DNA from: Candidatus Krumholzibacteriia bacterium
GTDB taxonomy: Bacteria > Krumholzibacteriota > Krumholzibacteriia > JAJRXK01
Assembly (NCBI GenBank): GCA_041484665.1
Contig: JBGPIA010000006.1
Coordinates: forward strand, 128,001-192,000
Reading direction: 5' to 3'
DNA: 64,000 nucleotides
A program made the position numbers and the translations under genes. This document shows, piece after piece, positions 1-64,000 of this stretch. How positions within the stretch are numbered: position 1 is the stretch's first letter; each line of letters begins with the position of its first letter. The notes below the pieces were generated by a model that saw only the letters and a program-made list of their open reading frames with translations, was not told the origin of the DNA and made no database searches.

Positions 1-814
1 CTTCGCGCACGCTCCCGATTACATCGTGGGATTTAGCGACTGCGCGCCCGCCGACTCGGTGCTGGTCCTGGCGCGCTGGACGCTGGTGCCCGTCAGCGCT
101 CCCGGGGACTCGTGCCTCGATCACGCGCACGTCGTGGAGCCCGGACCACCCGCGGTCACCGGTAATTTCGCGCTGGAGTCCTGTAGTACCTACACCCTGC
201 GTCCATTCACCACCGTGCACGGGATCACGCTCGCGGCATCGGGAGGCACGATCCATCCGCAGGAGCTGCGCGCGGTGGAGCTGTCGGCAGAGCCACTGGC
301 CGCAGCGATCGCCGTCCGGTGGCGCGTGGACTCCACGCTGCCGCTCTGGGGTCTGGATCTGTACCGCAGTGCGCAAGGCGGCCCTTTCCTGCCGCGGACC
401 GCGCTGTCGGGCGTCGCGGGATCCTGGATCGACGCGGACGTCACCGTGGGGATCGAATACCGCTACCGCCTCATTGCACGCACCGAGCGCGGAGGCCGCT
501 GGAGCGGGACGGCGACGGTCATTGCGGTGGACGGATTCGCCACACGGCTGTTGGCCAACGTGCCCAACCCGTTCAATCCGATGACGGAGATCCAGTTCGA
601 GGTCGGGGCGCCGGGCCGGGCCGAGCTGGCGATCTTCGATCTCGCGGGCCGGCGAGTCCGCGCCGTGGCGCTGGATCTGCCCCAGGCCGGGCGATCCTCG
701 TGGACCTGGAACGGCCTCGATGACCGCGCCGTCCCCGTCGGCAGCGGAGTGTACGTCGTGCGCCTGGACTCGCCGATCGGAGCGGACACCCGGCGCATCG
801 CCCTGATCCGCTGA
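1..814 (+). CDS. Secreted protein with C-terminal FlgD-Ig/T9SS-CTD-like domain (5'-partial)
   Basis: Frame is open from position 2. C-terminus NVPNPFNPMTEIQF...IFDLAGRRVR...WNGLDDRAVPVGSGVYVVRL is the typical FlgD-Ig-like tail. Confidence 0.8.
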   Translation, partial: FAHAPDYIVGFSDCAPADSVLVLARWTLVPVSAPGDSCLDHAHVVEPGPPAVTGNFALESCSTYTLRPFTTVHGITLAASGGTIHPQELRAVELSAEPLAAAIAVRWRVDSTLPLWGLDLYRSAQGGPFLPRTALSGVAGSWIDADVTVGIEYRYRLIARTERGGRWSGTATVIAVDGFATRLLANVPNPFNPMTEIQFEVGAPGRAELAIFDLAGRRVRAVALDLPQAGRSSWTWNGLDDRAVPVGSGVYVVRLDSPIGADTRRIALIR

Positions 815-1117
815 TATGGAACGACCCTAGGACTGCGAGGCGGTCGTTCCATACTGACGAGCGCGGGCATCAGGGCATGCGGGCGCCCCCGCGGAGACGC
901 GGGGACGTGTGGGGGCGCCGGGCGCGCGGGGAGCGCGCCCGCGCCCCCGTCGGACTGCGAGAGTGGAGCTGTGGCCCTGCGCCCGGCCCCTGGTCCAGGG
1001 CGGCGGAGTGGGGTACACTCGGCCCTGTCCTGAGCGGCTGCTCTTCCCCGCTTCTCCCTCCTTGGCGGCTGGAAGGGACGCCTCCGCGCGTGTCCCCCAA
1101 CACAGACAGAGGACGCC

Positions 1118-2071
1118 ATGCACCGTGCCGATCGCACCACTGGAATTCGCCATGGCGGCGCCGCGCTGCGCGCGACCGCCGCGTTCCTGACCCTCGTCGC
1201 CATCCTGACCGCAGCCGTCGTCCCGCAACCGGCACGTGCGGTCGCGATTGGATTCATCGAGCGCTTCCAGTCATCCGGAGTCGCGGGCTTTCTGTCGGGA
1301 AGCACCCTCTCCAATCCGGGAACGGGTGGCGCCGACGGCGCCGGGGATGGCTACCTGCTGGTGGCGACCGCGCCGCCCCTCAATTACTTCCTCGGCGCGT
1401 TCAACACCGCTCCGAGGTATGCCGGCAATCTGGTGGCCGCCGGGATCACGCGGATGCGGCTCAAGCTCAAGGACGTCGGACCCACGCAGGCCATGGAGAT
1501 CCATGTGACCGTCGGCACCAGCGTGAACCGTTGGCAGTACAACGTGGGATTCGTGCCGACGCCCAGCGCGTGGACCACCTTCGAGGCAGACCTCACCGAC
1601 AGCACAAGGTGGACGCAATTCATCAATCTGGTGCCGGGCACGTTCACGCAGGCCAAGCAGACCCACGACCGCTTCCACTTCCGGCACGATACGGCGCCGT
1701 ATACGTTTTTTGCCGACTCGATCGTGGCCGACGTGGGCGTAGACGACGTCGAGATGCTCAACGCGTTGAGCGACGCGCCGCCCTCGCCCTCGACCCGTGG
1801 GCTGGCGCTGAGCGTTGCGCCCAACCCCTTCAACCCGCGCGCCACGATCGCCTTCAGCCTGCCGGAGCCTGCCAACGTGCGGCTGGAGGTGTATGATGCG
1901 GCGGGGCGCAAGGTGCGCACCCTGCTGGCGGAGCAGCGCGCAGCCGGCGACCAGTCGATGCACTGGGATGGCCGCGACGACGCAGGGCGGCCGGCGGCCT
2001 CGGGCAGTTACCTGGTCCGTCTGCAAGCGGGGCAGCTCGTTTTGCAAGCGAAGGCGACTCTGCTGCAGTAG
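1118..2071 (+). CDS. Secreted protein with C-terminal FlgD-Ig/T9SS-CTD-like domain
   Basis: RBS AGAGGA before ATG; signal peptide ending PARA; tail APNPFNPRATIAF...WDGRDDAGRPAASGSYLVRL. Confidence 0.85.
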   Translation: MHRADRTTGIRHGGAALRATAAFLTLVAILTAAVVPQPARAVAIGFIERFQSSGVAGFLSGSTLSNPGTGGADGAGDGYLLVATAPPLNYFLGAFNTAPRYAGNLVAAGITRMRLKLKDVGPTQAMEIHVTVGTSVNRWQYNVGFVPTPSAWTTFEADLTDSTRWTQFINLVPGTFTQAKQTHDRFHFRHDTAPYTFFADSIVADVGVDDVEMLNALSDAPPSPSTRGLALSVAPNPFNPRATIAFSLPEPANVRLEVYDAAGRKVRTLLAEQRAAGDQSMHWDGRDDAGRPAASGSYLVRLQAGQLVLQAKATLLQ

Positions 2072-2161
2072 GCTGCAGTCGCAGGAAACGCGTGGTCGCA
2101 GCGCTTGGCCCGGTGTCGGCGCGTGCCGGCGCGCGCTGATTCGTGCAGGTGTGCGCTACCC

Positions 2162-2245
2162 GGAACAGGCACGCGCCGGCATGAGACAGGCGCTCGGCGG
2201 CACGGGACAGCCGTGTGTCGGCACGAGTCAGACATGCGCCGTCAC
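2162..2245. repeat. Degenerate 21-bp tandem repeat, 4 units
   Basis: ggaacaggcacgcgccggcat / gagacaggcgctcggcggcac / gggacagccgtgtgtcggcac / gagtcagacatgcgccgtcac. Confidence 0.55.
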
Positions 2246-2268
2246 TTCGGACCTGGGATGGGGGGACG

Positions 2269-2553
2269 ATGCTTCGGAGCTTCTGGACCGTCTTCGCAGC
2301 GCTGTTTCTGGCGGAGCTGGGCGACAAGACCCAGCTCGCCGTTCTCGCCTTCGCGTCGAGCTCCTCGCGGTGGATCGTCTTCGCGGCGGCATCGCTCGCG
2401 CTCACGGCATCCACGGGGCTCGCCGTGCTGGTGGGACGGGCGCTGGGCACAGTCGTGCCCGCCGCGTGGCTACGCGTCGGCGCCGCCGCACTGTTCCTGG
2501 TGGTGGGCGCCGTCACGCTGATCGACGCGTTACCTGAGGCGTTGAGGCGCTGA
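2269..2553 (+). CDS. TMEM165/GDT1 (UPF0016) family cation transporter, single-repeat form
   Basis: Signature FLAELGDKTQLA; three hydrophobic helices; start moved to ATG at 2269. Confidence 0.9.
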   Translation: MLRSFWTVFAALFLAELGDKTQLAVLAFASSSSRWIVFAAASLALTASTGLAVLVGRALGTVVPAAWLRVGAAALFLVVGAVTLIDALPEALRR

Positions 2554-2581
2554 CCGCTCGGCGCATCGGGCGTTTCCGGCG

Positions 2582-2671
2582 CTCGCAGCATTCGCAGTGT
2601 TCGCACTGTTCGAAGCGTTCGAGGCATTCGCAGCGTTCGTGGCGTTCGCGGTGTTCGCGGTGTTGGCGGCA
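2582..2671. repeat. Degenerate 9-bp tandem repeat, 10 units (approximate consensus TTCGCRGYG)
   Basis: ctcgcagca ttcgcagtg ttcgcactg ttcgaagcg ttcgaggca ttcgcagcg ttcgtggcg ttcgcggtg ttcgcggtg ttggcggca. Confidence 0.85.
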
Positions 2672-2703
2672 ATCCGGTCGCTCAACCCCTGGAGGCGCTT
2701 GCA

Positions 2704-5037
2704 GTGAGAAGACTCGCCGCTCTCTTCGCTGGGTCGGCCTCTGTCGCTCTCTGCGCGGCGATGTGCGCGCTGGCAGTCCCTCCGGCGCGGGCCGGCGATG
2801 GACCGGCCACCGGACTGGACGCGGCACTCCAGAACACCCTCGCCGGCCTCGACCCCGACGCGGTGCCCACCGGCATCCTCTACGACCGGGTGCTGCCGAT
2901 GTCGGGCCTCGCGCAACACAGCGGCCAGGCGGCCGAACGGCCTGTCACCGCGGGAGAGTGGCGGCAGATGCTCTTCGAGCTCACCCGCGCTTCGCGCGTC
3001 GTTGCAGGATGGCCGGTCGTGGACCAGTTGCGCGAGGAGGCGCGGGCGGCGCGCACCGACGGAATCGTCCCCTTGGCAGTGCTGGACGTCGCCTACAGCC
3101 GGATCCGACCGGACGCGATGGAAAGGGGCCTGCTCTACCGGGAAGGCGCGCAGCTTCGCCCCACCCCTGGCCTCCCACAGCGCGAGCTGTACGTGCAAGC
3201 GCGGGCGTTTGCCGCCGCCGCGCTCGTGGAGGAAGCCTATGCTGGAGCCCAGGTCGCCTTCGTGCTGCCGCAGCGCCTCTACGTGGGCGATGGCACTGCC
3301 CTGGGGAGCGCGCCGGCCGTCGGCAATCCTACGGGTTCGGAAGAGGCGCGCCCGCGCATCGCGCGCATCGAGCTCGACGCCGCCGACGGGCGCGGATGGC
3401 GGCCGCTGCGCTGGAGCGAGCCGGCCGTCGTTCGCTACAGCACGACTGGCAGCAAGAGGCTGCGGCTGCGGGTGACGCGCGCGGATGGCGCTGTGTTGCA
3501 GAGCGCGTTCGTCTTCGTGGTGCGGACCCTGGTGACGCCTCCGCCGACTGCGACCTGGCCGCTGACCGCCACCAGCGCGTATCAGGGCGTCTACGGCACG
3601 GGGCAGGCCTACGTTTACCTGGCGGACGGTCACGCCACGGTGACCAACCCCGTGGTCGCCGTGGAGGGATTCGATCTCGACAACACGATGAACTGGCCCG
3701 AGTTGTATGCGCTTCTGAACCAGGAGGGCCTGCTCGAGACGCTGCGGGCGGACGGCTACGACGCGGTCGTGCTCAACTTCACCGAGTCGACCGATTTCAT
3801 TCAACGCAACGCCATGGTGCTGGTGGAGCTGATCCAGGAGGTGCAGGCCGCGGCCGGCGCGCACGACCTGGCGGTGGTCGGCGCGAGCATGGGCGGGTTG
3901 GTCGCGCGGTACGCGCTGGCCTACATGGAGACGCACGGGCAGGTCGATCACGTTCGCAACTTCATCTCGTTCGACGGAGCGCAGGGCGGTGCCAACATTC
4001 CGCTGGGGCTGCAGTACTGGCTGGACTTCTTCAAGGGTCAGTCGACCGAGGCTGCCCACCTGCTCGGCCGCCTCGACACGCCGGCCGCGCGGCAGATGCT
4101 CGTGTATCATCACACCAGTCTGCCCGGAACGACGGGCCAGAGCGATGCCCTGCGCGGCTCTCTGCAGGCTGACCTCGCCGCGGTGGGCGATTGGCCCCAG
4201 GCGTCGCGCAAGGTCGGCGTTGCCAACGGCAGCGGCGCCCGTGCCGACCAGGGGTACGGCGCGGGGGCCCAGCTCATCTCGTACGAGTACACGAGCTTCC
4301 TGGTGAATATCACCGGCAACGTGTGGGCCGTTCCCAGCGCGGCGAGCCTGCGGATCTTCCAGGGGATCATCGATGTGATCTGGCCGTTCCCGGACAGCTC
4401 GATGTCGGCTACTGTCACCGGCACGCGCCCGTGGGACAACGCGCCGGGCGGTTACCGCGCGTCCATGGCGCAGATGGACACCACGAGCGTTCCGTATGGG
4501 GACATCGTGGCGCTGCACGACAACCACTGCTTCATCCCCACCATCAGCGCGCTCGCCCTGGCCACCGACGATCCGTTCTTCGATATCGCCGGCGCTCCCG
4601 ATCTGCTCGCGCTGACGCCGTTTGACGCGGTCTATTTCCCGGCGGCCAACCAGGAGCACGTCACGGTGACGCCGGAGAATCGCGACTGGCTGCTGGCGGA
4701 GATCCGCCGCGCGCCGACCGCGGTTCCGATCGGTCCGATCGTCACAGCCGCACTCCCAACGCGGCCCGTGCTGTATGGCAGCTACCCCAATCCGTTCAAT
4801 CCCAGCACTACGCTGCGCTTCAGCGTGCCGACCGCCGGCCCGGTGCAGCTTTCGATCTACGACGCGCGGGGGCAGCGGGTCGCGACGCTGGTGGACGAAG
4901 TGGTTTCCGGGGGTGTGCATGAGCTGGTGTGGCGCGGAGTGGACGATCGCGGGCGAGCCGTGGCGTCGGGGGTCTACCGGACGGTGCTGCGGGCGACCCA
5001 GGGGGAGGCGACGCGATCGCTCGCGGTGGTGCGGTGA
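2704..5037 (+). CDS. Secreted alpha/beta-hydrolase (lipase-like) with FlgD-Ig C-terminal domain
   Basis: Signal peptide; VPTGILYDRV N-terminal motif; nucleophile elbow VVGASMGGLVARYAL; HCFIPTISAL; YPNPFNP tail. Confidence 0.85.
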   Translation: MRRLAALFAGSASVALCAAMCALAVPPARAGDGPATGLDAALQNTLAGLDPDAVPTGILYDRVLPMSGLAQHSGQAAERPVTAGEWRQMLFELTRASRVVAGWPVVDQLREEARAARTDGIVPLAVLDVAYSRIRPDAMERGLLYREGAQLRPTPGLPQRELYVQARAFAAAALVEEAYAGAQVAFVLPQRLYVGDGTALGSAPAVGNPTGSEEARPRIARIELDAADGRGWRPLRWSEPAVVRYSTTGSKRLRLRVTRADGAVLQSAFVFVVRTLVTPPPTATWPLTATSAYQGVYGTGQAYVYLADGHATVTNPVVAVEGFDLDNTMNWPELYALLNQEGLLETLRADGYDAVVLNFTESTDFIQRNAMVLVELIQEVQAAAGAHDLAVVGASMGGLVARYALAYMETHGQVDHVRNFISFDGAQGGANIPLGLQYWLDFFKGQSTEAAHLLGRLDTPAARQMLVYHHTSLPGTTGQSDALRGSLQADLAAVGDWPQASRKVGVANGSGARADQGYGAGAQLISYEYTSFLVNITGNVWAVPSAASLRIFQGIIDVIWPFPDSSMSATVTGTRPWDNAPGGYRASMAQMDTTSVPYGDIVALHDNHCFIPTISALALATDDPFFDIAGAPDLLALTPFDAVYFPAANQEHVTVTPENRDWLLAEIRRAPTAVPIGPIVTAALPTRPVLYGSYPNPFNPSTTLRFSVPTAGPVQLSIYDARGQRVATLVDEVVSGGVHELVWRGVDDRGRAVASGVYRTVLRATQGEATRSLAVVR

Positions 5038-5054
5038 GGTGGAGGGCGGCGGGG

Positions 5055-5248
5055 CGCTCGTGGCCTGCGTGGTGATGCCGGCACGGGCAGCGTACGTTGT
5101 ACGCTGGCTCGTGATGGATGGCTGTGGCCCCGTACAGACCTGCGGTGCTTCCTACACCCTGACCACCACAATCGGCCAGTCGCAGGCGGGGATGCTGGGC
5201 GGGGCTGCGGCCGATGGTATTGCGATCGACGCCGAAGCTCGAGGATGA
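5055..5248 (+). pseudogene. Degenerate remnant of a small secreted DGGG...GTIGQPDAG-motif protein
   Basis: Translates as AYVVRWLVMDGCGPVQTCGASYTLTTTIGQSQAGMLGG, resembling the recurring motif YSIDWxTIDGGGGxSxGGxYxLxGTIGQPDAG; no clear start. Confidence 0.4.
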
Positions 5249-5264
5249 CTTTCGGCCGCAGCCG

Positions 5265-8200
5265 TCAGCGCGCCAGCACCACCTTGCGCACGTCCGTCAC
5301 GTCACGGCCCTGCAGGCGCACCGCGTAGACACCGCTGGCCACGGCGGCGCCGCGGTCGTCGGTCCCGTCCCAAACCACTTGCTGCCGGCCGGCGGGGCGG
5401 GTCCCGGACACGAGCGTCGCCACACGTTCGCCGCGCAAGGTGAAGATCGCCAACGTGACATCCTCCGCAGCGGCCAGATCGAATTCGATGGTCGTGCGTG
5501 GGTTGAAGGGGTTGGGATGGACCGCCGCAAGAGCCGTGACCCGCGGCGCAGGCGCGCCCCCCGCCACGTCCGTGGCACCGGAGGAGACCACTAGTTGGTA
5601 GGTGCCCACCAGCGGCAGGTCGGTGGCGCTGCTCTTCCAGACCGCGATGGCGTACGAACCCGCGGTTGAGATGGTCAGACGAGCGGACTCGTCCATGCCG
5701 GGTCCATAGATGTCCTGCAGGCCCTCGGCTACCGCAGTGCTCTTGCTCTGGAACGGCTGGTCAGCGGGGTGCACGGTCATGCCCCAGTTGACCGACCCGG
5801 CGATGTTGATCAGACGCACGTCAAAGGCGCCGATCGGAAAGTAGATTTCGTACAGATCCAGGATGCGTCCCGCCGGCAGCGTGGCCGGCGGCGTAAGCGT
5901 CGCCGGCGCCGTTCCCAGGGTGACCGAGGGCACGTACTCCGCGACGTAGTTGGTCGTTCCAGTAGGCGGCTCGGCGGAGGTCATCCCCACTTCGAACGCG
6001 CGCGGCACGGTGATGCGCTCGTCGACGAGTACGTAGTCGGAGCGATTGATCCCCCACAACGAAGAGCGCAGCGGACTGGCGAAACCACTCTTGGCACCGG
6101 TGCTGCGCTCGTGCAGGTGGACGTCGACATCGCCCGCCAGGGGCATGATGGCGACCGCGCCCCAGTAGCCGTTCCCGGAGGCGTTCCCTTTCACGATCGG
6201 TGTGCGCAAGCCGTCGCAGTCGAACCAGAGCACCTCGCCGGTCGTGACCTGCGACCATCCGCCGGTCCGCGAGCCGGGTGCCCCACGCGACACGGGAGTC
6301 CGCGCAGCGAGCACGGATGGCGTCCAGACCCACTGCTGCCCGTTGGTGTTGTTCGACTCGTCCAGCTCCAGGACTCCATTCCCGGGGTCGGCCAGCATCG
6401 CCAGGGTGTGCCGGCCGCCCGGGATGGTCCAGGCAGTCGTCCAGTTGAGCCAGTTCGAGGAGTGTGGGAAGGCCGAGTCCCAGTAGAGCCACCAGCCGTA
6501 GACCCCGTCGAGGTAGAGGTTCGTGAAAAAGGCGGGCGCCACGGCCGGGCTCTCGTTGCGCACGACGACGTTGAAATAGGTCGACGCCACGTCTCCCGGC
6601 AGTGACCCGGGCTGCGGCACGGAGAGCAGAGTGCCGCTGGGCGTCGGCTCTGGCACCAAGGGCGCGTACCACCCTGGGAAGCCAATCGTGCTGGCCTGGT
6701 AATCGGGCGGCGTCGTCCGCACGCTCATCGAGAGGGTGAAGGGCGCCGTGCCGTTCACCGGATCGCGGGAGAGCGCCAGGCAGTAGAACCCGGCTGTGCC
6801 GGCGGAGACATCCAGGTGCACCGCCGTGCCCGGGGTCACGGCCGCGATGGCCGTGGCGGACGAGAGGCCGCCGGTGGTGAAGCCCTGGTCGTACCACGCG
6901 GCGTAGACCGGCTGCGTCGCCGTCGCTTCCAATGCCAGCGCCGCCGTGACCGGTCCCGGCCCGGGCACGTAGATCTCCCAGAGCTTCAGCATCTCGCCCT
7001 GGCCGAACGCCGTCGCGCCGGAGGCGTTGAACGGCATCTCGGCATTGCCCACCTGGAGCACGCGGGAGTCGCTGCTGCCACCGCTGTAGTTCTCGACCGC
7101 CACGTCCCAGGCGCCCCAGCCCATGGTGTTGCTGTTGACGATCAGCGCGTCCAGCATGCCGCGATTGTGGGCCGAGAACCCGTAGTACGAGGCATCGTAC
7201 CCGCTGGTGCCGCCGCCGGATGCGGGGTAGAGGAACAGATCGTAGTCGTCATTGTTGTCCACCGCTCCGCCCACCAACGCGGTCCACCACGTGACGGGCG
7301 AGTACTGCACCGCGTCGCTGTTGAACCACAGCGGAGATCCGTCAATCACCCAATCCCAGCCCGCGACCCGATTTGGCGGAGCGGCGCGGGAGATCGGCAC
7401 GCCGGCGCCGATGGGAGAGGCCGACCAAGCGTACTGGTGCGCCCACGTGTTGTTGTACTCGTTGCCTTCGGCAATCAGATTGGTTTGATCGTGCCGCACA
7501 CCCAGCGTGTGCCGGCCACCGCGCACGAGGAAGGGGCCGCCATTGTTCCAGCGATAGGGCGTGAACCCAGCGGTCGGTGGCACCAGCGCGCCGGTGGTGT
7601 AAGTGCCGTCGACGTAGATGCCCACCCCGAACCACGATGACGCGGGCAGATCGCCGAAATTGTATCCAGCGACATTGACCCACGTCCCTTCGGGGTCCCC
7701 TTCGTACGCCGGGTGGTTCCCGGGCAGCGACGCGGGCCAGCTGACCGACCCCCACTGCGCGTTGGGGAGCGGGCTGGGGACGACCGCGCCGTACCAATCG
7801 AAGGGGAGATTCCACCCCAGGTCCGCAGGCTCGGGCGGCCGGATGGTCACCGGCCCATACGTGGCATAGTTGGGGCTCCAGCGTCCGGCCCGATCGACCG
7901 CGCGGATGGTGAACCAGTACGCGCCGGCGGGCATGATGCCGCTGTGCCACCCGCCCACGTCGCCGATCTCCGCGGTCTGGTCCGGCGGAGTCAGGCTGAG
8001 CGCGAGCACCACACTGTAGCCACCGATGCCCGAACAATCATCCGGAGCACGCTGCCACGAGAAATCTACGTAGGGGTTCGCGCAGTTGAAGCAGAGGTCG
8101 TGGCTGGGACAGGCCAACGCGGTCGCCACGCCGGGGGGAAACTGGTCCAGCTCGTAGCCGTTGTTCTTGGCGGTCGCCCAGAGCTGCTCGGTGCGCTGTG

Positions 8201-9842
8201 GCCAGCGGGCCCGGAACTTGTTGAAGAAGTCAGCGGGATTCGTCGGCGCGTCCCAACCCACCAGGTTGAAGATATCCTGGGCACCCAGGGCCAGCTCGTC
8301 CATCCCCGCTGGCTGTGCAGGTTCGTCGTCCTGGTTGGAGTCAGAGATATCCAGCAGCGCGGCCGTGAACGGCCCCTCGGTGATCCACGGGTCGTGCAAT
8401 GTCCCGTCGCTGCAGTTCTGGAGGCTCTCGTAGGAATCGGCCGGGTTGAACCGCGGCAACGGCGTCAGACCGTAGTCGGGCGCGAACGAGCTCCAGATCA
8501 CCTCTGCGACCCAGGACGGGAAGCCCTCGTTGAAGGCGTCGTGATTCGTCTCACGGCACCACGCGCAGTGTCCGCAATACTGGAACGGCCACCAGTCGTA
8601 GAAGGCGGTGTCGCAGATGCCGTTGCAGTAGTCCGGCGAGTTCAAGATCGCGAAGTTGTTCACGAAGTGGTGCCCGTACTCGTGGATGTACGTGAACTCG
8701 TCCCAGGTGCGCTGGGTGCTGATGTGGATCTCCTCGAAGAGGTCGTTGTAGTACGCCCCGTTGTCCCCGCTCGCCCACTGCACGTCGACCTGCGGAACGT
8801 TGCGTCCCTGGTCGACCAGGATGTATCGCCACGCCCGCGTGATGTCGGTCTGGATGCTCAACGGCGGCATGCGGTTGGGGTTGTCGGGCAGCACCCAGCC
8901 GACGTCGAGGAAGCTGCCGCCGTAGTCGCCCCAGGTGCCGGTTTCGTAGGTGTAGTCAGTCTCGAGGACGTCATCGGTCTGGGTCTGTACCACGGCTGTA
9001 TCGGTCTCGAAGTCCACGTAGATGTCCGGCTGACCGTCGCAGGTCCAGCAGGGGTCCCAGTCGAACTGGATGGAGAAGTAACCGTTGGGGTCGGTGGCCT
9101 GCGAGCCCAGCAGCTCGTCGCAGCACCAGTCGTCGTCGTAGACACGTGCGGCGGCGCCGTCCACGCCAACCACCTGTCCATCGGGCCGGCGGTACGTGAA
9201 GCGCCCCTGCACGGTGATGCGGCGGCTGCGCTCGGGGAGCGGGGGGTCGTTGGGATCCTCCAGACCCTCGGGCCGCACCACGCCCGGGCGCGGGTCCTTC
9301 GGCGGCGGGGGCGCCGCGGGCAGCGGCGCGATGGGACGGCTGTGGTCGATTCCCGGAAACGGAATGAGGGCTCCCTCGGGCAGCTGGACCAGGCGCCCCG
9401 GTTCGCGCAACTGGCGGAAACTCTCCTCGGATAGATGGAAGACCTTCTGGTACGGCCGACCGCCCACGTCGAGCTGGACCACCAGCGGCTCGTTGGGATC
9501 GAGCACATCCACGGCGAAGGGAACGCGCAGCGTCCCGCCCGCAGACATCTTCGCAACCGGCGGCAGCTGAAGCACCGGATTGCGCCAGCCCTTCGATGGC
9601 GCGATCTGGAGGTTCGTGAGCTCCGGGACCTTCGCGGGCGCCTCTCGGGTGATGATCTCCAGCACCCCCGCGTAGTGCTGGCCCGCGCGTGCCGGTTGGG
9701 GATCGCCTCCGAAGCGCACCTTGATCGGCGGCCCGACGGTGGCTCGGCAGGGGCACGCCGCGGCGAGCGTCCCCAGCACCATGCTGCAGACTGCCACGTG
9801 TCGCGGGGTCCAGCCATTGGGGTGGAGGCGAGCTGGGAACAT
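5265..9842 (-). CDS. Large secreted zinc metallopeptidase-like protein with duplicated CARDB-containing module and FlgD-Ig tail
   Basis: Signal peptide; YIHEYGHH (HEXXH) with downstream AFNEG; two GGRHTL...D..N...E..ExNN CARDB-like motifs; HPNPFNP tail. Confidence 0.85.
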   Translation of the reverse strand: MFPARLHPNGWTPRHVAVCSMVLGTLAAACPCRATVGPPIKVRFGGDPQPARAGQHYAGVLEIITREAPAKVPELTNLQIAPSKGWRNPVLQLPPVAKMSAGGTLRVPFAVDVLDPNEPLVVQLDVGGRPYQKVFHLSEESFRQLREPGRLVQLPEGALIPFPGIDHSRPIAPLPAAPPPPKDPRPGVVRPEGLEDPNDPPLPERSRRITVQGRFTYRRPDGQVVGVDGAAARVYDDDWCCDELLGSQATDPNGYFSIQFDWDPCWTCDGQPDIYVDFETDTAVVQTQTDDVLETDYTYETGTWGDYGGSFLDVGWVLPDNPNRMPPLSIQTDITRAWRYILVDQGRNVPQVDVQWASGDNGAYYNDLFEEIHISTQRTWDEFTYIHEYGHHFVNNFAILNSPDYCNGICDTAFYDWWPFQYCGHCAWCRETNHDAFNEGFPSWVAEVIWSSFAPDYGLTPLPRFNPADSYESLQNCSDGTLHDPWITEGPFTAALLDISDSNQDDEPAQPAGMDELALGAQDIFNLVGWDAPTNPADFFNKFRARWPQRTEQLWATAKNNGYELDQFPPGVATALACPSHDLCFNCANPYVDFSWQRAPDDCSGIGGYSVVLALSLTPPDQTAEIGDVGGWHSGIMPAGAYWFTIRAVDRAGRWSPNYATYGPVTIRPPEPADLGWNLPFDWYGAVVPSPLPNAQWGSVSWPASLPGNHPAYEGDPEGTWVNVAGYNFGDLPASSWFGVGIYVDGTYTTGALVPPTAGFTPYRWNNGGPFLVRGGRHTLGVRHDQTNLIAEGNEYNNTWAHQYAWSASPIGAGVPISRAAPPNRVAGWDWVIDGSPLWFNSDAVQYSPVTWWTALVGGAVDNNDDYDLFLYPASGGGTSGYDASYYGFSAHNRGMLDALIVNSNTMGWGAWDVAVENYSGGSSDSRVLQVGNAEMPFNASGATAFGQGEMLKLWEIYVPGPGPVTAALALEATATQPVYAAWYDQGFTTGGLSSATAIAAVTPGTAVHLDVSAGTAGFYCLALSRDPVNGTAPFTLSMSVRTTPPDYQASTIGFPGWYAPLVPEPTPSGTLLSVPQPGSLPGDVASTYFNVVVRNESPAVAPAFFTNLYLDGVYGWWLYWDSAFPHSSNWLNWTTAWTIPGGRHTLAMLADPGNGVLELDESNNTNGQQWVWTPSVLAARTPVSRGAPGSRTGGWSQVTTGEVLWFDCDGLRTPIVKGNASGNGYWGAVAIMPLAGDVDVHLHERSTGAKSGFASPLRSSLWGINRSDYVLVDERITVPRAFEVGMTSAEPPTGTTNYVAEYVPSVTLGTAPATLTPPATLPAGRILDLYEIYFPIGAFDVRLINIAGSVNWGMTVHPADQPFQSKSTAVAEGLQDIYGPGMDESARLTISTAGSYAIAVWKSSATDLPLVGTYQLVVSSGATDVAGGAPAPRVTALAAVHPNPFNPRTTIEFDLAAAEDVTLAIFTLRGERVATLVSGTRPAGRQQVVWDGTDDRGAAVASGVYAVRLQGRDVTDVRKVVLAR

Positions 9843-10227
9843 GGGCGGCTCCTCGGCGTGCGGTTGCGGATCGTGGATCCGACCAAGGCGTTCGGGCCAG
9901 CGGGGGGTCCCCGTTCCGGGTCGGGGACGTACGACCCAGTGGCGCTGGCGCCCGGCGTCGATGGGCGCCCTGACCCCTTAACGCCAATCCGCAGCCGACC
10001 GAACAGCCCTCTGCTGCTGCCCTTCTCCCGCGATCCCGGTCCGAGGTAACTCTTGAACTGCGGGAGGGTCCCGGTCGTCGTGGAGCTCGACCTCACCTGG
10101 TACTGGGCCAATGCTCGCGGGGCTTCCGCCCGCCGCCGCCGGAAACTGCCCAGCCAAAGTCACGTATCAGGAGCCTGGAGTCAGGTCCAGGAATGCGCCG
10201 TCAGACACTTGACGGGGGGCCGCCCCA

Positions 10228-10788
10228 TCAGAGAAGTGGATCGACCGCACGCCCTGGGCGGGGGCCCCGCCGTGACAGCTCGGCGGAGGTGAGTGCTGCC
10301 TCCCGGTGCAGCGCGTGAGATGCGTCGAGCTGGACGGCGAAGTCCATGTAGAGGCCGTACATCCCGACGCGCGCAACGGTGCCTGCCGCCACGTCGCCGA
10401 TGCAGACCGGTTGGCCGATCTTGGCGCGGAGCTCTCCGTTTGCCGGAGGTTGCAGCCGGAGCAAGGCGCCCGTCGCGCTCACGTTGACCAGCGTAGCCCT
10501 GTAGGGCTGGCCATTCACCCTCACCTGCAGCGGCGCGTTCGCCTTGGAGCGAGCCGCGCGCCGGCGCTCGAAGAGGAAGCGCGGCGGTGCAGTCTCCGGC
10601 GAGAACGCGACCTCGAAAAAGCCGCTTTCGCGCCGACGCGCGACCAAGGCGACTCGGGCGATCGCCGCGACCGCACCGCCGGTTGCGCCGAGGCGGCGCA
10701 ATTTCGTCTTGGATGTGCCGGCATGGACCGCCAGGAACAGCCCGGCGGCGACGGCGGTTGCGGCCAGACCCCAAGCCGACGGTTTCAT
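10228..10788 (-). CDS. Membrane-anchored PilZ-domain protein
   Basis: N-terminal hydrophobic segment; PilZ motifs ERRRAAR (RxxxR) and NVSATGA (D/NxSxxG); ATG overlaps the upstream TGA (ATGA). Confidence 0.75.
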   Translation of the reverse strand: MKPSAWGLAATAVAAGLFLAVHAGTSKTKLRRLGATGGAVAAIARVALVARRRESGFFEVAFSPETAPPRFLFERRRAARSKANAPLQVRVNGQPYRATLVNVSATGALLRLQPPANGELRAKIGQPVCIGDVAAGTVARVGMYGLYMDFAVQLDASHALHREAALTSAELSRRGPRPGRAVDPLL

Positions 10789-11273
10789 ACTTTGCCTCCG
10801 CCGGCGCCCGGCGCGCGCCGGTGCAGCTTCGTGGCCAGCCCCGCGCCGGCGCGCGCCGCCGTGCCGCCGAACCAAGCAGCCAGCGCCGTACAGAACCCGA
10901 ACGTGCCCACGAAGAAGACCACGTAGGCCGCGCTCCCTTGCAGGAAGCACCCTGCAGCGAGAGCCACGCAGGCGGCGGCGAAGCCCCAAGCTTGTCCGGC
11001 GCGGCGTGCGTGGACCTCGCGCATCCACTCGTCCAGCACCGGCCGGACGACGGTCTCGTAGTATCGCAGATTCATCGCATTGAGACGCTCGGCGGCCACC
11101 AGGTCAGCGTCGTCCAGATGCGTCCCCAGGACGCGGCGGTTGATCTCGTCGGGCGCGATGGGCAACAGCTTCTCGACGGCCCGCATTTCTTCCAGGAAGG
11201 GCCGTTCGAGGACGGTGGTGGTGCCGCCTTCCGCCGCAGATCCACCGCCACCGCGTAAACGTCGCAGCTTCAC
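10785..11273 (-). CDS. Hypothetical membrane protein (two C-terminal TM helices)
   Basis: GTG start with GGGGAG RBS; translationally coupled to the PilZ gene. Confidence 0.6.
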   Translation of the reverse strand: MKLRRLRGGGGSAAEGGTTTVLERPFLEEMRAVEKLLPIAPDEINRRVLGTHLDDADLVAAERLNAMNLRYYETVVRPVLDEWMREVHARRAGQAWGFAAACVALAAGCFLQGSAAYVVFFVGTFGFCTALAAWFGGTAARAGAGLATKLHRRAPGAGGGKV

Positions 11274-11719
11274 GTCGTACTCCCCGGGCTGCGTGGAGGG
11301 GGACCACGGCCGCAAGGATGGAGGGGCTCGCCCAGGGCGCAGCAGATCGCGTGCCGCGGCGCGGCGCGGCAATCCACGTAGCGATCCGAAGCGCGCGGCC
11401 CCCGCGCTCAGGGCGCGGTGTCGCTGCGGGCTGTGCGCGATGGAGCTCTGCGCGAGGAGCTGCGACGCCGTGCACCTGCTCTCCCGCCCCGGGATCAACG
11501 ATGCGAGCAAGCAGGTCTGAATCATCGATTGCAAGTCTGGCGAGACCGGCGCAGCGAGCGGCCGATTTCGCGACCTCGGGCAATGACTCCACGAGCCTGA
11601 GCATACAGGGATGTCTAGGGAGTCTGTGGATCGACACTCGGGCTGACGCCGTAGGCTCGAGCCATCTCGTACGTGCTTCACGGCGAACCATGTGAAATAT
11701 TGACGGGCGGCTGGTGCCA

Positions 11720-11748
11720 TTGACGCGGGCCGTCCCCGTATCTATATG
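11720..11748 (+). promoter_or_regulatory. Candidate sigma70 promoter for the 11800-13313 pair
   Basis: TTGACG-17bp-TATATG in an AT-richer patch; a second ATTGACG lies 20 bp upstream. Confidence 0.35.
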
Positions 11749-11799
11749 ACATCCATACCGACCTGCAGTCCGATGCACCGATGCCCTCGGTGCGAAACC

Positions 11800-12153
11800 A
11801 TGAGGACGTCCATGGGACTTGGCATCACCATCGTGGCCGGATTGGCCCTGCTGCTCCATCTGCCGGCGCATCCGGCGCTCGCGCAATCGCCCTCACCGCA
11901 TGTGCCGGCGCATGCGGTTCTAGGAACGATCCACGCGCTCGGCGCAGACGATGGCAGCGTGGAGCTGATCACCGGCGTCGGCCACGCCCTCCGATTGGTC
12001 CAAATCAAGGTGGAACCGAAGACGCGCGTCGAGAGCGGTGGCACAACGCTCCACCTGCGCGACCTGCAGTGCGGCGACATCGTGCGCGCCGAGTGCCTGG
12101 CCACCGGGACCGGCCACGTGGCGACCTTCATCGAACGGGTGCACCGGCCATGA
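11800..12153 (+). CDS. Small exported beta-rich (OB-fold-like) protein
   Basis: Signal peptide ending PALA; LxDLxxGDxVR-type motif (LRDLQCGDIVRA); ATGA overlap with next gene. Confidence 0.6.
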   Translation: MRTSMGLGITIVAGLALLLHLPAHPALAQSPSPHVPAHAVLGTIHALGADDGSVELITGVGHALRLVQIKVEPKTRVESGGTTLHLRDLQCGDIVRAECLATGTGHVATFIERVHRP

Positions 12154-13313
12154 GTCGAGCGCCCTTGAGCCCTTGCATCGCGGTGTTGGTCGGCGCCGCT
12201 TTGGTGGCGTCGGCGTGCAGCCGGCCGCTGTTGCCCGGTGACCCGGTGCGCGGTTTGACGCGCGAGGAGCGCACGCGCTTCGAGCGTGGCCGCGCGGTCT
12301 TCGACAGCGTGTTCACCGCTGCGAACGGTCTGGGCCCCTTGTTCAACGCCCCCAGCTGCGGCGAGTGCCACGAGGCGCCGGTGCCCGGTGGGTCCGGGGA
12401 CGAGGTCGAGGAGCATGCGACTGCGTCCGGTGCCGACGGGGCGTGCGATCCTCTGGTCGAATTCGGTGGTTTCGTTTTCCAACAGCATGCGACGCCCGCG
12501 CTGACAGCTGCGCTGGGGATCGACCGCGAGCCGCTGCCGGCGCAGGCGACGACAGTGGGCCACCGGACGACGCCCGTCTTGTTCGGCCGCGGCTTACTCG
12601 ATGCGGTGCCCGACTCGGTGATCCTCGCCTACGCTGACCCGGACGATCGCAACCACGATGGAATCTCCGGGCGAGCCAATCGCTTCTTTGACGGGCGGCT
12701 GGGCCGCTTTGGGCGCAAGGCCCTGGTCCCCACGCTGCGCGAGTTCAACGACGGGGCTTTCGTGATCGAGATGGGTGTGACGAATCCCGCGGTGCCGACG
12801 GAGGAGACAGTGGGAGGACGGCCGCTGCCCGCTGGCGTCGACCCAGCGCCAGACCCCGAACTCACGGAGGAGGCGGCCGAGCTAGCGGATACGTTCGTGC
12901 GCCTGCTGGCGCCGCCGACGCCGCTCAAGGCGTCCCGCGCAGCGCGGCGGGGACGCGGGCTCTTCTCGCGCATCGGCTGCTCGGCCTGCCACATGCCGAC
13001 GCTCGTTACGGGGGAGGCGCCGATCGCCGCTCTGCGCCACAAGAAGGTCGCGGCCTACACCGACCTGCTGCTCCACGATCTGGGACCTACGCTGGGCGAC
13101 ATCTGCCTGGGTCTTGCGACGCCCACCGAGTTCCGGACCGAGCCGTTGCTCGGCCTGCGCAGCGCACAGAGCTTCCTCCACGATGGGCGCGCGGCGACAC
13201 CGGAAGCGGCGATCGAGCTTCATGGTGGCGAGGCGACCGCTGCCCGCGATCGATTCACCGCCCTCAGCGCATACGACCGGGCGGCGTTGATCGCATTCCT
13301 GAGAACGCTCTAG
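12150..13313 (+). CDS. Di-heme oxidoreductase (DHOR) family c-type cytochrome, putative lipoprotein
   Basis: GLGPLFN-SCGECH and CSACH heme motifs; GRFGRKA, YTDLLLHDLG, FRTEPL, FLHDGRA; lipobox VASAC. Confidence 0.9.
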   Translation: MSRAPLSPCIAVLVGAALVASACSRPLLPGDPVRGLTREERTRFERGRAVFDSVFTAANGLGPLFNAPSCGECHEAPVPGGSGDEVEEHATASGADGACDPLVEFGGFVFQQHATPALTAALGIDREPLPAQATTVGHRTTPVLFGRGLLDAVPDSVILAYADPDDRNHDGISGRANRFFDGRLGRFGRKALVPTLREFNDGAFVIEMGVTNPAVPTEETVGGRPLPAGVDPAPDPELTEEAAELADTFVRLLAPPTPLKASRAARRGRGLFSRIGCSACHMPTLVTGEAPIAALRHKKVAAYTDLLLHDLGPTLGDICLGLATPTEFRTEPLLGLRSAQSFLHDGRAATPEAAIELHGGEATAARDRFTALSAYDRAALIAFLRTL

Positions 13314-13669
13314 GCCGGCGCGGGTTTGGCGGCGAACTGGCCGATCGCCTCGCGGGCACCACGGGCGCAGGCTCCACGCGCACGGCACCCGACGACCGCT
13401 GTCCAACCGGCAGTTGGGGAAGGCTCTGGCGGCGTGTCTACGAACTGGACCCCGATTCGCCGGACCCAACCGGGTGGCAGTCTCATGCCGCAGTCGCGGG
13501 TGTCACCTCTCGAAGCCGAGCACGGGCTCCAGCCACTCGATCATCAGCTGAGTGCTTTCCTTCGAGACCGGTATGGGATCGGCATCGTGCGCCGGGTCCG
13601 TAGTGGCAGCCCTGAAGTGATTCGTGCCCGCGACCGTGCGAATCGTCACCCCGGCGCCGGCGCCGCGCC

Positions 13670-15928
13670 TCACCGCAGAACGGCGAGCTTGCTCGTCTTC
13701 GCAGAGCGGCCGCTCGCGACGTGCAGCAGATAGATGCCGCCGGCGACCCCCACGCGCTCGTCGTCGCGCCCATCCCAGGTCACCACGTGCTCGCCCGCTG
13801 CTTGCTGTCCGGCGAGCAGTCGCCGCACGCGGCGTCCCTTCAGGTCGAAGATGTCCACGGTCACGCTGCCGGCGCGCGCCAGGGCGTAGTGGATCGCACC
13901 CGGCGCCAGGAACGGAGTCGCGTGGCCGATCCAGCGCACGTCGCTCTCCTCGTTCGCGCCTCGGATGTCGTCACCCACCCCGGTCACGTCCTTGCGCCAA
14001 CCGAGCGTCGGATCGGTATCCGTGTCGGTGGAGACGCCGGGCGTGACGTACGAGTCGGGCGGATTCGCCGATTCCAGGGAGCCTCGGCCATCGGCCATGT
14101 CCAGCCCGGTCTCCAGGCCCAGCACGCCGTCGATCTGCGAGACGAGCGCCGCGTCCAGCGCATGCACGAAGTACAACTTCCCGGGGATCACGCCGCGCCC
14201 CTGCGCGACCGCCACGTGCGGGCCCAGTGACGGCACCGGCTCAAAGCGTACCCGGGCCTCGTCATGGGCCGGGCTCTCCTCCGGCAGATAGAGGAACGCT
14301 CCGCCGGGCGCAAACTTGTCCACGAGCCCGATGTCGACATCGGTCTGCAACCCGCCGACGTTCACACCGTTGACGATTTCGAAGAACAGGGGCTCGAGGT
14401 CGGGCGGCGTATGGGCGAACAGGACGCTCGCGTCGCCATTGGCGTCCTTCGTCACCGGCGTGTACAGCCGATTCGCGGTGAGAGCACCGGCCGTGATCGA
14501 GACCCACAGCGGGTCGACCGAGCGCGGGAATCCCCAGCCCGGTCCCAGAAAGCTCGAGAGCGCCAGGAAGTCCGACACCTGGCCGTTGACCGGACTCATC
14601 GCAAAGAGCGATCCCTCTCCCGCGGCCGTCTCCATCGGCACGACCACGTACTTCTCCCAGCGTACCGGCTCCACGCCCACCTCGAAGCCCGCCACGACGA
14701 GCCCGGGGTTGCGGACAAGATCCTCCGCGTGCGCCATGAGCGCACCGGTCGCGGGATCGAGCAACAGGACGTCGGCGTCGCTACCGGCCGCGTTCTCCAC
14801 GGCGACGACCAGCCGGTTCACCCCGGCCACGCCGCACAGTGGCACCACATCCACACCCTTCTCGTAGCCGGGAATCGTCACTCCCTGCCCGCCGCCGTCG
14901 ACCGAGTACACCCACTGCGCGACGCCGTCCTCATCTAGCAGGTAGAGATCCGAATCGTCGCCTGGCCCCTCTTGCGGCACGAGGATCGACCGATGCGCCA
15001 GGCCGCACTGGCCGCCGAGGTACAATGCGATGTCCACGTCGGTCTCGTATCCGGGGAACCGGGTGGGATGGCCCCCGGCGGCAGTGTTGAGGTCGCGCAC
15101 GCTGATCACGCCCGGGTGGAGCAGCGGTGGGAGGTCGCCCCCCACATGGTCCGACTCGAAATCGATCAGCAGGAGGTTGGCCCCAGCCGCGGACTGCACC
15201 GGCAGAGCGAGCCTCACGCTGGTACTCGTCCGGTAGGCGACCGGATCCACTGCGTCGGGGAGCCCGGGGAGCCAGTCGACCTGCGCTGTACCTGCGCATC
15301 CGGCCCGCCCGTCGGTGGAGACCAGCAGGCAGCTCCCCCAGTCGCCGTCGCTCGACTCCGCGTCGACGACCACGATGCCGCGCACCGCTTGGTTCTCGCT
15401 CGCCAGCGGGAAAAAGAGCAGCGCGTCCGGATAGTCGGAGATCACGCCGTCAATGTCGGGCTTGAAGCCCAGATCGCCGAGCGCGATGTCGACTTGTCCC
15501 AGCACGGCTCCGCTGGAGTCCAGCTGCAGCACGAGCAGCTTGGCCAGGTCGCCATCCTCGGACTCGGTTGGCACGAACGCGAACGTGTTCCCCGCGTGGT
15601 CCGTGAACACGATCGGGTCGACTCCATTCTCGAAGCCGAGCGTGGGAATCACCACGGGGTCGTTCAGGTTCAGCGGCTGGCCGGTGGCGGCATCCAGGTC
15701 GATGATGGTCAGCTGCGCGCTCGAGCCGTCTTCCGCCTCTTCGGGCACCAGGAGGAACTCGCGATTGGGCGCTACGACCAGGTCGACGTCGTCCTCGAAA
15801 CCCAGGGTGGTCAGGAAGGAGGCGGCGTGCCCAGCGGGCGCGGTGGCCGTGGCGACGAGCACGAGCAGCGCGAGGAATCCACACGTGCCGCGCGCTCGGG
15901 TGGGTCGTGGGGTCTGGCCCTTTCTCAT
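13670..15928 (-). CDS. Secreted repeat protein (probable beta-propeller) with FlgD-Ig tail
   Basis: AAGGAG RBS; signal peptide ending GHA; about 10 G[FYL]ExxVD repeats; tail IFDLKGRRVR...WDGRDDERVGVAGGIY. Confidence 0.85.
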   Translation of the reverse strand: MRKGQTPRPTRARGTCGFLALLVLVATATAPAGHAASFLTTLGFEDDVDLVVAPNREFLLVPEEAEDGSSAQLTIIDLDAATGQPLNLNDPVVIPTLGFENGVDPIVFTDHAGNTFAFVPTESEDGDLAKLLVLQLDSSGAVLGQVDIALGDLGFKPDIDGVISDYPDALLFFPLASENQAVRGIVVVDAESSDGDWGSCLLVSTDGRAGCAGTAQVDWLPGLPDAVDPVAYRTSTSVRLALPVQSAAGANLLLIDFESDHVGGDLPPLLHPGVISVRDLNTAAGGHPTRFPGYETDVDIALYLGGQCGLAHRSILVPQEGPGDDSDLYLLDEDGVAQWVYSVDGGGQGVTIPGYEKGVDVVPLCGVAGVNRLVVAVENAAGSDADVLLLDPATGALMAHAEDLVRNPGLVVAGFEVGVEPVRWEKYVVVPMETAAGEGSLFAMSPVNGQVSDFLALSSFLGPGWGFPRSVDPLWVSITAGALTANRLYTPVTKDANGDASVLFAHTPPDLEPLFFEIVNGVNVGGLQTDVDIGLVDKFAPGGAFLYLPEESPAHDEARVRFEPVPSLGPHVAVAQGRGVIPGKLYFVHALDAALVSQIDGVLGLETGLDMADGRGSLESANPPDSYVTPGVSTDTDTDPTLGWRKDVTGVGDDIRGANEESDVRWIGHATPFLAPGAIHYALARAGSVTVDIFDLKGRRVRRLLAGQQAAGEHVVTWDGRDDERVGVAGGIYLLHVASGRSAKTSKLAVLR

Positions 15929-16414
15929 GGCCGATGCTCCTTCTTTGGGGGATGACGTCGCCGGGAAGCAGGCGCTCGAGGCGACGTCCCCACAGCCCTG
16001 CGGCACAACTGAGCGTGCGCGGCCCGCTACGCGCATCCGGAACACGACGCGAGTGCGGCAGGAAGTTGCACCAGACCGATGGTAAGGGGGCATTGGCGGG
16101 CCCGCGGTACAGCAGGCCGAGCGTCACCGGGGGAGCCCAGCGCGCGGCGGGCGCGTGGCAGCCGGGGTCTACTTCCTACGCTTCACCACGGCAGCGTGGG
16201 GCAAGACGCTGCGCGTTATGCTCGCCAAGTGAGCGGACGTGGGGATCCTGTCTGATGTGCCGCTCCCGCCTGCGCTGGTTCGGCCTCCCTGGCGCATCCG
16301 GGCGGGCGCAAGGAAACGAAAACCCACAGGAACGACGCTTCGCGGGAGCGTCGCACGGTGGGCAAGCGCGTTGTACACCGTGGAGTCTTGGGGTACGATC
16401 TAAGCACGGCGCGC

Positions 16415-16446
16415 ACGGAGCTCCACACTGACGGAGCTCCACACTG
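16415..16446. repeat. Perfect 16-bp tandem duplication in divergent intergenic region
   Basis: acggagctccacactg x2. Confidence 0.9.
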
Positions 16447-16582
16447 ACCATGTGCGTTGCGCCTCCGCTGCGCTCCGTCCGCGCCTTCTCGATGGCCGCC
16501 GGCACGACCGCGCCGGCGGCCTGCGCTTTGTTCGATCGTCGTTCTCATTCGCGAGCGATCGCGAAAGGCTGGAAGGAACGTC

Positions 16583-17566
16583 ATGAATTGTTCACGCGCA
16601 AGAATGGTCGCCGCATCGAGTGTCATGGTGGCACCGCTGTTGCTCATCGCTGCGTTCGCAGTTCCTGCGTTCGCCCAGCAGAAGTCGAAGAGCCCGCACT
16701 TCGCCAAGCCCATCGACTCCGTGGAATACGTCGCCAAGTCGACGATCGCCGAGCTGGAGCCCAACGGCTCGACTGCGACAGCGAGTGGTCCGCTGACCAA
16801 TGGCGATGCCGGCACGGGGGTGTTGCCCATCTCGACCGACATCGACTTCTGGATTCTCAATGTGACCGCGACGGGCATCTGGAGCATCGGGACCAACCCC
16901 GGACCATCTCCCGCAATCGGGGGGACAATCGTGCAGCTGTGGGATAGTTCCCATGTGATCGCCTTCGACTACTTATGCGGTCCTGGCGACTATTCTCTGA
17001 TCGCCTACAATTTCACGGCCACGGGCATCTACTATGTTGCCGTGCGAAGCGGAGGCCTATTTGATTCCTACCCAGGCAACTACGAGCTGAACGTCAACGG
17101 GCCGGTGGCGCCGCCCGCCAACGAATCCTGCGCAACCGTCATCGCTGTTCCTTTTGTCGGGAGCTACTCGGCGACCATCAACATGGACGTGGCAACCAAC
17201 GACTACAGCCCGCCCCTGACTGGCTGCACAGGCTATGACGCAATCGGGGGGGACGTCGTCTATGCCGTGACGCTGACAGCGGGTCAGGAGATCACGGTGG
17301 AGTGGGATCCGGTGTACTTCGACGCCTCGTTGTACGTCGTGACGAACTGCGCAGACCTCGCTGGGACGTGCGTCGCTGGGTCGGACGCCGGCACGGACGG
17401 CGACCCCGAGACGGTCACGTTCCAGAATACGACCGGCGTCATTACCACGTACTACATCATCTGCGACTCCTACTTTTGCTCCGGCGGCAACGGAACTTTG
17501 ACGATCCAGTCCGCGGTGGCCGACGGCGCGCGGAGCTGGGGCGCTACCAAAGCACTCTATCGTTAG
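16583..17566 (+). CDS. Secreted Cys-rich PPC-like domain protein with C-terminal SWGxxKxLY tail
   Basis: Signal peptide (PAFA); ExEPN and PPANESC motifs; GDVVY and FDASLY PPC-like strands; ends RSWGATKALYR. Confidence 0.8.
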   Translation: MNCSRARMVAASSVMVAPLLLIAAFAVPAFAQQKSKSPHFAKPIDSVEYVAKSTIAELEPNGSTATASGPLTNGDAGTGVLPISTDIDFWILNVTATGIWSIGTNPGPSPAIGGTIVQLWDSSHVIAFDYLCGPGDYSLIAYNFTATGIYYVAVRSGGLFDSYPGNYELNVNGPVAPPANESCATVIAVPFVGSYSATINMDVATNDYSPPLTGCTGYDAIGGDVVYAVTLTAGQEITVEWDPVYFDASLYVVTNCADLAGTCVAGSDAGTDGDPETVTFQNTTGVITTYYIICDSYFCSGGNGTLTIQSAVADGARSWGATKALYR

Positions 17567-17712
17567 GTCGGGATACGTATAGCCCTTCACGCCGAAGCCG
17601 CGCAGCGAGCTCCTGCCGATCGCGCGGGACTGGAGTGCCGCGAGTAGCGGGCGTCGCGGCTCCTGAGCGGACGCCCGCGTCCCCCAGGCCGGCTTGAGCT
17701 CCGGCCAGCCCC

Positions 17713-20700
17713 TCAATCCACCGGCTGCAGCGGGCGCGCCACGATCGGCGGCGCCGGGGCAAGGTCCCTCGGGTCCTTGGCGATCTCACCCATCAGCCGG
17801 TCGATGGCGTCGTCGAGCTGCGCGTCCTGGCCGTGCAGGAAGCCGTCGGGCCCAAGGTCCAGCTCGACGTCGGGATCGACGCCGTGGCCCTCGATGATCC
17901 AGGCCTTGCCTTGCGGGTCCCAGCCGCCGAACTCGGGTTCGGTGATCATGCCCCCATCGCGCAGCGGCTTGTCGCCACGGATCCCGATCCAGCCGCCCCA
18001 GGTGCGCGTACCGATCACCGGCCCCAGACCGAACTGTTTAAAGCCGAGCGCCAGCGTCTCGCAGTCGCTGCCGCCCTGGCGGTTGATCAGGCAAGCCAGA
18101 TAACCATGGAACGCGTGCGAGGGTGTCGTGTCGATGTTGCCGTAGCGCGTACCCCCGACCGCCAGGATCTTGCGATCGAGGTGTGCCAGGATCATCGGCG
18201 CCACGGAGCCTCCGTGGTTCCAGCGATCGTCCACGATCAAGGCGCGCTTGCGCCACTGCGGCGGGTAGTCGCGCGCGAACTGCCGCAGACCCAGGCCGCC
18301 CATGTCGTAGAGGTGCAGGTAGCCGATCTGTCCGTGGCTCTTGCGGTCCACGTAGTCGCGCGTTTCGCGGATCCAGGTGGCGTAGCGGACCGGCGTGTCG
18401 TTGGCCAACGCCTCGACGACGACGCGTCGCGCGCCCTCCAGCTTCGGCGCGTCGTTGATCGACAGCTCGACCGCCTGCTTGGCGCGGTTGGCGAGCCGCT
18501 TCAGGTAGTCCTCGCCCTTCACGAGCGCCTTGCCGTCGATGGCCACCAGCCACTGTCCCGGCTTCACGTGCAGGTCGGGCCGGGCCAGCGGTGAGCTCCA
18601 CCGAGGGTCGGGATAGTCGCCACGATAGATCTTGCGGATCTTCCAGAAGCCACTGGCGGCGTCGAAGTCGAGGTCGGCGGCGAGCAGGCCCGTGCCCACC
18701 TGCTTGCCGTGGCGCAGATCACCGCCCCAGTGGTAGGCGTGACCGACATTCAGCTCGCCGAACATCTCGCCCAGCATGTCCTCGAGGTCATCGCGCGAGG
18801 AGATGCGCGTCGTGAGCGGGCCGTACTGCTTCCACACGCCGTCCCAGTCCACGCCGTGCATCTTGGCGTCGTAAAAGAAATCACGCTGCAAGCGCCACGC
18901 CTCATGGAACATCTGTGCCCACTCCGCGCGCGGGTCGATGCGCAGCGACCAGCCGGAGAGATCGATCTTGGCCTCCTTCGCAGCGTCGTCCTTCGGCGCC
19001 TCGGTGGCACCGGCCTCGAGGCGTGTGAATCCGTCCTTGGTCTGGTAGACGAGTACTTTGCCGTTGCCCGAAACCTGGTAGGCGAGCACGCCGGAGGTGA
19101 CGGTGCTCACCTTCTCCTTCTCGAAGTCGTAGGTCTGCAGCTCGGCACCGGGGCTCTCGTTCGTGTCGGCGTCGTGCGGCATCAGGCCGCGGGAGCTGGC
19201 GTTCAGCCAGTGCAGCTTGCCGTCGATGGCGCGCAGGTCGTCGTAGTTGCCGGGATCCACCGGCACCTCCACGAGGCGATCCGCCAGCCCTTCGAAATCG
19301 ATTCGGATCGGCCCGACGGGCGTATCGTCCTGGTCGCCCTTCTTGTCGGCAGTCGCCTTGTCCTGCTCCTTCTTCTCTCCCTTCTTGGCGTCGTGCTTCT
19401 TGTCGTCGCTGGCGCCGACGGGGTCGGTGTCGCCGCGCGCGCCGAATGGCAGGGTGCCGTCGTCCTGGAGCGCCACGACGCACGGAAGCGTGGCGTTGTC
19501 CAGAATAAAGCGTGCTTCGAAGCGGTCGGGATACGGGTTGATGAAACGATCCGACAGGTAGTACAGGTACTTGCCTTTCAGATCCCATGCCGGGGAGAAC
19601 GTGTTGACCATCGGGTCGCTGGCCGCGTACGAAGCCTTGGCCTGCGCATCCCAGATGCGCACCTGCGTGAACAGATTCTCGAGGACTGCGACGTAGGCGA
19701 GGTAGCGGCTGTCCGGCGACCAGGCGTAATGTGAGATCTCCCACTTGCCTTCGTCGACGGGGGTGGCGTTGCCGCTCGCCACGTCGGTCACGTAGAGCCT
19801 GTACTTCTCGTCTCCCCAGGCCAGCCGCTTGCCGTCAAGCGACCAGGCCGGCGCGAAGTGCCAGCCACTGGGCTGCTTGCCCAGCTGCCTGGGCGCCGCG
19901 CCGTTGTCGGCGGCGTGCAGGAAGAGCTGCTCCTCGCCGTCCTGCTCAGTCCAGGTGGCGATCGTTTTGCCGTCCGGCGCGAAAGCGGGGAACTGCGTGC
20001 GGGCGCTGCTGCTCTCGGTGATGCGGCGGATCAGCCCCTTCTTGTGCGTGCGCGCCACGAACACGTCGCCGCGGGTCTCGATCGCGATGCGCTCGCCGTC
20101 CTTGGAGAGCGACCAACCTCCCAGGTTCGCCGTGGGATCCACGAAGCGCTCACGCAGCTGCAGGCGGTCGCTGGGAAGCTGGATCGGCAGCTGTTCGTTG
20201 CGGCCGGTGGCCAGATCGTACACCCAGATGTCCATCTTGTGCTGATAGACGATCTTGCCGCCGCCCATAGCGGGCCAGCGCACGTCGTAGTCGGCGAAAT
20301 GGGTCAGGCGCTGTACGTCGCTCCCGTCCGGCTTCATCGATGCGAGGTTTGGCCGTCCCCAGCGATCGGTGACGAAGTAGATGCGCCCGTCCTGCGCCCA
20401 CATCGGGAACGCGTCCTTGCCTTCCCAGTGCGTCACCTCGTCGAAAGCGAGGGGGTCGAGCTTGCCGACCCAGATGTCCTCGGCGCGGCCGCCCTTGTAA
20501 CGCTTCCAGTTGTGGAACTCCAGTCCGAACTTCTGCAGCGCCAGACGCTGCCCACCCGGCTCGAAGCTGATCCATGCCGCAGGCTCCAGCGGGATCATCT
20601 GCGGGATGCCCCCCTGCGGAAACAGCGTGTACGTGCGGAAGTCCCCATGCGGGTGGTCGCGGCGGCTGCGGAACAGGATCTTGCCATCCGCTGTCCAGCC

Positions 20701-21060
20701 GATGGTCTGATCGGAAGCCGGATGGAAGGTGAGCCTGACCGGCTCACCGCCCGCGGACGGCATCAGGTAGACATCGTCGTTGCCCTCGTACTGCGCGGTG
20801 AACGCGATCCAGCGCCCGTCCGGCGAAACGCACGGGAAGCGCTCGTCGCCCTCGTACGCCGTGAGGCGCACGGCGACGCCTCCGGCCAGCGGGACCTTCC
20901 ATAGGTCGCCCTCCGAGGCGAAGACGATCATGCCCCCACCGATTCCGGGGTAGCGGTAGAAGCCGTCCGGCAGAGCCGGAGGCTCTGCGGCATCGGCTTG
21001 CGGGATCGCAAGGGAGAGTGCCACGAGCGAGGCGAGGGCGATCAGGCTGGCGACCTTCAT
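17713..21060 (-). CDS. Tricorn protease homolog (S41 family; PD40 propellers, PDZ)
   Basis: SPDG propeller repeats; WKRYKGGRA; WRLQRDFFYD; GELNVGH; GYLHL; DxRxNxGG; GSD catalytic Ser; GTRTWGG; IEGHGVDPD. Confidence 0.95.
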   Translation of the reverse strand: MKVASLIALASLVALSLAIPQADAAEPPALPDGFYRYPGIGGGMIVFASEGDLWKVPLAGGVAVRLTAYEGDERFPCVSPDGRWIAFTAQYEGNDDVYLMPSAGGEPVRLTFHPASDQTIGWTADGKILFRSRRDHPHGDFRTYTLFPQGGIPQMIPLEPAAWISFEPGGQRLALQKFGLEFHNWKRYKGGRAEDIWVGKLDPLAFDEVTHWEGKDAFPMWAQDGRIYFVTDRWGRPNLASMKPDGSDVQRLTHFADYDVRWPAMGGGKIVYQHKMDIWVYDLATGRNEQLPIQLPSDRLQLRERFVDPTANLGGWSLSKDGERIAIETRGDVFVARTHKKGLIRRITESSSARTQFPAFAPDGKTIATWTEQDGEEQLFLHAADNGAAPRQLGKQPSGWHFAPAWSLDGKRLAWGDEKYRLYVTDVASGNATPVDEGKWEISHYAWSPDSRYLAYVAVLENLFTQVRIWDAQAKASYAASDPMVNTFSPAWDLKGKYLYYLSDRFINPYPDRFEARFILDNATLPCVVALQDDGTLPFGARGDTDPVGASDDKKHDAKKGEKKEQDKATADKKGDQDDTPVGPIRIDFEGLADRLVEVPVDPGNYDDLRAIDGKLHWLNASSRGLMPHDADTNESPGAELQTYDFEKEKVSTVTSGVLAYQVSGNGKVLVYQTKDGFTRLEAGATEAPKDDAAKEAKIDLSGWSLRIDPRAEWAQMFHEAWRLQRDFFYDAKMHGVDWDGVWKQYGPLTTRISSRDDLEDMLGEMFGELNVGHAYHWGGDLRHGKQVGTGLLAADLDFDAASGFWKIRKIYRGDYPDPRWSSPLARPDLHVKPGQWLVAIDGKALVKGEDYLKRLANRAKQAVELSINDAPKLEGARRVVVEALANDTPVRYATWIRETRDYVDRKSHGQIGYLHLYDMGGLGLRQFARDYPPQWRKRALIVDDRWNHGGSVAPMILAHLDRKILAVGGTRYGNIDTTPSHAFHGYLACLINRQGGSDCETLALGFKQFGLGPVIGTRTWGGWIGIRGDKPLRDGGMITEPEFGGWDPQGKAWIIEGHGVDPDVELDLGPDGFLHGQDAQLDDAIDRLMGEIAKDPRDLAPAPPIVARPLQPVD

Positions 21061-21261
21061 GGGTGTTCCTCCGGAGGTGGTTCCAGTTGAGCAAGATGTT
21101 CATACGCCATCGGCTGGTTGCGAGCAACCGGTTACCCCCATTGCGCGCACGGGAATCCGATCCAGATGTTGGCTACGTCGCCAGATCCGCCGCTCGGCAG
21201 TAGGGCGAGAGGTCGAGCGCTGCGGCCTGCTGCAACGGCTGTTGGCCCCGCGCTGGGTCGC

Positions 21262-21359
21262 TGGGTGAGATGGAAAGCGGGAGGCGGGGGACGGCAGGCG
21301 GAAGGCGCGAGGTGGCGGGTGAAACGCGTGAGGCGGCAGGCGGACGGCGCCAGGCGGCG
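21262..21359. repeat. Degenerate 7-bp tandem repeat tract (about 14 units, GGCGGNA-like)
   Basis: tgggtga gatggaa agcggga ggcgggg gacggca ggcggaa ggcgcga ggtggcg ggtgaaa cgcgtga ggcggca ggcggac ggcgcca ggcggcg. Confidence 0.55.
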
Positions 21360-21520
21360 GCGGCGGACAAGAGGCAAGACCGGTCAGCACCGGCGCTTAT
21401 TGCGTCCTCGGTTCGCCCCCCTCTGGATTTCGGCGGGATCGAGCAGCACGGCCCCCGCTTTGGACCACCGAGTCCAACCCGGCGGAACAGCCGCACCCTG
21501 CCCCAGCGTTCCGGTGTCCG

Positions 21521-22291
21521 CTACTCGCCTGGACCAAATAGCGACTTCACACGCCCCCAGCTGGACTGCTGACTGGGCAGCGGAGACGCCGCGGAGACCT
21601 CCACCACAAGATCCTGGAAGTCATCGTCGGTTGCTCCCCAGGCGGGTACATCCGAGATGGCGCTGCCGTAGTCCAGGTCCTCCCACGCGAGCACGAACGT
21701 CGGAATGCCGTCGCGCAGACGCGTGATGTTGTAGACGAGACACTGCGGATCTCCATCGATCGGTCCGTGCAAGGCCGCGGACCCGTCTGGCCCGATGTCA
21801 TTGTAGTGGCGGTTCGTGAAGAACATCTCCGACCCGGTTGCGTCCCGTGAATGTGCCTGGCCGTCCGGGTTGAGGTAGAACCCAAAGCGGGTCACTCCCG
21901 ATGGAAACGTCACGTAGGCTGTTGCGCCCTTGATCAGCCGGCTACTGAAGATTGCCCCGTCATCGACTCCGTCGATGACGGGCCTCGCGAAGGTCTCCTG
22001 GTACCAACCGAACACGTTGGCCTCGCGGTAGCTGGCAAGCTCGCGGATCACCAAGCCATGCACGCCCGCGTCCTGCCAGTAGAACGGATCCGCATCGCCC
22101 GGCTTGAATCCTATGTAGTCGGTCCCGGCGTTGATCGTACCAACGCCGTACTCCGCGTCCAGCACATCCTGCAAGGAGACTCCGTCCCATGAAGTGCCCC
22201 ACACGACAACGAATGAGGCATGGGCGAGCGGTGGCACCAGAGCGACGAGCACCGCGGCGATCGGTGCAACAACTGTAGCCATGCGATTCAT
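21521..22291 (-). CDS. Secreted DUF4114-like protein with C-terminal SWGxxKxLF tail
   Basis: GGAGG RBS; signal peptide (LAHA); AWEDL...DDDFQDLVV motif; ends SSWGRVKSLFGPGE. Confidence 0.75.
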   Translation of the reverse strand: MNRMATVVAPIAAVLVALVPPLAHASFVVVWGTSWDGVSLQDVLDAEYGVGTINAGTDYIGFKPGDADPFYWQDAGVHGLVIRELASYREANVFGWYQETFARPVIDGVDDGAIFSSRLIKGATAYVTFPSGVTRFGFYLNPDGQAHSRDATGSEMFFTNRHYNDIGPDGSAALHGPIDGDPQCLVYNITRLRDGIPTFVLAWEDLDYGSAISDVPAWGATDDDFQDLVVEVSAASPLPSQQSSWGRVKSLFGPGE

Positions 22292-22798
22292 TCTTCCCTC
22301 CAAAGGAACGTGGCAGGATGCAAAGCCCCAGGCTGCGCAGACGATCCACATCCCCGCACCATGCGTGCAGGGTCGACGATTTCCAATTGTATCATGGGAG
22401 GGTGACGCGCAACCGCGGTGGTGTCGCGCACGCGGAGGATGGGCGTCCAACTCCGCGCTGCTCACCCCGCGCGGCTGCCCTACTTCACGCAACGACGCGC
22501 CGTCACGGGATTCTTCTCGGTCGAATCCGAAACAACCGAGGACAATCGGCCATCCCCCGCCGCAAACAGCCCTCCCCCGACGCGCGGCGGAACCGCGACG
22601 CCCTTCCGCTCGACCGCCGCGCCTGGAGGCGAGCGCACCACCGTGGGCGGTCGCGTTGGAGTGGCTACGGTGGAATGGATCCTGGAGATCTACCGGAGGT
22701 GAATGGCCCGCGGCCTGGGATCGGTCGCGGGCCCTCGACCACCGCTCGACCTCCGACCCCTGCGAGCGGTGCGAAGGGAAGGCGAGCCATGGCGTGGC

Positions 22799-24703
22799 TC
22801 AGATGCCGTAACGCTCCAGCAACTGCGTCTCCACGTAACGCCGCTGCGCATCCGTAGTCGCGATGCCATAGATCTGCAGGTCAGCCATCTGCAGCGAGAT
22901 GTTGTCGATTGGCCATCCGTTCTTGGCACCGATGCCGATGCTCGCTCCCGTGAACACCTCGAGCGGCGCGGTGATCGACGCATCGTGAGCGCGTTGGAGT
23001 CCATTGATGTAGATCGTCAGCCCATCGGTCTGCGAGAAGCGAAACGTGAACACCTGGTACTGGTCGTAAACGGGCCGCACCGTCATTGCCGTGAGCGTAG
23101 CGCTGCCACCGTGGGACACCGACACCGTGTTGTCGTTCGGAAAGCCGATGCGCAGCACCTGGTTCTGGACGTCTCCATCGCCCCACAGCCAGTACATCTC
23201 GAGGTTGTTGCCCGGCTGGTCCAGGCGCTTGACCACCGCGAAGATGGTGTAGTCGGTGTCGCGCATCGGCGTTCCGGAGATGCGCATCGAGCCTGTCGAG
23301 TAGGTTGCATCGTACTGAAACGACACGATCGGTTGGCCGTTGAGCTGACCGGTCAGATAGAGACCCGCAACCTGCGGACCACCGAATGCTGGTGCGGCGT
23401 CGCGATCGGCATGCCCTAGCAAGTCAGCCCATCGAGTGGCGCCGCGCGCACCGGAGTAGCTGACCGTACTCACGCCGTGATCGGCGCGGTACCAGGCGAT
23501 CCCCCGCTTCAGCGACTGACCGATCGGTGTGCAGTCCACCACATCGTAACTCGTGGCGACCTTCACCTTCAGCTGCTTCTCGGGATGGGCCGCGGCATTC
23601 ACGGTGTAGCTGAGCGGCTGGCCCGTGGTGATCGTTCCGCCCAACCGGATGAACAGCTCGAGGTCCGCGAAATTACCCATCAACGCCGAGCCGGCGAGGT
23701 CCGCCCGACCGCCGATGGCGTAGCCACCGACTTCTACCGAGCTCAGCTCGCTGATGTACTTCACGTCTGCACCGATACCACCGCTGGCGATCGCTCCGCT
23801 GAAGCTCGCGTCGATGGACGCCTCGATCTCCTGTACCGAGTCTGTCGACTGGATCAGCAGGTAGAAGATCCGCCCGTAGGTGACGCTCGACACGTAGGCC
23901 GCCGGATTGCCCGGGCCCACGTACTGGCTCAACTGCACCGCGGTCACGCTCGGCGCGAAAAAGCTCGCCGGATCGGTCGGCTGCTCGAACGCGATGGTGT
24001 AGTAGCTCTGCGTCAGCTTGACCAGGAAACGGTTGTACGCGACGTCGCTGGCATAGCGGAAGCTGCCCTGGATGTCCGTCGTCAGGTTGTTGTAGTTGGC
24101 GCGGATCGCGACACCGAGCTGCTCGCGCGAGCTGATGCGCTGCATGGTATAGGTCGTGCGCGCTGGCAGATCGCCCGGGTTGGCGGCGATGATCTGGTTC
24201 ATCGCGTCGTAGACGCTGCCCAGGCTCACCACGTCGAGCTGGCGGCTGGCCGAGCTGGCGCCGTTGACCAGGGTGATCACGATCCGGCCATTGCCACGGG
24301 CGACCGGGATGGAGGTCGGAGTCGCGTGGTCGAGGGTGGAGCCCTGCAAGAGGTTTCCGGGGAAGATGATCTGGCTGTTGGGGTCGAATTGCGGGTAGTC
24401 GGAGTAGCCCTCGATCAGATCGACGGTGTGGCGCGTGCAGAAATACTGGTCCACGCCGCTGCCGCTGGTGAACTCCTCGGGCGGGGACTCGGTGTGGCTG
24501 GGCACCACGTCCTGAAACTCCCCGCCCGAATTGAGAACGGCGGTGAGCTCGCCAGGGGGGCCGCCGGTGCCGCCACCGCCCGGAGCAGTGGGGTCGTCAC
24601 CGCTGCAGGCGGCGAGGAAAAGGAGGGACAGCATCGCGACGCCGATCATCCCCCAATGGGTCGATCGCGCTGCCGTCTGCGAGAGGGAACGGGTGGTGTG
24701 CAT
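22799..24703 (-). CDS. Thiol-activated / cholesterol-dependent cytolysin-like (CDCL) lipoprotein with C-terminal LamG/ConA-like domain
   Basis: Lipobox LAAC; IFPGNLLQG, QSYYTI, YVSSVTYGRIFYL and GQPLSYTV CDC core motifs; C-terminal WYRAD...YTIFAV...IYING lectin-like domain. Confidence 0.85.
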   Translation of the reverse strand: MHTTRSLSQTAARSTHWGMIGVAMLSLLFLAACSGDDPTAPGGGGTGGPPGELTAVLNSGGEFQDVVPSHTESPPEEFTSGSGVDQYFCTRHTVDLIEGYSDYPQFDPNSQIIFPGNLLQGSTLDHATPTSIPVARGNGRIVITLVNGASSASRQLDVVSLGSVYDAMNQIIAANPGDLPARTTYTMQRISSREQLGVAIRANYNNLTTDIQGSFRYASDVAYNRFLVKLTQSYYTIAFEQPTDPASFFAPSVTAVQLSQYVGPGNPAAYVSSVTYGRIFYLLIQSTDSVQEIEASIDASFSGAIASGGIGADVKYISELSSVEVGGYAIGGRADLAGSALMGNFADLELFIRLGGTITTGQPLSYTVNAAAHPEKQLKVKVATSYDVVDCTPIGQSLKRGIAWYRADHGVSTVSYSGARGATRWADLLGHADRDAAPAFGGPQVAGLYLTGQLNGQPIVSFQYDATYSTGSMRISGTPMRDTDYTIFAVVKRLDQPGNNLEMYWLWGDGDVQNQVLRIGFPNDNTVSVSHGGSATLTAMTVRPVYDQYQVFTFRFSQTDGLTIYINGLQRAHDASITAPLEVFTGASIGIGAKNGWPIDNISLQMADLQIYGIATTDAQRRYVETQLLERYGI

Positions 24704-25039
24704 GGTTCGGTCTCCAGGTCGGAGGTTCAAGAGGCTTCGAATGGAGATGCGGATTCGCCGACCGGAACGCGCAACGACGGTCTCGCCGGCCCAGGGTCCG
24801 GGCCGCGCCGGTCACGGAAACTGTTCTGTCCCAACGTATTGCTGGAGGGTCAGTTCTCACGGCGATCGGCGCCGCGGCGCCTGGCCCGCGGGGCTCCACG
24901 GCGGCCTGCGGGATGACCAGAGGCGCAGCATCGCCGTTGGAGGGAGCGGGGTCGGCTGGACTACCGTGGACCCGAGTGTCGAGCGGTTGTTTCGTGCGAT
25001 GTGCTCTGCCGTGACCTCGACCTTGAGCCCTGGCGCTCC

Positions 25040-25385
25040 AACCAGTGGTGGCCTCCATCATGGAAGGGAAGGTTTGGAGCCTGTCTCTTCGGTCGCACCT
25101 CGCCTGAGAACAGCACTGGGCGTGGTGCGGCCGAACCCATTCAACGCCATCGCCCAGATCGACTTCTCCCTCGCGCATCGAGGGCGCATCGATCTGGCCA
25201 TCCACAACGTTCGCGGGTAGTGGGTGCGATCCATCCTTGGAGAGGCGCTGGACCCAGATCAGCATCTCGCCGTGTGGGACGGTCGCTCGAGCTTGGGGTG
25301 TCAGGTAGCGAGCGGAGTGTACGTTCTCCAACTCCGCACGGATGGGCAGATCCAAACTTCGCGGCTGACACTCGTCAAGCGAGAG
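25040..25385 (+). pseudogene. Orphan FlgD-Ig tail remnant with in-frame stop
   Basis: RPNPFNAIAQIDFSL...IHNVRG*WVRSIL...WDGRSSLGCQVASGVYVLQL...RLTLVK; TAG at 25218-25220; no N-terminal domain. Confidence 0.75.
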
Positions 25386-25500
25386 ACCTACCACTGCAGT
25401 GGGCATGCGACGCAAAGTCCGACGGCATCTGCGTGGCGCTCTGGCGCTCGGCGTCGCGTTGGGCCTGGCGGCGTTGATCGACACCGGCGCATCGTCGGGC

Positions 25501-25614
25501 GCCGTTTGGATCGTAGCCAAGGACGGCAGCGGTCGAATCTAGACCATCCGACCCGCTGTCGACGCTGCTGCTGAGGGAGACGCGATCGCCATCAAGCCAG
25601 GGAAGTACACCTGA
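25501..25614 (+). pseudogene. Remnant of a pectin-lyase-like parallel beta-helix N-terminus
   Basis: Translates WIVAKDGSGRI*TIRPAVDAAAEGDAIAIKPGKYT*, matching the VAxDGSGDFxTIQxAVDAAxxGDxIxIxPGxY cap motif. Confidence 0.7.
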
Positions 25615-26707
25615 AGCGACGGTCTTTCCGCTGGACGACTTCCAGCCCGGCCGGACGCCGGGGGGCCGGGGGGGCGCCGATCAGATGCCGGTTGTCGGGA
25701 CCGAGTCCACGACCGTCAGAACTGGCACGGGTTGACGAGAGGAGTCATCGAGCGGCGGTCCTGGGTCACGAGGAGGGTCCATTCTCGTTCTTCCTCTCCA
25801 ACGTGGACCGATTGCCAGGCGTATTTGGGGAAGACTCTGTGGCTGATACACGAGGAGCGAAGCGGCCCAGAGGGAGAGGCAAGCGATTACGTAGTTCGGA
25901 GGCGGGGTCTCGCCAACGTGCCTCCACTCGCCCACCTTCGCGGTCGATCCCCGCGCAATCATCCCCGGGATCAGCCACGCATATTGAAGCCGATCATCTT
26001 ACCCAAGCCTTTCCGCCCGTAGCGTGATCTGGGTCTCGTTCCGGCCGAACAGGCGGCTCACTCCAACCGGCTCTATGATCTGTTGACCGCACCTCACGAC
26101 CAAGGAGAGGCTCAACAGAGTTGTCCTCACGGTTGGCGCAGGCATATGGCTCTACCGCATTTCGATCTCAGAACATCGAGGAAAGCTGGGCCGCGCACCA
26201 CATCGACGCCTGGACCCGCGTAGAATCGTATAGGATGAGGAACCTTCCAGGTCTCCGGCTTCGAATTCAAGATTGCGAATATGCCTTCGACAAGTTTTGC
26301 CATCGCCTTATCGTCGCGCGAGTTGGAAGTTATGCAGTCAGACCAAACGACCGCGTTGGCCTCCAAGCTGCAGAATAAGCGCACGCGGTAGGTCGAGCAC
26401 GGAATCCTTCCCCCCTCCCGTCTGATGGCGTGATCACCACGCTCTCGGGAAGCGCCCCTGCAAAGCCCGAACAGTCTCGACGTGAAGATGGCGCCGCAAT
26501 ACAGCGATTGCGGCGCTCTTTCCCGCGCTCAGGCTCGCCGCGAGAGGATGGTAGGGAGAGGGGTCCCCGTGCCCCGCGCGCCCGGGGTTACGGCTAAGGC
26601 CGGCCGGCGGTGAGCCGATAACATCGGAAGCGGCGGGCGCCGCGTTGTGCCCCAGCCAGGGGCCGCGAGAGCCGGGAGACCCTGCCCGCCGGCGAGGAGA
26701 TCGCACC

Positions 26708-27565
26708 GTGGGTGTCCTGTTGGGCGTGGCGGCCGCAATCTGCTGGGGGCTGGGTGACTTCCTCATCACGCACCTCACGCGCCGTATCGGGACGACCCGC
26801 GCCCTGATCTCCATCCAGGTCGCCAGCCTCCTAGCCTGGATGCTGCTGCTGCTCATCCGCCCTTCGCCCCCGGGCGGCACACCGCTCGTCTGGGCGATCG
26901 TTGTCGGCACGGCCATCTGCCACGTGCTTGGTCTGCTCTTCGTCTACCGCGCGTTTGAGATTGGTACACTTTCCATCGTATCCCCCATCTCGGCCGGCTT
27001 CGCGGTGGTCACGGCCGTGCTTTCGCTCGCGATGGGAGAGCGCCCCCCGGCGGCGGCCCTGGGTGGTGCGGGGCTCCTGATCGTGGGCGTCTTGCTGGCA
27101 ACGCGATCTGCGGGGGGGCCTTCGCAGCAGCGACCGAGTTGGACGGGAGTTCCCGAGGCCGTGCTCAGCGCGCTGGCCTTCGGCACGATGTTCTGGCTCT
27201 TCTATTTCTTCGTCGAGCCGAAGGTCGGTTACGCCTGGCCCTTGATCCTGCTGAAGACGATGGCGGTCAGCGGTTCGCTTCTGGCGTACGCTTCGAGGCG
27301 CCGCCGGGAGGAGGGGCAGAGATTCGCCCTCGGGCCAGGAGTGGTCTTGCTCGCCGTTGGGGCGGCAGCCGCCGACACCCTTGCGTGGCTCGCCTACATC
27401 CGGGGAATGGGCTCCACCTATGCCACGATCGTGACGGCGGTTGCTTCGCTGTTCAGCGTCGTCACAGTGCTCCTGGCTTGGAAGTTCCTCCGCGAGCGCC
27501 TCGCGGTCCACCAGTGGGCGGGCGTCGCCGCAATCCTGCTGGGGATTCTCCTGGTCAGCTCCTAG
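26708..27565 (+). CDS. EamA/DMT family transporter
   Basis: GAGGAG RBS + GTG; about 10 TM helices in two repeats (CWGLGDF, YRAFEIGTLSIVSPI, FLRERL..QWAG). Confidence 0.92.
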   Translation: MGVLLGVAAAICWGLGDFLITHLTRRIGTTRALISIQVASLLAWMLLLLIRPSPPGGTPLVWAIVVGTAICHVLGLLFVYRAFEIGTLSIVSPISAGFAVVTAVLSLAMGERPPAAALGGAGLLIVGVLLATRSAGGPSQQRPSWTGVPEAVLSALAFGTMFWLFYFFVEPKVGYAWPLILLKTMAVSGSLLAYASRRRREEGQRFALGPGVVLLAVGAAAADTLAWLAYIRGMGSTYATIVTAVASLFSVVTVLLAWKFLRERLAVHQWAGVAAILLGILLVSS

Positions 27566-27817
27566 CCCCGCCGCAAACCGGCAGTGATTGCCGTGGCTCA
27601 CCCGAACGCAGGCGCCCCTGGATCTCGCGGCATTCGGACCCGCCCGCTGCCGTGCCCCGCGCAACCGGCGGCAGGCCGCTCCGGGGGACTCCCGCCGGGC
27701 CTCAAGTTCTCCCTCGAGTTTGCCGATATGTCCTCCGACACGGGGCCCGCGCGCGGCGCCCGCGGCGCCCGCATGCGCCTGCACACCTGCATCGCCAGCG
27801 GAGGAGGGCTCCCCCTC

Positions 27818-28696
27818 ATGAACGGACGTCGACAGCTGATTCCGACGCTTCTCGCTTGCACCACGCTGCTCCTTGCCAGGGCCCCGGCTCTCGCCACCGA
27901 GATCCCCAGCGACCCGGTCATCCAGCCCGCACCGACCGCCGAGGTACCGGGCGACCCGACCGGGTCAGCTGCCGCAACACCCCGGGCCGCGGCTGCGCAA
28001 GCCACCTCAGCAGCCGGCGATCAGCCCGACAAGTTGGCGGGGGAGCGCCCAGCCCAGCCCGCAGCGTTGCATTGGCTCACCGTGGACTGGGACGCCTCGC
28101 TGGCGTCCAAGTACCTGTTCCAGGGGATCGACTACAGCGACGGCAAGCCAGTGCTCCAGCCGGAGGTCACGGTTTCCGTGAGATCCTTCTCGGCCATCCT
28201 GTGGGTCAATCACGACCTCCACACGCAGCAGCCCAACGAGGTGGATCTCTTCCTCCAGTACAACGTTGGAATCCCGCGGCTCGACCTCACGACGGGGTAT
28301 GCGCGCAATCACTACCCCCACCGCGAAGGGTGGGATCCCTCGCAGGAAGTCTACCTCGATCTGTCCTGCGACGCCCCACTGAGCCCCTCGCTAAGCGTCC
28401 ATTACGATTTCGACGCCGGGAAGGGGAGTTACTCCACGCTCTCCCTCGACCGCGAGGTTCCCAATCCTCTGCGAACCATGTCCGCCGGGCTGAAGCTCTA
28501 CTACCAGAACAACTACTACGAGGCCACGGGCTTCCCGTCCCTCGAGCTCCATATCGGCACCGAGCAGGCCATCGGCCCGTTCAAGATCACCCCCTCGATG
28601 TCGCGCTTCATCACCTGGCCGAACGGAGGCTTCCGAGACGAGAACGCGGTGTCGGCCACCTGGTATCTCGCGGTCAACGTCGCCCAGACCTTCTGA
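27818..28696 (+). CDS. Outer-membrane beta-barrel, TorF/Gcw_chp-like putative porin
   Basis: Signal peptide; Pro/Ala linker; SKYLFQGIDYSDGKPVLQP (cf. SDYxFRGxSQT...PAxQ); NEVDLF; C-terminal Phe. Confidence 0.75.
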   Translation: MNGRRQLIPTLLACTTLLLARAPALATEIPSDPVIQPAPTAEVPGDPTGSAAATPRAAAAQATSAAGDQPDKLAGERPAQPAALHWLTVDWDASLASKYLFQGIDYSDGKPVLQPEVTVSVRSFSAILWVNHDLHTQQPNEVDLFLQYNVGIPRLDLTTGYARNHYPHREGWDPSQEVYLDLSCDAPLSPSLSVHYDFDAGKGSYSTLSLDREVPNPLRTMSAGLKLYYQNNYYEATGFPSLELHIGTEQAIGPFKITPSMSRFITWPNGGFRDENAVSATWYLAVNVAQTF

Positions 28697-28710
28697 GACG
28701 GGCGCGACTT

Positions 28711-30342
28711 ATGTCACCGGCCACCGATGAGAGGCCCCGGAAGACGCCCTACGTCGTGGCGACGGGGTTCACGACGGCGTGCCTCGGGGACGAGCGCACC
28801 CTGCGCGAGTTCGTAGTCGGCGACCACGTCATGAACAAGATCCTCGCCAAGGGGGAAAACGCTGTCCTCTATCTCATCAACGACAGCTACGATCCCCTCA
28901 CCCCTCGGCAGCTGCGGGTGGGCGTTAACAAGGACGAGAAGCTATTCGGGCAGTTCGAGCCCTACTGCGGACGCCCGATTGCCGAGATCCCCGACCCATT
29001 CGGCTGCCACCAGAGCTACGCGCAGCACTTCGCCCGCGCGTTGCTGCGGCGCCTGCACGCGCTGGACATCCACCCAGTACTGGTGAACTCCTACGAGTCC
29101 TACGAGAAGGGTCACTACGCCGGATTCGTATCCTCGACCATCGCGAGCTATCACAGGATTCAGGAGATGCTCGCAGCGCGATTTCCACGCTACACGATGC
29201 GCAACCTGTTCCGGCCGCAGTGCCCGAAGTGCCGGTGCATCGACGCGACCAACGTTCGCGCAGTCGAGGGTCTTGCGCTCCGCTTCGACTGCGATCGGTG
29301 CGGGACGACGACGAGCGAGGAGTTCCCTGCGGTCCGAGGCAAGCTCAGCTGGAAGCTCGACTGCGCGGCGCGATGGAACCTCTACGGCATCGACATGGAG
29401 ACCTTCTCGAAGTCCCACATCGCGGAACTGGGGACGTTCGAGATCTCCCGGTTCATGTCGCTCAACTTCTACGGGAGCAAGGTACCGACGATCGTGAAGT
29501 ACGGAAGCGTGAAGATCCAGCGCGAGCTTTCCTACAAACTCCTGGAGATTCTGCCCCCGAAGATCTTCAAGCGGCTGTTCGTCTCCAACCTGGGCCGCGA
29601 TCTCGAACTGAACCGTGACTCGGTCGAAAGCTTCTGCCACAAGTTTGCGGTCAGGCCAGGGCTAAGTTACGTGGACTACGTTCGCCGCGAGCTGCCCCAC
29701 CGTGCGCTACACGAGAACAGACCGGCCGGGCCAGACTCGGGATCCCAGGCGCTGCCGGACACGGCCATTTCCGACGATGCGCTGGTGTCCTTCGGCAACC
29801 AATTCTCCCGCTTCTACTACTCCAAGGACTATGGACTGCGCTTCCCCGACTCCGGGACAATCGCGTCGGCCAACCAGGCCGCCGCGCAGACGGCCCGGCG
29901 CTGGATCCAGCGCGCGCTGACGATCCGCGAGGGTGTCACCGACACGCGCAAGAACGCTCACGCTCTCATCAAGTCGTTCTTGCTCGCGGAGGACAGTGCG
30001 CCCCACGTGTTCCAGTACCTGCGGCGGCTGTTCGGCCAGACCGAGGGGCCCAGTATCACGACTCTGTTGTCTACCCTTCCGCGCGAGTACTTGACGACGG
30101 TCACGCTGCTGTTGGCTGGATACGACGGAATCGTCGAGTGCGCCGAGACCTGGAGCGCTGGGTCCCCGAACGGCAGCCCGATCGCGCCCGGGGCGGGGGC
30201 GGTGGCCGGGCTCCTGAGCTGCGTCCAGGAGCTGGCGGCATCAGGCGTCGATGCGGATCTCGCGTCGGCGACCGATACGGCGTCGAGTTCTCCCTCCAGC
30301 CCGACCCCCGCTCTGCCCGCCACCTCAGCTCCACTTCGGTAG
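28711..30342 (+). CDS. Class I lysyl-tRNA synthetase paralog lacking HIGH and KMSKS motifs
   Basis: GRPIAEIPDPFGCHQSYAQHF, CxxC pairs, GKLSWKLDCAARW, GIDME...KSH and C-terminal FGQTEGP are LysRS1 hallmarks; HIGH position reads DERT and the KMSxS loop is absent. Confidence 0.85.
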   Translation: MSPATDERPRKTPYVVATGFTTACLGDERTLREFVVGDHVMNKILAKGENAVLYLINDSYDPLTPRQLRVGVNKDEKLFGQFEPYCGRPIAEIPDPFGCHQSYAQHFARALLRRLHALDIHPVLVNSYESYEKGHYAGFVSSTIASYHRIQEMLAARFPRYTMRNLFRPQCPKCRCIDATNVRAVEGLALRFDCDRCGTTTSEEFPAVRGKLSWKLDCAARWNLYGIDMETFSKSHIAELGTFEISRFMSLNFYGSKVPTIVKYGSVKIQRELSYKLLEILPPKIFKRLFVSNLGRDLELNRDSVESFCHKFAVRPGLSYVDYVRRELPHRALHENRPAGPDSGSQALPDTAISDDALVSFGNQFSRFYYSKDYGLRFPDSGTIASANQAAAQTARRWIQRALTIREGVTDTRKNAHALIKSFLLAEDSAPHVFQYLRRLFGQTEGPSITTLLSTLPREYLTTVTLLLAGYDGIVECAETWSAGSPNGSPIAPGAGAVAGLLSCVQELAASGVDADLASATDTASSSPSSPTPALPATSAPLR

Positions 30343-30352
30343 GAGGCGAATC

Positions 30353-31207
30353 ATGAAACGAGCGATGTTTCGATCCTTCCCGTTTGCGCTCGCGGCGCTC
30401 CTTGTGCCGCTCGCAACTCTCAGCATCCTAGCTGGATGCCGGACGCGCGGCGAGCCGGCGAGCCGCGCCGACAAGCATGACGACTCACTAGCCAGAGTCC
30501 AGCGCGCCGGCGTCCTTCTCTGGGGCGCGGACGTGGTGGGCGGCGTGCCCTACGTGTACGAAGACCCCCACCGGCCGGACACCTACATCGGGTTCGAGAT
30601 GACGATCGCGCAGGCGATCGCCGATGGGCTCGGAGTCCAGCTCAAGCTCGTCATCAAGGCGTGGGATACGCTGATCCCGGAACTCCAGCGTGGGTCTTTC
30701 GACTTAGCCATGAATGGGATCGAAGACACCGAGGACCGCGACAAGATCGTCCTGTTCTCAGAGCCCTACTTCGTTTACGCGCAGCAGCTGACGGTCCGCA
30801 AGAACACGTCGGGGATCGCGTCGCTCGACGACCTCAGGGACAAGCGGGTGGCCACGCTCTCGGGAACGGCCGCAGAGGACATTTTGCGGCAGACCGCCGG
30901 GGTCCAGATCGTCACTAACCCCGAGATCATCTACAGCTACCGCGACCTCGAGGAAGGGAAGGTGGAGGCCGTACTCCTGGACACCCCGATCGCGGCGGCC
31001 TACGGAGCCGCAAACCCCAAGCTCCAGAATGTCGGGCAGTCGTTCGGGGAGGGGCGCTACGTGATTGCGTTTCGCAAGGAGGACAAGAGTCTCCGGGACG
31101 CGATTGATCGGGTGCTCCAAAGTCTGAAGCAGAACGGCGAGCTCAAGCGGATCTACGAGCGCTGGGGAATCATGGACCAGCACCAGGCACAGATCGGGAT
31201 TCTCTGA
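30353..31207 (+). CDS. Polar amino-acid substrate-binding lipoprotein (family 3 SBP)
   Basis: AGGAGG RBS; lipobox LAGC; GFE, WDTLIPELQRGSFDL, FSEPYF, DLxxKRVA, LEEGKVEAVLLD. Confidence 0.92.
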   Translation: MKRAMFRSFPFALAALLVPLATLSILAGCRTRGEPASRADKHDDSLARVQRAGVLLWGADVVGGVPYVYEDPHRPDTYIGFEMTIAQAIADGLGVQLKLVIKAWDTLIPELQRGSFDLAMNGIEDTEDRDKIVLFSEPYFVYAQQLTVRKNTSGIASLDDLRDKRVATLSGTAAEDILRQTAGVQIVTNPEIIYSYRDLEEGKVEAVLLDTPIAAAYGAANPKLQNVGQSFGEGRYVIAFRKEDKSLRDAIDRVLQSLKQNGELKRIYERWGIMDQHQAQIGIL

Positions 31208-32658
31208 TGAGCGCTCGTGCAAACCTTGTGGGCGAGATGACGCGAGAGATGGGCGCGGCGTACGAGGTGATCTCGCCCGTCACGGGTACGACCCTCGATC
31301 GCGTGGCGCTGCTCGGCAAGGAGGAGATCGCCGCACTCCTCGCGCGACTGTCGGGACCGCCGAAACCATTGGCCCACAGGGAGGTCTTCGCGTTCCTCCA
31401 CCGTTTTCGGGAACAGCTCGTGGCCCACCGGGATGTCTTACTCGAGCGAACGGTCTTCGAGACCGGCTTCACCGGCAGGGATTGCTCGGAAATGGTCGAC
31501 GGGGCCGTCGAATTCTTGAAGGACTTCGAAACCTACGCCCATGATCAGTCATCCCGGAGCCAGGTCATCCGGCACTCGTACTCCACCCTGAGCCAGCGGG
31601 ACATGCGGATCACCGACCGGCCCTTCCGCTGTGTGGCCGCGGTCGTTCCCCAGAACGCCTCGCTCACGCTGGGCATCACGATCATCGCGTCGGCACTCTA
31701 TGCAGGGTCGCGAATCGTCCTGCGCCCCTCCTTGCAGTGTGCTTCTACCGGCGCCCTGCTGGCGGACATCGTGCGCGAGAGCGATCCACCCTGGGCATTC
31801 GTCGAGATCGTGAACAGCCTAGCCTCAGACTTCCTGGATGCCTGCTTGGCATCGGACTCAGTAGATCTGATCCACTACATCGGGAGCAACCAGTACGCCC
31901 TCCCGGTGTTCCAGCAAGCCTTTGCGGCCGGAAAGATCTGCCTGCTCGACGGTCAGGGGAACGGCCTGCTCTACCTCGACCGCACGTTCCCCCAGGAAAC
32001 GGCCGTAGAGCTCATCACTTCCGGAGCGACCCGTTTCAACGGGGAGACTTGCACCTCCGTCAACGGAGTCCTGATCGAGGAGAGCGCCTATGTCGCCGTG
32101 CGGGAGGCCTTGGTCGAGTCCTTCCGGCAGCTGCGCGTGGGGAGCCCGCTGGAGGAAACAGTTCAGATCGGCCCGCTGTTCAGCGAAAAGCAGGCCGTGG
32201 GGTTGCGCCGGACGCTACAGGACACGCCAAACGGCCGCATCCTCTGCGGCGGTACTGTCAACGGCGCCTACTTCACGCCGGCGATCATCGAGGGCGTAGA
32301 CATGGCCGACGCGATTGCGCGCGAGGGATTCTTCGGCCCCTGCATCTGGATTCACCCAGTCCGCCAGGAGACCCTCTGGAAATGGATCCGGGCAAACCGG
32401 TTCCCCCTAAGCGACACCGTGCTCGCGACCCGTAAGGACCTCATTCGCAATTTCGCGCGGAACTCGAGGGCAGCGCGCATTTGCGTAAACCAAGATCCGT
32501 CGGTCGAGTCGATGTTCGAGCCTTGGGGCGGATATCCTCCAAGCGGCTTCAACCCCGTGTCGGTCTGGATGCAGAAGTACCGCCAGACGTTTCAGCTCGA
32601 TGGCCGGCTGTCGGAAATCCTCGGAATCCCATCGGACCACGCGCCCGACACGGTGTAA
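31207..32658 (+). CDS. Divergent aldehyde dehydrogenase family protein
   Basis: VISPVTG, ETG, VPQN, LRPS, YIGS, catalytic NGETC, IGPL, FFGP, PWGG; coupled to the SBP gene (TGATG). Confidence 0.88.
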   Translation: MSARANLVGEMTREMGAAYEVISPVTGTTLDRVALLGKEEIAALLARLSGPPKPLAHREVFAFLHRFREQLVAHRDVLLERTVFETGFTGRDCSEMVDGAVEFLKDFETYAHDQSSRSQVIRHSYSTLSQRDMRITDRPFRCVAAVVPQNASLTLGITIIASALYAGSRIVLRPSLQCASTGALLADIVRESDPPWAFVEIVNSLASDFLDACLASDSVDLIHYIGSNQYALPVFQQAFAAGKICLLDGQGNGLLYLDRTFPQETAVELITSGATRFNGETCTSVNGVLIEESAYVAVREALVESFRQLRVGSPLEETVQIGPLFSEKQAVGLRRTLQDTPNGRILCGGTVNGAYFTPAIIEGVDMADAIAREGFFGPCIWIHPVRQETLWKWIRANRFPLSDTVLATRKDLIRNFARNSRAARICVNQDPSVESMFEPWGGYPPSGFNPVSVWMQKYRQTFQLDGRLSEILGIPSDHAPDTV

Positions 32659-32672
32659 TCCACCGGCCGCCC

Positions 32673-34589
32673 ATGCTTCCGCGCATCTCCATCCGGACAA
32701 AGTTGATTCTGATCACGGTGGGGACGATCGTGGTCGCGAACCTCATCATGGCATTCTTCGTCCGGGGCCTGGTCTACCAGAACATCGTAAACAACAAAAT
32801 GACCATGGTGGACGTCCTGACGGCCTCCCTCGTGCACGACATCAAGTACGACGCAGAGACCCGCCAAAAGGAGGACGTCCAGGCGGTCATCGCGAAGTAC
32901 ATCACCTATTACCGCATTATCCGCAACATATCCTACTACAATACCGACCGCCTGGACATCGCCGACTCGGAACCGCACAGCATCGGCGCGAGCTCCGAGG
33001 ATCCCGACGTCATCGCAGCGGTCAGCATGGCGAAGCCCAGCCTCCACGTGACGCGGCCGGACTGGAAAAACCTCGGCATCCGCTCCGTGGCGCCCGTGCT
33101 GCAGGGCTCGAAGCTCGTCGGCGCAATTGCACTCGACGTTTCCATCGAGGACATCCAGCTAACGCTGTCGGCTATCGACCGCCGGATTGCCATGATGGTC
33201 GTCGCAAAGGCTTTCTTGGTTTCGCTCGTGCTGTTCTATTTCCTGAGAATCATCATCCTGACACGCCTCAGCCAGCTGACCGCGGCGACGCATCAGGTCG
33301 CGGCGAAAAACTACGACATCCACGTGCTGGACTCCGGACGGGATGAGCTGGGCGAGCTCGCGCAGGCGTTCGACCTGATGACACGCGATCTCAAGAGCAG
33401 CAAGCAGGAGATCGAGCGGTACAACAAGCACCTCGAGGAGATGGTCCAGGACGCGACCGCTCAGCTGCAGAAGGCGTTCGAGGACCTAAAGAACGCCCAA
33501 AGCCAGCTGGTTCTGAACGAGAAGATGGCGTCGCTGGGCGTGTTGATTGCAGGCGTCGCCCACGAGATCAACACGCCGGCCGGGGCGATCCTCAACGTAT
33601 CGCGGCATCTAGAGAAGAAGACTCATTCACTCCCGCGGATGCTTGAGGCGCTCAAGGCCGACCTGGAAGTCCCCGCAGGAAGAATTGCGCCGTGCCTCGA
33701 GGAGGTCATCGAATCGGCGTGCAAGGCGCGCGAAGCCGTCTCCTACAAGGATACAAAGGCCCTGGAATCGCTCCTGCGAGCGCAGGGCATTCCCGACCCC
33801 CATCAGAAAGCCAGCGACCTCGCCAAGCTCAACTTCACGAACCCGGAGAAGATCATCGAGTACAGTGAGTGTTTCGTTCATCCGGCATTCTTCGCGGTGG
33901 TTGAAGCGTTTGGAAGCATTGCGCAGGCGGCGAAGATCTCGGAGACCAGCTCCCAGAAGATCGCGGAGATCGTCCGGGCGCTGAAGTACTACGCGTACTC
34001 CGACAAGGACAAGGTCGAGGTCATCCAGATCAACGAGTCGATTACGACCGCGCTCATCCTGCTGCGCAATCAGCTCAAGGACACGGTGACGGTCGCGACC
34101 GATTTCGACCCGGAGCTTCCGAGGGTCCCCTGCACTAGTGAAATCCACCAAGTGTGGACGAACCTGCTCACGAACGCGTACGACGCGATCGAAGCGATCG
34201 GAGAAGGATACCACGGCGAGATCGCGATCAGCACAAGCCGTCGCGGGGGACAGATCGTGATCACCATCACGGACAACGGCGTCGGAATTCCGGAGGACAA
34301 GCTCGGCAAGGTCTTTGATCCGTTCTTTACGACGAAGGACATCGGGAAGGGCACTGGCCTGGGCCTCTGCATCGTGTCGGGGATCGTCAAGAAGCTGCGG
34401 GGAGAGGTCCACGTCCACAGCCGCCCTGGCCGTACCGTGTTCGAGGTTGGGCTGCCGATCGGGACAAGCGAGAGGCCGTCCGACGGGGAGCGGGACCAAC
34501 ACGACGAGCACATGGGCGCGGTCGATGAAAGCGCGCTCGTGCTCGCGCCGCGAGGGCCGGCGGTTAAGGAGACGGGCGATGGCGGCTGA
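32673..34589 (+). CDS. Membrane sensor histidine kinase (periplasmic domain, HAMP, HisKA, HATPase)
   Basis: Two TM helices; [33 protein letters not shown]-box [30 protein letters not shown]. Confidence 0.95.
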
Positions 34590-36420
34590 CCCGGCGGAGA
34601 TTGCAGAGGCGCCGGCGCCTGTCGATCAGCACATTCTGTGCGTGGACGACGACCCGGACTTCTTGAAATCCCTCGAGTTCTTCCTGCCCGAGCAGATCAA
34701 CCAGAGCGGGTCCACCGACTTCTGGTATCGCTTCCTCTTCCTCGACAACCCCAAGGAGGCCCTCGGCGCGCTCAGGGACCTCACGAGCGAGCGCGAGACC
34801 GTAGCGATGGTGATCAGCGATCAGAAGATGCCGCAGATGAAGGGAACGGAGTTCCTCGGGGAAGCGAAGAAGATTGCCCCCGACAGTATCCGGGTCCTCT
34901 TGACTGGTCATGCCGGTATCGAGTCGGCGATTACGGCGATCAACGAACACCTCTTGGACAAGTACGTCACGAAGCCGATCGAGAACGAGCACGATTTCAC
35001 GGTGAGCATCCGTCACCTGCTGCAGAAGTTCCAGATGCAGCACACGATCGCGAAGCAGGCTCAGATTATTCAGGCCCTCTACGCCTTTTCGAATAAGCTG
35101 AACTCCATCGAGGACTTCCAGAAGACGCTCGACTGCATCATCTCCTTCACCGGGGAGGTTGTCCGCGGTCGTAGCACGTCGATTCTCCTTCTGGAACAGG
35201 ACGAGCTGCGGATGGTCGCCGCCCAAGGCCTTTGGCCGGAGGGGATCTGCGCCGTCAAGATCCCGGCGAGTGACCCGATCGGCGCCCAGATCCTCCAGTG
35301 CCGCAGAGCGAGGGTCTCGAAGGCTGCCGAGACCAAGGCCGTCGAGGCGAACCCCACTGAGGTAAGCCCGGCCGAGTCGAGTAGCAGCTTCCCCGAAATC
35401 GTCCGAGCGGGCTACGGCGGGTCGCAGGACACGTCGGCGCTCTATGCTGGGCTAGTGTCCGGGGACCAACCCCTGGGCCTGCTCTACGTCACTCGAAGAC
35501 CGGATGACCCGGGTTTCGTCGAGACGAATGTCGATACGCTGACGTACATCGCCAGTAGCGCCTCCATCGCCTTGCACAACCAGCTCAACCGCGTGCGACT
35601 CGAGAACGCCTATGGCGAGTCGCGCGTCCATGCCGCTGCCCTGGGCGAAGCCAATGGGAGGCTGCAGATCCTGGACCGACTGAAGACGGACTTCCTTTCG
35701 TTCATCTCGCACGAGCTTCGAACCCCCCTGGCTATCATGTCGGCGGTGGGGCTCGTCGACCGTTCCTCGAGCGCGAGCGAGCAGGAGGAGGCGCTGGCGA
35801 TTGCGCAGTGCGGTTACGATCGGCTCGAGCGGTTCGTCGCGAGAGGTCTACAGTACTTCGACTGGTTGGCGACGAAGCCGGTGAAAAACTCAGGGTCTGC
35901 GGACCTGATCGGTGTGGTACGAGCCGTGGCCGGCGCACTCCCGGAGCTCGATGGCCCCGACGTCGATCTCGAGATCTCGCTCCCTGAGGGCCCCTGTCCT
36001 GTCGAGATGGACGAGACCTACGTCGCGGAGGTCGTGCAGGTACTGCTGGAGAACGCGCTCAAGTTCTCCCCAGGCTGCAAGAAGATCCACGTGGCGGTCG
36101 CGACACGGCCGGGCGCAGTGACGCTCACCGTGGTCGACGGGGGGTGTGGTTTCCCGCCGGAATTCTCGCGCGAGATCTTCCGTCCCTTCACGATCATCGA
36201 CACGGCGCACCACGGGGAGGGGACCGCGCTCAGCCTCGCGAAGGCGAGCGCAGTGGTCGAGGCGCATGGAGGCTGCATCCGAGCGGAGAGCCAGGGGATC
36301 GGGCAAGGGGCGAGATTCATCGTCTCGTTCCCACCGGCGGTGCGGTGCCCGCAGGACGCCGAAAACGACCTGGCGCCGCAGGTCGCCGAGAGCCGCTCGC
36401 GGCCAAACCCCGTGCATTAG
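34579..36420 (+). CDS. Hybrid cytoplasmic kinase: REC-GAF-HisKA-HATPase
   Basis: ILCVDDD, ISDQKMP and TKP receiver motifs; GAF region; [29 protein letters not shown]; overlaps upstream stop. Confidence 0.92.
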
Positions 36421-36679
36421 CCGACCCGCAGCCGCTGCCCCCGCTTTCTCGACGCGGTGACCGTGACGTCCGGCCGGGGCGGGGGCGACTCCCGCCCAGC
36501 GGGACCAGCACTCCCAGGGGCAGCCCGACATGCCAGCCAGCCGCGGGCGCACCGTGACCATCCTAGACCTGCAGGCCCGTGCTCCCGCTCGGTGGATCGT
36601 CGAGTTCGAGCTGCCGGTGAGCGGGAAGGGCGCTGTCGCCCGCGATGCCTGACCCGCTCCGGCGGCTGCCCAGAGCGCC

Positions 36680-37275
36680 ATGTGGGCGCCTACGGACCGG
36701 GGCCGCGCTTCGTCACGGTGCTCGACAGCGCGCTCCCTCCCCTGGACCGTGACCTCGATCGCCTGGCCGAGTCGCTCCACTGGGTCACGCGCGAGCCCAG
36801 CTTCGCATGCCTCGCCCTGCGCTTCGTGGGCTTGGAGCACATCGCTCTCCCTGATCCCGACGCCATCTCTCTGGCCAGCAAGCTGCAGCGACTCCCGCGC
36901 TGGCTGGGGGTGCGGCGCGGGATCGCAATCCTACTGTGGCAGTTCCTGGGGCGACTCGTGGAGGTGGTCGGTTCGCTGGGCCCGTTGCTGTCGCTGCCGC
37001 GATCCCTGCGCGCGCCTTTGGGCGGCCGCAGCGCGCGCCTGGGCGAGAGCGTGTCCCTGGGGCCCGCGTTCGTGGGTCCCGCCCCCACGCTCTTGGCGCG
37101 CATCGGTCCCGTGCCACTCGTGGTCGACGTAGCGTTGGATCGCGACGCGGCCTGGCGGGCCGAGTTGGAGGAGCTGCTCACGACCTGCGCGCCGGCGGCG
37201 ACCGAGCACGGCGACGAGCTGGTGCTACGTGTGGAGGATCGGCGCACGGTCCTGGGCGACCGTTGGCACGCGTGA
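36680..37275 (+). pseudogene. Possible degraded hypothetical gene
   Basis: The second half of ORF 36457-37275 has protein-like Leu-rich composition but no clear start or recognisable motif. Confidence 0.25.
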
Positions 37276-37603
37276 CTCGCCAGGACCAGCTGCATGACGG
37301 GGTGAGAGGGGGCCGGAATGTCGTCGGGTCGCGAGCCCGGCGGGATCCTACGCCGCAGGAGCCAGTCTTTGAACTTAGACGCGACAGGGCGCGGAAGCGG
37401 TTCCTGGCGGCCGCGCCGCAGGACTAGCGGGTGCGCATCTGGTGGCGAAGTAAACCCCGCGGCCCCGTAGATCAGACGGATAGGTCGACGGTTTCCCAGG
37501 CGCCGCCAGCCCTGCGCCCCGGTGCGCTCGTTTCGCAGCCTTCGGACGTAAGGGAGGGTGTTGACGCTTCCACACCCTTCCCGGAGGCCGCCATGGGACC
37601 CAT

Positions 37604-37651
37604 ATCTGGAGCAATCACATGAACGCGATCTGGAGCAATCACATGAACGCG
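37604..37651. repeat. Perfect 24-bp tandem duplication containing RBS and start codon
   Basis: atctggagcaatcacatgaacgcg x2. Confidence 0.92.
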
Positions 37652-37915
37652 CGCCGAGCCATCGTCGGCCGCATCCTGGTCTGCTGCGCGGCGGCGCCCG
37701 CATTGGCGCAGACGCCGTCGGGAACGGCGTTCACCTACCAAGGGCACCTGGAGAGCAACGCCAGCCCAGCGGCCGGGAGCTTCAACATGGTGTTTACGCT
37801 CTGGAGCCATCCAACGCTCTCCGCGACGGCCTTTCAGGTCGGCCCCACGCTCACCTTCGACGGCGTCAGCAGCCCTCCCGCACCGATCACCGTGACGAAC
37901 GGCCTGTTCACGGTG
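37643..37915 (+). pseudogene. Truncated N-terminus of a TAFTYQG-type large surface/tail-fibre-like protein
   Basis: Signal peptide + AQTPSGTAFTYQGHL...FTLW...VTNGLFTV, breaking off where such proteins usually continue LDFG. Confidence 0.7.
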
Positions 37916-37919
37916 CAGC

Positions 37920-38012
37920 AGGGTCTACCGCTCGTGCCATCCCGAGCGGACGGCCCAGTACCGGCTCTTCGAGCAGCACTTCGATCGCTCCCTGCTCGAG
38001 CACGAGGAGCCG
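37920..38012 (+). mobile_element. IS91-family transposase N-terminal fragment
   Basis: Translates RVYRSCHPERTAQYRLFEQHFDRSLLEHEE, resembling the VYRPRHPERTxLYR...HFxxFxxxYEE start of IS91-type transposases. Confidence 0.6.
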
Positions 38013-38555
38013 AGCGTCCCCGGCACAGGGTACACCGGCCGAGTTCAACAGCCCCTACCGCCCCCAAGCAGTGAAGCTCGGGACCGAGATCATTTCGAGG
38101 ACGGTCGCGTTCGGGAAGAGCTAATCGTTCCAACCTCGAACTCCGAGGCCCCGCTGGTTGACGTGGACCGCGTTCTCAGGTCAGGGCGGGGCCGCTCATT
38201 CTTGCTGACAGCACCGGGGTTTGCGAGGCAGCCGCCGGCGCGTGTTCTCAGTTCCGAAAAGCGTCGCGGGCGGGGGACCGGATTGCAGCTTCGGAATCGC
38301 GCAGGAGCGTCTCGAAGTCCTGATTTCTGCCTTCGGGGACGCCCGGCGATTCGCTCGCTTCGGGGCGGGTGTCAGGTCACGTCGTAGCTAGAGCAGCCCG
38401 TCCCACCTCGTCACCCAACCGGGATACGCCGACGATCCCGCGAAAAATCTGGAACGCCTGGTGGCAGCGCCGAAGGTCGTTACTCCCTCGATCGGACCCC
38501 GCGCTCGCATGTTAAGATGTTCCCGGGTCCTTCTTACTCGACCGGGGGACTTCCG

Positions 38556-39140
38556 ATGTCGACCGAGATCCGCACCCAGATCACAAGCTTGCTGCGGGAG
38601 CTGGAGATCGAGTCGACCAATCGTCGGGCCACCACCGAGCGCCTGCTCGAGGCACTCTACCCGGAGCTTCGCCGCCTGGCCGCGGCCCTCTTCCGGCAGG
38701 AGCGCGCGAGCCACACCCTGGAGCCCACCGCGCTCGTTCACGAAGCCTACATCCGGCTGGTCGACCAGGACGGCGCCGACTGGAAGAACCGCGCGCACTT
38801 CCTGGGCGTCTCCGCCCGAATCATGCGGCAGGTGCTGGTGGATCATGCCCGACATCGACTGGCGGAGAAGCGGGGCGGCGGCTGGGAACGGGTAACCCTG
38901 AGTGACGCGGTCGAGCTCGCCCGCGGGGACGACGTCGACCTCCTCGATCTCGAAGACGCCCTCGAGCGATTCGCCACCGTCGATCCACGGGCCGCCCGAG
39001 TGGTGGAGCTGCGGGTATTCGGGGGGCTGACCGTCGAAGAAACCGCCCACGTCCTCGAGGTCGCCGCACGAACCGTGGACGGCGACTGGGCGATGGCCCG
39101 GATGTGGCTGGGGAAGGAGCTGCGGGAGGATTCCACGTGA
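38556..39140 (+). CDS. ECF sigma factor, TIGR02999-like (kinase-associated type)
   Basis: [35 protein letters not shown]...[15 protein letters not shown]. Confidence 0.93.
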
Positions 39141-41776
39141 ACCCCGAGCGCTACGCACGGCTCAAGGAGCTGGTGCTGACCGCCCGTAAGCTTTCGCCCG
39201 AGGCGCGCACGGCCTATCTGGAGCGCGAGGCGGGCGCCGATCCCTCCCTCCGCCGCGATGCGGAGGATCTCCTTGCCGGCGACGCCGACGCTCCCGACCT
39301 GCTTGCCTCCGGCTTGATGGCCGGCGGCTCCGCCTCCGAAGTGTTCTCCCGCGGATCCGGATCGCTCCGCGCCGGCCCCCCTCCCGAGCGGATCGGCCCC
39401 TACCACATCGTGGGTATCCTGGGTGAGGGCGGCATGGGCGTGGTGTACCACGCGCGCCAGACCGAGCCGATCCAGCGGGAGGTGGCGCTCAAGCTCGTGC
39501 GCCGGGGCCTCGACACCGAGCGCGTGGTGGCCCGATTCGAGTCGGAGCGCCAGGCCCTCGCTCTCATGGATCATCCGGGCATTGCCCGGGTCCTGGACGC
39601 CGGGGCCGATGAGCGCGGCCTTCCCTATTTCGTGATGGAACTGGTGCACGGGATGCCGCTGGTCGCCTACGCAGACAGCCGGCGGCTCAACCTGCAAGGC
39701 CGCTTACAGCTTTTCCTCGATGTCTGCCGTGCGGTCCAGCACGCACATCAGAAGGGGATCATCCATCGGGATCTCAAGCCCTCCAACGTGCTGGTGACCG
39801 AGCAGGACGGGAAGCCCCAGCCCAAGGTGATCGACTTCGGCATCGCGAAGGCGCTGGAGGAGACCGCGAGCGAGCGGTCCTTGCTCACCCAGGAAGGGCA
39901 AATCCTGGGGACGCCCGAATACATGAGCCCGGAGCAGGCGAGCGGGCGTCCCGAAGGAGTCGACACTCGCACCGACGTGTACTCGCTGGGCGTACTGCTC
40001 TACGAGCTCCTCACCGGAGAGCGTCCTTACCGGCTCCGGACCGCCGCGCTGCGGGAGATCCAGCAAGTCATCGCGGAGAAGGAGCCCGATCGGCCGAGCA
40101 TCGCGGTGGCCCGACGGGACGGAGGTGCCAGCGACTCTGCGGGCGCCGACGCGCGACTCGCCGCGCGCGGCACCACCCTCGACCGCCTTCGCCGCCAGCT
40201 CGCCGGGGATCTCGACAACATCCTGCTCATGTCCCTGCGGAAGGAACCGGATCGGCGCTATTCCTCGGTCGAGCAGTTCGCCGAGGACTTGCGCCGGCAC
40301 CTCGACGGACTTCCCGTTCGCGCCCGCAAGGACACGTTCACGTACCGCGCTGGAAAATTCGTGCGCCGCAACCGCGTGCCGGTGGCGGCCGGCGCCGCCG
40401 CGGCGCTGCTCCTGGCCGCGCTCGCAGGGATCATGGCCGTGCAGTCGGCTCGAATCGCCCAACAGCGAGACCGGGCCCTGGCCGCGGAATCCCGGGCGGA
40501 GCAGAAAGCCACCACCGCCAGGCGGGTCTCGGACTTCCTGGTCGATCTCTTCAGCGTGGCCGATCCGCAGGTGGCTCAGGGCGACACCATCAGCGCACGG
40601 CACCTGCTGGACAAGGGCGCGGAGAAGATCCATCGCGAGCTGACGGGCGAGCCGGAGATCCAGGCCGCGCTCATGACCACCATGAGCCGGGCCTATAGCG
40701 GCATCGGGATCCCGGGGCGGGCCGTACCGCTGGCCGATTCCGCTCTGGCGACACGCATCCGCCTTCACGGCGAGGAAAGCCTGGAGACCGCCGAGTCCCG
40801 CGTGGTGTTGGGGGCTGCGCACGCCTCGTTGGGAGAGATGGCGGAGGCGGAGCGCGCCTATCGCCGGGGTTTGGAGATCCGGCGAAAGCTCTTGGGCCCG
40901 GATCATGAGTTGATCGTGGAAGCTGCGTCCCTCCTCGCCCTCGAGCTCCAGACCGAAGCTCACTTCCCAGAGGCGGAGACACTCTATCGGGAAGTCCTGG
41001 CCATGATGCGCCGCCTGCACGGCGAAAATGCCCGGGAGGTCACCGGCGCGCTCTCCAACTTGGGCGGCATCTGCCACGCTCAGGGCAAGATCGCGGAGGC
41101 GGACTCGCTCCTCACGCTAGCCCTTGCTCGGGCGCGCACCGACGGCTCGCCGCCCATCGCGCTGGCCGATATCCTGGCCGAGTTGGCCGTCGTACTCAAG
41201 AACCAGAAACGTCTCGACGAGGCGGAGCCTTGCTATCGCGAAGCGCTGGAGATCCGGGAACGGATCCTGGGCGAACACGCGCTCACCGCCCAGAGCTACA
41301 ACAATCTAGGGGTGTTCCTTCGTACGCGGGGTGACGAAAAGGCCGCCCTCCCTCACCTCCGGCGCGCTCTGGAGATCTATCGGCGCATCAAGGGCGAGAA
41401 TCACCCCGACGTGGCCATCGCCTGGACCAACCTGGCCCGGACGCTGAGCGCACTCAAGCAAGATATCGAGGCGGAATCGACGTACCTTGCCGCCCTGCGC
41501 TCGGCGGACAACTCGGTGGGGCGGGAATACTGGGTCTACTCCCAGATCGAGCACAACTACGGGGCCTTTCTCTGCGACCGGCGCCGGTACCGCGAGGCGG
41601 AGCCCCTGCTCTTGCGCTCGTACGAGGGCCTCAAGAAGGGACTGGGTTCGGACGCGCGTCGCACCCAGATGGCCGTGGAGAAGATCGTCGACTTCTACGT
41701 GAAGACCGGCCGGCCCGCGCAGGCCAGTCGGTATCGCGCCCTCCTCGCCCCGCCAACAGCTGCCGTGAAGGAGTAG
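39137..41776 (+). CDS. Membrane Ser/Thr protein kinase with extracytoplasmic TPR repeats
   Basis: [34 protein letters not shown]; one TM helix; TPR array; GTGA overlap with the sigma gene. Confidence 0.95.
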
Positions 41777-41803
41777 GCCACCGACAACGAGGGGATTCGA
41801 TCG

Positions 41804-42322
41804 GTGCTCCCTGGACGAAACACCCCCACGGGAGTTCATCCGATCCGGGGACCCGAGCGGCGACTGGGACGTGATCCGCACCAGCGAGCCGGTGTGGACC
41901 GGGCGGCTGCGCGAGGCCGCGCGCTGCTCGAACAGCGCACCGGGCCGCTCTATCGGGCCGTGATCGAGGTCCGGCTCCAGATCCCCGCGGATTGGCTCAC
42001 CCCTGCACCCGAGGGCTCACCCAGCGCGCGGGCGGGTCGCTGGCTGCGCGACCAGCCGCCATAGACGGTGGTAGCTCCTGAGGGTGTGAGGATCGCCGGA
42101 CCGGGCGTGAACGTCCGGGCTGTTGGGCCGCTGCTGCTCGCCTGGACCCTTGCTGCGGATCCTTCCGACTCCGGCGTCACGCGCCTGCAGGCGCTGGCCC
42201 TCATCCATGCCGTGGAAGGGGACGTGCGCGGCGGCCGGCTGCGGCGAGCCTTCGCGACGCTCTACCCTGGAGAGTCGGCGGTCGTGGAGTTCGAGCTCGA
42301 ACTCGACCGGATGCCGCCCTGA
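41804..42322 (+). pseudogene. Interrupted hypothetical ORF
   Basis: ORFs 41804-42064 and 42068-42322 are in the same frame, separated by one TAG. Confidence 0.35.
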
Positions 42323-42402
42323 GACTTCGGAGTGCCTCGCCGATCGGGGCCGGCCTGGGCGAACGCTGGCGCGTGCCGGCCGTTCCGGCCAGGCCGGGCC
42401 GC

Positions 42403-42768
42403 TCAGGTCTGCGCGCGGAGTTGCGCGCGGTTGCGCCAGTTCAGCAGGAACAGGACCCCCACGAGGAACAGTGGGCCTGCGATGAGGGCGTACCAATCCC
42501 AGTGTGCGCGCTCATGCATACTCACGATGTAGGCCGCGCCGAGCGCGAAGAACAGTATTGCGCCCACCCACTCCCACCGCCACGCGACGACGAGGGCTAC
42601 GACGATCAGCGCCGTCGGGATGAGGTGCATGGCCAGGGCGAGCAGCGTGCGGCCCAGGCTCAGATGCTCGTCGAATACATCGAGCGCGAACACGCTGATG
42701 AACACGGCGAACAGGATCGTGAGGACGCGCGGCGTCCAGAAGAGCAATCGGCGCACGGACGGACTCAT
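42403..42768 (-). CDS. Small four-TM membrane protein
   Basis: AAGGAGG RBS; WTPRVL..FISVFALDVF, MHLIP, AWRWEWVG. Confidence 0.85.
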   Translation of the reverse strand: MSPSVRRLLFWTPRVLTILFAVFISVFALDVFDEHLSLGRTLLALAMHLIPTALIVVALVVAWRWEWVGAILFFALGAAYIVSMHERAHWDWYALIAGPLFLVGVLFLLNWRNRAQLRAQT

Positions 42769-43124
42769 CGAGCCTCCTTCAAGAGTAACCTGCCCCCGCC
42801 GGTCAGCGCGCCTGCCCTTCCCGATCAAAGGCCACTTCAATGGCTGCCAGTGGGCTCCTGATCGAAGGACCGGTCTGCGCGGCTTGCGGCGCGGACGGCC
42901 GATCGCCGCGCGCGCCGTCCAGCTGAGGGCAATCGTAGTGCTGTCGCCCGCCCACGTGCCACTCTGAGAATGTGACCCGTCGCACCGAGAGAGTCCCTGG
43001 GTGGAAGGTCATCAGGTGTTCTCGGGCCCTGGGTTTTCTGAGGAGCGGAGACAATGGCTGGAGTTCGAGCCCCTCAGACCGACGCTGCGCGCGGTCGTGG
43101 GCGGGACGTGAGGCTCTGCGCGGG

Positions 43125-46100
43125 CTACTCGCCGGTCGCTGTGAACGCTGCCCAATAGAACGGATGGGTGGAGCGTCCCTCGTCCCTGCGCGCGCGCAAC
43201 ACCGCGCGACTGGCCGACTGCATCGCCTGGGCGGCCCCCACCGCCCCCGCGCGGCGCGCTTCGTACAAGGCGCGCATCCACTCCCGGGTAGCGGCATCCT
43301 CCACGGCCCATCGGCTGGCGATCACGGTGCGTGCGCCCGCCAGATGGAAGGCGCGGCGCAGACCCAGAGTGCCCTCGCGGGGAAGAGCGCCGGCCAGAGC
43401 CGCATGGCACGCCGACAGCACCACCCAATCGGTCCCCTCCAGGTCCAGGGTGATCACCTCCTCGGCGGTGAGCAGCCCTTCGTTCTCATCGGCGCTGTGC
43501 TCGTGGGCGTGATTGGCGCCGGCCAGGGCGAGCCACACGCGGCGATCCGACCAGGGCGAAGGACCCACGCCGATCGCCGGCATTGTGAAGGGCCTTGCCC
43601 TTGCCGCCGCCGCGGACTGGGGAGCATCGCTCACGGGCGACACTCCGCCCACGCCGCGGGTCCCAACGTCACCTGTCAGGCAGGTGTCGCGGGCGACGAT
43701 ACCGTGGGTCGCCAGGTGCAGGATGGCCCGCCCTGGCGCCTCCCGCTTGACGGCGGCCTCGGTCGCGTCCTGGCCGACGAGAAGCGTGGCGGTGCGGTGG
43801 CTTCCACCGGCGCACCAAGCGCGGGCGGCCTCCTGCGCCTCGCGCCCGCTGGCCGGCAGCTGCGCCAGCACCAGGTCCGCTCCGCCGGAGCACGGATCGG
43901 AGGCCGCTCGCACGGTCGCCGCCGCGATCACCGGCGCCGCCGCGAGCACGGTCGCCGCCGCGATCACCGGCGCCGCCGCAATCTGCGGCTGCTCTCCGGC
44001 GGATTCGTACTGGGGATCCCCGACGGCGAGCATCGACGTCGAGGTGACCGGCTCGTGCGGCGCGACCAGCTCCCACTCGGCGTTGAGCACGTGCAGGCGC
44101 GGCTCGGCCTCCACAAGATACCCGCCGTCCTTGTCGGGGAGCGCCTGCCAGGGCATATCCAGCAGTGGGCCATCGGCCACTACGAAGACGTCCTTCGCGC
44201 CGCCGAGGAGGCCCGCGATGCGGTCCCAGGTCGCCGTACGCGCAGCGCGCCCGAGCGCCCGGCAAGCCCGCTCTGCTTCGCCGGCCGCACGCACGTCCGG
44301 ACCCGGAGGCGCGGCAAGCTGCTCTTGCCAGGCGTCGAGCACCGCGCGCAGCTCCCGGGTGCGCCCCAGGTCCACCAGGCTGATGTCTTTGCCGCCCCCG
44401 CGCGCCACGAAGGCCAGCACGCGGGCCGTATCGGTGGGAGCCGCGATCTCGATCACCGAGACCAGCGCCTGTCCGGCGCGCAGTCGAGCGCGAACGTCGG
44501 ACAACGCCACCTCCGCCGGAACGGCGGCCGCTCGCCGGCCGGCCAGGGCCTGGACGTAGGCCCGCTCCGTTACCTCGGCGAGCGATCTCAGGCGCTCGAG
44601 CTTCGCGGTCTCGGCGGAGTCATCGGCCGCGCCGGCGGTGAGCACCACCCTCTGCGCATAGCTGCGCTGGGACTTCAGCCATTGCGCACGGGCGGCCACG
44701 ATCTTGGGGTCGGATCGCAAAGCCAGTGGGAGGCGGCGGCGCGCGAGCTCGGCGCGCACGAGACCGCGCGTGCGCACCAGGCGGTCCCAGGCGGCCTCGA
44801 GCCGTTGCGGGCTGCCGTTGCGCGCGAGATCGACCACCACATCGAGATTGCGCGACTGCTCCCAGGAGAGCTGCAGCGCGCGGCCGTCCGGGAGCGCCTG
44901 GACGTTCCAGCACACCTGCTGATGGGAGCGGCGGAATGCTTCCAGCGCATGCGTCCAGGCTTGCGAGTCTCGTCCCAGTTTCTGCGCGACGCGCGCATCC
45001 CAGTAGGAGATGCTGGCAGCGGTGGTGGTGGTGTGGAGCGAGAACTCGTCCGCCAGACGGTCGAGCGAGCGGCACGTGCTGTCGAGGGCCGCCGAGTCCG
45101 CCGACGCGCAGAGCACCTCGAGCAGGGTATAGTGCAGGAGAGCCAGGGTGAACGCTGATGGGTTTGGCGCCGCTCGCGCGGTGCGCAGTCCCCGCTCGCA
45201 GGCCGCGCGAGCGCCTGCGTCGTCCCCGCTCGTATGGAGCACCCGTGCTTGCCAGGCCAGTGCGTAGGCCAGATTCGGATCCGGCGGCCCGGGTTGAGCG
45301 GCGAGGTCGGTCTCGACCTTGCGCAACAGGCGCATGGCCGCGCTTGAGTCCCCCACGCCTGCACACGCAAGTCCCAGGTTCAACCGCGTGCTCGCCGTCC
45401 ATCGGTCGCGCGGTCCGCGATGCGATTCGTACCACGGCAGGACCGTCTGGAGCTCCGCACGCATGCCTGCGTAGTCCCCGAACATGAACAGCGCGGCGGC
45501 CAGATTCCCCCGCATCCGGATAACCTCAGGATCGTCCTCGGAACCGTGCAGGCGTGATACGCGCAGGGCCTCCTGGCTCAGGTCGAGAGCCCAGGCATGG
45601 TTGCCGGCCGCGGTCTCGACGCCGGCGAGGTAGTCCAACGGCAGGATCCGCTGCCGCGCATCTCGCCCCACGGTCTTTCCGAGCACGCTCAGCGATCGCT
45701 CCAGCGCCTCCCGCGCATGATCCAAGTCCCCCAGCTGGTGCCAGCAGTAGCCCATCTGCGCCAGCATCTCAGCCACCGCCCGATGCACCGGACCGTGGTA
45801 GTGCTCGCGGATCGAGAGCGCCTGCCCGAGCTCCTCCAGCGCACGGCGGAAGTCCCGCAGACCGCGGTGCGCCAGGCCGGAGTATCCCCAGGTGTTCGCG
45901 ACCAGCGTGTCTGCGGGTCCGAGCAGCGAAGTGCAGATCTCCCGCGCCTTCTGGTAATGCACCAGTGCGCTGTCGTTCCCGCCGGTATTGCTGAAGACCC
46001 GTCCAAGCAGCACGTGCGCCTCTGCGACGTCGACGTGCTCCGCGCCCAGCTCCCGTTGCCGGATCTCCAGGCACCGCCCCGTGGCTTGCAGCGCCTTGCC

Positions 46101-46403
46101 GTCGGACAGATTGAGTCGAAAGCACCGCGCTTGCCCGATCGCGAACAGCATGTCGGCGATGCGCAGCGAGTCGGCAGCGGGGTCGCTGGAGAGGCGGGCG
46201 AGCACCACAGCGGCGAGGCTCTCGGCCGGGACCCAGCTCCGTTGCTGCTGGAAATGCCGGACGGCCGCCAGGTCCTCGTCCAGCGTGGGTGCGCTTCCGG
46301 CTTTTGACCCTGCTCCGAAGGACAGCGTCAGCCACAGTGCCGCCAGCAGCGCCGCAGGAAGCGCCAACGTGTGAGCTGAAGGGCTTTTCTTATGGGAGAT
46401 CAC
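43125..46403 (-). CDS. TPR + CHAT (caspase-like) domain protein, possibly exported
   Basis: TPR repeats; DGPLLDMPW, HLATHG (His), VVLSAC (Cys), RAFHLAGARTV, HPFYWAAF; N-terminal hydrophobic stretch. Start uncertain. Confidence 0.9.
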   Translation of the reverse strand: MISHKKSPSAHTLALPAALLAALWLTLSFGAGSKAGSAPTLDEDLAAVRHFQQQRSWVPAESLAAVVLARLSSDPAADSLRIADMLFAIGQARCFRLNLSDGKALQATGRCLEIRQRELGAEHVDVAEAHVLLGRVFSNTGGNDSALVHYQKAREICTSLLGPADTLVANTWGYSGLAHRGLRDFRRALEELGQALSIREHYHGPVHRAVAEMLAQMGYCWHQLGDLDHAREALERSLSVLGKTVGRDARQRILPLDYLAGVETAAGNHAWALDLSQEALRVSRLHGSEDDPEVIRMRGNLAAALFMFGDYAGMRAELQTVLPWYESHRGPRDRWTASTRLNLGLACAGVGDSSAAMRLLRKVETDLAAQPGPPDPNLAYALAWQARVLHTSGDDAGARAACERGLRTARAAPNPSAFTLALLHYTLLEVLCASADSAALDSTCRSLDRLADEFSLHTTTTAASISYWDARVAQKLGRDSQAWTHALEAFRRSHQQVCWNVQALPDGRALQLSWEQSRNLDVVVDLARNGSPQRLEAAWDRLVRTRGLVRAELARRRLPLALRSDPKIVAARAQWLKSQRSYAQRVVLTAGAADDSAETAKLERLRSLAEVTERAYVQALAGRRAAAVPAEVALSDVRARLRAGQALVSVIEIAAPTDTARVLAFVARGGGKDISLVDLGRTRELRAVLDAWQEQLAAPPGPDVRAAGEAERACRALGRAARTATWDRIAGLLGGAKDVFVVADGPLLDMPWQALPDKDGGYLVEAEPRLHVLNAEWELVAPHEPVTSTSMLAVGDPQYESAGEQPQIAAAPVIAAATVLAAAPVIAAATVRAASDPCSGGADLVLAQLPASGREAQEAARAWCAGGSHRTATLLVGQDATEAAVKREAPGRAILHLATHGIVARDTCLTGDVGTRGVGGVSPVSDAPQSAAAARARPFTMPAIGVGPSPWSDRRVWLALAGANHAHEHSADENEGLLTAEEVITLDLEGTDWVVLSACHAALAGALPREGTLGLRRAFHLAGARTVIASRWAVEDAATREWMRALYEARRAGAVGAAQAMQSASRAVLRARRDEGRSTHPFYWAAFTATGE
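43910..43981. repeat. 36-bp in-frame tandem duplication in the CHAT gene
   Basis: Encodes AAAPVIAAATV twice (IAAAPVIAAATVLAAAPVIAAATV). Confidence 0.85.
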
Positions 46404-46664
46404 TGCACGGGATGCCCAAGAACGAGCGGGGGAGCCTCGATCCCTCGATGCCGGGTCAGCGCTCCACGCCTCTGGGCAGAGGGCCGCTGGAGGGTGGAGG
46501 GCGCCGCCCATCTATTATCAACCGCGTCAATGAACCGCGTCCAGTCGCTGGGGGAAGGCTCGATCGGGCGGATGGGGTGCCGGCCGGATCGAGCGCCACG
46601 GACGGCGACTCGTCCAGCGGGTGAGTCCTCGGATCGGGGCACCCACAAGGGCCGTGGCGCGCAA

Positions 46665-47948
46665 TCAGCGCCGACTCCCCGCGTCCCCCGGCTCCGGGGG
46701 CAACAAGAAGCGCAAGATGTCGGGCAGCCGGGCGGCCCAGGCATGCTCGTTGTGGGCCGCGCCCGGAGCCTCGAGGTAGCCGAGATTCTGGCCAGCGATG
46801 TAGCCACGCGCGAGCAACACGTCGCGGAAGCGACGAAGCTCGCCCACCAGCCGCGGCGGGGATCCGGTATCCGCGGGGTCTTCCGCGGTGCCCATGTCGA
46901 TCCAGATCCGCAACGGCAAGTGTTGCGTGGCGGCAGCCTCGTATTGCCGTTGCAGGTCGTGGTCGCCCCACTGCACCACCGGCGAGACGCCGGCCACCAG
47001 CCCGAACGTCTCCCCGGCGACGACGCCGGCGTAGAGTGATACGAGCCCTCCGAGCGAGGAGCCGACCATCGCCGTCTGATCGCGCCCGGGCAGCGTGCGA
47101 AACAAAGAATCGATGTGCGGCTTGAGCTCCTCCAGCAGGAACTTCAAGTAGAGGTCGGCGCGCGGCGCGGTGGCGGATCCCGCGTCGGCGACCTGCGTGT
47201 ACTCGCCGACGCGCTGCGGCGTGTTGGCGATGGCAACGGCGATCGCCGCCCGCATCTCGCCCGCCGCGATCAGACGCTCGAGCGTCTCGTCGGCGCCCCA
47301 CTCGACGCCGATGAACGCGCTCGCCGCGTTTAATACGTTTTGGCCGTCGTGTAAGTAAACGACCGGGTAGCGATGCTGTGGCAACCGCTGGTACGACGGC
47401 GGCAAATAGACCCAGACATCGCGCTCGTTGCCAAGCGCCGCGCTGCGAATCCGCCCGAGGTAGCGCACCTCGCCGGTGAAGGTCGCGGGCCGCGTAGCCG
47501 CCCGTCTTTCCACCTGGTCGCGCCACTGCGCGACCTGCACGTGCACAGTGTCTGCGTGGACCGCCACCAACCGCCGGTTGGCGATCTCCTCGCCCGCAGA
47601 CCCCTTTTCCACGGTCTCCCAGCTCCCGCGCGTGAGTTTGTACTCGAGCGCCCAGCCGGCCGGCAGCTCGAGCGTCACGCTATGGGTGTGCGCACCGAGG
47701 GGCTGCAACGCGACCTTGCCCGGATCCCATGGTCCCAGCTCCGGGAGGTTCCCGGAAATGCGAAGGGTGTCAGCGGGCGGGGTGCTCGCCGGCGCCTGGA
47801 CGACGAACGTGATCGTGATGCGCGTCGCGCCAGGAGCGGGTGGGGCTGCCCCGGCCGCCGGCCGAACCAGCGCTAACGAAGCGGCGAGCAGGATCGCGAC
47901 CTGCCGCCGACTCGAGATGCGGCGGCTGATCGTCCGGGCATTCCACAT
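46665..47948 (-). CDS. Secreted CBM20-like + alpha/beta-hydrolase (putative esterase)
   Basis: ISGNLPELGPWDP, YKLTRGSWETVEK; VYLPPSY, YPVVYLHDGQN, GSSLGG, HNEHAWAARL. Confidence 0.9.
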   Translation of the reverse strand: MWNARTISRRISSRRQVAILLAASLALVRPAAGAAPPAPGATRITITFVVQAPASTPPADTLRISGNLPELGPWDPGKVALQPLGAHTHSVTLELPAGWALEYKLTRGSWETVEKGSAGEEIANRRLVAVHADTVHVQVAQWRDQVERRAATRPATFTGEVRYLGRIRSAALGNERDVWVYLPPSYQRLPQHRYPVVYLHDGQNVLNAASAFIGVEWGADETLERLIAAGEMRAAIAVAIANTPQRVGEYTQVADAGSATAPRADLYLKFLLEELKPHIDSLFRTLPGRDQTAMVGSSLGGLVSLYAGVVAGETFGLVAGVSPVVQWGDHDLQRQYEAAATQHLPLRIWIDMGTAEDPADTGSPPRLVGELRRFRDVLLARGYIAGQNLGYLEAPGAAHNEHAWAARLPDILRFLLPPEPGDAGSRR

Positions 47949-47957
47949 GCCCCAGAC

Positions 47958-48210
47958 CAGGGTCGAGCAGATCGGCTTGACCTCAGCTGGCGCAGCAGTG
48001 GCCACTCCGATGGCGAGCGGAAGACCATGGCCGTCCGCGACTGCCATGAGCTCTGAACCCTTGCCCCGCTTCGTCGGGCCCACACTCGGCGATGGCAGGT
48101 GGCGTGGGAGGGATGGCGCCCACTGTTCGTCCTTGAGATCCATGTGCTCCCTCCTGGGCGCAGTCCATGAACCCCTGCGGGAGCAGTCTAGCCGGCCGGA
48201 CCCCTTCTGA
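47958..48210 (-). mobile_element. Internally deleted IS5-family transposase remnant
   Basis: MDLKDEQWA followed after a short linker by VGPTKRGKGSELMAVADGHGLPLAIGVATAAPAEV, i.e. the N-terminus and DDE-region motifs of IS5-family transposases. Confidence 0.8.
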
Positions 48211-48322
48211 CATTTCTTCTGGGGGCTTGGGTCTTGACCGTCAACAACATCAGCCACAGGCCGCTGTCTCTGCGAACGTCCCAGACCCAACGATATGGGA
48301 GATAATGAGTGTACCGGCCACC

Positions 48323-50200
48323 TTACCGTGCCAGCAGCACCTTCAGTGATGACTCCCCGCCGGTCGGCGTTTCCACTCGAACGAAGTAGATTCCTGCCGG
48401 GACGGTGCGTCCGGAATCGTCGCGGCCGTCCCAGGAAAACACCCGGCCCCCTTGGGGGATCTCGCCGGACAGGAGAGTGCGGACGAGGCGGCCGGCCGCG
48501 TCGTGGACGCGCAGCGAAGCCCTGGCAGCGTTCGCCAGGGTCAACTCCACCTGCACGGTTTCGCGGAACGGGTTCGGACCGACGAGCCGAAATCCAGGCC
48601 CCAGTCTCACCGGATCTGTCGGCACGCCGGTGACGTTCCCGAGAACGCTCTCCGTGGCGAAGGGTGATCCTGCATACGCGCCGTCGATCGCCTGCACACT
48701 CCAGTAGAAGGGGCCGGGCCCCGGGGGCTCGATTTCCCACGTCCTCATGTGTTGGGTGTTCCCCATCGCCACGACCCGGCGGAAGCCGCTCGGCCCTGCT
48801 TCCGGCGCCAGCACGTCGCCGGCTCCGGGAGTGGTCCCAATGCGCAGGTTGTAGGTCAGCCCTCCCGACGGAGTCTCGTTGTCGGTGGCTGCGTTCCACT
48901 GAAAGGTCCCGCGACTGCCGTTGAGTGTCGCAGAGAGCCCGGTCGGCGCCTGTGGCGGCGTGTTGGCCGTACTGCAGGCGTTGCGGTAAACCGCGGCCAG
49001 GATACCGGGACTGCTGTCGTCGCCGGTCAGCAGGATGTCCAGATCGCCGTCGTTGTCGTAGTCGCCCCAGCCGGACGCGCTCCTCGATTCGTTATTGCCT
49101 ACCCCAGGCAGCCCCGCGGCGATGTCCTCGAACACCGGGAAGAAGGTCCCCCCGTTTCGACGGAAGACCTTGGCCTGCGGAGCGATGCCGTCGTATCCGG
49201 CGAAGAGGATATCCCGGCTCCCGTCGTTGTCGTAGTCGCCCCAGGCTGCGCTGCCCTGCTGCACGCCCTGGCCGAAGGTCGGGGTATCATCCGTGAAGAA
49301 ATGCTGCCCGGCAGAGGAGACGTTCGTGAACACCCCGGTATCGGAGTTCGGTCCGTATCCTCCCGTGGCCACAACGTCCAGGTCGCCGTCGTTGTCGAAG
49401 TCGCCCCAGGCGACGGAGACATAGCCGATCGGCACGGTGCTCGGCAGAACCGCGGCCTCTGCAAAGGTGGGATTCGGCCCCCCGCCGTTTCGGAAGAGCT
49501 TCACGATCCAGTCGGACTGGTGATAGCCGGTGATCAGGAAGTCGAGGTCCCCGTCGTTGTCGTAGTCGCCCCAGGCGACCGAGCCGTCCCGCGCTGCCGG
49601 GAGCGCGATGCCAGCGTCGCTGAACGTCGGGTTGGGCCCCCCGCTGTTGCGGTAGATCCCCGTGATCGAAATCGACGCAGGTGCGTTGTTCAGACCTGTT
49701 AGCAGCAAGTCCGGGTCCCCATCGTTGTCGTAGTCCCCCCATGCTGCCGCGCTGTAGGCAATCCCCGGCAGAGCGAGCAAGGCGTTCGTGAACGTGGGAT
49801 TCGGCCCGCCGTTGTTCCGATAGATCTGCGTGAGCGGCCCTCCAGCTCCGAAGCCGGTGAGAAGGACGTCGAGATCGCCATCACGATCGTAGTCGGCCCA
49901 GCTCCCCGAGCCGTAATCGAATCCCGGCAGTCCGGTGGCGATATCCACAAAGGTCGGATTGGTGCCACCTGAGCTCCTGTAGATGCGCGTGAACGCGCCC
50001 GCGCCGAGCAGGAGATCCAGATCCCCATCATTGTCGTAGTCCCCCCAGGCGGAGAAGCATCGGGTTACGCCCGGAAGGCCCAGCGAGGCGTCGGTGAAGC
50101 ACGTCGCGGCCCGCAGTGGGCAAGCGGGACCGAGTGCCGAAGCGAGCGCGAGGACACGGACGACCCCGCGGAGGACGGGCGTGTGAGCGGCTCGGGACAT
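48323..50200 (-). CDS. FG-GAP/VCBS repeat protein with FN3-like and FlgD-Ig tail
   Basis: Seven WGDYDNDGDLD-type repeats; NTPPQAPTGL...YNLRIGT...YWSVQAID; GPNPF...WDGRDDSG tail. Confidence 0.93.
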   Translation of the reverse strand: MSRAAHTPVLRGVVRVLALASALGPACPLRAATCFTDASLGLPGVTRCFSAWGDYDNDGDLDLLLGAGAFTRIYRSSGGTNPTFVDIATGLPGFDYGSGSWADYDRDGDLDVLLTGFGAGGPLTQIYRNNGGPNPTFTNALLALPGIAYSAAAWGDYDNDGDPDLLLTGLNNAPASISITGIYRNSGGPNPTFSDAGIALPAARDGSVAWGDYDNDGDLDFLITGYHQSDWIVKLFRNGGGPNPTFAEAAVLPSTVPIGYVSVAWGDFDNDGDLDVVATGGYGPNSDTGVFTNVSSAGQHFFTDDTPTFGQGVQQGSAAWGDYDNDGSRDILFAGYDGIAPQAKVFRRNGGTFFPVFEDIAAGLPGVGNNESRSASGWGDYDNDGDLDILLTGDDSSPGILAAVYRNACSTANTPPQAPTGLSATLNGSRGTFQWNAATDNETPSGGLTYNLRIGTTPGAGDVLAPEAGPSGFRRVVAMGNTQHMRTWEIEPPGPGPFYWSVQAIDGAYAGSPFATESVLGNVTGVPTDPVRLGPGFRLVGPNPFRETVQVELTLANAARASLRVHDAAGRLVRTLLSGEIPQGGRVFSWDGRDDSGRTVPAGIYFVRVETPTGGESSLKVLLAR

Positions 50201-50351
50201 GTGGACCTCGTGGACAGGTGGTTGGACGGAGAGGCTCCGACGGCCCCGCGGATCCGACCGCTCGATGGCTCCGAGCCTGGCGGCCGGTCTCGGCGGCGTT
50301 ACCGTCCCTACCTAAGTCTACGCCTGCGAGCGTCGAAGCGAACAAAGGGGG

Positions 50352-50447
50352 GGTGATGATCAGCCATAGATACAGAAAGCCCGCAACTCTCGCGTACATG
50401 CGTTGCGTTCTTTCCGTCGAACTGTATTCCATTCTAATGTCTGTCAT
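50352..50447 (-). pseudogene. N-terminal fragment of a DUF4386-like membrane protein
   Basis: TQRMYARVAGFLYLWLII, after which similarity ends. Confidence 0.5.
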
Positions 50448-50760
50448 TGCATCGCTCGGAGCGGCGGCTCGCCGCATCGTAGTATTCACGCACGACTGGC
50501 CTGATCTTTAGAGAGCTGTCCGCACGCTGGCCTGCTCCTTCAATCGTTGTTCGTTCACGCCGATCACGAGGAGTCACACGGTCAGCGATCCCTTCGAGGT
50601 CAAAGAGCGCCGCGAGCAAAGTGAGGCTCCTGTTCAGCGGCTTAAAGGTGCGCGGCTGGGTGTCGAGGAAGCCCTGCACCGCAGGAAACCCTGGCCCGGT
50701 TAGCCGCGATGAAGACAGCCGACTGCTACTCAAGGTATGAGCGTGGTCGGTGGCGGTACC

Positions 50761-50865
50761 GCCCACCGTTCGTCCTTGAGATCCACGTGCTCCCTGCTGG
50801 GCGCCGTCCATGATGCCGCGCGGGAGCAGTTTAGCAGGTCGGTCCATTTGTGAGCGAGGTTCTAG
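50761..50865 (-). mobile_element. Second IS5-family left-end remnant
   Basis: 93 bp align ungapped with 48118-48210 (78/93 identical by hand count); encodes VDLKDERWA; CTAG at 50862-50865. Confidence 0.75.
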
Positions 50866-50891
50866 TCAGCCCGGGGACGGCGCTCAAGGTC

Positions 50892-50999
50892 CACAGCGGG
50901 CGTAGTGGGCGCAGTGGGCTCGGTGGGCGTAGCAGGCGTAGTGGGCGCAGTGGGCTCGGTGGGCGCAGCGGACGTAGCGGGCGTAGCGGGCGCAGTGGG
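50892..50999. repeat. 9-bp tandem repeat, 12 units (CGYAGYGGG) with 36-bp higher-order period
   Basis: cacagcggg cgtagtggg cgcagtggg ctcggtggg cgtagcagg cgtagtggg cgcagtggg ctcggtggg cgcagcgga cgtagcggg cgtagcggg cgcagtggg. Confidence 0.9.
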
Positions 51000-51226
51000 C
51001 CGTGGCGCGGGAGCCGAGCCCTGCCCCGAGCTCTGAGGCTGCCGAGGCGTAGCGGCGTGCAGTTGAGCCCGAGGAAGCGTGCCCGGGTTCCAGCAGACAT
51101 GCTACCTTCCCCGGACTGGCCGGCGGCGGAGGTCGCGTAGCGCGCTGGGCGGAGTGTCGGGCGCGAACGTGCCGGAGCCGCGGTTGGACAGCTTCTGTAG
51201 AGGGTTGGCGCCCAGGAGGCTCGCTC

Positions 51227-51988
51227 GTGATCGAAGTCGAATCTCTCACCAAGCTCTACGGCGACCTGGTAGCGGTCGAGGACCTGAGCTTCACCGTCCA
51301 GCCCGGCGAGGTGTTGGGGCTCGTGGGCCCCAATGGAGCGGGCAAGACCACCACCATCCGGTGTCTGGTGGGGATTCTCCGTCCGACGCGGGGAGGCGTG
51401 CGCATCTGCGGCCACGACCTGCTCGCCGAGCCCGTCGAGGCCAAGCGGGCGCTGGCCTACGTCCCCGACGAGCCCAGGCTCTTCGAGTACCTGACGGTCG
51501 ACGAGCATTTGCAATTCACCGCCCGGATCTACGGCGTCCAGGACGCGCCGGCGCGCGCCGGTGCCCTGCTCGAGGAGTTGGAGCTCGGCGGGAAGGGGAA
51601 GTCGCTTCCGGGTGAGCTGTCGCGCGGGATGCGCCAGAAACTCGCCATCGCCTGCGGCCTGTTGCATCAGCCAGGCTCGTTGCTGCTGGATGAGCCCCTG
51701 ACCGGGCTCGATCCGGTGGGCATCCGGCGCATGAAGCGCACGATCGTGGAGCGCGCCCGTCAGGGCGCTTCGGTCATCGTCTCCTCCCACTTGTTGCACC
51801 TGCTCGAGGAGATCGCCGACCGCGTGCTGATCATCCAGAACGGCCGCAAGGTGGCGCACGGCAACCAAGCCGAGATCCGCTCGCTCGTGCCGGAGCTCGC
51901 GGACTCGGCGGACCTGGAGGAGATCTTCATCCGCGTCACGGGCGCCGACGATGGGGCCGTGCCCCCGGCAGGTGGAGCGCTCCGGTGA
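51227..51988 (+). CDS. ABC transporter ATP-binding protein (exporter type)
   Basis: GPNGAGKTT, LSRGMRQK, LLLDEP, SSH; AGGAGG RBS. Confidence 0.96.
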   Translation: MIEVESLTKLYGDLVAVEDLSFTVQPGEVLGLVGPNGAGKTTTIRCLVGILRPTRGGVRICGHDLLAEPVEAKRALAYVPDEPRLFEYLTVDEHLQFTARIYGVQDAPARAGALLEELELGGKGKSLPGELSRGMRQKLAIACGLLHQPGSLLLDEPLTGLDPVGIRRMKRTIVERARQGASVIVSSHLLHLLEEIADRVLIIQNGRKVAHGNQAEIRSLVPELADSADLEEIFIRVTGADDGAVPPAGGALR

Positions 51989-53748
51989 TCGGCGTCTACC
52001 TGTTCCTGGCCACGCGCACGGCGCGCAACCTCGTGACCCACCGCCTGAAGCGGCTGCGCCAGCCCCGCTACCTGGTGGCCACCGTGCTGGGCGCACTCTA
52101 CTTCTATTGGAGCATCTTCGCGCGCCGCGGGTTCTCCGGCGGCGGCGGTACTGGAGACCCTTGGCGCGTCGCCGCGGGATTGGCGATGTTGCCCCACGGG
52201 TTGCTCGAATTGGCGGGAACGGCCGCGCTGTTCATCGTACTGGCGCTGGCGTGGGTAGTGCCCCAGTCGGGCGCGGCGCTGCGGTTCAGCGAAGCCGAGG
52301 TGCAGTTCCTCTTCACCGCGCCGCTCTCCCGGCGCAGTCTCATCCACTACAAGCTGGTGCGCTCCCAGGCGATGTTGATCCTGGGAGCGCTGGTGGCCTC
52401 CATCGTCCTCAACGGCAGGTTCTGGCGCCCCGGGAGCGCGCCCATGCTGCTGGGGATCTGGATCTTGCTCGCCACCCTGAACCTCCACTTCCTGGCCTTG
52501 GGGCTCACGCGCACCAGCCTCATCGAGCATGGTGTGTCCGCGGCACGCCGCAGGCTGATCGTGCTCGGGGTGCTGGTGGCGCTCGTGGCCGCGGCGGCCT
52601 GGGGGGTGCGCGCGGCGTTTCCGGCGCTGCGCACGGCGGCCGTGCAGGGCGCGCGCGCGGCACTGGAAGAAACGGTGCGTGTGGGCCACGCGGGAATCCT
52701 GGGCGTGTTGCTGTTCCCGCTGCGCGTCATGGTGCGACCCGCGCTGGCACCCGATCTGCGCGCCTTCGCCATCGTCGTCCCGGGGGCGCTCGCTCTGCTG
52801 GGCCTCAACTACGCGTGGGCCGTGACCTCCCAGGCGGCGTTCGAGGAGGCATCGGCGGAGGCATCGGCACGGCGCGCGCGCCGCATGGAGCGCCGGCGCG
52901 CCGGACACGGGCGCACCGTGCTGCGAGCGGGAACGTCGCGCCGGGCCCCGTTCGCGCTGCGTCCCGCGGGCCGGCCGGAGGTGGCGGTGGTGTGGAAGAA
53001 CCTCATCGCCGCGGGACGGGTCTGGAACGTCCGGGCGCTCGTGTTGGTGGGGGTATTGCTGGTGATGTCGATCGGCCTGGCCGGCGGGCTCGCGCACGGA
53101 TCGGGCACGGTCTTCACCGTGGCAGCCGCGTCGCTAGCCGGCGTGGCCGTCCTCCTGATGCTGCTCGGCGCCACCATGATGCGCAACGACCTGAGGCAGG
53201 ACCTGCTGGCGCTGGATGCGCTGAAATGCTATCCGCTGAGCGGGACCTCCATGGTGTTGGCGGAGGTGCTGTCGCCGGTGGTCATGCTCACGGCCGCGCA
53301 GTGGCTCCTGCTTGCCATTGCGGCGCTCCTGAGCCCGCTGGGCGGCTTCCGTCAACTGGGCCTGGCCACCCGGCTGTGCATCATTCTGTCGGCCATGGTG
53401 CTGGCCCCGTCGCTCAATTTCGTGACCGTGACGGTGCAGAATGCAGCGGTATTGATCTTCCCCGCCTGGGTTTCACTGGGACAGAGCCGGGCGCAGGGGC
53501 TGGAGGCCACTGGGCAGCGCATGATCAACTTCGTTGGCACATTACTGGTGCTGCTCTTCGCCTGCGTGCCCGCGGCGCTCACGGCGGGGCTGACGCTGCT
53601 GATCACCTGGAGCTTCATGGGGACGTGGAGCATTCCCATCGTGGCGTTGGTTGCATCGCTCACCCTGGCCGCGGAGGGCGCCGTCGCACTCGTGGGGCTG
53701 GGAAAGCTGTTCGAGAAGCTGGATCCCTCGACGGCGGGGATCACGTGA
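51985..53748 (+). CDS. Putative ABC exporter permease
   Basis: Multi-TM; FSEAEVQFLFTAP, WKNL, RNDLRQDL; GTGA overlap with the ATPase gene. Confidence 0.88.
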   Translation: MIGVYLFLATRTARNLVTHRLKRLRQPRYLVATVLGALYFYWSIFARRGFSGGGGTGDPWRVAAGLAMLPHGLLELAGTAALFIVLALAWVVPQSGAALRFSEAEVQFLFTAPLSRRSLIHYKLVRSQAMLILGALVASIVLNGRFWRPGSAPMLLGIWILLATLNLHFLALGLTRTSLIEHGVSAARRRLIVLGVLVALVAAAAWGVRAAFPALRTAAVQGARAALEETVRVGHAGILGVLLFPLRVMVRPALAPDLRAFAIVVPGALALLGLNYAWAVTSQAAFEEASAEASARRARRMERRRAGHGRTVLRAGTSRRAPFALRPAGRPEVAVVWKNLIAAGRVWNVRALVLVGVLLVMSIGLAGGLAHGSGTVFTVAAASLAGVAVLLMLLGATMMRNDLRQDLLALDALKCYPLSGTSMVLAEVLSPVVMLTAAQWLLLAIAALLSPLGGFRQLGLATRLCIILSAMVLAPSLNFVTVTVQNAAVLIFPAWVSLGQSRAQGLEATGQRMINFVGTLLVLLFACVPAALTAGLTLLITWSFMGTWSIPIVALVASLTLAAEGAVALVGLGKLFEKLDPSTAGIT

Positions 53749-53788
53749 GGCGTCGCAGCGGGGCTCACCTGAGCCTCCGTTGGGAGCA

Positions 53789-54622
53789 ATGACCTTGATG
53801 CCGAGCGTTTTCATCTCGCACGGAGCGCCCAGCCTGTCGCTGGACGGGGGGCCCGCCCGCGACTTCCTGCAAGCATTGCCCGCGACCCTGCCACACCCGC
53901 GCGCGATCCTGTGCATCTCGGCCCACTGGGAGACGCCGGCGCCCCGCGTGACGGGTAGCCCCGCACCGGAGACGATCCACGACTTCTACGGCTTCCCCGA
54001 AGCCCTCTACGCCCTGCGCTACCCGTCGCCGGGCGATCCGCAGCTCGCCCGCCGCGTCGCGGGGCTCCTGGTCGACGCGGGCTTGCCCGCGGACGTCGAT
54101 CCAGAGCGCGGCCTGGACCACGGAGCGTGGGTGCCGCTTATGCTCATGGCCCCGCGGGCCGACGTGCCCGTCGTGCAGCTCTCCGTGCAGACGCGCCTGG
54201 GGCCCCAGCACCAGCTCGCTGTGGGCCGCGCGTTGGCGCCGCTGCGCGCGGAGAGCGTGCTGATCCTGGGCAGCGGCGGCGCGACGCACAATCTCGGCGA
54301 GCTGCAGTGGGGCGGAAGCGACGCCCTCCCCCCCGCGTTCGCGGGCGCCTTCGACGACTGGCTCGCGGACGCGGTGGCCGCGGGCGACGAGGCGGCGCTC
54401 CTGCGCTACCGCGACGTGGCCCCCCACGCGCAGCGCAACCACCCAACAGCCGAGCATTTCCTGCCGCTCTTCGTGCCGCTGGGCGCGGCGCATGAGGGGG
54501 CGCTGACGGCTGCGAACGAGGCGCCACGCGCGAACATGGCCAAGGGCGCGGGCGGCCGCGTGCTGCACCGCAGCTTCGCGTACGGATCGCTGTCGATGGC
54601 CGCATTCCAGTGGGGAACGTGA
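53789..54622 (+). CDS. DODA/LigB-type extradiol dioxygenase (YgiD-like)
   Basis: FISHGAP, SAHWE, IHDFYGFP, RGLDHGAWVPL, GSGGATHNL, HPTAEHFLPL. Confidence 0.95.
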   Translation: MTLMPSVFISHGAPSLSLDGGPARDFLQALPATLPHPRAILCISAHWETPAPRVTGSPAPETIHDFYGFPEALYALRYPSPGDPQLARRVAGLLVDAGLPADVDPERGLDHGAWVPLMLMAPRADVPVVQLSVQTRLGPQHQLAVGRALAPLRAESVLILGSGGATHNLGELQWGGSDALPPAFAGAFDDWLADAVAAGDEAALLRYRDVAPHAQRNHPTAEHFLPLFVPLGAAHEGALTAANEAPRANMAKGAGGRVLHRSFAYGSLSMAAFQWGT

Positions 54623-54638
54623 GCGCGGTCGAGTTGTC

Positions 54639-55421
54639 ATGAGACTCGCCCTCACCCGCGACGTCAGCCCCGCGCTCGCGCGCTGCGAGCTGACCCATCT
54701 GCCGCGCCAGCCCATCGACGTCGAGCGCGCCCGCCATCAGCACCAGCGCTACCAGGCGTGCCTCGCCGAGCTCGGCTGCGAGGTCGTATGCCTGCCCGCC
54801 GAAGCCGAGCTGCCCGACTCGGTGTTCGTCGAGGACATGGCGGTGGTGCTCGACGAGCTGGCGATCCTCACGCACCCCGGCGCGGCCTCGCGCCAGCCAG
54901 AGCTCGACTCGATCGCCGTGGAGCTGGCGCCGCACCGCACGCTCGTCCGCATCGAGCCCCCGGCGACGCTCGACGGCGGAGACGTACTGCGCATTGGGCG
55001 CACGCTGTACGTCGGGCTCTCCAACCGCAGCGGCGCCCAGGCCGTCGAGCAGCTCGCGCGGATCCTCGCCGCGTACGGCTACACCGTGCGCGGCGTGCCG
55101 GTGACGGGCTGCCTGCACCTGAAGTCGGCGGTCTCACTGGTGGCGGAGAATACGGTGCTCCTGAATCCCGGGTGGGTGAGCGGGGAAGCCTTCGCGGCGC
55201 TCGAGCGCATCGAGGTTGACCCCTCCGAGCCCTTCGCCGCCAATGCGCTTTGGATCGACTCCATGATCGTGTACCCGGCGGCGTGCCAAAGGACCCGGCA
55301 GCGCCTGCAGCAGCGCGGGCTCGGTGTGATCCCGGTCGACGTGTCGGAACTGGCCAAAGCGGAGGGCGGCGTCACTTGCTGCAGCCTCATCCTGGACGTG
55401 CCCGGGGGCAGCAGCCGCTGA
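54639..55421 (+). CDS. ddah: N(G),N(G)-dimethylarginine dimethylaminohydrolase (amidinotransferase fold)
   Basis: PDSVFVED, LDGGDVL, LHLKS, GGVTCCS catalytic motifs. Confidence 0.92.
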   Translation: MRLALTRDVSPALARCELTHLPRQPIDVERARHQHQRYQACLAELGCEVVCLPAEAELPDSVFVEDMAVVLDELAILTHPGAASRQPELDSIAVELAPHRTLVRIEPPATLDGGDVLRIGRTLYVGLSNRSGAQAVEQLARILAAYGYTVRGVPVTGCLHLKSAVSLVAENTVLLNPGWVSGEAFAALERIEVDPSEPFAANALWIDSMIVYPAACQRTRQRLQQRGLGVIPVDVSELAKAEGGVTCCSLILDVPGGSSR

Positions 55422-56126
55422 CGAGGACTTGGACGACTCCGCCGGGCTTGGACCCGGGCACGGGAACGGGCGGCAGGCGTGGACCTGGGCACGGACGACC
55501 GCCGCGGACGTGGACGACCTCCACTGTCTGGCGCGGGCCGAGCAGCGGCGCCGATCGCTCCGAGTGGCCCGCTGGCCGGTTCGCTCACGTCCGGGTCCGC
55601 GCCCCGCTCGATCCGCAGGACGGGAATTTGCGATCCGCCTGTATCAGGCACCCTGCGTTCCTCCTCCTTTCCTGTACCTCCGCGCCCGGCGATCCGGCCA
55701 ATGCCGTGTGGGCCCTGGGCCTCCGTGCGCTGACGCGCCTCCCGGACGGGATTTTCCCAGAGACCTCCCGATGCCGGGGTGGCCGCGATGTGGGATCCGG
55801 GACCGGCGCACGCGGCCGGTATCGCTGATCGGGCCTGCCGACGCGCCCCTCGCGCTGGCGGCAGCCCCAGCGCAGGGCCCGCTCTTTCGCGCTGGACGCG
55901 GAGGCCCGGTTTGATGAACGTCGGCGGCAGGCCTGACTCCTCGAGCAGGCTTCAAGGGGACCGGCTGCCGACGGCGTCGCGGTGTGGGGCGGCGGGTCGG
56001 TCGCCCGTGGCTGGCGGCGTGGACGTGACGTGCTCCCGCAAGGGAGCACGGTACCGAAGCGCTTGAGGAGGGAGGCCGTGCGCGGCGCGTCCCCTTCCGC
56101 CCCGACACCGCGTCCGGAGGCATCGC

Positions 56127-56738
56127 TTGGCCGAGGAAGGCCGTGGGAGCGGCGCGCAGGCGAGCCGCTCCGACCGCACCGCCCCGGACTCCGAGGGCGC
56201 ACCCTCGGACGACGCCTCTCTGCTGCTGCGGTGCCAGCAGGGCGACGAGCGCGCTTGGAATGTCCTGGTCGACCGCTATGAGCGTCTCGTCTACTCGGTG
56301 GCGCTGCGGACCGGGCTGGACCGGGAGGTCGCCGTCGACGTGTTCCAGCAGGTCTGGCTCGAGCTGTACCGTTCGATCGCGCGCATCCGCGATCCCAAGG
56401 CCCTTCCCCGCTGGCTGATCGTCTCTACGCGCCGATTGGCCTACAAGGTCGCAGTTCTGGGCAGCCGCACGGTGGACGGCGTGCTGGAGGAAATGGTCGA
56501 CCCCGCGGCCCTCCCCGATGCGCACATCGAGGAGCTCAACCGCCGCCGCTGGCTGGAGGAGGGTTTGCGCCGCCTGGGCGATCCGTGCGCGCGCCTGCTG
56601 CGCCTGCTGTTCCTGGAGCCCAAGGAGCCCAGCTACCAGGAGATCGCCCAACGCACGGGCTTGGCCATCGGGTCGATCGGACCCATCCGGGCGCGATGCC
56701 TGACGCGCTTACGCCGTGTGCTGGAGACCTCGCCATGA
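56127..56738 (+). CDS. ECF sigma-70 factor
   Basis: GDERAWNVLVDRY, DVFQQVW, WL, SYQEIA..G..IGSIGPIRARCL. Confidence 0.92.
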   Translation: MAEEGRGSGAQASRSDRTAPDSEGAPSDDASLLLRCQQGDERAWNVLVDRYERLVYSVALRTGLDREVAVDVFQQVWLELYRSIARIRDPKALPRWLIVSTRRLAYKVAVLGSRTVDGVLEEMVDPAALPDAHIEELNRRRWLEEGLRRLGDPCARLLRLLFLEPKEPSYQEIAQRTGLAIGSIGPIRARCLTRLRRVLETSP

Positions 56739-57373
56739 CTGCCAGGAGCCGCGGCAAGACCGCGAGAAGCCGCGGCGCGGGCGAGCCGCCGGTGCATCCC
56801 TCGCTCCTGGACTGGATGCAGTGGCTGCGTGGCCGCCTCGACGGCGCGCGCGCGGCGCAGCTGCAGGCGCACCTTCAAGAGTGCGCTCGCTGCACGAAGG
56901 ACCGGGAGCTCCTGGCACCGTTTTATGGCGCCGTGCGGGTAGGGCCGCTGTCAGCTCCGCCGCGCCGCGCACGCGAGCGCGTGCGCCGGCTACCGGCACA
57001 GCGGCCCGCCCCGCCCGCTCCCGCCCGTCCCCACTCCGTGCGCTGGCCGGCGCGCGACGTGCGCGGCTTCGGACCCGCCTCCACCGGCGAATCGGCGATG
57101 GTGGCGCGCTCCTGTCCGGGCGCGGAGATCAGCGTCATGGCGACGCCGCCGCGCGGAGACGGCCGCTGGCGCATCGAGGGGCGCGTCTGGCTGCACCAGC
57201 CCGATGCCCGGGCGATCGGCGTGGTGCTCGCCCACGACGACCACGTGCTGGCCACCGCCGAGTTGCGCGACGGTGGCCAATTCGCCCTCGAGGAAATCGT
57301 GAGCACGGGCTGGACACTGGAGTTCCACCTGCCCGCCGGCGGCACCCTCGTGCTGAAGGACCCGTTCGCATGA
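56735..57373 (+). CDS. Putative soluble anti-sigma factor (zf-HC2 motif + C-terminal beta-sandwich)
   Basis: HLQECARC (HxxxCxxC); ATGA overlaps with both neighbours; no TM helix seen. Confidence 0.7.
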   Translation: MTARSRGKTARSRGAGEPPVHPSLLDWMQWLRGRLDGARAAQLQAHLQECARCTKDRELLAPFYGAVRVGPLSAPPRRARERVRRLPAQRPAPPAPARPHSVRWPARDVRGFGPASTGESAMVARSCPGAEISVMATPPRGDGRWRIEGRVWLHQPDARAIGVVLAHDDHVLATAELRDGGQFALEEIVSTGWTLEFHLPAGGTLVLKDPFA

Positions 57374-60309
57374 GTGCACGCTCGCGCACCCGGACGACCC
57401 CGGCGGCACCACGCACGGATGCCGCGATCCGCCGGCTGCTGGAGCTGCCGGCCGATCCGTCACTGCTGGCGGGGTGGGCGCGCCGTGCCCGTGGGGCGCG
57501 CGGCACGCCTGCACGGCGCGCCTCGCAGGCAAAGCCCAGCGAGCATGTGCCCCGTGGTCCGCGCGGTCAGCGTGCCGGCCGGCTGGGATCCGCGCCCGCC
57601 CGCGACGACGCGCAGCTGCTGCAGGAGCTCTACGAACTGATCCACGAACACACGCGGGTGCACCCCGCCCACGCCCTCCAGGCCGCCGACCACGTGCGCC
57701 AGGCCCTGGGTCGCTCCCTGCGCCCGGCCGACCGCGCGCGCTGGACCCGCCTGCGGGGCCACGCGCTGCGCAACGTTGGCCGCGCCGAAGACGCCGCCAC
57801 CCATTACGCGGCGGCCTGGAAGGCGTTCTCGGCGCTGGGTCTGCGCGACGAGCTGGGCCCGACCGCGATCGGATGGGTGGACGCCCTGGCGCTCGCGGGC
57901 CGTCCCGACGAGGCCGCGCGGGTGGCCGCGCGGGGGCGTCGCACGCTGCCGGCCTCCGACCGTCTCGCCCATGCGCGCCTCTCGGCCAACCTCGGCAACG
58001 CCCACTACTGGGCCGGCCGGCTGGACGACGCAAACGAGCTGTACCGGGCCGCGCGCCGGCGCTTCCTCGCCGCACGGCGGCCCGCCGAGGCGGCGCTGTG
58101 CTCCTACAATCTCGCCAGCGCCTTGCTGCTGCAGGGCAAGGCGCGCGCGGCTCGCCCGCTGTTTGTGCAAGCCGAGGCCGCCCTGGGGAAGGCCGGCGCC
58201 CGCGTGCTGCAGTTGCAGGCTCGCTACGGACTGGCGTCGGTCGACCTCGTGGAAGGCCGCTGGGAGCAGGGCACGCGCGCGCTGGCTGCTCTCCAGCAGG
58301 AGCTCAGCCGCCGTGGAGACGAGCGCGCCTGCGCCGCGGTGCGCCGCGAGCTGGCGGGCCTGCTCGCGGCGCTGGGCGCCGTCGAGGCCGCCGAGCCGGC
58401 CGCGCGGGAGGCGCACGCCGCGTACGCTCGCCTGGGCCTGCGCGGCGAGCAGGCGCACGCCGCCTTCCTGCACGCCCGTCTGCTCACGATGCTGGACCGC
58501 CACCACGACGCGCAGGTGCGCCTGAACCAGGCCCAGGCGCACTGGAAGCGCACGCGCAATCCATGGGCGTTGCGCCTGACCGAGCTGGAGCTCGCGCGCA
58601 CCTTGCTGCACCGCGGCCGGCCGCAGCATGCCTTGCGGCTGCTGCTGCGCGCGCAGGGGACCCTCGACCGGCGCGACCGCGCCGGAGCCGGCGCACGTTG
58701 CCGAGCACTGACCGCGCAGGCCCTGCTCGCAGCGCGGCGACCCGCCCGGGCCGCGACCCTCGCGCAGGCGGCCTTCGCGCAGGCGCGCGCCTATCCAGCG
58801 AGCCTGGAGCGCCCCTGGTCGGCGTTGACCGCTGCGCAATCGCTGCAGCAGCAGGGGCACGACGACGCGGCGGTGCGCTGGGCCAAACGCGCGGTGCGCG
58901 CGTTGGAGCGACTCCACGACCGGCTCGGCAGCCGGGGCCTGCGCGCCAGCGTGGCGGGAAGCCGCGATCGTCTCTACCGCGGCGCGGTCGAGGTCGTCCT
59001 GCGGCGCGGCGGGCCGCGCGCCGGTCGCGCCGCCCTGGACCTCATTGCCACCGCCCGCTCGGCCCAGCTCATCGAGGACCTGCTGCGCCGCGATCCTCGG
59101 CTGTTGCGCGGCGAGCTGCGCACGGCGATCGCGCGCCTGCGCGACGAGCTCCTCTCAGCGCGCGACCCCGGCGTGCACGACGTACGCTCGCGGGCGCTGC
59201 GCGGGCAGCTGGAGCAGCTCGAGAGCCGCCTGGCCGGCGGCCCGCAGGTTCCCCGCGGGCTCGTGCGCAAAGCTGCGGCCACGCGCACGGTGGAGCGGTG
59301 GGCTCCGCGGCTGGCCGGCCGCGAGCTCGTCCTGTACGACCGCACGCAGGACGGCTGGCGAGCGTTCCGCGTGCGCGACGACGACGGGGCCGGCACCCGG
59401 ATGGCGCAGGTCGCGCACCGGACCGCAGTCGACTGGCTGCCGCTCCCCGATGGAGAGCGCGCCCTGCGCGAGGCGTGGCTGCCGCTGCGGATGCTGCTGG
59501 AGGCCGCCGCCCACGCGCCGCGCGCCCGCCGGCGCTCGCTGCTGGAGCGGACGGTGGACGAGGCAACCGCAGCCGTGGGAGCGCTGCGCGAGGCGTTCTG
59601 GACTCCGTTGGGCCTGCAGCCGGGCAGCAACGTCGTTGTCGTGCCGTCGGGGATGCTGCACGGTGTCCCGTTGGAAGCGCTGCCAGAGCCCGCAGCGTCC
59701 CTGGAGCCGGTCGTCTCGCGCCTGCCGCACCCGGCAGTGTTGCGCGACGACCCCAGGCGACGGCGCACCCTGGCCCTGCTGCTGCACGGGACCGACCCGG
59801 GTGGCCGGCGCGAGGTGGACGACGTCCGCACGGAACTGCAGCGTGCCGGCTGGCGGACGTGCGTCGGCGACCTGCGCGCGGATCTGCAGCGACAACGCGA
59901 GCCCGTGGGCGTGCTGCACGTCGCAGCCCACGGGAGCTTCCACCGCGAGCAGGCCATGTTGTCGGGGATCCGGCTGGCCGACGGCTGGATCGGTTTCGAG
60001 CAGCTCGACCCCAAGGTCGTCGGTGGGTCCCTTCTCTATTTTGGAAGCTGCGAGTCGGGCCTGGCGCGCGAGGGGCCCGGCGCGGAGCTGGACGGATGGC
60101 TGGCCGCTGGGCTGGGGGCCGGGGCGCGCGAGCTGGTGCTGACCCTCTGGAAGCTCGACGACGAGGCGGCCCTGGCGTTCGCCCGCGAGTTCTACCCCCG
60201 CTGGTTGGGGGGTGTGCCCGCGCCACGAGCGGCGTCGGCCGCGCGCGCGGAACTCCGCCGGGTGCTTCCACATCCGTTTTCCTGGGCGCCCTTCGCGGTG
60301 CTCGGATGA
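57370..60309 (+). CDS. TPR + CHAT domain protein
   Basis: TPR-like helices; VVPSGMLHGVP, LHVAAHG (His), GSCESG (Cys), LWKLDD, HPFSWAPF. Confidence 0.9.
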   Translation: MSARSRTRTTPAAPRTDAAIRRLLELPADPSLLAGWARRARGARGTPARRASQAKPSEHVPRGPRGQRAGRLGSAPARDDAQLLQELYELIHEHTRVHPAHALQAADHVRQALGRSLRPADRARWTRLRGHALRNVGRAEDAATHYAAAWKAFSALGLRDELGPTAIGWVDALALAGRPDEAARVAARGRRTLPASDRLAHARLSANLGNAHYWAGRLDDANELYRAARRRFLAARRPAEAALCSYNLASALLLQGKARAARPLFVQAEAALGKAGARVLQLQARYGLASVDLVEGRWEQGTRALAALQQELSRRGDERACAAVRRELAGLLAALGAVEAAEPAAREAHAAYARLGLRGEQAHAAFLHARLLTMLDRHHDAQVRLNQAQAHWKRTRNPWALRLTELELARTLLHRGRPQHALRLLLRAQGTLDRRDRAGAGARCRALTAQALLAARRPARAATLAQAAFAQARAYPASLERPWSALTAAQSLQQQGHDDAAVRWAKRAVRALERLHDRLGSRGLRASVAGSRDRLYRGAVEVVLRRGGPRAGRAALDLIATARSAQLIEDLLRRDPRLLRGELRTAIARLRDELLSARDPGVHDVRSRALRGQLEQLESRLAGGPQVPRGLVRKAAATRTVERWAPRLAGRELVLYDRTQDGWRAFRVRDDDGAGTRMAQVAHRTAVDWLPLPDGERALREAWLPLRMLLEAAAHAPRARRRSLLERTVDEATAAVGALREAFWTPLGLQPGSNVVVVPSGMLHGVPLEALPEPAASLEPVVSRLPHPAVLRDDPRRRRTLALLLHGTDPGGRREVDDVRTELQRAGWRTCVGDLRADLQRQREPVGVLHVAAHGSFHREQAMLSGIRLADGWIGFEQLDPKVVGGSLLYFGSCESGLAREGPGAELDGWLAAGLGAGARELVLTLWKLDDEAALAFAREFYPRWLGGVPAPRAASAARAELRRVLPHPFSWAPFAVLG

Positions 60310-60590
60310 GCGGGAGCGCAGCCGGTGAGCGGTGGACCAATGCAGGTCGGTCGTGGGTGCCCGAACCGGAACGGCCGGCTTGGGCAGTCCAGGCCGGCCG
60401 CTGCGCGACCCGCAGGGCAGGCACGCGTCCGACGGCAGAGCTAGGGCGGGGTCTGTGCCGCGGGGGTCGTGCCATGCTAGACTTGCGATCGAACCCTCCA
60501 CGCCCCCACCGGCGCGATACCGCTCCGGCACTGGATCTCGTGCACCGTCCGGGTTTTGGCGTCCCTCCTCCCGGGAGCAGGTCGATCGTT

Positions 60591-61898
60591 ATGAGGAAGC
60601 CTCGAGCATTTGCCGCGATTCCCCTCCTCCGTGCGGGCGGATTGGGCGTGCTGCTTCTGCACGCCGGGTGCGCGCGCGACCCGGGCGCGAACGACGGAAA
60701 CTCTCCAGTCGGACCCGCACTCGCAGGGGCACCGTCGGGCGCTCACTCGCAGAGTGCGCTCGCGGTGGTCGGCCAATGGTGCACGTGGCTGAACGCAGGG
60801 GTTGATCCCAACGACCTGGCCGTGGAGTACGGGCTGCAGGTCACCAAGGTCTTCCCGGACGCGGACATGGCGGTCCTGGTCGGCACGGTGGATCGGGCGG
60901 TGCTGGCGGCCGACCCGCGCGTGAAGTTGCTGCAGGCCAATGAGCTGACGTTCCTGAGCCAGCCTGTGGACCTCACGATGGGCTTCAACCAGGGAGACCT
61001 CGACGAGGCGACCACAGCGACCCAGCCCGCGCTCGCCTCCCTGGATCTGTCCACGACGCACCGGTGGGTCACCGGCCGCGGCGTGCGCGTCGCGGTGCTC
61101 GACACTGGCGTCGACCCGACGCATCCCCACCTGGCGAGTCGCGTCGAGATGCCCCCAGCCGGCTCGCCCCTCTGCGGGTTGGAGACCGCCAACGGCGTCG
61201 ACGACGACTTAGACGGGCGCGTCGACGAGGCCTACGGCCACGGCACCCACGTGGCCGGCATCATCGCCACCGTGGCTCCCAACGCGACCATCCTGCCGAT
61301 CAAGGTCCTCAACGACGACGGAGTCGGCGACGTGTTCGACCTCGCCGAGGGACTCTACCTGGCCTACGAGCGCGGCGCGAACGTCGTGAACCTCAGCCTG
61401 GTGCTCACCGGCGAGTCCGTGGGGATCGAGTACGCGATCCGATTGCTGAAGTACTGGGGCATCGTGGTTGTGGGCGCGGCGGGCAACGTGCCCGGTGCGC
61501 CGTTCTTCCCTGCTTCGGATCCCGATGTCATGTCGGTCGCAGCCACCGGCCCAGGGGATGTGCTGGCCCCCTTCTCCGCATCGGGCGCCGTGCGGGTGGC
61601 CGCTCCCGGAGTGGCCGTCGAGAGCTCGTTCCCCGGCAACCGCAAGGCTGTGGGAACCGGGACGTCCATGGCGTGCGCCGTGGTCTCCGGCTGCGTCGCC
61701 CTGCTCGCGGAACACGCGAACGTGGACGGCCAGCCACGACCGGTGGCGGGCGCGGTTCTGTTGAGACGATTCGCCGTGCCGATGTTGCCGTTGGGCACCG
61801 TCGACGACGGCCGCGTCGCTCCGCTGCAGGCCCTTGGATTCATGGGCTGGCCACTGCCGCGGGGAGGCATCGCCGTGCCCACCGGCGACGGCGGCTGA
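60591..61898 (+). CDS. S8 subtilisin-like serine protease, putative lipoprotein
   Basis: Triad VLDTG / HGTHVAG / GTSMA; AAGN oxyanion motif; LHAGC lipobox-like. Confidence 0.93.
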   Translation: MRKPRAFAAIPLLRAGGLGVLLLHAGCARDPGANDGNSPVGPALAGAPSGAHSQSALAVVGQWCTWLNAGVDPNDLAVEYGLQVTKVFPDADMAVLVGTVDRAVLAADPRVKLLQANELTFLSQPVDLTMGFNQGDLDEATTATQPALASLDLSTTHRWVTGRGVRVAVLDTGVDPTHPHLASRVEMPPAGSPLCGLETANGVDDDLDGRVDEAYGHGTHVAGIIATVAPNATILPIKVLNDDGVGDVFDLAEGLYLAYERGANVVNLSLVLTGESVGIEYAIRLLKYWGIVVVGAAGNVPGAPFFPASDPDVMSVAATGPGDVLAPFSASGAVRVAAPGVAVESSFPGNRKAVGTGTSMACAVVSGCVALLAEHANVDGQPRPVAGAVLLRRFAVPMLPLGTVDDGRVAPLQALGFMGWPLPRGGIAVPTGDGG

Positions 61899-61917
61899 GG
61901 CGTCTGCCGCCCCGGCG

Positions 61918-63168
61918 TCAGGCCGACTCCGGCTCCGCGAGCCAGTAGACGCGGTGCAGCACCAGCCGCGCCGACAACGCGGCAAGCGTAGGGCTGAGTT
62001 GTGTTACGTCAACGAGCTCCCCCGCGTGGGATCGCACACGCAGGCCCTTGCGGCCCTCCAGCGGGGAATACGGCCGGTAAGGCACGTCCTCCGCCTCGTC
62101 CCGCCATACCGCGAACGCCGGGTCCAGACCCCGCGCGGCGGCCTCGCGCTGGCGCTGTGCCAGCAGTTGCGCCACCTCGGCGACGTCGCCCGTGCTCGTG
62201 GAGCAGCACAAGGGTCGCCGCCACACCAGCGCACGCGCCAGCGTCCGCACGGTCGCATCCGCATGGCCCACCAACCCCCGCAGCTCGGCCAGGTAGGCAA
62301 TGTCGGTGAGCTGGAGGAACTCCGCGAGCGGCAGGTCCGCCGCGAACAGCCGGGCGTCGGCAGCGCCGGTCCCACCACCCAGGCGGGGGCCCTGCAGCGC
62401 TCGCATCCGCAGGCAGAGCTGCCGGAAGGCGGTCTCGAACCCGCGTGACGTCTTGTGCAGGTAGACGTTCTGGAACATGTGGTAGCGGCCGATCAGGTAT
62501 TGCTCGGCGGCGCTGCGCCCCTTCTCCACGAGGACGATCGCCGTGCGGTCCTCGGTCGGAACGATCTCGCGGATGATCCAGTCGCGGTCGAAGGCCCCGT
62601 AGCTCGCGCCAGTGAACAGGGCGTCGCGCCGCAGGTAGTCCATGCGGTCGCAGTCCAGGGCGCTGCTGACCAGGTCGGCCAGGAACGCCACTTCGCGATC
62701 CTCGACGTTGCCGCGCAACAGCTGAAGCACGCGGGCCTGGGTGCCGACTCCGATGGCCTCCAGCGCTTGGGGGACGCGCGGGCCGCTCTCGACGATCTGC
62801 AGGGTGCGGGCCTCGTGACTCGTGCCACTCACGGCCTCGTAGGCGTGGCTGAACGGCCCGTGGCCCACGTCGTGGAGCAGGCAGGCCAGCGTGGTCGCCA
62901 CGAACCACTCGTCGGGAATGCGCGCGCCGGCGGCTTGCAGCTGGAGAATCGTCCGCTGCGCTCCTTGGTAGGCGCCCAGGGAGTGGCCGAAGCGCGAATG
63001 GGTCGCCCCGGGGTAGACCATCTCGGTGAATCCGAGCTGGCGGACGTGGCGCAGCCGCTGGAGTTCTGGACTGTCGATGAGCGCGCGGACCTTGTCAGCC
63101 GGCACGCCGGGAAGGCGGTCCAGCTCGATCACGCCCTCCACGGGGCACTTGATCTTGGTGGTGGGCAT
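61918..63168 (-). CDS. HD-domain phosphohydrolase (YdhJ/SAMHD1-like dNTPase family)
   Basis: QRLRHVRQLG, YPGATHSRFGHSLG, LLHDVGHGPFSH, LDCDRMDYL, VYLHK. Confidence 0.95.
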   Translation of the reverse strand: MPTTKIKCPVEGVIELDRLPGVPADKVRALIDSPELQRLRHVRQLGFTEMVYPGATHSRFGHSLGAYQGAQRTILQLQAAGARIPDEWFVATTLACLLHDVGHGPFSHAYEAVSGTSHEARTLQIVESGPRVPQALEAIGVGTQARVLQLLRGNVEDREVAFLADLVSSALDCDRMDYLRRDALFTGASYGAFDRDWIIREIVPTEDRTAIVLVEKGRSAAEQYLIGRYHMFQNVYLHKTSRGFETAFRQLCLRMRALQGPRLGGGTGAADARLFAADLPLAEFLQLTDIAYLAELRGLVGHADATVRTLARALVWRRPLCCSTSTGDVAEVAQLLAQRQREAAARGLDPAFAVWRDEAEDVPYRPYSPLEGRKGLRVRSHAGELVDVTQLSPTLAALSARLVLHRVYWLAEPESA

Positions 63169-63282
63169 GAGGGCTCCTGTGGAGGGAGGCCGATCCGGCG
63201 CGGAGGGCGGCCCCCGAGGCTACCGCGTGTGAGCGGCAACGCGCTACTGTCCTTGCGGTCCGGCAGTCCAAGAGGTCCTGAT

Positions 63283-64000
63283 GTGAAGCTCTGCGCCTGC
63301 GCCACAGGTGGACCACGCCCGCTGCACTTCGATTCCGTACGGCGAGTTGCCGGCGCGCAACGCGGTGGCGTGCTCGATGCACGCCCCGCGGTCCTCGCCC
63401 AACGCGGGCACCTGCCCGGCTCGGCCTGGCTGCCCGTGGCCGATCCCTCCGACCCCGGGCGCGATCTGCCCTCCACCCTGCTCCCCCCGCGCGGCGAACC
63501 CATCGCCGTGATCGCCGCCGACCCCGATACCGCCCGCGCGATCGCGGCCCACCTCTGCGCGCGGGGCTACGAGGCCGGCTATCTGGACGGACCGTTGCCC
63601 GCCACGGCGCTGAAGCCAGGGCTGTCCGGTGGGGCGCTCTGGCGGGCGGATGCCTGGCTGCGCCGGAGCGCCGATCTGCTCCCACCCCCGGGGGCCGGGC
63701 CGATCGCCGACCTGGGAGGCGGGAGCGGACGCAACTCGGTTTGGCTCGCCCGGCGGGGCTACCGGGCGTTAGTGGTGGACCGCCTGCCCGACGCCCTCGA
63801 CCTGGCGCGGGACCGGGCGAGCCGCCATCGCGTCACGATCGAGACCTTTCGCGCTGACCTGCGCCGGCCCGGGGCGTTGCGCGGCCGCGGCCCATTCGCA
63901 GCCGCACTGTTGATCCGATTTCTGTTGCCACAGGTGCTCGATGAGCTGCCGGAGCTGCTTCTGCCGGACGGCATCGTCATACTGCGTTGTTTCCATGTTC
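63283..64000 (+). CDS. Rhodanese-like + class I SAM methyltransferase (TehB-like) fusion, 3'-partial
   Basis: Not in the ORF track because there is no stop in the window. GTG at 63283 after AGAGG; VLDARP...GHLPGSAWLP, then IADLGGGSGRNSVWLARRGY. Confidence 0.8.
   Translation, partial: MKLCACATGGPRPLHFDSVRRVAGAQRGGVLDARPAVLAQRGHLPGSAWLPVADPSDPGRDLPSTLLPPRGEPIAVIAADPDTARAIAAHLCARGYEAGYLDGPLPATALKPGLSGGALWRADAWLRRSADLLPPPGAGPIADLGGGSGRNSVWLARRGYRALVVDRLPDALDLARDRASRHRVTIETFRADLRRPGALRGRGPFAAALLIRFLLPQVLDELPELLLPDGIVILRCFHV

Follow-up and report, generated by a model that had tools for sequence, protein, structure and literature searches.

Organisation of the gene cluster

The window analysed here is a 64,000-nt stretch of a Candidatus Krumholzibacteriia contig (JBGPIA010000006.1), and the cluster in question occupies its positions 26708–36420. 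ORF calls and profile searches agree with the original prediction of seven co-oriented genes, all of them on the + strand (Table 1), and also with the tight packing ascribed to them, i.e., gaps of at most 14 bp or overlaps from the porin gene onward, as the junctions with the chosen start codons are +14, +10, −1, +14, and −11 nt. The porin gene starts 252 nt downstream of the EamA gene, with alternative in-frame starts being possible. No published description of the cluster was found in the literature.

Table 1. Genes of the cluster, with positions in the window and the profile matches identifying their products
Product	Position	Strand	Profile match and size
EamA/DMT-family inner-membrane transporter (EamA)	26708..27565	+	PF00892, 72.7 bits; 285 aa
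Gcw_chp/TorF-like outer-membrane beta-barrel protein (porin)	27818..28696	+	PF09694, 23.8 bits (cut-off 24)
Class I lysyl-tRNA synthetase (LysRS1) paralog (LysX)	28711..30342	+	PF01921, 148 bits; 543 aa
SBP_bac_3 orphan periplasmic solute-binding lipoprotein (SBP)	30353..31207	+	PF00497, 113.5 bits
Divergent aldehyde dehydrogenase-family enzyme (ALDH)	31207..32658	+	PF00171, 198 bits
HAMP membrane histidine kinase (HK1)	32673..34589	+	HAMP, HATPase_c
REC-GAF-HisKA-HATPase hybrid protein (REC protein)	34579..36420	+	Pfam domains

The porin scores just under the PF09694 cut-off and well below that of TIGR02001 (22.9 bits, cut-off 47.15), while 10 of 11 members of its family match PF09694 at E ≤ 0.01. 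Its translation begins with a signal peptide and ends in Phe. The gene lies directly upstream of LysX in 10 to 11 genome loci and in many metagenome loci, and in a second architecture, described below, a non-homologous porin takes its place; the predicted membership of a porin in the gene set is strongly supported.

EamA, with about 9–10 hydrophobic segments in a hydropathy scan, did not prove to be a constant part of the set as had been proposed: only 13 of 36 loci have an ortholog of it at a distance of up to 8 kb from LysX, and a search at E ≤ 1e-20 detected none in any of five genomes with EamA-less loci, the completeness of these genomes not being established. DMT transporters and porins can both work in either direction. 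Weak similarity to ArnE is seen in the C-terminal half of EamA (E 4.6e-4), and a role in envelope modification could be envisaged, in which LysX would load a lipid or sugar carrier with a lysyl group (e.g., taken from Lys-tRNA), ALDH would tailor the product, EamA would flip it outward, and the two-component system would regulate the process (PmrAB is the regulator of Arn). Although tRNA-dependent lipid aminoacylation by the LysRS-linked MprF is known, as mentioned in PMC2922099, the conserved set comprises no glycosyltransferase, acyltransferase, or MprF/Fem-type gene, EamA is not universal in it, and a dedicated SBP and porin would be unexpected; such a role is highly improbable.

Conservation and distribution of the gene set

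The order LysX–SBP–ALDH recurs in 19 of the 36 genome loci, assigned by their record titles to Nitrospirota, Eisenbacteria, Gammaproteobacteria, and unclassified bacteria, with HK1 next in 18 and the REC protein in 17; these counts include related genomes and so do not represent independent cases. Chance hardly accounts for the arrangement, and the gene neighbourhoods bear out the proposal of a unit built around the aminoacyl-tRNA synthetase (aaRS) paralog. ALDH is present at 31 of the 36 LysX loci, and at 18 of the 19 for which at least 4 kb is available on both sides. LysX and ALDH are thereby strongly supported as near-obligate partners forming a fixed cytoplasmic pair. Signalling proteins are linked to LysX at 30 of the 36 loci.

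A similar picture emerges from 151 sampled genomes of the phylum to which locus L007 belongs. Eleven of them have LysX, and all 11 have the SBP subfamily as well; 10 also have the ALDH subfamily, the contig of the eleventh stopping beside SBP, while none of the three is found in the remaining 140. The putative synthase and receptor genes are thus co-inherited, as an autoinducer circuit requires. Among metagenome loci retrieved via SBP at 60% identity or more, LysX lies upstream in 49 of the 53 having at least 600 nt of upstream sequence, and ALDH downstream in 45 of the 49 with enough flank. Four or five metagenome loci (L089, L091, L094, L106, and perhaps L049) comprise SBP–HK–REC with neither LysX nor ALDH in the available flank, and therefore the sensor can stand alone.

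A second architecture is found in Armatimonadota and Abditibacteriota, where nine loci carry LysX and ALDH, often EamA, another porin not homologous to the Gcw_chp one, and a multi-pass membrane GAF-GGDEF-HD-GYP sensor standing in for SBP and HK. LysX immediately follows the sensor gene in the Armatimonadota-type loci, and in four loci of this layout a small-molecule N-methyltransferase of the NNMT/PNMT type is added. The cluster is a conserved unit, a self-contained signalling-plus-metabolism module with a patchy distribution across phyla.

LysX

LysX has the fold of a complete LysRS1: its AF2 model (pLDDT 85) gives 1irx as the top Foldseek match (E 1e-21 over 534 columns), and a profile comparison finds the same structure at E 9e-30, although the PF01921 match spans only residues 10–271. 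A Cys4 knuckle is present, and the C-terminal ca. 60 residues are disordered. Residues aligned with G27, T29, R40, E41, W218, and Y268 of 1irx, which we take to be lysine-binding in LysRS1, are kept. Where all 12 canonical sequences have the HIGH motif in the form H-x-G-(N/H/G/S), 14 of 15 LysX proteins have LGDER, and the KMSKS loop (12–23 residues, MSSSKG-like) is deleted in all 15, which also share a specific Cys at the position of a Trp in LysRS1. LysX is no ordinary amino-acid-activating enzyme, because HIGH and the entire KMSKS loop are lost, and with both ATP motifs missing no known aaRS chemistry applies. Against a functional LysRS1 speak the loss of these motifs, a TIGR00467 score of 127.2 bits, under the cut-off of 147.55, and a canonical class II LysRS encoded elsewhere in the genome (573 bits, cut-off 427.6). 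Among 21 LysX sequences the net charge varies around neutrality, from −10 to +11, and so does not speak for binding of tRNA.

The loss of both ATP signature motifs, with the fold and several pocket residues retained, could also mean that LysX is a non-catalytic pseudo-synthetase, a sensor or adaptor in the cytoplasm whose ligand is lysine, tRNA-Lys, or a nucleotide and which modulates the kinase or the enzymes of c-di-GMP turnover, much as GCN2 is regulated by its HisRS-like domain; external amino-acid status, read by SBP, would then be integrated with internal status, read by LysX. The linkage to signalling proteins and the position of LysX directly after the GGDEF-HD-GYP sensor speak for such a role. 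At one locus (L074), where the cluster is otherwise canonical, LysX forms a single protein with an EAL domain that seems intact, a fusion that fits a regulatory as well as an enzymatic role; it is the only one among 120 listed relatives, none was seen among 150 listed representatives, and no longer fusions turned up either. A pseudo-synthetase would, however, leave unexplained the near-obligate ALDH with its conserved catalytic Cys, as well as the porin and the methyltransferase, and the new invariant residues of LysX, GDER and the Cys, look catalytic rather than decayed as far as the alignment can tell. We consider a purely regulatory LysX unlikely.

ALDH

The residues of ALDH were assigned from an alignment to a solved ALDH and from a 21-sequence family alignment. 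The catalytic Cys (C282, equivalent to Cys302) is invariant and N150 (equivalent to Asn169) nearly so. The positions corresponding to the general base Glu268 and to Glu399 are both changed: the former (LELGG) is Asp in 21 of 21 sequences, within the motif L-x-D-G-x-G-N, and the latter (EEIFGP) is an invariant Gly. The protein also has an EPWGGY motif and scores far under every NCBIfam equivalog cut-off. As aligned, ALDH is a protein of the PF00171 fold with the Cys and Asn but without the hydrolytic general-base Glu.

Solute-binding protein, kinases, and output

SBP carries a lipobox, read as LAGC from the translation, and is highly conserved (mean column identity of 75% over 18 sequences drawn from several phyla); the conserved neighbourhood contains neither an ABC permease nor an ATPase as a partner for it. 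Among proteins of solved structure, its nearest relatives have Gln, Arg, or Lys/Arg/Orn as ligands, and the invariant R, G, and D of the family align with GlnBP ligand positions which we take to bind the alpha-carboxylate and alpha-amino groups. HK1 consists of TM1, a periplasmic domain of ca. 145 aa, TM2, HAMP, a DHp with a long insert, and a HATPase, with hydrophobic segments at residues 7–25 and 170–188 in a hydropathy scan. The periplasmic domain is conserved across the family, and the NF033092 WalK-like match to residues 6–260 hints at a WalK/sCache-like domain.

The original prediction that SBP feeds a kinase is backed by a modelled complex of SBP with the HK1 sensor domain, for which three runs gave ipSAE values of 0.61, 0.51, and 0.61 (median 0.61) vs 0.02 for the best of three controls. 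The score passes the calibrated ipSAE mark, which 116 out of 157 solved complexes attain, as against 2 out of 215 mismatched pairs. At least 90% of contacts are common to the runs, the partner pLDDT is 91, and the predicted interface sits on invariant columns in both families, so the modelling supports docking of SBP on the HK1 periplasmic domain. The phospho-acceptor of HK1 is presumed to be the REC-GAF-HisKA-HATPase protein. Here the output is a kinase, whereas in other lineages the same position holds a REC-(GAF)-GGDEF-EAL protein; in most lineages the output is c-di-GMP turnover, a point that the original prediction had missed. No transcription factor for feedback was found in the cluster.

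The ligand may come from outside. A basic amino acid or a like compound would then enter through the porin, a passive channel, and be sensed by SBP–HK1, which would adjust c-di-GMP or a phosphorelay, with EamA importing it and LysX and ALDH converting or detoxifying it. The ligands of the solved SBP relatives and the alignment of R, G, and D with presumed amino-acid contacts of GlnBP would suit such a compound, and so would the sensor-only loci and two Oleiphilaceae loci in which the cluster abuts the astA–astD–astB genes of arginine catabolism; amino-acid sensing that feeds c-di-GMP has a precedent in what is described for L-arginine. However, SBP never occurs without its LysX partner in the 151-genome sample, hardly what one expects of a sensor for a common nutrient, just two enzymes and no high-affinity importer are encoded, the pathway does not end in a transcription factor controlling a catabolic operon, and LysX is devoid of the motifs for amino-acid activation. 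Sensing of an external compound is a doubtful alternative.

Possible role of the cluster

The cluster points to an undescribed small-molecule signalling circuit. The best explanation, which we put forward tentatively and which falls somewhat short of being probable, is that LysX and ALDH produce a metabolite resembling lysine, which the cell releases and then senses, the whole being an autoinducer-like or autocrine circuit. LysX would hold a lysine-like amino-acid moiety yet be unable to adenylate it, and would therefore use a pre-activated substrate such as Lys-tRNA, or position the amino acid for ALDH. The Cys-bearing, Glu-less ALDH may form or resolve an acyl-enzyme, giving an aldehyde, imine, or acid derived from lysine. 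This compound would exit via EamA, where present, and the porin, and in the periplasm it would be read by the SBP–HK1 pair, which would reset the phosphorelay or the c-di-GMP level. Such a circuit had been proposed originally; the conserved unit around the aaRS paralog, the SBP–kinase docking predicted by modelling, and the porin have stood, unlike the constancy of EamA. Counting against a self-made metabolite are the presence of EamA at a minority of loci, the sensor-only loci, the absence of both ATP motifs from LysX, its near-neutral charge, its fusion to EAL at one locus, and the lack of a feedback transcription factor in the cluster.

A bolder version, which is rather improbable, is that LysX passes the lysyl group of Lys-tRNA, or a lysine that it holds, to the Cys of ALDH, which would release a lysine-derived amino aldehyde cyclising to a molecule of the imine/piperideine type, N-methylated in some lineages. 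If true, this would be a previously unknown class of bacterial autoinducers, read by a dedicated SBP–kinase pair and controlling c-di-GMP in at least five phyla.

Comparison with known systems

LysX shares with LysRS1 (1irx, PF01921) the motifs PDPxxCH, DxxDPL, GKLxW(K/R)xD, and E-x-F-(G/S)-K, the zinc-knuckle region, and the C-terminal helical domain, and differs from it in having GDER for HIGH, no KMSKS loop, and Cys for Trp, and in its location within signalling clusters. Glutamyl-tRNA reductase (GluTR) is a Cys enzyme that reductively converts an aminoacyl-tRNA, by way of a thioester, into an amino aldehyde. By analogy, GluTR and GluRS would be the model for the boldest reading of LysX and ALDH, but GluTR does not belong to the ALDH family and GluRS is a normal synthetase. 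Cyclodipeptide synthases (CDPSs), as outlined in PMC2922099, are derivatives of the class I aaRS catalytic domain in which HIGH has given way to a new signature in that loop. LysX is likewise a class I aaRS derivative without HIGH, with the conserved GDER in its place, for which CDPSs may serve as a precedent for the use of aminoacyl-tRNA in place of ATP. However, CDPSs arose from TyrRS/TrpRS-like domains, are small, and have no anticodon-side domains, whereas LysX keeps the whole LysRS1 architecture.

On the sensory side, a transporter-less SBP lies beside a kinase with a periplasmic domain, as in SBP-dependent sensor kinases, and direct contact between the two is predicted by the model. In the TorT–TorS system, as summarised in PMC8050422, an orphan SBP (TorT) attaches to the periplasmic part of the sensor kinase (TorS), and the porin of the cluster probably belongs to a family called "TorF family putative porin" by NCBI. 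TorT is, however, of the Peripla_BP_1 type with TMAO as the ligand, the system acts on a respiratory operon through a DNA-binding regulator, and neither an aaRS paralog nor an ALDH is involved. LuxP, also a transporter-less periplasmic binding protein, sits on the periplasmic domain of the kinase LuxQ and reports a self-made molecule, according to the same source. The folds differ, LuxP being Peripla_BP_4 and LuxQ tandem-PAS/dCache, in contrast to SBP_bac_3 and the ca. 145-aa WalK-like domain of the cluster; moreover, unlike in LuxS/LuxPQ, the cluster has its putative synthase genes in one operon with the sensor genes, and its output often takes the form of c-di-GMP. In the PruA/PruR/DcpA system of Agrobacterium, described in PMC11194511, an excreted self-made pterin acts through a periplasmic binding protein controlling a GGDEF-EAL enzyme. 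Its enzymes, binding-protein fold, and ligand are unlike those of the cluster, and its binding protein acts directly on the c-di-GMP enzyme, whereas the cluster would do so via a histidine kinase and a receiver.

Cluster organization and surroundings

All seven genes of the original prediction, a co-oriented make, export and sense cluster with EamA, a porin and SBP-fed kinases as an autoinducer-like circuit, are present on the plus strand according to gene calls and domain matches. The tight spacing claimed from the porin onward is also seen, with junctions of +14, +10, -1, +14, and -11 nt (with the chosen starts), and 252 nt separate the end of EamA from the porin. The porin-family match, borderline in the window copy, is found at E<=0.01 for 10 of 11 orthologs.

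Coordinates of the cluster genes, neighbouring features, and selected features of other loci (window positions unless a locus is named)
Feature	Position	Strand	Remarks
EamA	26708-27565	+	
Gcw_chp/TorF-like outer-membrane protein (porin)	27818-28696	+	23.8 bits vs cut-off 24
LysX, class I LysRS paralog	28711-30342	+	PF01921, residues 10-271 only
SBP, SBP_bac_3 lipoprotein	30353-31207	+	
ALDH, aldehyde dehydrogenase	31207-32658	+	PF00171
HK1, HAMP histidine kinase	32673-34589	+	
REC-GAF-HisKA-HATPase protein	34579-36420	+	
Tricorn-type protease	17713-21060	-	flanks the cluster
Cytolysin-like protein	22799-24730	-	643 aa; Thiol_cytolysin domain (100.8 bits), then Laminin_G_3
ECF sigma factor	38517-39140	+	overlaps the next gene
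Ser/Thr kinase with TPR repeats	39104-41776	+	
TPR-CHAT protein	43125-46511	-	
Perfect 24-nt tandem duplication	37604-37651		
astA, astD, astB	L015:1-3550; L016:3130-7702		two Oleiphilaceae genomes; arginine succinyltransferase genes
LysX-EAL fusion	L074:365-2707		protein P0022

The G+C content of the cluster dips to 0.61-0.64 versus about 0.67-0.70; recent transfer, as read from this dip, was dropped, as cluster genes and flanking genes do not differ in third-position G+C (0.81-0.85 in the cluster). An Rfam scan of 24500-38000 at E<=1 revealed neither a riboswitch nor another RNA family, the counts of promoters and terminators were not above those in shuffled sequence, and neither tRNA genes in the window nor meaningful repeats flanking the cluster were found. 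PADLOC gave no defence-system matches except for one 17-bit hit.

For about 2 kb on either side (24900-26650 and 36420-38500) the ORFs have no Pfam match and lack the strong third-position G+C bias that marks genuine genes in this sequence. The Thiol_cytolysin protein, whose gene lies immediately upstream of the cluster, is cholesterol-dependent-cytolysin-like and unusual for an environmental high-GC bacterium. DNA near-identical to 27800-36420 (at least half of the sampled words) occurs in 11 sequencing runs with the label sediment metagenome, possibly including the source sample; none of the runs listed for this DNA is an RNA run.

Gene neighbourhoods

A pattern search yielded 36 loci encoding LysX relatives, which were compared by tblastn with the seven window proteins and by all-against-all ORF clustering; two layouts were distinguished. 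Type A, with the order LysX-SBP-ALDH, comprises 19 loci whose record titles name Nitrospirota, Eisenbacteria, Competibacteraceae, Oleiphilaceae, a proteobacterium, and unclassified bacteria. HK1 comes next in 18 of the 19 (the remaining contig ends there), the REC protein is found in 17, and 10-11 have the Gcw_chp porin immediately upstream. In two Oleiphilaceae genomes, astA, astD, and astB are located directly upstream of LysX. Type B comprises the loci of Armatimonadota and Abditibacteriota, in which ALDH, often together with EamA, lies on the opposite strand, followed by a gene for a protein of about 900 aa with about 8-10 hydrophobic segments and then (GAF)-GGDEF-HD-GYP, by LysX, and by a signal-peptide protein without a Pfam match. 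The model of the latter is an all-beta barrel, best matching the general porins OmpM1, OmpU, and Omp32 (E about 3e-9, TM about 0.57); it is not homologous to the Gcw_chp porin (hhalign probability 14.7%). Four type B loci also carry a gene for an NNMT/PNMT-family N-methyltransferase.

ALDH is present in 31 of the 36 loci (18 of the 19 with at least 4 kb on both sides), a signalling protein in 30 (18 of 19), SBP in 19 (11 of 19), and any porin in 19-20 (10 of 19). EamA, proposed originally as an exporter, turned out to be a weaker member, found in 13 of the 36 loci (8 of 19) and, within 5 kb, in one metagenome locus; no EamA ortholog was found at E<=1e-20 in five genomes, of unstated completeness, whose loci lack it. 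Exceptions are L006, in which LysX is followed by Crp and nor genes and just 783 nt of upstream DNA are available, L018, with LysX and a porin only, and L036, a short contig. In a variant, L017, HAMP-PAS-GGDEF, porin, LysX, and ALDH are joined by a TonB receptor and by an SBP of a different kind.

Distribution

Among 151 genomes of the phylum holding one of these loci, L007, LysX is encoded in 11. The SBP subfamily occurs in the same 11, each time beside LysX (E<=1e-50; actual values <=1e-132), and the ALDH subfamily (E<=1e-100) in 10 of them, the 11th contig ending beside SBP; none of the three is found in the remaining 140. In the phylum of the window, LysX was detected only in the genome of the window among 201 searched; the distribution is therefore patchy, although base composition does not point to recent transfer.

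Metagenomes scanned with SBP as the seed gave 80 loci, 70 of them with an SBP at least 60% identical. LysX lies upstream of SBP in 49 of the 53 loci with at least 600 nt of upstream DNA, and ALDH downstream in 45 of the 49 with at least 600 nt downstream. Sensor-only loci also exist, since the genes that precede SBP-HK-REC in L089, L091, L094, L106, and possibly L049 are unrelated ones. The first four are low-GC metagenome contigs, in which the conserved SBP and kinase occur without LysX or ALDH; in L094 they are preceded by genes for a Shedu SduA-like protein and an ion channel, and an IS (rve) transposase gene follows the module in L089. The other ten loci, with an SBP 47-51% identical and without any cluster partner, represent another subfamily; this sister subfamily (L111-L120) shares the TLSGTAAED or AMNGIE patterns.

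LysX

LysX scores below the TIGR00467 cut-off. A profile of 23 relatives matches the solved LysRS1 structure 1irx (E 9e-30), and the whole LysRS1 architecture is retained, because 1irx is also the top Foldseek match of the AlphaFold model (pLDDT 85), over 534 columns (E 1e-21). In an alignment of 15 LysX sequences (6 window-type and 9 Armatimonadota-type) with 12 canonical LysRS1-like ones, LGDER occupies the HIGH position in 14 and LGDGR in one, all 15 have a deletion of the KMSKS-bearing loop, and one Trp of the canonical D-W-P-x-R-W motif is replaced by an invariant Cys. The equivalents of G27, T29, R40, E41, W218, and Y268 of 1irx, positions that we take to line the lysine pocket of LysRS1, are invariant in the 23-sequence alignment, and the His aligned with H240 is Tyr in Armatimonadota-type LysX. 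The host genome encodes a canonical class II LysRS (573 bits vs a cut-off of 427.6) and, besides LysX, no second strong PF01921 match. Judging from the motif losses and from this class II LysRS, LysX is an extra, non-translational paralog, predicted to be incapable of ordinary adenylation. The family has clearly left translation, with both ATP motifs lost and new invariant residues gained, yet strong selection maintains it in phyla far apart, beside signalling proteins and an unusual ALDH. The net charge of LysX, tried as a proxy for tRNA binding, gave no consistent signal. Class I LysRS paralogs are almost unreported, with one case in the accessible part of a survey of more than 2500 genomes (PMC5388404).

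One locus, L074, encodes LysX as a fusion protein whose C-terminal EAL domain has the canonical motifs, within an otherwise normal LysX-SBP-ALDH-HK1 cluster. A DUF6399 ORF lies there between ALDH and HK1, and the receiver protein is REC-PAS-HisKA. No further LysX fusions were found among the best 150 representatives, and a search for longer fusion proteins found none, which by its own note is weak evidence. Loss of the ATP motifs and fusion to EAL both speak for LysX being a regulatory pseudo-enzyme, an explanation that we nonetheless consider unlikely.

The aldehyde dehydrogenase

ALDH clearly belongs to PF00171 but does not come near any of the NCBIfam equivalog cut-offs. The catalytic Cys is present in all of 21 sequences linked to the cluster, and the Asn is nearly invariant. 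An invariant Asp (L-x-D-G-x-G-N) stands in place of the general-base Glu of LELGG and an invariant Gly in place of the Glu of EEIFGP, with EPWGGY as the C-terminal motif. The missing hydrolytic base would be compatible with a thioester resolved by an agent other than water, or with an enzyme running in the reductive direction.

The sensing arm

SBP is highly conserved (75% mean column identity in 18 sequences from different phyla), and there are no transporter genes near it. In HK1, two membrane segments flank a conserved domain of about 145 residues; for this domain there is a WalK-like hint and, in one relative, a sub-threshold Cache_WalK match. Of the proposed feeding of a kinase by SBP, binding to HK1 is supported by a complex prediction for HK1 residues 27-169 with mature SBP, which scored 0.61, 0.51, and 0.61 (median 0.61) versus 0.02 for the best control. 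Solved complexes reached the score mark in 116 of 157 cases and mismatched pairs in 2 of 215, an approximate calibration since own alignments were used. The runs share at least 90% of contacts (partner pLDDT 91), which fall on invariant segments, AWDTLIPELQ, NGIEDTEDR, and TLSGTAAED of SBP and residues 51-59, 118-123, and 140-148 of HK1. The solved SBP-kinase complexes in the available part of a review on SBP signalling belong to other SBP families.

The closest solved relatives of SBP bind Gln, Arg or Lys/Arg/Orn. SBP conserves the positions that in GlnBP presumably contact the alpha-carboxylate and alpha-amino groups, and an invariant Glu replaces Thr, which suggests an amino-acid-like, possibly cationic ligand. 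A porin recurs across the cluster loci and comes from either of two unrelated families, which speaks for solute passage through the outer membrane as part of what the cluster does. The solute may come from outside, the same parts sensing and processing an external compound, which we regard as rather unlikely.

Signalling output and proposed function

The gene following HK1 always opens with a receiver domain, to which HK1 would pass its phosphate. The output part is HisKA-HATPase in the window, Eisenbacteria, and some others, and GGDEF-EAL in the Nitrospiraceae, Competibacteraceae, Oleiphilaceae, and unclassified loci tested; the type B sensor itself carries GGDEF and HD-GYP. Given these outputs, the type B sensor, and the LysX-EAL fusion, the module is tied to c-di-GMP in most lineages.

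LysX and ALDH may make a small, lysine-like molecule, which would be exported and read back by SBP and HK1 or, in type B, by the membrane GGDEF-HD-GYP sensor. We put forward this make, release and sense reading tentatively, at somewhat less than an even chance; it explains why enzymes and sensor are inherited exclusively together, why SBP is an orphan, why porins and occasionally a methyltransferase are present, and why the output is non-transcriptional. A role in envelope modification is in our view very improbable. If the ligand of the SBP-kinase sensor does come from the enzyme pair, both the signal chemistry and this route into c-di-GMP control would be new, and they would operate in environmental bacteria that have been little studied; a sensor role of LysX would instead provide a case from bacteria of a synthetase-like domain in signalling. 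Both readings are directly testable with a handful of proteins.

Relation to known systems

No published description of the LysX family or of the cluster was found in the literature searched. LysX differs from a working LysRS1 in the HIGH and KMSKS motifs and in its score relative to the cut-off, and it resembles cyclodipeptide synthases, as far as the available accounts of them go, only in the loss of the class I synthetase ATP motifs. The proposed circuit is built around an undescribed enzyme family, whereas the kind of circuit itself is known: in the accessible descriptions of LuxP-LuxQ, TorT-TorS, and the PruR-DcpA pterin system, the sensing half works like the one proposed here, although the folds are different.
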